From Mizuhopecten yessoensis (lineage: Eukaryota), in contig NW_018407907.1 of assembly GCF_002113885.1 (NCBI RefSeq), positions 1,614,978 to 1,678,977 on the forward strand: DNA of 64,000 nucleotides, given 5' to 3'. Shown here piece after piece: positions 1-64,000 of the stretch. The position numbers and the translations under genes were made by a program. The notes under the pieces are model-generated. The model ran no database searches, was not told the DNA's origin, and worked only from the letters and a program-made list of their open reading frames with translations. Numbering within the stretch: the stretch's first letter is position 1; every line of letters begins with the position of its first letter.

Positions 1-1034
1 TTTTAAATAACTGGTGTACAGCGAATAGTTCATATAGTATACAGTATTTAAGTGAACACCTTGCCTAAATGTGATACATTTTGTTAAGGATCCCCGTCCC
101 TCCGCCTAAAAATGTAATGAGGCATTGATTTTTTTTCTGCGGCATCACTATTGCATAACCAAATAATTTCTGAACAATTACCCATACCTTGCGTTAGTTT
201 CGTCATATTTTTTAAAATGGGATTTCATTTTTTTTTTTCAAATGGAACAAAATGAAACAAAAAACATAGCTAGTACAAATGCTCACTCTAAACATTGTTA
301 TGATTGTATAGCTATTTGCCGTACTGTTAACATACTAGCTGCCGTACACTTGAAAATGTATCAACAACTATTCGCCGTACACAGACGAAGAACCATTTAA
401 GTCAATTACATCGTAATGACTACATTTAAACATATGACCATTATATGTTTATCCCAGTTTCATCTACATATGCCAGTAACTTCCGTTTCATCATTGTATA
501 TGTCATACTTTAATAGTTTTCTCATCTTCTTTCTTTTTAAATGATATTGTACCGGTGCTTTGTAGTCATTTCTTACCAATATCTTCAGATCGCATGAAAT
601 AGTTTACAAATCATCTGCATCACATACATCATTGTTTATTGTATAACTGTTGTGCTCCTTTACTTGTCTCTTCGTACTAGAAAATACCAGAAATATCGGA
701 AAACATCCTGTGGCTTGTCTGCGCCTAGCGTCCATGCCCGCTTCGGTACTAGCTATATCCGGTGTCAGTCCTACACAGTGATAATGAACAACAGAAATCC
801 TATCCAAACTTCAGCTTATATTTGTTTTTAGCAACAGACACTAATTCTCAAATAGATAAACAGTGACATAACATCTAAGATTTCAAAATGTCATGTATAT
901 GACATCACAGTCATCTGTTTCCACCCTGGTAATACAGATATGTAGCAATGATCATAAGAAACTGTCCACTGATGTGTGATCCCATTTTTATACGCTGGTC
1001 AAATTTGACGGGAGTATTATCGTCCGACCGGCAT

Positions 1035-1540
1035 TGACCATCTCCTCCTACATTTATTGACTGATCTCTTTGAAACTTGGTATACATTAATTTATAATCA
1101 TGATATGAAGTTGTGTTTCCCTTAAAAGAATTTTGATTTGAATATTTTTGCAAATAGTTATTGACCTTTGTTTATTTCAGTATTTGTGATCGATTTCTTT
1201 GAAACTTGTTTGGCTTTATTATCATGACATGTTGTTGTGTTTCCCTGAAAAGAATTTTGATTTGACAATTTTTACAAAAGTTATTGTCCTTTGTTTATTT
1301 CAGTATTTGATTTTTATCCAGCGATCTCCTCCTACATTTTCGACCGATTTCTTTGAAACTTGGAAATCGTTATAGTTATGATATATAGTTATGTTTCTTT
1401 GAACAAAAAATTTATTCGACTATTTTTGAAGTTGTTGCCCTTTGTTTATTTCTAGTAATTGAATCTTGTCCGGAGATCTAGTTTTCTATCGATTTCTTCG
1501 AAACTTGGTAGGCTTCATAATCATGATATCAAGTTGTGTT
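1035..1540. repeat. Degenerate tandem repeat, ~105-150 bp units
   Basis: Recurring blocks 'gatttctttgaaacttg...atcatgatat..gttgtgtttcc...aaagaattttgatttga...agttattg.cctttgtttattt' seen about four times. Confidence 0.75.
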
Positions 1541-2019
1541 AATATAATGAGTTGGAGACTAATCTTTTGATTACTTGTTTTCCTCAAACTTTTAGAAAAT
1601 TAAAGAAAATCGGAAGTTGACTTTGTAGTGAAAGGTGAGATTTATAGCATGCTATATATAGCTAGTTAGCGACTCTTAAGGTCATGCAAATCTTATTTTA
1701 ATGCAAGTTAATAAATAACACTATATGACATTCGACTGGCGTATATTGTTCCGCCCTACGCTACTCTTGTTAGTTCACCTGGTCCGAAGGTAAATTTTGT
1801 CCTTTTCTTTTTCTTTGCCTTTATAGCAGCATTATACCAGACAAATTTTGCAAAAGGAAACGTCCTTGACCTTTATTCAAGGTCAAAGGGGTCAAATTTG
1901 TTAAAACCCTCAAAAGATTTCTTCAATGTCATGTTAAATAGCTTTTTTACCCGTGTTTAAACAGAGTTATTGCCCTCTACACTTCATTCCATCTGTGACA
2001 CCCCTTCAGGTGTCGCCCC

Positions 2020-2480
2020 ACTAGTATTTGTGTATTGTACATAATAGAGAGTTTGTGTATTGTAGATAGCTGTAACGGGTTTGTGAATTGCAGATAGCTG
2101 TGATAAATGTGTGTGTTGCATTTGTGAATTGTAGATAATATAGTGAGTTTGTGTATTGTAGATAGCTGTAACGAGTTTGTGTGTTGTATTTGGGAATTGT
2201 AGATAATATAGTGAGATTGTGTATTGTAGATAGCTGTAACGAGTTTGTGTGTTGTATTTTTGAATTGTAGATACATTAGTGAGGTTGTGTATTGTACAAA
2301 GCTGTTACGAGTTGTGAATTGCAGATAATATAGTGAGATTGTGTATTTAGAGTCTGTGTATTGTATTTGTGTATTGTAGAAAAAAATGTGAGTGTGTGTA
2401 TTGTAGATAGGTGTGACGAGTTTGTGTATTGTTTTTTGTGTAATGTAGATGATATAGTGAGTTTGTGTATGATGATATGT
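2020..2480. repeat. TG-rich minisatellite
   Basis: Repeated 'gagtttgtgtattgtagatagctgtaac' / 'gaattgtagataatatagtgag' units. Explains the low-complexity ORF 1977..2510. Confidence 0.85.
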
Positions 2481-2555
2481 ATGATCTGATATGTTATTTA
2501 CTTTTGCCATAACTATACCGCCTTTCTACCATTTCTTTTAGAATATTTTGCTGAC

Positions 2556-5500
2556 ATGGAATCCGAATGGGACGAAACTCTTCTGTACCAAACGAGAGAG
2601 GTAATATTTGACTATACAAGAACTCCATTTAGTCGACATTCATAACTCAAATATTTTGGTTAACGTGAACAAGTCACGACATTTGACCGCTTTTGATTGT
2701 TTTCAACTCCAAACGTTGATGAAATTAGTTTCATGTTAGATGAAATCTAACTTGATGGACATAATATGATCCCCTTTTGTTACACCTACAATTGTATATG
2801 AATACAGTTTTGGTACTGATATATCGGGACTTTTTGACGAAGGAGAATTTCGTAACTTGGTACAACATATCTATACGCATGATATATTTCATTGAAGGGA
2901 TCATAACGACAGTTAAGGTGTGTGAAGTGAACACAGAGCTCGAAATTTGACGCCAGCGCTATGGAATTTGAAAGATGCAAATTTCATAAGCATTGTCAGT
3001 TTTCCACTACTGTTATCAATAAAGAACAACGCACAGTCAGCTTAGTTTTCAAAATAACTTTAATAGTAATTTAAGGTAATTTGAATGTCAAAGTTTTGGC
3101 AAACCTACGGAGGCATTGTCCTCTTGTTTCTATACACACTATTACATATCATAACGATTTCGTTGTTCATAAATGTTTGCAGTATTTTCTGTGTAATCAC
3201 AAAGATAAGTACAGGAAATATGTAAACGGTTTGAGATTCCTTGTTCCAATGCCAAAACTACGCATTGGAAAATCCGTGCATGTTCGGGGAAGCAATAGGC
3301 CTGCTGTTTCCCACCGCATGATCGTAAGAGGCGACTAGTGTCGGGAGCCCCTGTGAATCGGGGGTGGTTTCTTTCTTTGCCTCCATTCAGTGGACATTGA
3401 CAAAATCAAGAATAGACCTGCTATATCCCAATGCATGTGTATCGTAAAAGGCAACTAATGTAGGACCCCCTTTTCTATCTACTTTCTGTTTAAGGCGATG
3501 TCTCCCTAGGCACTCGTCCTCAAATAACACTGGCTGTTGTAAGGATGTTAAACCTCACACAAAATAAAAAAATAATAAAGATGAAATGAATAAGTTATAA
3601 TCAACAATAGTGTTCTGAGTGGGATTCGAACTCTGGATCAGATTGTTATCCTACTGTTTTAAGCTAATGAGCCACCTGGTCAACGGTAATATACAGGCCC
3701 AACTGTGTAACTCAATCCAACTCAAGATACAGTTACTATAAGATAAGAAGAAAAAAAATGAAAGCTTCAAATCTGCTAATGCAAAACTTTTCAAAGCGCG
3801 AGAATTTCCACTTTTACAGTAGGTTAGGTTGCGTCCAATCTGATTAAATCTAGATCTTCACTCCCGATAGTGGAATCAAAGATCTGGTTTTAATCAGATT
3901 GGGTTGCGTCTTATAGTATTCACCTTACTAGGATATAACTACTTGTATGATATGACGTACCTCTTTGTGTATGATGCAAAACACTTGATTTTTGTCAAAC
4001 AGGAACGTGAATTACAGTTCTCTCCATCAAAATGGTTTACAAGGATAAGTCCAGCAGCAGCGCTCGTAGAGAACCATATTGGTATCCTAACAAAAGGTAG
4101 TGGTCATTTTATGTTGTGTTGAGCTGTATGTTTGTTTGTTTGTTTGAGTTTAACCATCGACAACTGTGGTCATTTAGGGTCACGGTGATTTATTAATTTA
4201 TTTTTTAACAAACGTGTGAGTAGCGAAGTTAAAATGTATATTTAAAGCATTCGCATGGTATGTGTAAATAATTAAAAATGAAAAAGGGTTAAAATAATAA
4301 AAGAGATAATAAATAGATTATATGGAATATGTGATATGTATGTATATATCTTTATATAAAACGTCAAAGAGGGTAAGGTGGGTTAAACGACATCAAAGTG
4401 TAGACCGGTGTCTTTCAAATTGTGAAATAATGCTCTTGAGTCCACGGAAATGAAAAGAGTTTTCATATCCGGGACTCGAAAGTAATTATCATGATTGTGT
4501 TTAAAATGGGAACATTCTATTTAAGAATGTCCCACTGTAAATGGAGTGTCACATGCGTGGCATGTAGGAATGAGTAGGATAAGTGTGCCCAGTGCGGAGC
4601 CGAGAGAGGACAACTTCCTCTCTACGATATTTCCGACTGGGAACGCATGTTCTAAGTTTCGATGTGTTGGACTTGGATGTTTGTTACTAAACGGTAATGA
4701 ACGTGAAAAATATAAATTAACATTGCATTCATTATACTTGTTTTAATACATTAAAGCAGAAACTGCTTTCTGTTCTGTGGAGCTTAAATTCGCGAATTCA
4801 TGCAAAATACACCTTCTGAACTAACACATATCAAATGACACGTATCATATTTTAAAAACGCGTTGTGTTTACAGGAAGTGAAGAAGCCAGACAAACTCTG
4901 GACTGTGAGCTAGACATGGCATACGGCAATAAACCTCTCGAGAAAATAGACATCTTCGGTGGGCAAACCTTACCAGCAGGTATGTGAGCTTACATTGTTT
5001 ATAGCTGGTCTGTAACACGGTGATTGTTTTCGCGGTTAGGAAACCAATACATATTCGAGCTCAGTAAAGTTTCAAAACGGTTATTATTGTATAAGTGTAT
5101 CCATGGTAATATATTTGATTAAGTTTACCTTAAACAATCGAAATAAAACGTGTCGAAAATCATTTTGCTAACGACACACGGGGTTTTACGGGGGTTTTAC
5201 GGCTTTGAGTCTAGAAAAAAACTCGGAGATTAAATGTTTTGCAAATGTCAAAATCGAAGTTGACTATTAAACTGGAAATGAATTTGTGTAATCATTTTTT
5301 ATTCATTTATTTACTGTATTATACAGACCACGGAAGACATCACTGGAATTAAGAGACAACTTCTAAAATTCGCCATTGAGGACATTTCCATGTTAAATAA
5401 ACCTTTATAAAGAGACCACCTGAAATGAATTATTACCGTTCACATTATGCAGGATTCTTAGAACTCTATTGACATGCATTTCATTCATTTGACCATAAGC

Positions 5501-8500
5501 ACCATTGATGAGGCCAACCAAAGTTAGCTTTTACTGGACCATATAGTCAAATGGTCCAATAAATACCTTCTTTGTTTGGCTTTTTACCTTATTGACTTAT
5601 TAATTTTGTTGAAAATGTGCTTGCTAACTTCATATGTTTAACAACTCTTTACGGAATGTCTGAAGGTGGTCTCTGTACATGTTTTAATTTCAACTGGCGT
5701 CTCCTCTATTATACAGATGCGCCTGTCTTTTGTTACATACATGGAGGAGACTGGGCCATGCTCGGGTATGTACGATAGATGTACACATATCGGTCATATA
5801 AAGGGGGACGTCATGTTAACAAAACAATTGAAAATTAATATTTTTAATATTTTTCTTATAGATATGGTTTTGAATTTAATGTTCGTGAATAATGTCATAT
5901 CGTGGTAATTTAATGTTTGCCAAATTTAATGTGGAAAGCAAAACGAGAGTTATGATAATCCGTGAAAAGTTGAAAAGATGAACAATATATCGTGTATAAA
6001 TCGTTTTAAGTACTTTTATTACAAACAAAAGTTTGCGAAGATTTAAGGTATAACGATAAAGGTTACGTCAAAATATTTCAATTGTTGTATGAAAAGAGCT
6101 CTTGTTCTATCATCACAATGCACTCTTTATTGTTCTTTACTATTTTTTATGCCAGGATTTAAAATATTTCTTAATCTTTTATTAGACTTTTTCAGCTTTC
6201 TGATTAAATATCTATTCTTTGTTTTCTTTAAATTGGATGATTAAAGTATAATTTCTGATGTTTAAATTTCGATAAGGTTTGAGGTTTTTACCTATTCACT
6301 ACGACATCCGACATCCAGCGTTATTGTTGTTTGGTATTTGTTGTTGTTGTTGTTAAGATTTGCTTATTTTTAGATGAAACACTAATTATGCTTTTTACTT
6401 CGCGAAATCTCGCTGATAAGGCTAGCAGGCAAGAGAACACAATAGACCAATGAAATGTATTTGTTGAATGAATTTAAAAGTAAAAGGTAAACATTCCTTG
6501 TTCTTACCTCCATTTATTATTGAAACGTTCGTACCATCCGTGTAAAGGCATCTAGTTAGATCCGAAATCAAATGAAACATTTCACATGTGTCGTATGAAT
6601 TTACACAAAACTCTTCACAAATCTATACAAATAATCACCGTGTCTATACTGGCGATTATAACATGAAATCGGTCTCGAGTTCAAACCAAATTCCATGTTC
6701 TAATCGACAGTATAGCCACTCAAAACAACGTATTATCCCCTAAATAGTATATTAACATGACAACAGAATTCATAACGTACACATAATATATATGTATATC
6801 GCCGTGACTCGTTACACTTTATCGTTGAGTGTATGTGTTTTAATGCTTTAGGAGAGAGTCTTCAAGTTTTATGGCTCCTTACTTGGTAGAGAGTGGAATC
6901 GTAGTGATCCCAATCGGATATCAAAAGGCACCGGAAGGTAGGGAGATTCGTTAATCTGAACAGCTTTCTATCCTTATTAAATGTCCACACTAATTAAGTG
7001 AACGAACTAATGGAACAGGATATGAGAGTGATGAGTATTCTAAATTTTTGACTCCGTGGTGTAAAGCCTCATTAGCCAATAAATTGGTAAACAAATAAAA
7101 ATAAATAAATAAGAATAGAGTTTTGTTTGGTTTGGTTTTATGGAGTTTAACGTCCTTTCAACAGTTCATGTCATTTAAGGACGTGCCTCTATATGTATAA
7201 TGTATGCGTGTGTGCCAGAGGCAAGGTATTTTGGTGCATTTGCCTCCTTGTGAAAGCGCGAATCTGATGCCGACATGATAGTTTTACCGAAAGCGATTTT
7301 GTATTCTGTTATTCAATTAGGATTTAAAGAAAACTGTAACTGTATCCTTCTCTTGCAGTGGACATGCCGGAAATTGTAACAGAAATCAAGAAAGCTGTGT
7401 CATTCATTTTAAAGTGGGCCAAAAACCGTGGAACACGGTAGGTAACAATCAAATATTCAAATTGTAAAGCTTGATAATATTTATAAATAGTTCATTTCTT
7501 TTTTTATCATTTCTTCAATATTGCAATATTGCAAAGTACTGTTTCGACTTTATATTGACAAGATTATTGATACAAAGCTCCAGAGAAGAGTTAAAGGTAG
7601 TAGTGTCTACATGAGAATAATCGGATACATTTTAATTCCAATAGTTCCTATGTTAACACACGGAGACCAAGTTCACTATATATTTATATAGCCTGTACAT
7701 TCTTATACACAGGGATAATATGAACATTTTTCATCATATTGGATACATTGTGACAAATGTCACTGGTCCGTTTGTCATGAATACTATATGACCTCTACCT
7801 TAACTTTATCTTTCGTACATTTGACAGATCTGTATATATAGGAGGTCACTGTGCCGGTGGACATCTTGCTGCTATGATGCTGGGGATTGACTGGACAAAA
7901 GAATGTGATATATCCAATGATTTACTTAAAGGTATAAATTGACATATCCGAATGGGTTCGTCTAACTTACTAACTCATCGTCCATTTACATTACCCCCTT
8001 GTCCCCCTACCATTTCCTTGCCCTGCACCCGCTCCTAAATGAATCCACTCCGAAAATAGGCTAACTTTTACCCTGGAGGTGATTTCAGATTTAAAAAAAT
8101 AAAATAAAATACACATGTTTATAGTTGAACACTCATGTTGTTTGGTTTTGTTTTTGTGTTTTACGTCCTATTAACACCTATGGTCATTTAATTACGTACC
8201 AGGTTTTAATGGTGGAGGAAAGTCGGAAGTCCCGGAGAAGAACCACCAACCTACGGCAAGTACCTGGCGACAGCCCCACGTAGGCCTCGGACCCGCGACC
8301 CAGTGGTTGAGGGCTAGTGGCAGCAGAATGTCAGACGCCTTAACATACACTGAGAAAGCTCTAGAAACTCTGTCTTATAGTTTGTTAACATTCTACTTGT
8401 GATACTATTTTACCTACTTGCTGTATCCAACAGGTGGGATTCTGATATCGGGGATATTTGACGTTCGTCCGTTAGTTGACACTTATATCGGTGATCCGCT

Positions 8501-11068
8501 CAACCTGACACGGTAAGTGTTTTTAGAGAAACGTAAATAAAAGTAAGAAGGTAGCACAAAGAAATATCTTTAAGCAGATGCCTTGCGAAATAAAATGGAA
8601 TTTAGTTTAAGCAGATTTTATTGCATATTACAACAAAAGGATTAAGCGCAAGTTATCACAACTTATTGATGCCTTTTCCCGATTGAATTACAAAACAATG
8701 CATGATAACGCAATAATCTAGCTGTAGATATAATTGACAAATTTTATAGAAGTAGAAATACTTGGAAGTAGGGCGTAGAATATTTTAGTAGATGGTTTTA
8801 GTATAGTCATATACACATGTATATATAATGACTTAACAATAGAATTGCGCCTCTGGCTTGCTCCTCACTTAGCACTGTTCACATACTTTCAATAAACAAA
8901 TGTCCGGTCTCATTCCTGTGTCCATCACTGTAGTGACCACTCATGTCAGCCTGTAGATCATTCCTCGAATCACAGTATACTTTCTGTCAGGCAAGAGTTG
9001 CGCTATTTTGATATCATTATTTACTGTGAACATACGATTTTGAATTGTTAATATTCTACAAATGAACATCAAACAGAGAGAGAGAGAGATAGACTTTTTT
9101 TGTCCTGTCGCTTCGGAAGATGGTGAGTGTTTTTTTAAAAAAAAGAAAACGTTTACTTTCGAGAATATATAATTGCACCGCTTGACATATTTGTATATTT
9201 GAGTGCAAGTTAAGATTGTTGTCACCAAAAAGTAAGTGATTAGCAGATATATTTGGATACCAGTTCAGTTTGTTTATCATTTCTGTTCTTTTGTCCTGAT
9301 ATAGGGGGTTGAATCTAGCTATGGAGTTCACTAAGATATATTGACCATACACTACGTATTTCGTTTTATGCATGCTCTATTTTAGCGAGGTTGCGTGGGA
9401 GTGCAGTCCTTGCAAACACGTGGACACCATAGCTTCTCTAAGTAGAAATAGGACCTTAATTATTGTGATGGGAGGGAAGGACACACCTACCTTCAGACAA
9501 CAAAGTAGTCAGTTCGCGGAGGTAAGTACCAAGAATGAACAGCATTACGGATAATCAAGGATTTTCATTTTGAAGCTTGTTCCTCAAATGATTTGTTTAG
9601 AATAGAAAATATGTTGTAGTTTACTATCTTTCACCTTGACTATGTATTCGTACTTTTATTTTTATTTTACGTCAAAATGTCACTTCACTGCTGTTTTGTT
9701 TTTTCGGGTATTTATTTTCATTTTTATTATTCGTTTTGTCTTGAAAAAAAACAATATAGCTTGGATTTCTTCAAGCACAGTTCATAATTAATAACAATTG
9801 AAAAAATGAATTAGTTGATACAACCAAACATGTAACATTTGCAGGATATCCACACCACTTTCAAAAACGCTCTAAATATAGATAATTAACTTGGTTAAAA
9901 GCATGACAATGGTATTAATGAATCATTTCTGGAAAAAAGCGAGGAAATTCTTTATAAAATAAATATATGACGAGATATATGAATAAATGAATAATTGTTC
10001 TGAGAGAGAAAACAAATTGCCACGCTCTTCACGGATTTGAACCAAGAATGCAGTCAACGTTTTTTTTGTTTGGCTTGCTGTGTTGTTGTCCCTTTTTAAA
10101 GTTTTTCTCACGTTTTTCTAGTAATTAGTTCATTCATTTCTTTGACTGTCTGGCTGGTATCTCATTTCATCACGTGACACTATCATATTAGTTCCAACTA
10201 TCAAATATATTACCGATATAATATTATTGTTACAGCAACAATAATACAAGGTAAATTAACAAAAACATATATTATCATTAAATCATATGACAAACTCCCA
10301 TCGTTTATATTATTATTGAATGACAAAACATGTTCACAGGCAATGAGGAAAAGGAAGGTGTCAGTAATTGTGAAGGACTTTGAGGAGTACGACCACTTCC
10401 AAATCAGCGAAAAATCTTGGTTTGAATATAAGGTATTGGGCAGAGCCATATAAGTGCATGCATACTGTAATTTTCTTGACTATCGCGAATCATTTATTTA
10501 TTTTGTATTCGAGATCAAAGGCCATCGCTCGGTATCATACTTTGCAAATATTCTTGACACAGTCAAACAAGTGTATCAACTGAAGACTATAATGGATGAT
10601 TTATTATACATATTTGCCCCACTGAGCATAACCGTATAAATCTAGATTTGTGCCCATACCTTCATGCAAGTTGATAAAGTAGACGTTCGGTGGCATCCCG
10701 CTTCATAATCATGAGAGGCGACTAATGTTGGAATCCCAGCAGGATATTTGCAATCCTTATCTTTTTCCTTTTCTACCTTTTTTACAATGCCCTTTTTGAT
10801 CTACGTGTAGCCCTGTGTGACCTGAATGTTTTATTTAACCATTATAGTAAATAGGCCGTCAAGTTAAGATATAAAATTAAGTTCCCTGTCGCTTCTTCTT
10901 CATCTTCATCAAAATTTCACAAAAACATATATACAATTTCAAAATTAAATTAAATCGTTAGGTTTATGCACCTAAAAATATACATAAATTACTTGATATT
11001 TTCGTTTTATTTTGATTTCGTTAATGTCATCTCTGTTTCAGGAAATCACCAATGTAATGATGGCATAA
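2556..11068 (+). CDS. AFMID: Kynurenine formamidase (AFMID)-like alpha/beta hydrolase, 11 coding exons, ~298 aa; nucleophile position is Cys
   Basis: Phase-consistent GT-AG exons 2556-2600, 4003-4096, 4875-4979, 5717-5765, 6852-6937, 7359-7437, 7828-7931, 8434-8512, 9386-9521, 10340-10432, 11042-11068 (897 nt). Translation has AFMID hallmarks: ELQFSPSKW, MAYGNKPLEKIDIF, YIHGGDW, GYQKAPE, GGHCAGGHLAAMML, LISGIFDVRPL, GGKDTPTFRQQS (Asp), DHF (His). The last exon choice is less certain (alternative stop by read-through near 10453). Confidence 0.9.
3290..3580 (+). mobile_element. SINE-like interspersed repeat (family with cgtaagaggcgactaa motif)
   Basis: Motif 'gcatg..cgtaa(g/a)aggc(g/a)acta' occurs twice here, followed by a 'gctgttgtaaggatgttaaac' + A-rich tail. 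Related copies at ~10695-10740, ~19612-19745 and, reversed, ~28390-28600. Confidence 0.6.
7120..7280 (-). mobile_element. SINE-like repeat fragment
   Basis: (GTTT)n tail then 'gtttaacgtcct..caaca...catttaaggacgtgcctct...gcctccttgt'. A second, longer copy lies at ~24760-24985. Confidence 0.6.
8138..8345 (-). mobile_element. tRNA-derived SINE with V-domain-like core
   Basis: Reverse complement contains a 'ggttcttctccgggacttccgactttcctcc' core resembling the V-SINE domain, a degenerate tRNA-like head at the right end and a simple-repeat tail at the left. A more degenerate relative lies at ~31240-31380. Confidence 0.65.
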
Positions 11069-14000
11069 AAGGGAAACCATGTTAACTTAAACCATTGGCA
11101 AACGTTGACAGAACATTTATATTCAAGTAGCGTGGAGAAGGTGATTCACTCCATTGCAAAACAAAATTTAAAAAAGCTGTTCCTTCATTACATTGAACAT
11201 GCTTTTTTTGCTTGACAAAATGTTTGTGGTATTCAACATGAATATAGAATGTGTAGCTAGAACATGTATTGTTTATATATGTATTTATCATGACTGTTGC
11301 AATACTTAAAAGAGAGGTTGCCATCTAGGTGATTCTTATATTATTTTGATAAAGTAACAGGTAAAACCCTAATAAACAGCATACAGTAGCTTCATATAAA
11401 TAATCATATTAGAAATATGCAAGTCCCGATTCAATTCTGTAATTCTACCTCATATATTGTTATTATATGTGTAGTTTTAGCTCTTTATCTCTTTGCATAT
11501 TGCAAATAAATATCATGAACTTGCAAAAGTCTGTTTAAAGTTTCATTTTTTTTGTGCCTAGCACGCAACAACCCATTAATTATATCACCAGTCTGTCAAA
11601 TTGTTAACAATGGATCTAACACTAAAATATATACTATTTTCTGATTATTGTTTTAATGGAGTTTGTTATCCCACAAGAGGACATTAACCAAACATATTCA
11701 CACTTTCTGAGTATTGTTTTAATGGAGTTTGTTACCCATAATGGACATTGACCAAACATTTAGTTTTGTTTGGGAGGTAAATAAAATACAATTACAAAAT
11801 AGTCATAAAGTGTGTTTTGCAGCGAATATGATAAGTAGTAAAAGAACTTTTGTTAACTTTGAAATTTACTACACGTCTTTTATTAGGTGTCGCAGAGAAC
11901 ACTTTTTTAGTTGCGCGGATATGACTTAAACATAAAAAATATATTTATACTACAATACCATTCACAAATGGACGCCCATAGTTTATACTCAGTAAAAGTT
12001 AACACACAAGACCCGCCCCCACCCCAAAAACAAATGAATACCATTACGTCAGAAAAAATAGACTTATAAAAAACATATGGATACAAAAAGACAAAAACAG
12101 GAATTGAGAAAAAAATGCACTCAACAAAATAGGTAGAGGTAAAACCAATTCCTATGGAGACACAGTGACTTACATTTCTTGCACATCAGACTTGAATATC
12201 ACATATCGTACAAATTATATCCCGTGCTCGATCTGTCGATCTCGTCTGCTCGGTCTTGCACCGTTTCGTGCCATTTTACATCACATTTTACACGGTGGTA
12301 TATTCATCTTAAGATACAGTCAAAAATTAACTTCACTGCATCATAAGACTGTTTATACCTTCTAAGACTCGTCTATGATGCTAGGGGTTGGAGCAGAAAA
12401 GATTGAACTCCGAATTGTCTTAACTACTGATAGAACAGAGGGGCAGATGCGTTATTATGAATTAAACGGTTAAGAGCAGTACTGCTTTTTTATTAACCAA
12501 ATAATCTTGAAAGTGTGTAACAAATAGCGATAGTATTGTCCTACATCACACTGAACACAAGTACATATTTTAGATAAACATGAAAAAAGTTTTCTCGAAA
12601 TGAACATCGTCTCTATTTACAAAATGACTTAGCTAAAGTACAGGCGATATGTTGTTTTAAGTCTGATCCAATATATTCAAGAGAAAGGTGAGTGTTTGAA
12701 ACATTTATGCAAAATCGATTGTTTAACATATATTTCAAAACTTACCTTTATCCATAACAATTGAATTGTTTCAAATGAAACAAAGCTTTGTTTTATTTGC
12801 ATGAATTTGCAAGTTGTAATACATTATTCATAGGAGTAAAACTCTAAAAAGATGTCAAAACAGAGTGAAATGCAATCGTGTTATACCCACCAATAGAAAG
12901 CATGAAAGACACTTTTACAATAACAGGGGTAAAGGTCAAGTTATAAATATAGACAATTAGAAGGTTGGCTGCACCAAATCAGAACAGCTTATAACACGAC
13001 AGCCGGAGCTAAAGACCCATATATACGTACGTAAGTGGCCCATGTACGTATTAGAGGTCTGTCTGTTTGTTGCTGTTTAAGAAGAGCAGTGTGTCTATTA
13101 TTCAGATAGGGAGCGGAAAATACTGCTCATTTTAAAACTAAATTACTTCATTTTGCACGTATACAAGAAATCAGTTTGTTAAATCCTTTATTTTTATATC
13201 ATATTGTAGAACCTGTTTATAATTGCTATAAAAAAAGGTTTTTGCACATTGCGCCGTGAATTCGATATTGTTAGGGGGGTGACATTTTTTGCGTTTTTAA
13301 CCTTAATTGCCTGGTGCTAAGTTTTTGCGATAACAGTTTTAAGATTCCTGAGTTCTTTAGAAAGGTCTTATATTCGTTAAACACGTTGAGAATATGTATT
13401 AACTTTTAGCAATCGTACATGATTAAATTGTACACAACATGAAGTAGTTCAATATTTATGGTTCAACCTTTTTTTATAGAATCATTTCCATTATTAAATT
13501 TAGCGAAAAAAACACAGAAGAGAGAGGGAGATAGGACTTAAAATTGTTTATGAAAAATCTGAAATGTAATTTCAGTTGTTATTTGTAAAACCGCCTTTCG
13601 ACCACAAGTTTTAGAACATTTTGCTGGCATAGTGTCTGAATGGGACTAAGTTATCCTACTAGCATTAATATGGTTTATGTTCAGTCTATATGGTATAACA
13701 ATTAACAAACGCGATATATTCAATTGAAATAGGAATTGTGAAAATATACCTGAATTTATGGTTCTTGCCATAGATTTTGATAAAATTGATGAAAACATCT
13801 ATTAATGTAATGGTGATACAAAGATATATAATAAACTGTCTGTCATGATATTGGTCAAAAAGTTTAAATCTAACAGGGGAGGTAACTCCTTTACCCCAAC
13901 TCCAATGTGCAGTGTCTGCAGTTTTGGTTTCAGCACCAAAAATGGGCGGGGGAAGTTGTGGAGTGGGTTCGGCTTGATGCTTTAGTGGTTTTGAAGGGTT

Positions 14001-16120
14001 TGAGTATAAATGTAGTTCAAGACACTGGAAACGGTTTGAAGGAGACGAGCTAGAACGGATATTTGAAAGTAATGGGTACCATGATACATTGTTTAGTCAT
14101 AATACATGAAATGGTTAAGTTTCATAACAAAATATGCAGACGTTTTTGTACCAAAACATCTTAGAATAGTTCAACTTTGACCCCATTCTATTTTTGGGGT
14201 AATATGAACACGACATTGTCGTATAACACAATGCTTATTTATGACGAGACATCGGACTTGCAATGGATGAACGTTCACCCTTACTCATGACGTCGGATTG
14301 TTTATTGTATTTGTGTACTAATCTCAGAACCCGATGAAAGTATAAATTAATATTATATATAACATGGTTGATGTTTAAGCAAGAAACTCTTTACAATGGT
14401 TCTAAAATATGACACAATGTCTACAATATGACATTTTAATGACCCTAAGAGAATAATGTATCTACCTCTTTCAGATAGACGCTTCGTATGAAGTCCTAAA
14501 AAGTAATGAATTATTTGTTATGAGTGGTATTATGGAATTTTCAAAATCCAATGAGTTCAATTAAAATATAGTATCAAACTAATAATTCACAGATTATTCA
14601 ATACCTGTCTATCACATAATTTTTTGATGACCTATCAGTGTGGCTAATACAAAAACTCTTTATTGACCTCGGTTTGTCTATCACAATACCTCAGGGTGTG
14701 AATCACATTATATAAATACTACATTCATTATAGGGTAACAGTGATATCACTGTCACACTCTAATGAATGTTGTTTTTATTTTATTATACCGAAAGTTAAT
14801 ATGATTAAGAAATATTCAAATTTGTAACAAATATAGTTATTTCTTCAACAAATTTAACAGCGAACTATTTAAGCTTTAACAATAAAGTTATTGTATGAAC
14901 ATTGTGAATTGCCATGGCCGTTAGATAACAATGTAGTTATTGAAATCGACGATTAGGTTACCAAACAGCTTCGGCCGATTGTTCATCCTGACTACCACGT
15001 GAATGGAGCGCTTGTAAATCTCACTCATCTCAGCGTTACGTCGGCGTTATAATCACTGGTAAGATATACACGTTAGCGACATGGAGTGCCTTTGGACCTA
15101 CATGGACGATGATTTGCAACGCAAAACCATTGCGGCTAAAACGAACCGTATGCTCATCTTCTTTACGCGGTCACTATTTAGCACTGTCACTCGTTGCTAG
15201 GGCGTTGGGAAGCACCCTCCGATTGACTCAATGTTAAAGCGAATATGACAGTGTGAATTGAACAATGTACATGTATCTCTACCAATCAGATTACTGGATT
15301 TTCACTAGAGGTTTAATATGACCCTTTAAAGTGACTATTTAGTCAAATGACAACCTGAAAATCGAGTGGATACTGAAAATATGTATCTCCTAACGAACGT
15401 TTAAGTGGTTAATAATGACAGGACCTGAAGCCAACGTCCAGTGTGGTCAGTTTCATCTTTTGGGAAAGCCGGTGATAAAAATAGCTACGACCGTAATAGC
15501 GCAATATCCGGGCCTTTCTCTGAGAATTAAATATGTACAATGCCACGTTGTCGAACGACAACACAGCGTCAGTTATGAGTCTTATTTCACACGTTACACA
15601 TATATCGCAAGCAAGAGTTATAAGTATAATACTATACAAATATAATCTGATATTTCCATTAACAATTGACTTTGAATACAAACAAACATGTTTAATTACA
15701 GTATGCAAGCACTGAGAGGGTACCGCAGGGCGAGTTTCAAACAACAGTAAGAACGATGTCAATAGGTTTAAACGTAAAATAGATTACTAATTTATAACGA
15801 TGATTGGTGGTTGGAAGTTGCTTTCGATTAAGAATAAAAACATTTTTGTAAGCTAGAATTCACCGACAGCGGCCGCTAAAACGTATTGTTGTGCGGTTTA
15901 GAATTTGTTCATTACTGATTCAAAACGCAACGAAAACGTTGTCTTTTATCAATTTTTCGACATGAATTGTTCATAAGGAATATCAAACTATATTATTACG
16001 AAGACTTTTCTGACGGGATTGAAAAAACGTACTTCATTAAATTGTCCCTTATAATGACTTCAGAGTGTGTATCATTCTTATGACTTGAGTGTGTCTATAA
16101 CATAATCCTTTCAGGAGCTC

Positions 16121-16122
<2 letters not shown>

Positions 16123-16177
<55 letters not shown>
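16123..16177. repeat. (CT)n microsatellite
   Basis: Directly visible. The paralogous tract is at 35422-35469. Confidence 0.98.
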
Positions 16178-16182
<5 letters not shown>

Positions 16183-16714
16183 TACATACACACACACGTA
16201 GATCTATTGTTGTTAAATGTATTAACTTCAATCTTTGTTATCACACTTACATCACCTACATACACTTATATATATCGGCATACAAGGACAGGAGATGTAA
16301 AGTCCGGCCTAATATATGTCGAGCTGTTTTACTAGTGCACAAATAAACAAGATATCATATTTGAAGATGAACGTAAAAAACGTTGGTCGGGTAGATACAA
16401 GTCTCGTGCCGACTATGTTTGTCCACCATTAGACACTTTGAAGCATCGACAGATAAGACGATTCACCTCATCAACAGTATAGGTAAGATTAATGATGTTG
16501 AAATGATGTTGAATTATGTTTGAGTAACTGTGAATGCTCTGAAAATTACAATTCCGTATTTGGCAGCAAAAATTAACCCGTATAAGATATTATATCCATG
16601 GCTTAAAGATGTTGGGACATGTAACTAATTGTCTACAATAGCCTTTAATTTAGCTTTTATTGATTTAGAAGTCTGGAACATTTTGACCATAAGGTATTTA
16701 TCCTTAAACGATTT

Positions 16715-17110
16715 GGGATACCTATCACATGTTCATATAATCATCTGGGATGTCTATCACATGTCCATTTAATGATTTGGGGTGTCTATCATATGACCAT
16801 TTAATGATTTGGGGTGTCTATCACATGACCCTTTGATGATTTGGGGTGTCTATCACATGACCCTTTGATGATTTGGGGTGTCTATCACATAACTGTTTAA
16901 TGATTTGGGGTGTCTATCACATGACCATTTAATGATTTGGGGTGTCTATCACATGACCATTTAATGATTTGGGGTGTCTATCACATGACCATTTGATGAT
17001 TTGGGGTGTCTATCACATGACTATTTGATGAATTCGTATGTCTATCACACGACTCTGTAATGATCTTGCAATTGGGTGTTTATCACATGACCCTTTAATG
17101 ACCACAAGGT
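16715..17110. repeat. 32-bp minisatellite array
   Basis: Unit 'atgaccatttaatgatttggggtgtctatcac', about 10-12 copies. A longer paralogous array is at ~36050-36720. Confidence 0.95.
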
Positions 17111-17514
17111 GTATAACATCAAAAAACCTCCATATTGATCCATTATATGCCGTTTAATAAAGCTCGTTTTATGGTCTATTAGATGAAGTCGTATACACTT
17201 ATTAAATATAATGTCATTCAAAATACATTTCAATTTAATATGTGATCCGATTTATTTATCTAAAATACCCTAGATTGCCTAAATCAAACTGTAAGCCCTG
17301 GGTATACTATAAATGTAGAAACACAACAATCATACAGTGGGCTGAAAATAAACCCAGTTTAAATTCATATATATTCTTATTGGTGTCAACTAAATTAGTT
17401 GTATCTTTAAACAGGCAATTTCAAATATTACTTGTTAAAATAGCGTGTCGCAAAAGTAAATAAAACCTAAATTGATTTTTTTAAATGTATTAAGAGAAAT
17501 GTGGGGTGAGTCAT

Positions 17515-17825
17515 CAATGACCAACACCACAGGTCCAGGTCCAAAGCTGTTGCTATCCAAACTTTTCCGGTGGTCACCTTCCACCCAAATATGTCCCTGC
17601 AGTAATCGAACCACTTTCTTCATGCTGCGGGTCCACACGCCATCTCCCTCCAACGCCACGACCCTCTTGATTAATTTGACACCGTGATCAACTGGTGAAA
17701 AAAGGGACACAATTTCGCCTCTCTCAAACTTGTAACTCCGCACTCTCCATTTATTGAGAAATGGGTTCAAACACGGCTCCATTGATATGCCTTGAACCTC
17801 TGCAACATAACCGACAGTGCTGAGG
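17515..17825 (-). pseudogene. IMMP2L: Captured internal fragment of IMMP2L, inside an open chimeric ORF 17435-17911
   Basis: Aligns to 54820-55163 in the same orientation (TVGYVAEVQGISMEPCLNPF...IKRVVALEGD...GHIWVEGDHRKSLDSNSFGP). Has an in-frame 33-nt deletion and lacks both native termini. Confidence 0.92.
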
Positions 17826-17960
17826 GTGTCTGTCACATAACCATTCAATGACCTCAGGGTGTCTGTCACATAACCATTCAATGACCTCAGGGTGTCTGTC
17901 ACATGACCCATTCAATGACCTCAGGGTGTCTGTCACATGACCCTTTAATGACTTCACTGT
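17822..17960. repeat. 33-bp minisatellite array (variant of the 32-bp unit)
   Basis: Unit 'atgaccattcaatgacctcagggtgtctgtcac'. The paralogous array is at ~37680-37895. Confidence 0.93.
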
Positions 17961-18187
17961 GATGATCACATAACCTGTTAAACATATGTTACGATAAAAA
18001 CAATTGTAAACGAAATGCAATAACCCTTTAATAGCCTCATTGTGTCTATCACATGACCTTTTGACCTCAGTGTATCACATGAAGCTTAAGTAACCTAAGG
18101 GCACATCACGTGATACTTAAATGGCCATATGGGTATATTATCTGTACATTTGATGAAATAAATTTTAATTTTGTGTTGACCTCAATA

Positions 18188-18232
18188 GAGCACAAAGTAC
18201 AACAGCTGATAAAGAGTCCTGTTAGAGTTACC
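18188..18232 (+). pseudogene. 45-bp fragment of the B-box/NHL gene family
   Basis: gagcacaaagtacaacagctgataaagagtcctgttagagttacc matches 40699-40743 at 37/45 nt with a 17-nt exact core (EHKVQQLIKSPVRVT vs EGRVQQQIKSPVRVT). Confidence 0.8.
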
Positions 18233-18684
18233 TTGCAAATACGTGGCTTCGGTATGATTTCTCTCACCACTTAGTTATTTCGTTCACTTTTCAGGACAAC
18301 GTTATATATTTATTTGCTATACTCGTAGGTCTCTATAATACCAAATACATGTGTACACGCTTGGTTCTAAAATGATACTACAGTCATGTTATGAACATTG
18401 TGTTCTTTCATACATCAAAGAATACAATTTGACATATACAACTTTATTGTTGCTTTCATGGCCATTCTTGATCCGAAAGGTCACCAACTTCAAGGCTTGG
18501 TGGACAATTAGCTAAAAGATTTTCTAAAACAATGCGTTTCTGTTGTGGTGCAAAAAAAATGTTAGTCTCACTGTGCTATTTTCAGATACCGGAGAACGCC
18601 ATTTCCTAGGCAAAACATTATGAATCGGGCCATTTATTGATATATTTGCAATATAACATTATTTTTGCCTTTTTACCGTGACAG

Positions 18685-21600
18685 ATCCCAAAGGACACCA
18701 TTATCCAGGTATGGCGGACAGACAACTACCTAAGGAGGGTGCTGTTAGAAGGATACCGAGTTATATATTCTTCCTGCTGGTACCTAGACCGAATAGATCC
18801 CGGCGTCCACTGGCGCAAGTTCTACCAGTGTGACCCTTACGGTAGGTATCTTACCCAGTAAATATTATCGTAGAAACACAAAAATATATACAGCATAAAT
18901 AATTCTGGTTTTAGAATTACGCGGTTTTTGTAGTAATATCCAATCCTCTCCTGTGTACATGTCACATGAAATGTACATGTCACATGAAGTGTACATGTCA
19001 CAGCTAGTTCCCCCTCTTCATAGCCTTATTACTGTGTCTGGATTTATCTGTCTCCAGTTTTATGAACGTTTCTTACTTTGCGGCAATTCCTTAGCTTAGT
19101 TAGTCCATAGTAAAGCATTGTTAAAGTTAAGAATATTTATCTTTTTTTCGTAAATTAAAAAGTGCATTCCTTGGGGAAAAATGAAGGTAAGGAGAGTTCA
19201 TGAAAATGGGAGCTGGCTAGATGCATCCTGTTGACCAATAAACTACTCAGTTTTTTCTAACTAACAGAAAGGTCGCAATTAACACTGAAGAAATGTTACG
19301 CCATCATCATGACGTAAATTCCAACCCTGTCATCGACAGAAACTGAAGTGTATCTGGACTAAGTTTATGTGTGCCTGATTTAATTCTGCCATCGCTCCTT
19401 CCACAAATCCTTACCATTTTAGATATAAAGAAATAAAGAAATATTATACTTTGTCCTTTTTTAAAATAGTCACGAAAATATTATTTTGACTCCTGTGTTA
19501 TGTTACCCAACTTTATCATCAGATGGTGGCCGCTACGCGAATGACAAGGCCATACTTGGAGGAGAAGTATGCATGTGGGGAGAATACATGTCAAGCGAGA
19601 TGTTGATGAANCTCCTTCCCGTGTACAATCCGGGGGGGGGGGCGGATGGGGGGCGGGGGATTCAAGGGACATTGAAGAAACCAATGATAGTGTGTAGCTG
19701 TATCCCCCGGCATGTGTATCGAAAGAGACGACTAATGTGAGCTCCGTGCATGTTTTCTTTCCTGTCTTCTACTAAAAAGACATTGGATACACCAAAATTG
19801 CTGCTGACCCCATGTTCGTTTCTTATCTTTCATGTTTCCTTTTCTTATTAGTTTTTCCGGCGGTGTCTTTATTTTTTGATACATACGTTTGTGCAAAGGT
19901 GGTGAACTATGTGTTGCTCGTTATACTTTGCCTTGTTTTGCTTTATGTATAATCCCATAAAATACTTTAAACACGGAAGTCATAATCAAATAATAGATGC
20001 ATTGGCCTTTTTATATTATCAGGCCTCGCGGTTCTGCAGCAGCAGAGCGACTTTGGAGCAGACGAGAGGATACCTTGGATTTGTTTGACGCTGCCAGACG
20101 ATTAGCAGAGCAGAGGTGTCGCATGCTGAGGTAATATATGGCTACTGTATGCTCAGATATATAACGTATGTTGAAGTTGTATGATTGGATAAAATGCTAG
20201 CGTCGAATGCTGAGGTAAATTTCAAGTGTTGTAAGTTAAGGAAACAAAAACTGGTACATGTATAACATCTCGAAGTAAAAAGTATATCTCGCATCCTCTG
20301 GTAAATTGTAAGTGTCGTTTGCTGTGTTATCTCGTATGCGCCCAGGTTATCTATTGAAATTTATAAGTTATCAATACGAAATCAATAAATAAATCAATTA
20401 ATATGCAAACAATCAATCAATTAATTAATATGCAAACAAGCAATCAATCAGTCAATCATACCCTAAGCAACCTTTATCGTATACATCGATATATAAACAA
20501 TATATTATGAGAAATTAGAATCATATCTAATTTACAAATTGTCTTTCAGAGCACTTAAACACACAAACTATGGAAATTGGGCTTTGGTCGTTTTAATTTT
20601 CAATAACCTAAATGTAAATATGATGATATATGGACAATAGTTACGTTTTTCGAAGATTTACCATTAATTCATTGACAATGCATCCCTATTATTCTCAATA
20701 TCACCACTTAAGATGCAGTGTCATTTATTTGTTGGCATACTGTATATATTATCAAATGTTAAAGGTGTACACTCTGCCAGTAGATGTTTTAGTCCCCGTT
20801 GGTTTGCCATAACCTTGATGGTCAATTATCTCTGTTGAGTAGTGGCATGGTTAAGAATATACACACTTTAGGGATGATGTTATTGGAAATCAGTACTCCT
20901 CTTCATTTTACAATTCATGCGTTAAGGGATGTTTTACAGTTATTTAGACAATCCAGATTTAATCTGTTTGGTCCCTCGCATCACCAATGAGTCCTAGAAG
21001 GACGAATCAGCTGTAAAATGCAGTGTAATTTATTTTTCGGCAAATTGTATTGTTTACCAAATTTTTAAGGTGCACTTACCTGTGTGTGTAACATGTACGT
21101 ATATCTTGTTATACATTTTAGGAGAGGCCTTGATCCCGGGTTTGCCAACGGACCTGAATTTTGTCTGAGGAAGAATGTCAGCAGACGCAAATCACATTCC
21201 CGAAACCATGTGACAGATCTGTCAGCCAATCACAACTCTGTGTTCCAATACCCAATCATCGACAAGAAACAGACAGTACCATGTGAATCAGACAAAGAGG
21301 TAAATCTCTGAAGACTATAGAAAGAAACATATTTTAAGTGCATCTGTTCCACTGCAGTGAACAAAATACAGAAGAATTCTAGCATACGTTTTCATAAATA
21401 CTGTTAATTTCCCTTAATTTACAGAACAGAAGTGGAACGATCTGTTAGCTCAGTGTTGGTAAGGGCAACACTATTTTGATCGAAAGTCGAAGGGGGGAGG
21501 GGGGGGGGGTGGAGATATAACTCAACAGGGAGGAAGACAGGGTTGTTTGTTTGTAAATGATTCCAGAAAAGATCCGAAACTATCTCCAAAACCTTAAGTA

Positions 21601-24244
21601 TAAGTTTAAATTTTTGGCAAAGGTCAAACTCACTGATCTAGTCCTTTATCTATTTAGAATTGTTCTTACATAAAAATGAAACGCAAGAGTTATTACATAT
21701 ATTAAGTCCATATGATCGGGCTATGAAGAAGCATATTTTTCAAAATTCCTGCTGAATTTATACAGGTATTTGCTGATATTTATGGGTAGTTCTAACATTA
21801 AGGCTATGCTTTTGACTGAAGCGCCATCTGTAGGCAAAATGAGGAATACTTTAATAAATGAGAATTTTTGAGAATTTTTTTATGTTTGATAAATCAATCA
21901 TACTTACCGGAAAAGCTCTGTGGGTAAAATCCTAATATGCATGTAACTGCATCTTTTACTTTTCATTGTATTTTTCTTGTGTTTCAGAACAATTTGAACA
22001 TGATTGGCCATTTATTTACCTTTACCTTTAGTACAACTGGTCATATGGTGAAGTAAAATGTAAGCTTTGTTCGATTCCATAGATAGACGAACCAAATTTT
22101 ATATCGGTGCTTTCTTACATCGTATAGCTAGTAAATGGCCGAGTCAATCAATTCACATTTAAAACAGTGACTGGATTAAGATAGCACATTGCTGTACCAT
22201 GTTTTCAAGCATAACATAGACAATTAATAGGTTTGAGTTGTTTTTGGATGCTGTGTACAGCATTCGTTGTGGTCTTCGCCAAGCCTGGGCAAATCAAAAC
22301 CAAACAACAGACTTTCTGCTTCCGCGGAAGATCTTTAAATGCTGTGTAGATTATTTTATGGTATGATTAATGCTATAAAATGAGAAAATACATATGAAAA
22401 CGATCAATAAATCAAAGAGAAAATGTTCAGTGAGCATCATGAACTATATCAATCTCAGATTACTACGCTTTTTGAACCGAATAATTTCTTCACAAAAAAA
22501 CAACAACACTTTATCTCCTTACGCGAAAGATCTTTAGATAATGTGTTCATTATTTCATGATACGATCAATGGTATAATATGGTAAAATATATCTGTATAA
22601 GACAAAAAATCAAAGAAAATATGTAAAGATCTTTAACAGTGGCGTTTTTAATCAGTGAAAGTTCCGAACTATATTTGGTTCAAATTACTACGCCTCGTAT
22701 TCCAATACTCTTAAGTGTGTGTGTTAAAGTTTTCTCCCCTTGTCCATCATTGCGTAGTTTCATGCTCGCGACCTGTTGAACGACTGTTTGATAATTGACC
22801 TTGATAATGTAGGCTTCGTGTTTTCTTTGTCTCAATGGAAAGTCTCCAAGTGAAAGAGAATGTTGACGTATACTAAAGTAGCCGTCAGCAGCTGTGCCTA
22901 ACGAGTTTATAGATAGCTTCCCAATGCGACAGCAGCTGTGCCTAATGAGTTTGTAGATAGCTTCCCAATACAGTCTCTAGATAATGGCCCGATTAGTATA
23001 ATACAAGTGCTTCGCGAATATAGCATATTGAACATCAAAAATTAAAACCGTATATACATATTATTCACATTTACCAGAAACTGAATAATTATATAGGTCT
23101 TTAACCTTCGTTACAATATCGAGAGAAGGAGAGATACACAAGCGGCTTGCATTAGTCCGTGATTACACGCACTGGGAAAAGATCATTGTCTGTGCTCTGT
23201 AGCAGCTTCATTACACTAATTAAGGACCAGAATATCAGACAACTTTCAATTTCAGGGCTGTTGGGTCAAGGTCATCGTTTCTTATTTTTATACTGCTAAT
23301 GGTAGCCAGTAAGGGATCTATATTGTTTTAGCAATACTCTGCTTGTTTTTTATATTTTTATTGAAAATTATAATTAAGGGATGGGCTATTTTGACCCTTA
23401 CTTAACAACATGTTCTTTATTATTTACTGCCATTCTGTACTGATATACCATCTCCTTTATTCCATTATTTGAATCCTTCATACACAGCATCCCTGAGTGC
23501 CCTCGGCACTTTGATTAGATAAGTTGCGAATGCAAATTAAAGAAATACTTGAATAATGTTAAGGTGGTTGTAATCGTGGGATGAGACATAACGTCTCTAG
23601 TGCCGGGTTTAATATTGCTATACACAGATAATAGTTATAGACAGTTTGTGACAAAAGCAGGGTAGCCACTGCAGTAGATTGTTATCGACTGTAAACACGC
23701 GTCTTTATGGTTACTCGAATGCAGCCCTCACGTGATTATTTTTATCCTTTTCCTCTTTAAAATGTACTGCTATCCGATAAATGAATTGGAAGACAAAAAC
23801 CTACACCGACAGGCGGAGACTAAGCCTAAACGGAAGCTCGAGAACTCACACATGTTATACACAAAAGCTAACTCAGAAATTATCATCCCCTACCAAACCG
23901 TCAGAGGCGAACAAAGGGAAGTCATTTGCCACATCCTGCCACATTTAACACTGTCAACCATTGTCCCTGTTAGTCCCACAAACTAACATGATTTTATAAT
24001 TATTATTACAGATTATGTATTGATTTTCATAGTATCAATCAGTAAAGGAAATCACTTCATAATGTCCGTCAATTCTGCAAGGTAGAGTACAAATCCTTTG
24101 GTGGAAAATCCTTGCTTCGCTAACAAAACTTTGTTATTTATTCTACTTTAGGTTTTGTTCCTGTGCTTCATGACTCCAGTGTCCGTCTTCGTTGAGATAT
24201 TCCTAATATGTTTGCACAGAAAGAGACGAATGTTACGGTGCTGA
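18685..24244 (+). pseudogene. Beta-hexosaminidase (GH20, HEXA/HEXB-like), 3' exons only; 5' exons not found in window
   Basis: Exons 18685-18841 (PKDTIIQVW...GYRVIYSSCWYLD...WRKFYQCDP), 19523-19610 (ILGGEVCMWGEY, cut by the N at 19611), 20023-20130 (PRGSAAAERLWS...RLAEQRCRML), 21122-21299 (RRGLDPGFANGPEFC...), and a probable last exon 24152-24244. Family call is strong. Pseudogene status is inferred only from the missing upstream exons. Confidence 0.8.
19611..19611. other. Ambiguous base / probable assembly gap
   Basis: A single n. The hexosaminidase exon stops abruptly here without its donor, and unrelated SINE-like sequence follows. Confidence 0.8.
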
Positions 24245-27200
24245 CGATGCTGAACTTGTTATTTGGATTTGGACTACAATTCTATAAATGTTATAACTGT
24301 TATTTATGAAATATGTATATGTATAGATCCATTAATGTAAAAATCGCATGGCTTGATAATAATTTTGTTTTTGATAAACTTATAATGCAATAAAATATTT
24401 GAATTATATATAGTTTGAATATTTCATTGTGTTTTTTTTGGTTTCTTTATATTTTCTACGTAGTCAATTCTATTATGATTTCCCGTTGATGAATCTTGTT
24501 AATAATACAGTTACAAGATTAATCAAGACAAACAGAAGCCTTAAAAATGTTAACCAAATAAAAATATATACAATTTCTAAATAACCCAATTATACATGTG
24601 TATCGTTTTAACTGGCTGGATGTTGATATGTAAAGATAAGATTAATATAATGTAATAATGTTATCAACTTTCCATAATAGCTCGTAATATCTTTTGATAT
24701 TTTGAAATAGCTAATAACATATACATACAAGATATTTCGTTGATATGGTCTGTTTTTAAAGGGTTTCACGTCCTATCAACATCTAAAATCATTTAAGGAC
24801 GTGCCTCTCTATGTGCATTACAAAATGTATTATCAGTTCATGCTTATGTGTATGTATGCTGGAGGCAGAGTATGTTGGTGTGCTTGCCTCCTTGTAATAG
24901 TGCAGATCTTATGCCGACTTCATAGCGCTACCTCACTGAAATACCAGGACGAAGGCACCTAGGACAGCATTTTCGTGGGACCCAAATGTCGAGGTTTACC
25001 GACAAAACACCATTTCGAGGGGACATGAGCTCTTGGATTACGGGCACCCACTCAAATGGAGAATCGCTTTATATCAAACTTGAAACTACATCGTTGACCT
25101 ACGAGTTCGTGGAGGAAAATTACCCACAACATAAACGAAATTTAAAAACAAACTACGAAAATATGGTGATTTCACAGTTTTCATGCTGGCTAAAATGGAT
25201 GCGAGCAAATGCTTTAAAAAAAAGAAGAAAGAGTAAACGGAGAAAACTCATGAGACTTGATGATCCATTATACAGTTTCTTGTCAGATCAGATCATTGTT
25301 TCCGGACCCATTGTTATGAATCTATCGACTTCATGTTTTTACAGACTGTGATGAAAGTTTAACAAATGCCAAATGGTCCTCTTAAGTGTTCGAAATATAG
25401 GGTAATAAGGTCAACGCTGGGGTCACTATTGGTATTTATATGTCCACAACGAGGCAAGAAGGCAATGACATTTTCTAGTTTATTCAAATAACAATGGCAA
25501 TAATTTTCATTGCATTTCAATAATATTTGCAGATGACGTGTCATTATGTATGTTCATGAAACTTGATTAGGTATTTCGAAACAATTTTAACTCGGATGAA
25601 AATTAAATCGAAACAGTGGCTAACATCAAAATATGTTATTTGTCCTACGTTTTAGCTCAGATTGTAAATGGAAAGCACATTCAATAAAATATATAAATCT
25701 TGTGTAAAGAGCTATGTATCAGTCTTCCCTACAATGCACAATGTGTTAGATAAGAAAATAAAGTATTTAAGATGTTAGCGGGGTCATGTATCCTTTTACT
25801 AGAACACAACTGTAAATTGTAGTTTGACACTCTAAAAGTGGTTTTAACCATATGGAAAATATATTTTGAAATACCGTCGCATGCTACTCATCTAATGTAA
25901 TGCCGACTTTCTATGTATAAGAAACTTAAGGAGGATGTTTTTACTAATCTATATAATGTATAATATACATCATCTCAATAATTTGCTTCCACAACAATTA
26001 TTAAAGGATCGAATCATGTTCTGTTGAAATATAATTTGGTATAAACCTCGAGCAGTCTTGAGACATTTTGATATGATCTACGAGGATTCAGTACAACTAT
26101 TTAAATTCAATGCTTTTTTTTATATAACTCCAAAACATTGGACGTGTGCAAGTCTATGCCACAAAAGGTACCAACGCATGTGACGTCATCAATCTCCGTG
26201 TGAAAATTGAAATAATGTATAACAAGAAGTGGTTCTCGAACTAATTTGCTGACGTATTCGTTAGCTTACTGGAATGTTGAAGCGGAGGAAACAATATATT
26301 CTTGTAGGTATACTGAGTCTAAATTCAGTAGAAATAAAAATATTTATATTTAATAAATATAATTCAAGACAAGATAAAACTACCTGCTTAGAAAATGTAG
26401 ACCAATTTCAACAATGTATTCAGGTATTCGACTAGCTTGAGAAAACACATTTTAAAATTGTTTCAAACTAGATATAAATATACCATATTATTTTGTCAGT
26501 AGACCATGGACAAATCTGTGTTGTCAAGATAGCTCTCCTCTAAGCTGATACAATTTTGCTTACTCGTTATGGAACCGTGGAAACTTGTGTTAAACATTTT
26601 TTATTACTATTTTAGAAAGGGAAATTAAACTAATATTCGAAGAAAGGGACATTTTTTAACTAGTTAATGTCTAAGGTTTTAGGTATGGAAATGGATAGCT
26701 GTCGAATCATCTCACACATTGAGTATAAAGAGAATTTTGGGTTCTGAAAAAAAGTGCCAGCTTAGGTGTAATGAAGCTTGATGCATCTCAGTTGTTACAT
26801 GTAACGCAATAAATTCATTTTCAGTTTAATTATTGATAAAATGTCATCATTACAAATAAATCCCAGCTTAAATCATAGTTTGTATCTTACATGTCTTCTA
26901 ACCACACCGCTGTCATTAAAGTAACTCGTGTTTGTGCGGCGATATGGCAATAGGTCACGTCACAGCGTAATGCCTGACGCAAATAACACACCCATGTAGT
27001 AAAATCAATCTGCTATGATAATGAGATATCAAACAGCACCTCCAAAAAAATGCCAATATGCAATCATTTTAATCCAAATAACTAAATAAGTGTCACTGAT
27101 GAATTGAAGCTTTTAATCTAGCTGTGACATCCTGGCATTTATCAGTGCAACATTTTAATAACAAGTTAATTCACGACTTGATTATCACGTACAGTTCCCA

Positions 27201-27274
27201 TGGTTGGTATGCATATTAATTAACCGGAAGTGCGACTTAATTGATTCGCTGCTCACACCATTATCTAGCATCCC

Positions 27275-27280
27275 TATAAA
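27275..27280 (+). promoter_or_regulatory. TATA box of the CAP gene
   Basis: 'ccctataaatt' about 90 nt upstream of the ATG at 27369. Confidence 0.6.
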
Positions 27281-27368
27281 TTAGCTCGCTTATCTGTCTT
27301 TGCTGCAAACTTTGACAGAAAACATATCAACTACAGACTGTAGACACCAGGTCCATCAGTACAAAACG

Positions 27369-30300
27369 ATGCAGACGATACTTTTGTACGTGTTTTTGGC
27401 GGGAATTCTGTTCACCGGAGCCAAGAGTCTTTCCTTGTTAGAAGCACACAACAAGTATCGAAAGATAGAGGGCGTTCCGTTAATGGTATGTAACAATGCA
27501 TCGAGTTTTGATTAATTTGGTTTAAATAACATATTTTTTATTCGGTGTGAAAAACTGTAAGATCAAACATAAAATGACGGGACATCCATTAGTAAATTGA
27601 TACCATCATGACCATTTTGTTTCTCTTCCAAAACAAGGTGCAACATCGAAATCTTTTCATTTAAAGATCATTCATTTATGATAAGCAGACTAAGTAAATG
27701 GGACAAAATGAGTGTGCTGTTAAATGCGGGAGTTTAAGTACGATATGAATTAGAATGCTAACTCGTTGATTAATAGAATTTATGTATAATAATATGTTTT
27801 TATATAATATACATATTGTTTCGGCAATTCTGCACGTTTCATTTTCCAGAGATATGACGAGACGATCGCACAGAATGCTGCCAAATACGCAAGTAAATGT
27901 ATATTTGGTCATAGCGCCTATTCAGAGAGACAAAACATTGCAAGTTACAGTTCAGTTGGAGAAAATTTATTTCTGGGCACAGGTAAGAATTCGAATAGGT
28001 TGTTAGTCTCATGAGTCATATTTTTCTGATATTTTCATATATTCTTAAAATAGTTCAATGATATCTAACATATTAATGAAAATTTACAACACTTTTCAAA
28101 ACTTAAAAAAAATCTGTTTGATATCCATAATATAACAATATATAATAAATGACATGGGGAGCATAACCGATCGATTGTAAACAAAAGTCGATGTTTCATT
28201 ATAACATGGATGGTAAATATATATATATTACTGAAATAAAACAACAAATCATTGTAACAATGGTTAGATAGCAATGTCCAAATCTTGATCACGTAGAGAA
28301 ACAATCGGGCGCAGGGGCGTCATAATAGTTTAGTGTGACGTCATGTGATTTAACTTATCCACAAAACACACTGTTATATGAAAGGTATTATGTTTGTTTA
28401 TTTGTTTGGGGTTTAACGTCCCCGCAACAGCCAGGATCATATATGGACAGGTTCCAGGCTGTGGTACACTTCGGAAAGAAAATAGCAAAGTGAGAATAGG
28501 AAATATTTAGATCTGAAATGTGCGTTGAGGCTGCAGATAAAAAATATCCCCGATTCTGCAGGAGGTCCCCCATTAGTCGCCTCTTACAAACAATATGCGA
28601 ACGAATACAGCAGTTTTGTTCTTTACATTTGCCTACAAAGAATACATGGAATAGACATTATAATAGAATATTTACTTTCAAAAACAAACATAATGCGAGC
28701 GCGTCAATGACGCAAAATACACTTACCCTTCCGGAACGCCCAATTTTATTTTCCTTGGGATATTCCAAGGGTCTCCGTGTATATCTTCCTTTCGTTTATA
28801 TAAGCTTCATTGTTTTTGTTTTTATTTCGAATCACGATTTTGTTGATACTTTGATATTTTCGTTTGAATTAGGTAATCCTAATTTAGAAGACGTCGTGAG
28901 CAACTGGTACAAAGAGAAGAGCGATTATAACAGATCTAACCTGTCCTGTACACCTGGAAAACAATGTGGCCATTACACACAGGTATTGTAATCCATCACA
29001 CTATTCAATCTTTAGCAACACGACTTAAAGTAACTTAGTGACGTCACGCAAATTCAATTGTATGTATAGCAAACAATTCAGCATGATACATAAGTGAGAC
29101 AGGCACGTGACTGAAAAATTTGTAAGCAACACAAAGTTTACTATTGAGTGTGCTAAATGTTTTCCCCTTCAAAAACAAATTTTTCTTCACCATTGTTGAC
29201 AAATATTGGCAGATCAGTTGTCATACATTTTTCGTTCGGAGTTTTTTTCTCGCTTTTTGATTAATTCAATATATTTAAAAAGTATCGAATCGTGTTATGA
29301 TTTCAACGAATCAATTTGTATTATTCCATATGAGTAAAGCACAATTATATCAGGGCAGATTCTTTTCCTTAAGTATTTTGATATTGAACAGAAATGTTGT
29401 TTATGATTTCAACGAATCAATTTGTATTATTCCATTTGAGTGAAGCAAAATTATATTAGGGCAGATTCATTTTCTTAAGTATTTTGATATTGAACTGAAA
29501 TGTTGTTTATGATTTCAACGAATCAATTTGTATAACAAATATTGGCAGTTCAGTTTTTATGCATTTTTCGTTCAGAGTTTTCTTTCTCGCTTTTTATTTA
29601 ATTCAATATATATTAAAAAGTATCGAACCATGTATATTTATTTTTGTATTTATTAATTTATATATTCCTTATGATTTCAACGAATCAATTTGTATTATTC
29701 CATATGAGTGAAGCAAAATTATATTGGGGCAGATTCATTTCCTTAAGTATTTTGATATTGAAAAGAAACGTTGTTTACGGGATACAATCCAATATATTAC
29801 TTGACTGATATGTATGAGCCAATGTATATGAATATGTATCACTGAAATGCTGCTCTCTGATATCAAAATAATTTGTATTGCTTTGATCACAAGATGCATT
29901 TACAAATAGTATCTGTCACTCATATGTGTTAAGTAAAAAAGTCGAAATATTTGGGCAAATATTCAGTCAGAGCTTAATATTTTTCGAGGAATCAGATCCT
30001 TCTCCTCATTAAAATGATTGTTAAGAAAACATATCAGCTTTGCTGTAGCTTCCAGTCCCCCAAAAACTAATCTGTACACGAAACAGGACTTCTGTTTTAA
30101 TACATAAATATTTTTTAATGCATTTTAAAACCATTGTGGGGGGCGAGAGTATCTTAAGAATACGAAAATATGTTTAGACACACTTAAATCATCATTAATG
30201 CTTCTGAATTTCTGGATAGATCTTGATTAGACCCCGGGAATACATATCGTTCTAACCGATGGAGCTTCCTAGGCAACGGAAGTATGCTGGCCGAAATGTA

Positions 30301-32149
30301 CAAGTTACATCCAAAACGAAATTAAGGGGAGATAACTGCATTAAAAATAAAAACAACAAAACAGTGCAGTGGGATAGGGATCCCTTGTACTTCTATTTAT
30401 AGTAATATATCTTAAACGTATAGTATATGCATGTAGATGTTTGGGTTGAAAATAAGTTCAAAATAAGATTTCAAAAATAATTTAAGTCGTAGGTAAAGAA
30501 AAACTCATTTCATTTTGTGTTGTCATATAGAGAGTGTGTTACGATGCGCCTCCAACAACAACAACAGGGGTTTTAGCGATAATACCCGGTAATATCGGAA
30601 GGACCGGTAGATACTGTAATATACATATTTGTGGTTATTAACTCTTTATTTGAGACTTTTCACTGTAATATACCAAATGAACAGGTGATATGGTCTAAGT
30701 CCACGGCACTAGGATGTGGTACTCAGAGGTGTGCATCGATAGAAGCTGGAGGGATAATCTTCGAGAATGCATTATACGTTGTGTGTCAGTACGGACCTGC
30801 GTAAGAATCCCATTTTATTTATTTATTTCTTTATTTACGTTTTTCCATAAATCCCTAATATTAACAAGTTTTCCATTTACAAGATTAAGATAGGATTGTG
30901 ATGTTTTGACTGGTGAAATAAATCAAAGCATTTCCTAAATGTTTGAATATGTTTTAATTTTGCAATCAAAGTAAACAAAACGCCAATATGAAGTATTCAG
31001 CTTCCTCTAAAACCTTTTAGTTTATATTCTATGGTTGATGCAGCAAGCAAATTTTACTTTGTAAATATTGATACGCAATAAATGCCCAATTTGCAAATTT
31101 TAGTTTGTATTAATATTTAATCATCTATTTATTCATTCATATATATTTATATATTCATCATTAACAAATTTATATATTTATTGCTTTATATTAAGTTTAA
31201 TTTATTTTAATAACTCTTGTTTGACGGATGTTAGCGCGTGGGGTCTTAATGTGTTAGGAAAAAGGAGTCCACGGAGAAAGTCCAGGAGGTCGGGAAGGTG
31301 ATACCATATCTTATCACGTCCGATCGTGCAATCGTCTAGGTGAAAGGCGAGTGCGCTATCAATTGCGGCATCCAACCACCCATATTTGTCACATGTTATA
31401 GTATATGTAGTTTTATTCAGTCATTTTTATTTAAATCTTCAGTGGAAATTACGCTGGTCAAAGCCCATTTCAGAGTATAAGCCGTAGGAGAGGACCCAGT
31501 GCGGCGGCGGCATTGATCCGTAAGATTGCTGACCAGCTGCAAAGTGAAACAGAGAAAAGTAACGGAATAGGTGAAGCGGAAGACCACGACGAAAATGTTG
31601 TTGAGTTAACAGACGAGCCATTATCACCGCCAAAACAAATCCCTTCTCTTGATTCCACCATGGTATGGGCAATTCATATGAATCACCTGTATTACCCAAA
31701 AACATAAAAGAGCGCTTGAAGCTTTTTAATCCTTTCATTTAGAATATTTATCATACATGTGTATCGTACCTATCATTTCAAAAAAAAAAATCTCTTTCGT
31801 GCTGTGAGTTTTGCAAAGCTAGTTATTAATCTTATATACAAGAAAGTAATTAAATTTCTTCAGTCGGCTGGAAAACCTAGGTTAGGTCGTAATACCTGAA
31901 GCACACATATTTTGTTTTTGCTAAGCATAAGTTAAAACTCTTGGATTCGAAATGAACAATCGCATACTATACATTTGTATAATCAAAAACATTTCTATTA
32001 AAACACATCATTTTTTAAAACCCTTGATTTTGAAAAATTAAGCATACCAGTGTATAGTTAAGCTGATTTAAATTGAGGAATTAATATAGTAATAATCAGC
32101 ATGTTTTTATTGTCCATTTGTTTTGTTTTCGTTGACACAGGTCCTGTAA
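27369..32149 (+). CDS. Secreted CAP/SCP superfamily protein (PR-1/CRISP/PI16-like), 6 exons, ~234 aa
   Basis: Exons 27369-27485, 27850-27982, 28873-28982, 30685-30800, 31443-31662, 32141-32149 (705 nt, phases consistent). Signal peptide [20 protein letters not shown], then [50 protein letters not shown] near 32252. Confidence 0.92.
29200..29780. repeat. Complex tandem repeat (~105 bp units) in CAP intron 3
   Basis: 'ttatgatttcaacgaatcaatttgtat' occurs four times with repeated downstream sequence. Confidence 0.85.
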
Positions 32150-32539
32150 TGAACTGTCAGACGCGGTCTGCCCGAGTGTTTCCTGCCGATAAACAGCTTG
32201 TTCCTATCAACCTCATTTTACCTCTCTTTGCTCTGCTTGTCTTCAAATAATAATAAATACAGCAAATTAAAATTAGTTGTCACTGTCATTGTTTTTTTTT
32301 TAATAATAGATATATTTGATCACGCCGACCAACTACTATATTGTCAAAGGCGGGAATGCGCATTACACACTATATTAAATTTATCAGTTTTAAAGAAACC
32401 CCATAACAGTTACATTATACTTGTACAAACGATTGCACTTTATCAAAGAATAAATTGGTTATATACCTTCTTTAACTGCGCTTGGCGTATCGTCCTAGTA
32501 AACTCAAACAATGCTACATATGTAGTTTGGTAGTGAGCG

Positions 32540-35419
32540 AAATGGAAAATACTGCTTATTTTGACACTCAATTACTTTATTTTGCATGTATCAAACGAGA
32601 TCAGTCTGTTAAAACCCTTTATTTTTTATATCATATTGTAAAACATGGTCATAAATGCTATAAAATAACATTTTTTTGTCACATTGTGCCGTTAATTCGA
32701 TACTGTTACGGGGTGAACATTATTGCGTTGTTAACCTCAATTACCTGGTGCTAAGTTTTTGCAATAATAGTTTTAAAATTCCTGAGTTCTTTAGAAAGGC
32801 CTTTTATTCGTAAAACACTTTGAGAATATGTATTTACTTTTAGCAATTTTACATGATTAAATTTTACACAACATCATGTAGTTCAATACTGACAGTTCAA
32901 CCATTTTTTTATAGAATCATTTCCATTATTAAATTAAGCGAAAAAAACCACAGAAGAATTTGTGGTTCTTGCCATAGGTTTTGATAAAATTGATAAAAAC
33001 ATCTATTAATGTGATGGTGATACAAAGACATATAATAAACTGTCTGTCATGATATTGGTCAAAAAGTTTAAATCTAACAGGGGAGGTAACTCCTTTACCC
33101 CAACTCCAATGTCCGGTGAGTACAGTTTTTGTTTCAGCACCAAAAATGGGCGGGGGAAGTTGTGGAATGGGTAGGGCTTGATGCTTTAGTGGTTTTCGAT
33201 GGGTTTGAGTCTAAATGTAGTTCAAGACACTGGAAGCGGTTTGCAGGAGACGAGCCAGAACGGATATTTTAAAATAATGGGTACCATGATACATTGTTTA
33301 GTCATAATACATGAAATGGTTAAGTTTCATAACAAAATATGCAGACGTTTTTGTACCAAAACATCTTAGAATAGTTCAACTTTGACCCCATTCTATTTTT
33401 GGGGTAATATGAACACGACATTGTCGTATAACACAATGCTTATTTATGACGAGACATCGGACTTGCAATGGATGAACGTTCACCCTTTATCATGACGTCG
33501 AATTGTTTATTGTATCTGTGTTCTTATCTCAGGGCTGGATGAAAGTATAAATTAATATTATATATAGCATGGTTGATAATTAAGCAAGAAACTCTTTACA
33601 ATGGTTCTAAAATATGACACAATGTCTACAACATGACATTTTAATGACCCTAAGAGAGTAATGTATCTACATATTTCAGATGGACGCTTCGTATGAAGTC
33701 CTAAAAAGTAATGAATTATTTGTTATGAGTAGAATTATTGAATTTTCAAAATCCAATGGGTTCAATGAAAATATTGTATCAAACTAATAATTCACAGATT
33801 ATTCAAACACGGTAACATGGATAAGAGGTGTCTATCAATCGAACTTTAATGACCTTGAAATGATACAAAGATGTCACAATACCTTTTAATGACCTCAATG
33901 TGTCGGTCATATTTTACACTTGACGTCAATGTGTCTATTAAAGTGTTTGACCTCGGAGTGTCTATCACATAACTTGTTGATGACCTATCAGTGTGGCTTA
34001 TACAAAAACTCTTTATTGACCTCGGCTTGTCTCTCACAATACCTCAGGGTGTGAATCACATTATATAAATACTACATTCATTATAGGGTAACAGTGATAT
34101 CACTGTCACACTCTAATGAATGTTGTTTTTATCTTATTATACCGAAAGTTAATATAATTAAGAAATATTCAAATTTGTAACAAATATAGTTATTTCTTCA
34201 ACAAATTTAACAGCGAACTATTTAAGCTTTAACAATAAAGTTATTGTATGAACATTGTGAATTGCCATGGCCGTTAGATAACAATGTAGTTATTGAAATC
34301 GACGATTAGGTTACCAAACAGCTTCGGCCGATTGTTCATCCTGACTACCACGTGAATGGAGCGCTTGTAAATCTCACCCATCTCATCGTTACGTCGGCGT
34401 TATAATCACTGGTAAGATATACACGTTAGCGACATGGAGTGCCTGTGGACCTACATGGACGATGATTTGCAACGCAAAACCATTGCGGCCAAAACGCTCA
34501 TCTTCATTTGCGCGGTCACTATAATGCACTGCCACACACACACACTGTCACTCGTTCCTAGGGCGTTGGGAAGCACCCTCCGATTGACCCAATGTTAAAG
34601 CGAATATGACAGTGTGAATTGAACAATGTTCATGTATCTCTACCAATCAGATTACTGGATTTTCACTGGAGGTTTAATATGACCCTTTAAAGTGACTATT
34701 TAGTCAAATGACAACCTGAAAATCGAGTCGATACTGAAAATATGTATCTCCTAACGAAAGTTTAAGTGGTTAATAATGACATGACCTGAAGCCAACGTCC
34801 AGTGTGGTCAGTTTCATCTTTTGGGAAAGCCGGTGATAAAAATAGCTACGACCGTAATAGCGCAATATCCGGGCCTTTCTCTGAGAATTAAACATGTGCA
34901 ATGCCACGCTGTCGAACGACAACACAGCGTCAGTTATGAGTCTTATTTCACACGTAACACATATATCGCAAGCAAGAGTTATAAGTATAATACTATATAA
35001 ATATAATCTGATATTTCCATTAACAATTGGCTTTGAATACAAACAAAGATGTTTCATTAGAGTATGCAAGCACTGAGAGGGTACCGCAGGGCGAGTTTCA
35101 AACCGCAGTAAGAACGATATCAATAGGTTTAAACGTAAAATAAATTACTCATTTATAACGATGATTGAGACAACGGCCGCTAAAACGTATTGTTGTGCGG
35201 TTTAGAATTTGTTCATTACTGATTAAAAACGCAACGAAAACGTTGTCTTTTATCAATTTTTCGACATGAATTGTTCATAAGGAATATCAAACTATATTAT
35301 TACGAAGAATTTTGTGACAAGATTGAAAAAACGTACTTCATTTAATTGTCCCTTTTAATGACTTCAGAGTGTGTATCATTCTTATGACTTGAGTGTGTTT
35401 ATAACATAATCCTTTCAGG

Positions 35420-35471
<52 letters not shown>

Positions 35472-38045
35472 GCACATATAACAACACGACAGTCTTTTAG
35501 GAACCCACATCAAATCTACATAAAAAGATACGTAGATCTATTATTGTTAAATGTATTTACTTCAATCTTTGTTATCACACTTACATCACCTACATACACT
35601 TATATATATCGGTATACAACAAGGATAGCAAATGTAAAGTCCGGCCTAATATGTGTCGAGCTGTTTTACTAGTGCACAAATGAACAAGATATCATATCTG
35701 AAGATGAATGTAAAAAACGTTGGTCGGGTAGACACAGGTCTCGTGCCGACTATGTTTGTCCACCATTAGACTATTTGAAGCATCGACAGATAGGACGATT
35801 CACCTCATCAACAGAATAGGTAAGATTATTGTTGTTGAAATGATGTTGAATTATGTCTCAGTTACTGTTGATGCTCTAATAATTATAACTCATTTGGCAG
35901 CAGAAATTGACACATATAAGATATTGTATTAATGGCTTAAATATGTAGGGACATGTAACTAATTGTCTACAATAGCCTTTAATTAAGCTTTGACCGATTT
36001 GGAAGTCTGAAACATGATGACCATAAGGTATTTATCCTTAAACGATTTGGGATACCTATCACATGTTCATATAATCATCTGAGATGTCTATCACATGTCC
36101 ATTTAATGATTTGGGGTGTCTATCACACATGGCCATTTAATATTTTGGGGTGTCTATCACATGGCCATTTAATATTTTGGGGTGTCTGTCACATGACCCT
36201 TTAATGATTTGGGATGTCTATCACATGACGATTTAATAATTTAGGGTGTCTATCACATGTCCATTTAATGATTTGGGATGTCTATCACATGACCATTTAA
36301 TAATTTGGGGTGTCTATCACATGTCCATTAAATGATTTGGGGTGTCTATCACATGACCATTTAATAATTTGGGGTGTCTATCATTTGGGATGTCTATCAC
36401 ATGACCATTTAATGATTTGGGATGTCTATCACATGACCCTTTAATGATTTGGGATGTCTATCACATGACCCTTTGATGATTTGGGGTGGCTATCGCATGA
36501 CCCTTTAATAATTTCGTATGTCTATTACACGACCCTGTAATGATCTTGCAATTGGGTGTCTAGCACATGACATGTTAATGGTTTGTGGTGTCTATCACAT
36601 AACCCTGTGATGATGCGGTGTATCTATTTCATGACACCTTCATTATTCAGTGTGTCTATATCACATGACCCTTTAACCACCTTATGGTGTTTATCACATG
36701 ACCTTTTAATGACCAAAAGGTGTATAACATCAAAAAACCTCCATATTGATCCATTATATGCCGTTTAATAGAGCTCGTTTTATGGTCTATTAGATGAAGT
36801 CGTATACACTTATTAAATATAATGTCATTCAAAATACATTTCAATTTAATATGTGATCTGATTTACTTATATAAAATACCCTAGATTGCCTAAATTAAAC
36901 TGTCAGAACTGGGTATACTATAAATGTAGAAACACAACAATCCTCCAGAGAGTTGCAAACAAATCCAGTTTAAACTCATATGAATTATTTTTGGTGTCGA
37001 CTAAATTCGTTGTATCTTTATACTGGCAATTTCAAATAATACTTGTTAAAATAGTGCGTATTTCAAATAATACTTGTTAAAATAGTGCGTCGTTAATAAA
37101 ACCTAATTTGATTTGTTTAAACGAATGGAGAGAATTGTGCAGTGAGTGTTCAATGTTAATTTAGATATTTATTGATTTTTTTTGAGGTTTAAATAGCGAT
37201 TGAAAATGCGAATATACATCGGTATTTCTTGTCTAACATCGATTTAAAATAGTCACAGAGATCAATAACACTATCTTGTCAACATATTATGCAGATGTTT
37301 ATACACAGAAAAACATCCGAAGAACTTAACATTTAATCCCTTTGGGTATGAACCTGAAATTGATATATAACAAACTGTTTAGTCATGTTACGTCTTTGAA
37401 TTTGCAATGAGTGCCGTGTAACTCCGTGTAATAAGCTCACCTATCAGCTAATCAAAACGTATCGTCGAGGCAAGCTTTGACTTTTGTCCCCTCACCTTAA
37501 CCTTTAACCCTGCAGTCCAGTGGTGATGCATTTAGGATTGAACAGATTATGTTTAACATTCAAGCCTTATGAATACAAATCTATACATATTACATACATA
37601 AAACAAAATACCTGTTATGTTGCCCTTCAAAATAGCAGGTAGTAACATTAGGGTTAATTTGAAATTGAATTATTATCAAATGACCATTTAATGACCTCTG
37701 GGTGTCTGTCACATGACCATTCAATGACCTCTGGGTGTCTGTCACATGACCATTCAATGACCTCAGGGTGTCTGTCACATGACCATTTAATGACCTCAGG
37801 GTGTCTATCACATGACCATTCAATGACCTCAGGATGTCTATCACATGACCATTCAATGACCTCGGGATGTCTATCACATGACCCTTTAATGACTTCACTG
37901 TGATGATAACATAACTTGTTAAACATATGTTTGACCTCAGTGTAGCACATGAAGCTTTAGTAACCTAAGGGTACATCACGTGACCTTATGGGTCCATTGT
38001 CTGTACGTTTTATGAAATTAATTTTAATGATGTGTTGACCTCAAA
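32540..38045. repeat. Duplicated ~5 kb block, copy 2 (no IMMP2L fragment)
   Basis: See copy 1. Here 37151-~37760 holds other sequence where copy 1 has the IMMP2L fragment. Confidence 0.95.
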
Positions 38046-39781
38046 TAACACATGAATACTGGTCAACTTATTACATATTTTGTCATTAAAATATATATTA
38101 TCGAAACCTGTGACATTACTTTTTTTATTTTCAAAACAGATATTGAAATATACTGCATTGCCTTACATGACCCTGTAATCCTTTTGTATACTCTAAATAT
38201 AGCACACAATGGTCATTCAAAGGACCGCAGTAAGTCTAAAAATGTACATGTAAATGATTGTTTTCTGTGTCAGCCGAATTCTTTGATTTCACGCTCTTCA
38301 AATACTAACTAACATACTTTGATTCCGATTTTAACATATCTTACTTGCAAAAACACGAATGGGATCAGATACAAGTTGGGAAAACCTAAAATCCACCTTA
38401 TTCTTTGAAACGATAATGATAAAACCGCAAAGAAGAAAAGGTGTGATAGTGAAATAATTCACTAATAATAAACTAGGTTAGCGTTAAATTATATAAATCA
38501 AATATGCTATCATGCATTTTTGTACCCATATATGTACATACAGTATTGTACACAATATTATTAATACTTGCATAAAAAAATATCTTTTAAGTTGAAATCG
38601 TTATCAATTATATTTCATTAAAATGTAGTTAGGTATATAGGGACAGGAGACGTAAGATACATCCGGCTATATGTTTCTGATTTATTACTGCGTAAATAAA
38701 GTAGATAACATGTCTTTGCTGGACTTCAAACTCGAACGAGTAGATAAAGATCTCACACATATTAAAAAGAAATAACACTGCATCATACAACTGGTTTGTC
38801 CTCTTCAAACTTATCTGTGATGCTAGGGGCCACAAAGCTGGAAGTTCAATGCTCTCAACTACTGTTGAAAGAGAGAAATACAAGCAGATCATATAATCCC
38901 TAAATATATTTATTTGAAAAGTTAAAGGAGGACTGGTTACAGAAGGCCTCAGATATAAAAATGACATTAATGATTTACATTGGTGGCGTTTCAGACAAAG
39001 TAACACATGAAAGTCATTTTCAACAATAGTTTTAAATTAAGACCTGTATTGAAGTGTAAGTCTGCAACATGATGACCATAGGATATTCCTTACTTGACCT
39101 AGAACGAACTTTTCAGTCTCGTGTGAATAATTTCACAATTTTATAAAGGCTGTTTTTAATTTGTCTATTTTATTTGTCTATATGCCGTTTTAACGACTTT
39201 AAAATGGCATATAGACCAATGATATAATATCAATAATGATAAAAATCTGGCGACGCAATTATGCAATTAGTCACCAGATTGTTACATTTTAAGAAACTAA
39301 ACAATTCAGTTCGAAAAACGACCCTCTGCTGGTTGCATAACCCTTAATGTTTGTCTTTTTAGCCTCTTTGTGTCTGTTTTGGGATCTTACGTTGTGTGCC
39401 TATTTACTCCGTGTATTTACTCAAAACCCTTTCAACAACATAGCTAAGAAATAGCTGACATGTGATTTAGAATATTCTAAGAAAGGTTTTAAAATAAAAT
39501 TGTAGATTTTTTTACAATTAAAAATAAATGAGAGTTTGTCTCATGACTCGTAGTTAGATAAAACACAGTTAAAGTGCCTTTTGCATGATCAAGGCTACAT
39601 GATACGAACCAATTTGAATAAGCCAAGAATTCCTGACAATGAAATGTATATGGATTACCAAATATTGTGAAATGTGTACTTGTACTTCTACTCACTTTGG
39701 ACTAATCTCTCCATCGCGTGCCTATTTGTACGGTTGAGAAAGCTGTTATAATTGTAGTTTCTTTATTCATCAGCAGGTGAA

Positions 39782-40998
39782 ATGGAAGGAAATGCGATCT
39801 CTTGCTTTAATGGACAAATATCTTTCCGGGGTCATGGTCAAACTACATGTTTACACCACAAAGGGAAGAATGTGGACTGGTTCTGTGAGACATGTCATGC
39901 CGTCATATGTGATAATTGCATTTCTACTTCACACAAAGGTCATGCCATTGTCCCGTTGAGTGAACTCACTCCAAACAACAAACATAAGATAAAACATTCA
40001 TCAATGAAACAGAGCAAAACGAACTGATTCAAACACAAAAGGAAATCCAATCTACCTAGGATAGTCTGGAAAAACACATTAGCCATTTCAAGGATGTGAC
40101 AAAAGAAGTGAAAAACCAAGGAATGAAACTGAAAGAAGACATTGATGCTCTTATAGCCGAAACACTTTAACAATTGAAACATTTAGAAGATGAAAATACC
40201 CAACTCCTCACCAGTTACAAGTCAGAACGCGAGAGGACACTTGCAGATTTGAAAAAACAACTAACACATTGTAAGGAAACCCTTCAGAATGGCATAGATA
40301 TCAAGGTATTAGACGTTACCAGTAGACTACATACAGACATCACTTTACCTAAACGACCCGTCCTAGAGACTGCCAAGTTCAGTCAAAACAAAAATCCTTA
40401 CGAATTGTTGACGTCTGCATTGGGGAAAATTACCTTGACTTCATCTGGAAAAACTGAGGATCACGTCTCTACTAAAGTCGACATATCAGCTAGATCACCG
40501 GATCTTCAGCCATCAATACCTTCAGAAAAAACGCCAGATGAGATTACCGATTCAGCAAAACTGGCCTCACCTCTACCAACGATTGAGGTTTTGTCAGAAT
40601 GGAATTGTCTATGTGACATCAAAACTATTTGTCCTGCTAACAATTGTTGTGCTTGGACATGCGGAATAAATAGAAAAACTTTGACATACCTGACCAGTGA
40701 GGGAAGAGTACAGCAGCAGATTAAGAGTCCTGTTAGAGTAACCAACATCTGTATGTCTCCCTCTACACAAAAAGTCTGGGCATGCTCTCTGGAAGATAAT
40801 AGTGTCATGAAGCTGAAATCAGGTACGTTATTGACATCAGATAAATTGGTCCGTAAATTCAACACAGAGGAGAAACCTTTGTGCCTGTGTGTTACTAAAG
40901 ATAGTCATGTCCTTGTGGTGACGAACAACAGAATCATCAAGTACTCTCCAGGAGGGAAGCCAAGCCAAAGAAAGAAAGAAAGAAAGGAAGATGAATAA
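39782..40998 (+). pseudogene. B-box/coiled-coil/NHL (TRIM-like, RING-less) gene copy A, disrupted
   Basis: B-box CLHHKGKNVDWFCETCHAVICDNCISTSHKGH. 1-nt frameshift near 39990, in-frame TAG at 40057-40059 (CAG in copy B), and homology to copy B stops at ~40963. Confidence 0.88.
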
Positions 40999-42327
40999 AT
41001 AAATAGATTATTAATAAAAAAAATGTATAGGTTCATATCAAGACAAAAGCCTGTTGTGGCAGAGATGACTGACCTCCAAAATCATGACGTCTCAGTCCCT
41101 CCTCGGGAAATCCTCCTTCAGCAATCTATAATGTACCATCAGTGACAGTCAGAGCACTCTCTTTGTTGTTCTATGTCCATTTGACCATCTAACCACAATA
41201 CGCCCATAATTATCCTCCCTAGTCCATGCCCCCCTCCCCCTCAACACTCTACATGGGTGTATATTTCCATCATAGTATCCTCCTGCAGCTAATTTACCCT
41301 CTAAATTCTGCCAAAATACATCCATGATTAGATTCACATCCAGAAATCTGCTGATGGGTACCATCATCTGGTGTACAGGGACGCTGAATGGTGTAAAGCG
41401 TCATATCCTGTGTCTTCCTAAAGGGATCGCAGAACCAAATGATTTTCCATAGACGATAATGTTTACGTTTACCACTGTCCTGGTTAAATGGGATTATCCA
41501 CACTAGTTCACCTGCCCTTATTTTGAAGTATGTCATCTCACACACCTATAAAAAAGAAGTTTAAAAATTGTACCTATTTGAACGTTTTTTTTATATAGGG
41601 GCCGCCATTTTGTATTGAATTCGGCACCAAGAATTGACCAAAACTTACAACAAATTACACACTTAATAAACTCCCCCAGACAAAAACAGACTTGAACAGT
41701 ATTTTTTTTATACATTTCACATCTATATATATTGCCCAACCCACACATAAAACTTTTGAAACTTCTTCCACCTAAATATCCAACCAGCAGGTCCCGAGGC
41801 ATTCACCTTCCTATCACATCTTCTGCCCAAAAGAGAAAAACCCACAATCTATTTTTGATTTGGTTCCTTGGACTCTATATTGACCTAACTCTGTCCAAAA
41901 GATAAAAATAAAAGACCAAACTCAAATAGAACCAATGAAGATTTTATGATGATGGACAGCTTTTTATAATTCAACCATCTAAGAAAATTAAACTTTCATT
42001 TGTACCATAATTAATCAATATGGTTTCTGTCGTTATACACACTCAAAGGTTTTCATTATCTTATCTTTACAGTAAAAAATACCTACGATACAAGCCGAGT
42101 TTGTGGAGTGTGTTACCACAGAATACTGAACATTGACTACATAAAGTACATAAGTTACCACAGGTAATTGACTATCACAGGTTTGTATTGTGTTACCACA
42201 AAACATTGGTTACCATAAATAGAGAGAACAGAATGCTACCACACATATGAAGTGTCTCCATTACTTGAATATTTCTACGTTCGAGGAAACATTTATGATC
42301 TTGTAACGTCATTCTTAACCAGGTAAA

Positions 42328-43865
42328 ATGGCAGGAAATGCGATTTCCTTCTATAAGGGACAGATAGCTGTCCGGGGTCAAGGTCATACGACATGCGTAC
42401 ATCACAAAGGGAATACTTTGGACTGGTTCTGTGAGAAATGTCATGAATGCATATGTGCCAATTGTATTTCAACATTACACAAAGGTCATGGCATTGTCCC
42501 GTTGAGTGAAATTACTCCACACAACAAACGTAAAGTACAAACGTTCATCAATGAAACAGAAAATAAAGAGCTGATTCAAATACAACAGGAAATCAATTCA
42601 GCCCAGGAGAGTCTCGAAAAACACCTCAGCCATTTCAAAGATGTATCAGAAGAAGTCAAAAACCAGGGAATGAAACTAACAGAACACGTTGATGTTTTAA
42701 TTGATGAAACACTTTCACAATTGAAACATTTAGAAGATGAAAATACACAACTCCTCACCAGTTACAAGACAGAACTCGAAAAGAAACTTGCAGAATTGAA
42801 GGATCAACTAACACATTGTAAGGAAACCCTTCAGAACGGCACAGATATCCAAGTGTTTGACGTGACCAGTAGACTTCATACAGACATCACATTACCTAGA
42901 AGACCCGTCCTGGGGACCGCAAAGTTCAGTCAAAGCAAACATCCCAACGAAGCTTTGACGTCTGCATTAGGGAAAATGACCTTGACTTCATCTGGTCGAA
43001 CAGATGATCACGTCAATGCTAAAGTCGGCACATCAGCTGGTTCGTCAGATCAACAGCTAACTCGACCTTCAGCAAAACTGGCCTCACCTCGTCCAAAGAT
43101 CCAAGTTCTGTCAGAATGGGATTATCCCTGTGACATCATAAAGATCTGTCCTGCTAGCGATGATGGTGTTTGGGCATATGGAGTTGATGAAAAGTAACAA
43201 ACGTCTCTATATCACTCTCTACACAAACAGTTTGGGCATGCTCTCAGGAAGATAACAGTGTCATGGGGCTGAAATCAGCGACATGGCTAACGTCAAGTAC
43301 ATCGGTCCGTAAATTCAACACAAAGGATGAACCAGCGTGTCTGTGTGTCACTAAAGATGACCATGTCCTTGTGGGGATAAAACACGGAATCATCAAGTAC
43401 AATCAAGGAGGGATGCCAAGCCTCAGGTCAACATCACATTCAAAGAAACCACTAGTGATTTCACCAAGAATGATATCGGAGTGTCCGGTCAGTGGGAATG
43501 TTGCTGTACTTGATGGAGATTGGTCAATTGATGTTGGAGAAAATCCACCTCTTATTGTAGTGATAAGCAAACATCTACAGGAGATATACAGGTACGGACC
43601 ACACCAACACGGCAGTAGGCCTGAATCTCTGCCTTTCCACCCCCGGGATGTATCGTACGATAGATTTGGACAATTGGTGGTGGCTGACTATAACAACAAC
43701 TGTCTTCATCTGCTGAGTGGTGATGGACAATACCTTGGACTGATGTATCCTGAAGAAGACAGACCACTTGCTGTGTGTGTGGACAGGCAGGACGTTCTGT
43801 GGGTGGTGCTTGGAAGTATAAATGGAACTGATAAAGTAAAACGACTTCAGTACCACAGGGAGTAA
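42328..43865 (+). pseudogene. B-box/coiled-coil/NHL (TRIM-like, RING-less) gene copy B, split by a frameshifting deletion
   Basis: ORF 42328-43197 (B-box + coiled coil) and ORF 43263-43865 (NHL-like: FHPRDVSYDRFGQLVVADYNNNCLHLLSGDGQYL). Comparison with copy A shows ~61 nt missing at ~43194, giving an immediate TAA. A splice acceptor sits just before the ATG, so the CDS is a single exon. Confidence 0.88.
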
Positions 43866-45515
43866 ATCAAACTGTATGACCGTCATTTTTGACTCATACT
43901 TGAGATATATACAAGGACTACGGATGTTGATCCTGACTTTCCATATATTTACATAGTGAATCAATTTGACTTTCTCTAGAAAAACCTAAAAAGCTAGTCA
44001 AAAGTTTAGGAATATAGAGTTGTAAAATTAAGCTAGAAAATTGTGTTTGCAGTATGCTGGAAAATGCCTTTGAGAACATACATTCCATTAGCAGTTCAAT
44101 ATACTTCAACAATGTCTTTGCTATTTATTGAAGCTATATTTACATTACAAACCATCATTGAATTTGCATATACAAATTACAACAAATAGGCAAAATGTCA
44201 TGACAAAATCGAAGGCTCTTTACGTGATCCCTTGCGGTATCCTGATTCAAGGTCTTTGAAGAAGATCAAAAGAATCGCTTTGGATGCTATAACCGTAAAG
44301 TTGACAGACCTACAAGTTAACTGTAACCTTATCGTTAACGGACAGTATTAATCTGGCTAGATCCTTAATTAAAATCAACCTTATAGTTTACTGACATGAT
44401 GCCTTCGACTTTGACATGGCAGATTCCAAGGTCAGCCCTATCGGGAATGTATCAATTGGATTCGAAGGTAGTATACAAGGTTTAGGGGGTAACGCATGTG
44501 TTGACCTGTTTCGATTGAAACTTCGTTAGTTTGGGAGTTTCAGTAGGTAAAACATTTTTATTTTGATTGAATTGTTAGTGTAATCTATAGTTTTTGTTTG
44601 ACCGAAACTTTAAAAAAATATTATGTGAATGTTTTTAAATATGTAAAATGTTTCTTAAATCACTTTTATAAAATTAGCAATGCCCAATATATAATTCCTG
44701 TCAACAACTGATCGAGTCTAATATCTGGTCATAATGAGTAACAACATTTTCAGCATTCAAAATATTGAACAACCAAAAAAACAATCTATAATACCTTTGA
44801 TAATTTCTGCTGATATTATGCAATTATGCAAACATCATTGTGAGAATACATGTAAATTGTTATGTGACAACAACACGTTATTGGTTGTTGTACTTCTGTT
44901 GGGTATCAAAAATATAATGTGTGACGATCATTTCAACAACTATCATGTAAGATAAGATTATGCTGGTCATGTTGCTGAATTTCTAGTGAAAACAATGACC
45001 CATCTATATAATAACTTTCATCTGGTAATGAACTGTATTATTTGGTGTGACCAAACACATTCTCTATGAGTAGACAGGTGTGATTTAATATTTTGATTTT
45101 TGAAAGAGTTATCTCCCTTGGGTTTCAGGGATGCTCGTAATCCATAGATGCCTTTGTGTGTTCCTTTGGAACTTGTCATTAAGACATATAATCATTTCAT
45201 TATAGAATATATCCAATTAAGCTATTGTTTTAGATTGCCATGTGACTAATAATTAGAATTGCACATCGTCAACTAATAATTACATATGCTTCCAGATCGG
45301 ATAACAGCTGTGCAAGTATAAATATATACACTACGTGACACCTCTACAAATTTTCTCGGAAAATCGCGAAAATAAAAACCTGCGAAAATTACAACTTAAA
45401 CAGTATGACCCTAATGCGTCGATTAACAGTCAAGACACCGGTATCAAAGTACTGCATCATTAACTTAACACTGAGAATACATCAACAATTTTGTTATCTT
45501 GTTTTTAATACAATT

Positions 45516-45720
45516 TCTGTTTCAGGAAATCACCAACATTAAATAAGATACAAGATCGTTGGAAAATCCTTATACATTAAGCGTTGACAAACGATGACAG
45601 TACGTTTATATATAAAGTTCCTTGAAAGTGATTCAGTTTATAACAAAAGAAAAGTTGAAGAAGAGCTGTTCCCTTCATTTTCACATTAAAAACGCATTTT
45701 TACTTTGTAAAATGTTTGTT
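45516..45720 (+). pseudogene. Orphan paralogue of the AFMID last exon and 3' UTR
   Basis: 21-nt exact match 'tctgtttcaggaaatcaccaa' to 11032-11052, coding EITNIK*, with patchy homology to 11070-11230 downstream. Confidence 0.7.
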
Positions 45721-46581
45721 TAATTTTACATATACATACAAATATAATTAGTATAATTGTATTTATTGATATATGAATTTAACATTTTTTTTCTTTTATT
45801 TTATATCTGAAATTCTAAGTTAGTTATTATTTTGTTTGTGGGTGTATGGTACGAATTCCGGTCATACCTCATACATCTTTACTTTCATAATATTTTTTTA
45901 ATAATTCGTCTTCATTATTTTTTCTTTATTTATAGGTGTTTTTTTTCAGAAATAATTTGTAAAAAAAAAGTATGATCAGTTAGCAAATTCCCAATTATAG
46001 TCCCTGTTATGGGCAATGATACAAAGATCCTACAGTCAGAACTCTGATATATAATATGCTTATTGTAGAAGAAAAAAACCGCATACTATTTGAGGACCCT
46101 GAGGGAGATAAGCCTTTGGCTAAATCAGGGTGGTTTTTTGTATCCTTAATAATTAAAATTTATGTTTATTATTATCGTCATTAAACTACGTGGCCCTCAT
46201 ATGAGAAAACAATGACAGCAAGAACATACATAACAACACATTTGTGGGGTTTTGTTATCTTATTTGAAAAGTAAAAGTTCTGGAGATGTTGTATGGTCCA
46301 AATATAAATTTATTAGAATAACTTTCTCTGGGTCGCGGATCGGTGGGTGTTTTCTGGAGTATCCAAAAACACACCCGTACAGTCCGATGCCTAGGTCCTA
46401 ACTCCTCTTACAAGTCGTTATCATGTCCTTAGTACATTACACAGTTAATCCTGTTACGTAATATAATCAAGTTGAAAGATATAGGGTATAAGATGGACAG
46501 TAAATACATGAGCTAATCTGACAACAATGACACATGTCGACTTTAAAGGAAACGCTTCATAAGTTAAGGAGAAACTAATTT

Positions 46582-46900
46582 AAATCCGTGGTGACATCAA
46601 GGGTTGACGGAAGTTTCGTCGTCGGTAATCCTTTAAGGAACATAGTCTAGAAAAGTGTCCAATTTTTCCACACTTAAAACACTGGGCTGATATTGCGGGG
46701 CATATTCTGAGATGGCCGTTGTGAAAAGTTAAGCCGCATCGGGTGCAATGTCTATTGGTCGGCAATACCCAGCTGTTTCGTCCGGTTCCGGTGTTATTCC
46801 AGAAACGTTGAGGAGTCTGATGAGACGAGTTGATAGCTCTGTTGAAACATGGTCGATCTTATCCACGTAACTTCGGGTTGTTATTTTGATGGTTGTAGGT
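46582..46900 (-). mobile_element. Gag-like remnant with tandem zinc knuckles (Ty3/gypsy-type)
   Basis: CTRCGLTFHNGHLRICPAISAQCFKCGKIGHFSRLC contains CX2CX4HX4C preceded by a second knuckle. No pol nearby. Confidence 0.75.
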
Positions 46901-47221
46901 AAGGGTAAATCTCGCTTGGCAGTGAAGGTTCGGGATTTTGTATGTAAATTGACTTACACAAATGAATGAGGCAAATTACTCCGGATTATTCCACCAATTA
47001 AAACAACACGTTTGTGGGGTGCATTGTTATCTAATTTGAAAAGTAAAAGTTTTGGAGATGTTGTATGGTCCAAATATAAATTTATTAGAATAACTTTCTC
47101 TAAGTCGGTCGGTGATTTCTGGAGTATCCAAAAACACACCCGTACAGTCGGTGGGTGATTTCTGGAGTATCCAAAAACACACCCGTACAGTCCGATGCCT
47201 AGGTTCTAACTCCTCTTACAA

Positions 47222-47511
47222 TCTTTTTACACAACCAATAAAATGTTCTATGTGACGTTTCGATGACTAGTACGATATGTACACTGTCACTCTACAAAAT
47301 GACCAATGAAACGTATGCACACAAAGGTTTAAAATGTGTACGAGTTGTCCTTTGTGTGCATACGCTTCATTGGTCATTTGTCTAATGAAGGTGACAGTGT
47401 ACATACATATCGTACTAATCATCGAAACGTCACATAGAAAATGTTATTGGTTGTGTCAAAAGAACTTCTCCTAATCCATACTTACCAACCTGAAGAAAAT
47501 GTTTAGAAATA
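47222..47511 (+). mobile_element. Hairpin-forming insertion with 11-bp TSD, probable Penelope-like pLTR fragment
   Basis: TSD tcctcttacaa at 47211-47221 and 47512-47522 (single copy at the empty site 46403-46413). Inverted arms 47222-47327 / 47349-47463. Homologous to 49452-49580. Confidence 0.7.
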
Positions 47512-49444
47512 TCCTCTTACAAGTCGTACATTTACACCGTTAATCCCGTTACGTAATATAATTAAGTTGAAAGATATATGGTATAAGCTGGACAGTAAAT
47601 ACATGAGTTAATCTGACAACAATGACACATGTCGACTTTAAAGGAAATGCTTCATAAATAGAGCTTATCTAAATTGACACAAGTTAAGGAGAAACAATTT
47701 ACACAAATAGTTCCAGGAGATCAATTATATTTATGTCACACGATGGAATAAATCAAATGAAAGTTTGTTGTTTAAAATACGCCAAATAACGAATATAAAG
47801 AGGTATTAAATTAAAGTTCAAATTTAGCACTTTTATCATAAAACTCTTTATGATACAGACAACAACCATGATATATGCAGGTAGCTACTCGGCCGATAGC
47901 CAAGCGCTATAAAGTTTGAAGCATTGGCACATAATTTTTAGTTTAAATCAATTTTATTGCAACAAAAGACAAATGGATTGGACAAAAGTTATTGCAACTA
48001 ACTTACGTCCTTTCTGTAACAGAATATATATATACAAAATCAATGTGTCACGTAATAACCTAAAACAAATTTATATATGTATATATATAAATAAGATGTT
48101 AAAGATGGGTTACAGCAAAAGAGGTAATGACAGGATTAGGGACACCAACGTGTAGTTTTTTAAATGTGTATTCAGAGAGTTTACTTGAGATCGCGAGTGT
48201 GATTTTCCTAATCGAGTCGGCGTAAATAGTATACCTAATCTTGAACTTGAACTTGAATACACACATACATGTATCCTTCTGCTTTTCTAAAGTTCAATCA
48301 CATTCCGTGCCGCATTTGCCTTTTTCCTGTGTCACTCCAAGTCCTTCTGTGAATTCCTGCCTTACATACTTAGCCGACTAGATTAGGAAAACCGGACAAG
48401 CGCTCTTGGCACATAAGAGCATATCACGAGAATAACTAAGTACAAATGCGCACTAGCATTTTGAAGAAACACATCAGCACATTACAACAGCACGTACGCA
48501 CCTCTCAAGAGCATTTAAGCGTATAATTACTCATTGAAAGAGCGCATTAGCAAATTACAAAGAGTCTATAAGCATAGTATAAGTAGATATCGGACAAAGG
48601 GTCGACGGATACAATAACAGTGTACCGATCCCTTAAATAAATTTGCTTTAAAAAGATATAACAAATCGAACATGAATCCGGGAATAGAGAAGCATCATAC
48701 AATATGCAGTAGAAGGCGTCAACCTTGATATTTAAAAAAAAACTCGTTCAATGATAACCAGGTCAATATGAATATGAAGAAAGTGAAAAATATACCAACA
48801 ATGATATTACATAATTACAAAATAGTTGCAGGATTATGTGACTAAAGAGGTCTAGATCTGTAGCAATTGAGTTGAGTTCATATCTAACAACATCCTTGAT
48901 ACTCCAGGGGTAAGCTCACAGTCACTTACGCTCAGTGCACCCCCGAAATAAATCCTAGCAAAATTGAAGGTAAGCGGCTAGCTGTTTGATTGGTCTCAGG
49001 TAGAAAAATAAATGACCAATCGCTAGGCTGCTACTTGTCCTTTTGAGATTACAAAGGAGCGACACCCGACTTCAAAGCCAGTCAATTTTATCATCACGTG
49101 AACGATAGAAGTTTCTTTTGATGTACATCAAAGGAACAAACTAGTCTTCTCGTCTCATCCACAAGGTGCTGCACACTGAGTCTTCGACGTTTCCATAACA
49201 TATTCCCAAGGATTCAAAGAGCGAAAGTGGGCGTAACCTCTGGAGTATCGAGGATGGTAATCTTAGATCAAATATCCATATTTCAAAATAGACAAACTGG
49301 AAACAACCTCTGATTTTTTCACGAAAGATTTGTTCATGACTTGAAGATCTTTGACAATTTTCTCATTTCGCCGGGGGGATCCGCCCCTGACTTCCAGTGG
49401 TTAGATATATGCTTACAGATTGTATAGAGATTTATAAAGCAGGA

Positions 49445-49580
49445 CCACCACCTGATGAAGGTGACCGCTAGAGCACAGATCGTTTATCATCGAAACGTCA
49501 CACATAAACACGTAACTGGTTGTGCTATATGAACCTCTGCTCCATCTATACTTACTTACATGAAGAAAATGTTTAGAAAG
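49445..49580 (+). ncRNA. Hammerhead-ribozyme-like motif in a Penelope-like repeat (probably degenerate)
   Basis: CTGATGA (49452-49458), stem II GGTGA/TCATC, GAAA (49492-49495), then C-GTC. Stem I pairing is not evident in this copy. Confidence 0.45.
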
Positions 49581-51021
49581 ATGCTTACTACTCTGGGCCT
49601 ATCGAAAACACTTCCTTTGCTAATTTGGACACAGCAAAGGTGATATTAGAATCTAAAGAAAGCGTTCAAGTCACTGGTAGTGAAAACTGCGCAAAATACA
49701 TACTTGTAGAACTAGTGGTCCCCGTGTTTTTTTGGTGTTTAATATGGACGATCATATTACAGATTCTTGTAACATGGTTAAACACAACAGAGTTAAAACA
49801 TGCAAATGGTCACTTTGATAGGCATATGTGTAGCTTTCTACCGAAAGCAAATAAGATTTTCAGTACTGAAGAAAAGACATCGAAATATCAAGAATATCAA
49901 GTCGGGGTTCATCAGACATAAAACTGAACTCTGATGCTTCAAAAAATGAGGAGGCGAAGAGTATTCCATCAGTACAATTCGATTTGTGAAAGACGGCTAA
50001 ACGTGAATATTGTCCGAAAGCATGTTGGAATTGGGTAAATATTGAGGCGCATCAACAGATGAATCTGTTCTTGGGCGTCAATATTTATTGAGAGTTGAAA
50101 ACAGCACAACTGTATTATAAGTCTGGGCTGCCTTTGGTGAACTGGACCAGAAACCAAAGATTGCCGAACAAGTTATTCGCACTCAAAATTGATGAAGACA
50201 TTGTGCATTATGAAAGGAAAGATTTACAAGAAGACCCTTGAAAAAGTACAGGAGAATATTGTATCAATTTGCTGGGTCAATATTTCGCTGTTTCGTATTC
50301 AGTACATATTAGCGGGGGTTAAATTTCGCTGTGCATCCGAATCACATGTCGTGCAAAAAATTTCGAGTGTCATCATTTAAGGGTTAAACCTCGAAATACA
50401 GGTAAACCATTAGAAAGCATTGAACCCGAGCGTCATTATCCGCCAGTGACTTCACTCGAAAGAAAATCAAATGTGTATAACGTATGTACCTTTGTAGTTA
50501 GTCAATTGTTTTCTGGAAAGGTACATGTCTTCTGTTTTATCGACGACATTTGTCTTGTAAATATAGGTCAAATACTAGCAATGTGATGTCCTCAAAGTAA
50601 CAGGCGGGGTAGAGACAACTAAACCACAAAGTGAATTAAAGTTTTAAAAATGTCGTCATTCATACTGCCCAAGGAACTACACATTGGTAATGGCGACCGT
50701 AAAACTTGCAGTCTTTAGCAGTTTGATATTTTTTTAAACCCACTTGTTGTAATTTTGTTCCGTCAGCATTGGACATCTATCACAGAAATCGTATTATCAA
50801 ATAACTGACCCATTTTACTATAACATAGATATGGTATTACACACACATAATAAAAGCTGAAGGTGCTGCGGTTGGTGAAAACCGTGGGAACATATTCCTA
50901 CGCCATCACTACAGGTACTACTTCTTTTCACTGTACCACATGCTACATTTACAGTTATTTTAAAGAATTTGAAATGTTTGTTTTGTCATTATAGTTTTAA
51001 TTACACTTGAAATTATTTATC

Positions 51022-51945
51022 AAAAATGAGGTGTATGGGCCTTAACGGTCACCTGATTTAGGTAAAAACTGATGTTATCGATGTTGCCAAATGAAAGGGA
51101 AACAATTTTGTAACAAAGGTAACTTGAACTACATGTAATGCAAAAGTAGTGTGAAAGATCTGGGTAGTATATGTACTATGTACAAATAGAGGTTCTGTCA
51201 GTCAGCTGAGTTTTGGTACTGCACTTTAAGACTCTTCCATAGATATGAAGAGGATTTGGTTCTACCATATCAGGATCTTGAGAAGAAGATTTTTGAAATT
51301 TTAATCAATTTGACCCTTTTTGGCCCCGCCACTCAGGCCCCTGGGGGTCAGTCAGGGCTGATTTGTGCATACCATCAAACTGCTATCCAATACAGATAAT
51401 GCTAACCAAGTTTGAATTAATTCCAATGGAAATTAAACAAATGCTGGTCCAAAATGTGATTTCCCTATATAATCTAAAGTAAAGTTTACCCCCTCCCCAG
51501 GGGGATAACGTGAGACCCCAGGGTCATGAAATTCACAATTTTGGTAAAGCACCTTAAGACCCTTCCATCTATGAAGAGTATTTGATTCTACCATATCTGT
51601 GTCTTCAGAAGAAGATTTTTGAAATTTCAGTCAATTCAACCCTTTTTGGCCACACCCATCAGCCCCGGGGGGTCAGTCACGGCTGATTTGTGCATACCAT
51701 CAAACTGCTATCCAATACTGATAATGCTTACCAAGTTTGAATTAATTCCTCATGCCCCTGGGGGCTGTGGACCGTATAATTCACAATTTTGGTTGACCTT
51801 TGGCCATGGTAGGTTTCTACAAAATTTCATTGAAATTGGTTCAGGGGTTGTGGAGAAGTGGAAAATGTAAATTGTTTATGGACGCAAGACGGACAAAAGG
51901 CGATCGCAATAGGTCACTTGAGACTTTGTCTTAGGTGACCTACAA
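51022..51945. mobile_element. Non-autonomous Helentron/DINE-1-like element with internal tandem repeats
   Basis: Subterminal 'ggtcacctga' at 51047, internal ~320-bp-period repeats (51285-51424 vs 51607-51750), short gacg/gacgg repeats, terminal hairpin 'taggtcac...gtgaccta' at 51910-51942. Confidence 0.65.
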
Positions 51946-54721
51946 AGTAGGTGCCGACCCAGAGGATTTATTCGAGCAGGTTAGAATTAGACCCATTTAA
52001 AACATTAAGACGGACTTCAAAATGCATTGAGTTAACAAAATTTAGTGGGTTGGTCTGGAGCTGATGTAATTGGCAGTGGCTTTATTTGTATCCTTCTTCC
52101 GGTCAGGTGTGGTGCTGCTATCGACTAGCGTCTTAAGGTCAAACAGCGTTAGGATACTGCAAACATTAGAACAAGGAGTCGTCTTACAAAATAGGTAAAT
52201 GTCGGATAGACAGCTCCTTAAATCTCTCCTCACTCATCCTTTTTTATTCCTTCACTATATGCTTTGTCCTTTCTACTCGTTTTCCTGTCTTTTCTTCGTC
52301 TGATTGCACCGGAACTACTCGGTAGTGAATCGAAGCGGATGTAAAACCAATCCATCAATCAATCAATCACATTATTGTGTTGAAAGTTATTTTTCAAATT
52401 ATGAATATTATGTGATAAATTGAATCTTACACGAGTACTGTCCATGTGATATTAAATTTATCAAATAAGTTCGATAATTAAATACCGTCCTCTTTATGTT
52501 AGTGTGCCCATGGGCCAGCACCTGTGGTTAATTCTTGAAATTTGTACGTTTCCGCTCTTAATACAAACATCTTCTCAGCACCAAAGATATACCACTTGAA
52601 TTCGAGTATGTGCAGGGTCTTACATTTACTCCGTATAAGATACATATACTTGTATTGAGCACGGTTTAAGTATTCTCTCAACCACAGACTTCCTTGTCTC
52701 AACAGCTTTAAAGAATGACTGTTGTAAAGTGCATGCGTGCAAATAATTAGATTCATTTGTAAAATTGAAAGTGATGGCATAGTTAGTTATGATATTACAA
52801 AGTAATTTAAGTAATTATTTAAAAAAGCTGAATCTGAATATCAAAGTTCTTATCTCAGTTTGGTCGTTTCAGTAGAAAGGGAAATCTACTTCCCGAACAT
52901 TAAATTTTGTTTCAGTACATCATAACCTAGTTCACCTTATTCAGAGGATTTCAATAGAACAGTAAACACTTTACAAACCATTTGTGTGGAAAATCTTTCA
53001 CAAATGGGCTGCAAAATGGGGTTCACACATATTCATATCTTGTAACTCTTTAGAATTGCACAACTGCCTTTAGGGATTTGAATCAAGAAAATTGAAGTAA
53101 TTTGGCACACAATTCGGAGTGGAAGTATATTGGCAATATCCTGACTGAAGGTGATACATATCTGATCATATTGATAGATAATAGAACTTTCATCATCTGT
53201 GTTAATGCTGATGGCTACAAGCTTAAGTCGAACTGCAATCAATCATTCTAGCTAGCTTTCAACAATTAATCTCCAATTCATAAAATCATTTAATAATTCA
53301 TTCATACTTAGACAAACACACATACATATATTCAAAATGCATATATTCAACTATGTACAATAAATGAACATTAAGAATTAAGATAAGGGAGTGACAATTA
53401 AACATAAACATATGCTTCTCTTTCATTTCTTTATCTGATGACAGTGATATGTACATTTGTATGTTGTCGGACAGCAGAATGTACTAAGTAAAAACAAAAG
53501 TACAGGTTTATATAGCACCTTCTGGAAAAGATGGCTGCGACATTGATGGAAAATATAATGTCCCAAAGGAAAATGAGACCCAAATATAGTTGACTTAGAC
53601 TATTTATAATGCTGAAAATCAGATGTCTTTTTCCGAGTGCGGAGTTCAATTGGCAAATATCAATGTTTCCATGTCCTTGAATTTAATGCTTCACAGGTGT
53701 CCAGTGACATGTGCCAGTGCTTGCATTCCCAAAAGATGCCATTAATAGTGTATAAATCAATTTGTTGAGATGATGAATTACACGACAGCATCAAAGCATA
53801 GAGGCCAACAAAAATTATATGCATGTTTCAGGTATCATGACTGAAAAAAATATGGAAGGTCGATCTGTCCAATTTTTTTTTCATATGTATTTTTTGGTTG
53901 GGTGCTAATATTTAAAAAAAAATCACAAAAATCACCAAAGATATTTTTTGGTCTTTTAAATAATATTAAATATGGGGTTTAAATTTGGTTTTGATATCAA
54001 GAAGCATGTTTGTAAATCAATTTGTTTGCATCCGGTTGACAAGTTGCATAACCCAACACTTGTCAGTGCATGTGATTGTGCATTCGTACTAGATAAAATT
54101 GTCAAAGGGTATATTGGAAAAGTATGGTCGGGGTATAGTAGTACTTGAAACATACATATATAATTTTGTTTGCCTGATCTTTGAATCTCAAATCCTAATT
54201 GGGGAATTACAAATTTCTAGTTCTACCATATAGTGACCACCTTAAGCTTCAACTAATTGAAGATTTTGTCACGAAGTTGGGTTTATGCAGCACAAATGAC
54301 AGACTTTATATATTACATAATAGTTAATAAATAATCACTTAGTTAAAGTTAAGAGAAGGAGAATTTAGTTCGAGGAGAGTCCAAGTGAGAGGTCCGAGCA
54401 AGTCAAAGCTTGTTCGGAAAAGGGGGAAAAGAAGAGAAGTGGTAAATTATCATGTAAAGCCTGTTGAAGTAACTAATTACTCTGCATCTTCAATTTTATA
54501 GGTGTGCCTTGAAAGTGATGTTTTGAAAGTGGGTGCATTAACGATGTCCGATGGTAATTTGTTCCAGTCTAGTATGGTACAAGGAAAAAAAGATTGTCTA
54601 GTTAGTGTAAATTGTCAGATAACATTACATCGTTTGATAGTTTTTAGTTCTGTCATTGACTTAAATAGTCTAATGTAATTCCATGGTTCTGTGTTGCATC
54701 CTAGCAGACGACTGGACAATT

Positions 54722-55228
54722 TCAGATTGCAAACGGAGATATAACTCTTTCCTTTGAAAGTGGACACACAGATAACCTTTGCCATCGACTTGGTGGCCAA
54801 ACTATGTGTGTGGCGCGACCATTGACCAACGCCACAGGGACAGGCCCAAAGCTGTTGCTATCCAAACTTTTCCGGTGGTCACCTTCCACCCAAATATGTC
54901 CCTGCGGTACTGTAACAACTTTTTTCATGTTTCGTGTCCACACGCCGTCTCCCTCTAACGCCACGACCCTCTTGATTAATTTTTCACCGGGATTAACTGG
55001 TGAAAGAAGGGACACAATTTCGCCTCTCTCAAACTTGTAACTCCGCACTCCCCATTTATTGAGATGAACATAGTCTGAAACTGAATACTTTCCAAGAAAT
55101 GGGTTCAAACACGGCTTCATTGATATGCCTCGAACCTCTGCAACATAACCGACAGTGTTTAGGAACGTTGCCGTTGCTGGCACGACGAAGGTGACTGTCC
55201 CCACGATATACCTTGTCCAACTCATCAT
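54722..55228 (-). CDS. IMMP2L: Mitochondrial inner membrane protease subunit 2 (peptidase S26), intronless CDS, 168 aa
   Basis: Complete ORF with N-terminal hydrophobic segment, catalytic Ser (GISMKPCLNP) and Lys (LIKRVVALEGD), VPQGHIWVEGD, SLDSNSFGPV and the IMP2-type C-terminus ATHIVWPPSRWQRL. Confidence 0.95.
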   Translation of the reverse strand: MMSWTRYIVGTVTFVVPATATFLNTVGYVAEVRGISMKPCLNPFLGKYSVSDYVHLNKWGVRSYKFERGEIVSLLSPVNPGEKLIKRVVALEGDGVWTRNMKKVVTVPQGHIWVEGDHRKSLDSNSFGPVPVALVNGRATHIVWPPSRWQRLSVCPLSKERVISPFAI

Positions 55229-55946
55229 TTCTTCGATTTATGATTAGACCTAACGTAAAATATTGCATTGCATCACGTTATGGTTACATGTCACGTTGCA
55301 CGTCCATCGGTCATTTGAGGAGGCATCAATGTCTGCATTGTATAAAATGCGAGTTACTTCCCCTACAATGTCGTTAAAAGTACAAGGTTATGAGCTTAGA
55401 AAAAAACACACTTTAATTATTTTAATTTCCTGCTGTGTGCGAAGAATCATTCCCTTGTCATTGATATATGTCTTTTATAAATTGATGAACCAAATAGAGT
55501 AATGTAATTATTGCATCAACACTCTAAACCAATCAAATTACGACAACTATGCGTTCCGTGTCCAACTCGTGACGTCACCATCAACCCCGTCACCATTGAG
55601 TGTTTTGGTTTGGGTGTCATTCAGACATTAATAACCATTTTCGGGGAATTCAAGACCACAAAAGAACATTTTACGTCATTGTAGGACTTAATGTATTTTT
55701 TAAGACCAGGAAAAAGTATTCAGGAATTTTCGATGCTATGTAATACCAAATCAGGTTAATCAACAGGATTCGTCGTGGGGTTCACTTCAGCATCAGTTTC
55801 GTTTTTGTTTTCCTATGATGCGTCGATTACAGTAGAGCTACTGTACACATTACTTCAAAAGATTCGACGAACAGTTGTTATAAATTCAGTGAATTTTTCA
55901 ATTTCTACCTATCAAAAAAGGTATAGGATTTCTGTTTTTCATAAAA
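55229..55946. promoter_or_regulatory. Putative bidirectional promoter for IMMP2L/HERPUD with C/EBP-ATF sites, CCAAT box and CRE
   Basis: ATTGCATCA at 55267-55275 and 55510-55518, CCAAT 55529-55533, GTGACGTCAC 55569-55578, TTACGTCA 55671-55678, all between divergent start codons 718 nt apart. Confidence 0.7.
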
Positions 55947-58900
55947 ATGGACTTGGTGGATAGCCCTATCACGTTAGTTATCAAAGCACCTAACCAGAGA
56001 CTTGAAGATCAGACTGTAGAATGTATGTTAGGATGGACGGTGAGGAAGCTGAAGAGACATCTTGAAAATGTCTATCCCAGTAAACCAGTAAGTGTGAGGT
56101 GTACGCTATTGTACTGATTGTATATTGCCGAACTTAACTGGGTCGATCATTGGCAACCAGGTAAGAGTGTCCTCTAGAGTTCAGAGGGTCCTATAATTTT
56201 AACCCTGGTGTGGCCATTTCTTTATCTTTCTCCTGTTACATATGGTATGAGTATGTAACAGAAGAAAAGGTAAGGTATACTTAGTTGGTAAAAGAAAGTT
56301 AAATGTATGTTATTGTAACAACCTAGGGCGAACGAGATTTAGGGCGAAACAACCCGGAACCCAGATTATACCACTTAACATTAGCAAATGACACCTCATG
56401 GTACCTCATGGTTATATTTTCAAAAATGAAATTTGACCTTTTAAATAAAGAGAAAGACTCATCTAAACAGCTATGTTTTATTGGTTTTGCCCCACCATGT
56501 CCTTAGAAAAAATGACACTGCTGTATCTGGTTGGTAAAAAGAGGTTTTAAATATAACTAAGATTTTGTAAGTGGCATTTAATGCCCAGCCATGGTCGCTA
56601 TATATACCCTTTCTTTTCTTAAGTTTTTCCTATCTGGGTTTTTAAGTCCTCACAACAGCCTGGGCCGTCCAAAGGTGGTTGTCAAAGAAGACATTGCTGT
56701 AAAAAGAGTATATATAAGTAGATAGGCGATAATTAAAGAGTATACATTGTACGTACATTTGTAGTAACATATATGTATTACCATCTATCTAAAAGAAATT
56801 AATCCTGTGACAACAAATCAGGGGTCTCAATTTGGTAACTATGGCATGCAGTCAAGTGTTTTCAAACTTGACCAATTGAGGCTTGCAGAGACCTGATACC
56901 CTTATGTATGTCCCAATAATTAGACTTCTAAGAAAAGGTCTCCATTTCGTTACCATGGCAACCATGGATTTCTGAACTAGAATACCAGATTTCAGCACCA
57001 TGTATGCCTTAGTTATTGTTTAAAATACCTGCTGTTATAAACAACTAAAAACTAAGTATATTCAAGCTAGACTTGTGGGGGCTATTATAAGTTTTATTAG
57101 CAAATCATAACAATGTCACAGCCTACATATATGCCAATACTTTTCCAGCAAGAAGCCAATATGCCATGCCATGCCTTCCCATATCTATTCAGGGATTTTT
57201 CGGACTCCTATAATTGAATCTTGGACTATTGTTTTTCCTTTTGGACTCACAAACTTTTAGATGATCATGATCTACTTTATTTATTTGAAATGGACTCAGT
57301 TGTTTTTTTCAAAAATAGATCAAGAACTCTTACTCTAACTTTTTTTGACATTGGTGATTTTATGATGTGTTTATAGATTATTCATTGAAAATGTCTTTAT
57401 TTTTTAACAGAAAGAAACACAGCAAAAGTTGATCTATTCAGGCAAGCTTCTACCCGATGATGCCACATTGAAAGAGGTGTTGAGACAATCACAGGTAAAA
57501 ACTATCAAATTCAGGTAGTTAGTGAGCATGCCTGCATGTTGAGAGAGTCTCAGGTAAAAATAATCAAATTCAGGTAGTTAGTGAGCATGCCTGCATGTTG
57601 AGAGAGTCGACTCAAGCAAAAAAATCAAATTCAGGTAGTTAGTGCGCATGCCTGCATGTTGAGAGAGTCTCAGGTAAAAACAATCAAATTCAGGTAGTTA
57701 AAGACCTGCATGCGGAAAAATCTACCTTGTCGTTAGACTTGCTAAAGATTATTTATTGAAGTAAACAATGTATTTGTTAATTTATAATAACACTAATCAA
57801 ATATTGAGATGTAATAGCATATACCTATGTTTTAAAAAAAAAGGTTGTTTTGTGCATAATTCCTATTATGGTATAAATATATATACTGGAATCTGTCTGT
57901 CTGTTACTTGACACAACATTGAGTGCCCTACTCTTAAAGTACTGCACCAATTTTAATCTTCGCCAGTCAAGGTATGGTCTGGTATTATCTTAAGAAGGTA
58001 GACCGGATCGTAACCCTTGGCTAGCGAAGATGACAGTTCTATGGACATGTGTGAAGTGGGTGCATATACACATGTTAGTCTGCCGTTCTGGCAACAGATT
58101 TAGTTTTGACTGGAAAAAAACCTACACATGTATTTATGAATTAAAGCTACCACATTTCAGGGAAATGAAATGACTGGGTCATAATGGAGTTGATCTGTAC
58201 CTATATATTGCTGTTCTGATAGAGTTATGAATATTGTTTTACAGGGATGTCCGTCCCAGCATACAGTTCATCTGGTGTGTTCAGCGGGCATGGATTTTAA
58301 CGCGACAAGTTTACTAGACAACAAGGTAAACATTGCTAGTGTTTTGCATTTTTCCCCCAGTAATTACCATAAAACATGATCATGATCACAAACTGTTGAA
58401 TTGTACAGACAAGAAAATGTACATCTAAACCCATTCACCCCTGCAGTCACATTTGAACCTTACTAAATCAAAGACTGGGCAAGTCCAGTTTAAATATGTA
58501 GGGGTAAATGAATTAACTGAATTTCTTCCAAAATGTCATTTAATCTAGAAAAAAAATTGCTGATGTAAGTATGACATTAATCTAAAAGGAGTAAATCAGT
58601 GAAGATGCTTCCATTCTTCATTTCCTTGCTCTTTGCAATTGGTTGTGGTTCTTTTATTTTTCATCCTGGTTTAACTAAACCTTTTCTCCTCTACAGCCTA
58701 ATGGAAATTCATACCGCCTGCCAGATACAAATTACACCTTGAATGCACCACCAAATATGACAAACATGATGCCACCTGGTACTGAAGGTCTGCGTCACAG
58801 AGGACACGGCAACACAGATACAACAACACCTGGATTGTCGCAAGGGTAGGTAACTCCATTCGTTGCTCACATCCAATCCCTTCGTATCTTTGATCAATAA

Positions 58901-61900
58901 AATATGTTTAACTTTAATACTATAATATATAGCTCACATTCATTTCGGCACTGTCCCTAAAAACAAACTGAAGCAAACAAAATTTGCAAGGCATCCCGAT
59001 CTTTTTGAAGTACATGTATCTGTCTATATCAATGTTATTTCCTGCTTGCACACACTATGTGCGTTTATATTTAAGCGACCGTGACTATAAAACAAAAGAT
59101 GAATATAGTTGTCATCCTAAATTTGGCTATATCCATCTCTATTGACACGTCGAAATTCGACTCCTCATGATCTTTTGTACTTCTGCCTGCTGTATTTCAA
59201 TTAATGCATGTTTATTATTTCATTTCAGTATACAATTACTTATCTTTCCTAGATGGCTAATAATTATTACTTTGTACACATTTTCTGCAAGTTGTCTGTA
59301 TATGATTTAATAGATATTTTAGCGTACTGGTATGTGAAAAACTTCTCAATTACATAATTAATATGTAGTGTTAAATTGACAGCTTTGCGATGACAAATAT
59401 GACATGTATTGGGCAACTTCTTTTGACAAGTGTACTTAATTGGAACACACAATGTTACAATCCCAAACAACAGATCACAAAAATTAGGCCTTGTGTTAAA
59501 ATTATTCACCACAAAACATAATTATAGCTATATATAGGTTCAGTGTAGGCTTTTTAGCCAGATGCAGTTCACTGTTATTTGATTGGAATTATTGTTTATT
59601 TCAGCGGTATACCCCAAGCAAACTTGCAGATGCCCCAGATGCCTCAAATGCAGCAAATGCCTCAAATGATGATGCCCCCTGGTGCCGAAGCCTTGTACAC
59701 ACAGGAGCAGATGATGATGATGATGCAGAACTACTACTATCAGATGGCAACCGCACAGTACATGCAATAGTAAGCCATTAGTATCATCTGATCACTTCCT
59801 ACCATAAAAATGTTTTGCTTTTTTGGACTTAGTTCAGGCCAAACAAAACAATAGCTGTGTTTCCCATTTTCAAACTACCCTATTTTTGACACATGCATTA
59901 AGTAACGTAGGTGTCTAGGGGATCGAGTATACTACGACATTTGTCTGACATAGAATCACATTTTCGACTCTAATTTAACTCCGACCCTTAAACATTTGTT
60001 TGACCAAGGAATAAAAAAGGGACTCAAACCAGGTAGAATAACTATATTATTTTTGACCGTACTAATCATTGACACATTTGAAAACAAAAATCCGAGAAAA
60101 AAGATCACCAAACCTTGTGATGGTTATAACTGTAACCAGTTGAACTACCTTATTACTGATAGTCAACATACCTACAGTGGGACAGGGATCTTTAAACTTA
60201 AAGAGAAAAGTTTGTACTTTTATATGTCAGAAAAGGAGGCAACGGGTAAACGAGGATTTGCTATAGGTGATATGTGGATAACAAAGTGGTATTATTTTTT
60301 GTACAGTTACCAGACTGGGGTATACCCCACGCCTCCCAACACGCCCACAACACCAGTTGAGGACGCAACACCCAATCAGAACGATCCTAACAATCAGGCG
60401 CCAGCCAATGTTGGCGAGGGTAACGGAAACAACTTGGTGATGAACGCCCAGGGTGGCATGATGGCTGCAGATGATGACGATGATGATTTCGGACAACGGG
60501 ATTGGCTCGATTATGTGCACACCATCGCGCGCTTTGCTGTCCTCATCAGCATCGTGTACTTCTACTCAAATTTGACACGTTTCCTTTTCGTCTTCGCTTT
60601 CTTTTTCCTAATCTATTTGTAAGTTGAGTTTTTCAATTTTTGACCAAAAAGTTTGTTTAGCTACATGTAATTTTTATCTGATGATAATTGTAGGTTTTAG
60701 ATGTAGTTCCCCCAAACATTCTTGAAGTACAGATGTATGTATATTTTAATGATTTATGAGAATGTATGTTTAAAAGATATATTAAATCGAGAATATCAAA
60801 TGGTTTCCCATATGTATTTTACAAGTTTGACCGAAATTTCTGATATTTTCACAAGTGCAAAGCCCTATTACATATACAAAAAAATCTCACATTCTTGTGA
60901 AATATTTCTGATATTCAAATGGAAATTGTTTTTTTGTTTTCCTTCTGTTTATTCAATGTTTCAAAGAGAATTGTCGAAAATTTCTGAATATGACATTATG
61001 CGAATTCATTTCATTGGACAATGCAATCACATGTCTCCTTTATTATGTGATGTCATAATCAACTTAGATTTATATCATTAACACATTTTTATGTCCCATC
61101 TATGAAATGCTATGTACATCTGTCGCCCTTCTTATCATCATTATAGTATGTTGTGTCATTATTTTCGCTGTTCATAAATTTGCCCTCATTACAGATGGCT
61201 AAAAAGGTCATTTTTTTTCCGATATACAGTGTCATATTTCTTCTGCAGATATCAGACTGGCTGGTTCCAGCTTGCAAGGAGAGTTCCAGAAAATCGTCAA
61301 GAAGCAAATGCCCAACCACAGGAACAACCCCGAACAGAACCTCAGGAGGAACAGCAACAACAGCAACAACAACAACAACAACAGCAACAGCAGCAACAGG
61401 TTAGATTTAGTACTGAGCCACAGGTTAGCTATTCCGTCTTTTCGTATTGCAGAGTTATCTGCTCTTGTGAGCAGGTATTGAGTGTTATGTCATTAGTTTG
61501 TGTGGGAAAATTACATCTTTTTCTCAAACATTTATGACGTTACGCTCACAAATATATGACGTAAGAATCAATACCTGCTCACAAGAGCAGATAACTCTGC
61601 AATACGAAAAGACGGAATAGCACCCTAGTCTCACAGCTGGGTGTTGTCAATGTTCTTGAAAAATATCCCGTCTGAAAATCTTGCCAATATGTAGTGCAAC
61701 CTATCAGATGCATGTTGAAGTAAAATCTAGTATTTCAAAATGGTGGGGTAAAATAATGTGTTGCTACAAATGTACAAAAAGAATATTGGTACCAAAAGTG
61801 TATCTGAGTACATATGGAGGGAAATCTGTTATACCCAGGAATGTTCTCTTCCCGGACACTTGATTTTACCTTAGTTAACCTTTCATTTATTGTGTGATAT

Positions 61901-62602
61901 ACCATGTCTTATCATTGAGAATCATTTCAGTTGCACTCATAAGTACTTTAAAATCTTGTAATCATTGAATTAATAAATTCTATTAACCATTTGTAAAAGA
62001 TGTTTTACAAGATTCTTATCATAGAACTCTCCTGGAAAGGAGGTTTTTGTTAAGGCTAGCTATAGGTGACATTCATTCTTAAATGGTCAATACAGAAAAC
62101 CATACATGCCAACTTTTTGAAATTTCCATGGGGGAGATTACTCGTGCTCAAGAATTAAAAGCATAAATAAAATGTGAATATGTACACCCTAGGGTTTTAA
62201 ATGGCATCTTTGGAGCTGTTGTTTCAAATGAAATCATCAGATCTTAGAAAATGGGAACACTTTTGCAAATTCACTGGATGAAAATGCGTAATTTTAGGGT
62301 CCAAAATTGGGAGTCTCCTTCCAAAATAGGGAGATTTGGCAAGTCTGGAAAACTTAATATTGTAGGCTATTTTTCCAAAAAACAGTATTTCAAGACTAAC
62401 ACGGTTTTGCTTATTTTTAACACAGCCAAATCCAGAAACAAATGAATCACCTGCTGGAGAGAGTCAACAAGAAGAGGAGAGCCCAGCCCCTCCCGAACAA
62501 CCTCCTCCCCGGCCAAGTGCTTTATCTCTTATCTGGTGCTTCATATCAACATTCTTTACGTCCTTAATACCACAGCAGCCACAGGCCGTCAATGCAAATT
62601 AA
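55947..62602 (+). CDS. HERPUD: Homocysteine-responsive ER-resident ubiquitin-like domain protein (Herp/HERPUD), 8 exons, ~419 aa
   Basis: Exons 55947-56087, 57411-57494, 58245-58325, 58697-58845, 59605-59769, 60307-60618, 61249-61399, 62426-62602 (1260 nt). UBL domain ITLVIKAPNQ...WTVRKLKRHLENVYPSKP...KLIYSGKLL...HTVHLVC, then GLRHR, MNAQGG, RDWLD...IVYFYS, YQTGWF, and C-terminal WCFISTFFTSLIP. Cannot assign HERPUD1 vs 2. Confidence 0.95.
57492..57700. repeat. ~59-bp tandem repeat starting at the HERPUD exon 2 donor
   Basis: 'caggtaaaaa..atcaaattcaggtagttagtgagcatgcctgcatgttgagagagtc' x3.5. Confidence 0.9.
61428..61621. mobile_element. MITE-like element with perfect ~54-bp inverted repeats
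   Basis: 61428-61481 (gctattccgtcttttcgtattgcagagttatctgctcttgtgagcaggtattga) is the exact reverse complement of 61568-61621. Confidence 0.8.
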
Positions 62603-62927
62603 CGTCAACTTTCTATACTGACTTCAAATCACAGACCACATAAGTGTAACAACTGTGAGCACCCTGTGGAAATATATTTGTAAAACTGTATACGCCGACC
62701 AGAGTTATTTTCGCAGTAAAGGAGGAGAATGCACGAGAGAATTAAACAGCGAGTGTTTTTAATCAAGTGACACCATATACCTACCAATTGCGAAATCACT
62801 AATTAAACACTGCACAACTGTGTATTTTTTCCTCACAAACATGAGAATTATATTTGTGAAATCCAACATGTATGCAGTATCACTGCGAAAATTAATTTTT
62901 GAAATTGTCATTGCTCTGATTGGTATT

Positions 62928-63014
62928 AGCTCATTGACCCCTGAAGTTCCATAGTGAACTATTCCAACCTTTGAATTGGAAGGGTTCAAATGTGTCTTCA
63001 GGGGTGAATGAGTT
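62928..63014. mobile_element. Short (~85 bp) MITE-like hairpin in the probable HERPUD 3' UTR
   Basis: 'ctcattgacccctgaag...cttcaggggtgaatgag' inverted ends. A related copy lies at ~58428-58515. Confidence 0.55.
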
Positions 63015-64000
63015 TATGAATTGAACACAGATTTTTAAGATCTGCCTATTTTGATCTTACATGATGTCATGTAGACCTCATCTTCAGATGATTTCATTTT
63101 TAGATGATTTCATTTGATAGCTGACAATTTTTGATATTTTTTTTTTTCATGATGTTTAAATCAATATTGAGTTGAAAATCATTCTTGACTTTGTCAAATC
63201 TATTTTATCACCTGCTTGGGGAACAGCCATATTCAAATAAGGTTTTCTTTTTGGTAAAGAAAAAAAACGAGATTTTTGTGAGGTCGTGTTATTTTTACTA
63301 TAACATAAATGTTACAATATGTAATACCTAGGTACATTAAACAGATTCTATTTGCCTGAAATTTGGAAATATACTGGTACATGAATAATTTTGAGCTTCA
63401 TGGACTAGGCTTGATCGAGTAAGCAGGTTTTACCGTGAAATGAGGCGGCTTAAGGTAGGATAACTACCTATGCCAGCTAACACTAGTCTGTATACACCCC
63501 ATTTCTATTTGAAGTATTCAGGGCTGAATGATTCCAAACCGTCACTTCCCAACTTCTAGCGGCAGACGAGAAAACACTGTCTGGGGTATGGGTTGAAAAC
63601 TGTCTGTACCGTTATCTTTAGGTTATCGTCGTTGTGTGGTAGTCACTTAATTGAACTCCGAGGATTTGGTTGTATCATGTTCCGATCAACAATTATCAGT
63701 CACGGTATATTTACAATCATAGATGATGTCCATATTTCATTTTCCTGGAACTTCATTCCTCAAGACTGCGCAATGTAGTCTCCAGTAAACCACACTAATA
63801 ATAATTTCATTGATATCCATACTTCAATTCTGCAAAGAGACTGCTTATTTCTATGAATAATACAATGTGATTTGAATATTCACGAGCCAAAATATAAGGA
63901 TGAAATCGACGATGCCTATAATGACCCATTTTTCTGTGGTTGTATGAAAGTATTCCTGTTGTTTGTTTGTTTTTATTTTTTTGTCTTCCAAGAGATCGTA

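Follow-up and report, generated by a model that had tools for sequence, protein, structure and literature searches.

The 158-codon open reading frame on the minus strand at 17435..17911 of the window, by which we mean the whole 64,000-nucleotide stretch of Mizuhopecten yessoensis DNA that was analysed, is most probably a dead partial duplicate of the nearby IMMP2L gene, decaying without function and placed in antisense orientation within an intron of the gene next to it. The first-pass annotation had presented it as new-gene formation in progress. This reading was not upheld: the ATG is likely not shared by other individuals, the divergence from the parent fits neutrality, the conserved core is lost, and the spliced strand is the opposite one.

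Structure of the chimeric reading frame

The following features define the frame and its sources:
17435..17911, minus strand: chimeric open reading frame of the window's allele, 158 aa with an ATG start
17823..17975: 33-bp minisatellite of 4.6 units, source of codons 1-29
17877..17910, minus strand: 34-nt satellite unit whose extra base puts the ATG at 17911 in frame; skipped by RNA contig X13
17515..17825, minus strand: piece of IMMP2L that covers about residues 26-135 of the parent and lacks 33 nt at 17759
17435..17514, minus strand: read-through tail of non-coding flank origin, homologous to copy 2 near 37050-37155
54722..55228, minus strand: parent IMMP2L gene, 168 aa, with an intronless coding sequence
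13115..18185: copy 1 of a local duplication, carrying the fragment
32544..38044: copy 2, which lacks the fragment
37156..37763: stretch of copy 2 (three satellite units and about 515 bp) replaced by the fragment in copy 1

In the window's sequence the frame stands as it was first described, with a true ATG and 158 codons. Codons 1-29 are minisatellite, the middle is the IMMP2L piece, and the last 26 codons come from the non-coding flank. The reported capture of about 310 bp of IMMP2L from 37 kb away was likewise confirmed: in copy 1, an internal 310-bp piece of the parent's coding sequence takes the place of about 610 bp present in copy 2, and positions 17825-17515 align to 55163-54820 of the parent with a single, in-frame 33-nt gap and a divergence of 7.7% (92% identity). 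Homologies of 3 to 5 bases lie at both ends and at the deletion, all of them as previously noted. At the 5' joint (17825), CCT is common to satellite and parent (agg on the plus strand); at the 3' joint (17519-17515), CATTG stands against CAATG; and the 33-nt deletion is flanked by TCT on both sides (aga). One satellite unit carries an extra base (run 17907-17909) which copy 2 does not have, and the 24-nt pattern over this base occurs a single time in the genome.

By its structure, the window's allele is classed from its sequence among partial duplicates with recruited sequence. The ancestral copy is identified, full-length and annotated, the fragment is an internal piece of it alone, and both ends of the frame come, in this allele, from flank homologous to copy 2. 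The genome search, with 3 matches among 4 candidates, gave one full IMMP2L gene, the parent. Another copy as donor was considered and rejected, the other two matches being the fragment itself and a sequence of 46% identity elsewhere, on another contig. The exact chimera sequence is absent from the protein collection searched, where its close matches among 2791 candidates are to the parent alone, and no chimeric protein, annotated or assembled, was found in the annotations and collections searched. Nothing on this locus was found in the open literature (subscription journals fall largely outside this coverage).

A young translated chimeric gene is very improbable. Its product would be a soluble protease-like protein without an anchor, its start and N-terminus derived from the satellite, made at least by those haplotypes that have the extra base. 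Such a gene would account for the 158 open codons with an ATG and for the retention of Ser43 and of the Lys82-Arg83, EGD and DSNxFGP motifs, and polyA-type hexamers (AATAAA or ATTAAA) do lie less than 300 bases past the stop. Against it stands the absence of the protein from every annotation searched, in addition to the evidence on start, divergence and strand given below.

Joints in independent DNA runs

Eight of the 19 listed sequencing runs were used. The DNA check rested on four runs from four studies (X1, X2, X5 and X8; 32 of 150 contig pieces listed) and the RNA-like check on four further runs (X11-X14; 24 of 30 pieces listed), X15-X19 (shares of 0.05 or less) being left out. The 3' joint is bridged with at least 31 bases on each side in all four DNA runs, and the deletion together with the 5' joint is covered in three of the four among the pieces listed, where DNA pieces extend beyond 17825 by 21-27 bases, which is borderline under the 31-base rule; RNA contig X13 extends 51 bases beyond this position. 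An assembly chimera is thereby ruled out, since the joints are present in independent DNA runs. The annotation had named junctions unsupported by reads as grounds for giving up its reading; they stand in contigs of independent studies. The fragment itself was found in all four DNA runs and has therefore been kept, a point against the reading as a dead copy. At 17526 the window's letter disagrees with all four DNA runs at full depth, the runs carrying the parent's letter, and the window holds private letters or errors near this position. In run X8, a second contig has the parent's letters at 17618, 17625 and 17642, and not at 17627 and 17630; this contig may be a further haplotype or the product of gene conversion between fragment and parent.

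Start codon and the extra satellite base

The satellite frame without stops and the extra base setting an ATG at 17911, both part of the original description, hold in the window; the in-frame ATG is likely not shared by other individuals. Contig X13, which has the fragment's own deletion, skips 34 nt (17876 to 17911), and the base that makes the ATG is absent from this allele. It is likely absent from X1, X5 and X11 too. Both alleles were simulated in a k=31 graph and compared with the runs by contig ends. If the unit is missing, one piece at 17823-17871 and another running on unbroken from 17909 are expected; for the window's allele the expected pieces are 17823-17870 and 17880-17937, with a break at 17914. 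The X11 pieces (17823-17871 and 17909-18500, with zero cover at 17890-17908 in the bin depths) match the allele without the unit, as does the X5 piece 17909-18320. The main X1 piece (17889-17962) has one gap at 17907, at a depth of 162.7 of 188.3. The extra base is missing in all four listed pieces that span the site, two of which (X8 and X12) may be copy 2. Depth at 17907 without a deletion row amounts to 104.8 in X2, 7.4 in X5 and 78.6 in X8, with 25.6 ungapped in X1; it may come from contigs with the extra base or from short satellite contigs, and the whole comparison is to be read with the caveat that contigs drop rare variants. A start codon shared across individuals was thus not found, being absent in X13, with contig ends in X1, X5 and X11 that fit absence. 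The window's in-frame ATG would then be a rare allele that arose by a recent slip of the satellite, or else a mistake of the assembly.

These alleles weigh against a young gene, although the frame of the allele without the 34-nt unit, open for 201 codons, could be used from an upstream exon or a non-ATG start; its first in-frame Met lies behind the catalytic Ser and leaves 115 aa. On the minus strand, stops are missing from two of the satellite's three frames, while every unit holds two ATGs in the remaining one; a slip of a single base is enough to move an ATG into an open frame. The minisatellite might also act as a segregating on/off switch, in which haplotypes with the 34-nt unit translate the 158-aa anchor-less chimera from a minus-strand transcript overlapping the host's intron and the others do not. 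We regard such a switch as highly doubtful; if true, it would make gene birth watchable inside one population. Should the extra base be real and segregating, and a minus-strand transcript exist, the locus would offer a direct test of gene birth by satellite slip.

Divergence from the parent

Over 99 codons, the fragment and the parent differ by 9 synonymous and 14 nonsynonymous changes. The pooled dN/dS, to which a young gene could appeal, is 0.44-0.59 and not significantly below 1 (one-sided p 0.06-0.17), a figure that pools the copy and parent branches and has low power at 99 codons and without outgroup DNA. For a neutral copy and a parent evolving at an omega of 0.05-0.2, 13.8-15.8 nonsynonymous changes are expected, compared with the 14 observed. 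When 23 random substitutions were simulated on the parent's 99 codons, 38-40% of the trials remained stop-free, so an open frame is unsurprising. The earlier remark that many changes are nonsynonymous and the frame nevertheless open is correct in its counts (14 of 23), but goes no further than chance.

The changes were split between branches using the Argopecten protein as a guide and leaving out the private letter, which gives 8 changes on the copy side and likely 4 on the parent side. Conserved sites altered to residues almost never seen there make up four of the eight copy-side changes, as compared with 45% for random missense changes, and none of the parent-side ones (0/4, n=4 being the likely count). 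If four or five of the changes are the parent's, 8-11 remain for the copy, where 13.1 would be expected (p 0.10-0.34), which would be weak comfort for selection, provided that the split is right. Synonymous divergence is 0.11-0.13, in line with the non-coding flanks beside the insert, which differ by 4-16% (8.7% in the next intron stretch). Purifying selection on the copy was not detected, counts and sites fitting neutrality within the low power of 99 codons, and the divergence as a whole appears to fit a neutral copy beside a constrained parent. The comparison with 54820-55163 that the annotation had proposed thus returned divergence that fits neutrality, an outcome which it had itself, together with absent transcription, equated with a dead fragment. 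At parent positions 38, 79 and 82 (window 17689, 17680 and 17779), fragment and Argopecten agree in having E, D and V, and the parent differs from both; the parent may have changed after the copying, or the donor may have been another allele.

Predicted damage to the encoded protein

The parent is annotated in public sources, is 72% identical to the Argopecten protein and matches 94 homologues. IMMP2L and Imp2, the mitochondrial inner membrane peptidase (peptidase S26), have an N-terminal membrane helix and a Ser/Lys dyad, and belong to a two-subunit complex (PMC8835746). A functional member would be proteolytically active together with IMMP1L. The dyad region is common to those proteins and the chimera; absent from the chimera are the membrane helix, the strand with D-Y-V and the W-P-P near the C-terminus, and its P108 and V130 are changed. 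Both properties first attributed to it, a retained Ser/Lys dyad and a lost native membrane anchor, were recovered. The codons for Ser43 and Lys82 are kept in the fragment, the two residues align with invariant columns, and Lys82-Arg83, EGD and DSNxFGP are kept as well; Pfam Peptidase_S26 scores 41.8 bits (cut-off 22.9). The deletion, however, takes D52-Y53-V54, the tail replaces A139 and W144-P145-P146, and P108 and V130 are altered, so that the conserved core (D52, V54, P108, V130, W144-P145-P146) is not intact. Among the 94 homologues, these positions are conserved in 93 (D52), 67 (Y53), 92 (V54), 94 (P108), 94 (V130, as V or I), 93 (A139) and 94 each (W144-P145-P146). The loss of invariant residues at a neutral rate is a further argument against a young gene.

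In the structural model of the parent (mean pLDDT 82.3), the lost or changed residues lie in strands 52-57 and 135-144 or next to them; the chimera is without helix 2-26, without strand 135-144 and without half of strand 52-57. An N-terminal transmembrane helix was not found in the chimera, which has the satellite peptide instead, with a hydropathy peak of 0.66 versus 1.55 in the parent. The model of the chimera has a mean pLDDT of 65.7 and a pTM of 0.51, with pLDDT below 50 at 32-53, the region with Ser43. Its fold was set aside as evidence, having been built on an alignment of intact homologues, whose helix the N-terminal one likely mirrors, and apart from the poor confidence at Ser43 it favours no reading over another. 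With these residues and strands lost, the encoded protein would be damaged. The human IMMP2L gene spans 860 kb with large introns (PMC8835746), and the scallop gene, whose coding sequence is intronless, may be a retrogene that replaced its ancestor.

Transcription across the fragment

The transcripts covering the fragment involve three further features:
2556..11068, plus strand: coding exons of the kynurenine formamidase-like host gene, with the stop at 11066-11068
11141..18684, plus strand: GT-AG intron in the 3'UTR of the host, holding the fragment antisense (one contig, one study, X13)
18239..25200, plus strand: 3' portion of a beta-hexosaminidase-like gene, duplicated in inverted orientation from a locus about 300 kb off, with its first exon at 18685-18841

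The name of the host comes from a relative, since its exons, scanned one by one against Pfam and PDB, gave weak matches only. The loose end of the X13 contig equals 11109-11138 exactly, and the donor at 11140 is joined to the acceptor at 18685, which places the fragment antisense in a 7.5-kb intron, by a splice joint seen in one contig of one study. In both X11 and X13, 18841 is spliced to 19523. These joints are GT-AG and on the plus strand, and the letters of the spliced exons match the window's copy and not the distant gene (0 differences in X11, three of four diagnostic sites in X13). Contigs specific to the fragment extend in X11 from 17405 to 18680, without strand and at a depth of 3-7, compared with 10 for the spliced exon; this is high for a plain intron. 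As the unspliced X11 contigs lead up to the spliced exon, they fit intronic or retained plus-strand RNA. RNA contigs cover the frame without indicating a strand, and the spliced joints lie opposite to it. Run X12, whose RNA status is a guess, does not cover the hexosaminidase exon and may be DNA, and was left out of the expression analysis. The RNA over the fragment is likely the host transcript's intron. The absence of transcription had been put forward as a sign of a merely dead fragment; transcription is in fact seen over this stretch, likely belonging to the host intron.

The fragment-specific RNA contigs in X11 and X13 are also what would be expected of a young gene, but no minus-strand splice joint or loose end was found upstream of the frame in the four RNA-like runs. 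A second possibility is that the fragment acts as RNA, its 310 bases being antisense to the IMMP2L mRNA at 92% identity, and that pairing or small RNAs damp the parent. The fragment's antisense position inside a transcribed unit speaks for this, as do the unspliced X11 contigs running from 17405 to the spliced exon (18677), which resemble a retained stretch or an alternative first exon, and the identical runs of 44-60 bases that remain with the parent (17541-17600 and 17702-17745). Synonymous divergence is nevertheless about that of the non-coding flanks, whereas pairing should hold these sites, and X14, from the same study as X11, shows contigs of the parent and no piece of the fragment among the pieces listed, a hole which by itself proves nothing. 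We consider a role as RNA quite unlikely.

An RNA contig joins host positions 11042-11140 to hexosaminidase 18685-24260 on the plus strand, behind the stop, in a UTR without an in-frame ATG. This read-through fusion of host and hexosaminidase puts introns past the stop, and its mRNA would likely be open to nonsense-mediated decay. At 7826-7933 (plus strand), the host has the nucleophile motif GHCAGG, where a solved relative has GHSAGG and a Pecten maximus relative also has Cys; on this sequence, the protein may be a Cys-nucleophile variant or a pseudoenzyme.

Origin of the fragment

The arrangement probably arose from a break at the minisatellite, repaired by a template switch to the IMMP2L gene 37 kb away, with the original flank rejoined after the copying. 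The copy would then have drifted neutrally, its frame open by chance, and a recent slip or error would have added the base that makes the frame; its unspliced RNA would be intron of the plus-strand kynurenine formamidase-like transcript. The two copies of the duplication differ by 1-7% far from the insert compared with 8-16% near it, and the lower divergence away from the insert suggests a later homogenisation of the flanks. The stretch of about 515 bp was considered as a transposon inserted in copy 2, which was rejected, the genome search having matched it only to itself.

An RNA-copied origin, either as a patch of reverse-transcribed IMMP2L mRNA or as a truncated retrocopy, would leave the fragment equally dead. 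The piece lies wholly in coding sequence, and as this is intronless in the parent, an RNA template would look alike and repair from DNA is indistinguishable from RNA-templated insertion. However, both ends are internal to the coding sequence, neither poly(A), nor a target-site duplication, nor an intact 3' end as in a processed retrocopy is found at the joints, the target DNA was lost and not duplicated, and the donor lies 37 kb off amid DNA-level duplications. A copy made through RNA is on these grounds decidedly unlikely, and we retain repair from the DNA of the gene as the preferred origin.

Templated insertions at repaired double-strand breaks are short copies of a nearby donor, with microhomology at both joints and loss of target sequence. 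The scallop fragment resembles them in the proximity of its donor, the microhomology and the target loss, and differs in being old, germ-line and present in all four DNA runs.

Comparison with known chimeric genes

Partial or chimeric copies are reported to be common, at 56-86% of the duplicated genes of C. elegans and D. melanogaster (PMC3449122). Drosophila Hun, a partial duplicate with recruitment (PMC3449122), is alike in that a coding piece is joined in frame to a non-coding neighbour. Hun is described there as testis-expressed, while in the scallop chimera the start is likely unshared, the divergence fits neutrality, and only splicing of the opposite strand is seen. The antifreeze glycoprotein gene of northern gadids (PMC6410882) is similar in that a one-base frameshift in tandem repeats links parts of the reading frame, and in its minisatellite-like DNA. 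In gadids it is the functional genes that carry the frameshift, they gained a promoter, and their repeats form the active part (PMC6410882). In the scallop chimera, unlike these genes, a single allele likely has the base to itself, and what forms the core is a piece of a damaged enzyme. The IMMP2L duplicate is a clear example of raw material, in which a new-gene look on one haplotype dissolves across other individuals, and a caution against calling new genes from one assembly.

The surrounding rearranged region

Other parts of the window hold duplications and repeats too. The stretch at 38552-45287 duplicates, in inverted orientation, a cluster that has B-box and NHL domains (compared with G000:C4580:1899000-1935700), and 38552 resumes exactly where the hexosaminidase copy stops (25200), in the order of the distant locus. 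An old copy (69%) of the last exon and 3'UTR of the kynurenine formamidase-like gene lies at 45494-45785, and interspersed repeats with many genomic copies elsewhere are found at 22240-23520 and 15320-16050. The sole N of the window, at 19611, marks an assembly gap which cuts the second duplicated hexosaminidase exon, so that the assembly is imperfect nearby. This is a rearrangement-prone region that shuffles parts of IMMP2L, hexosaminidase, kynurenine formamidase and TRIM-NHL genes.
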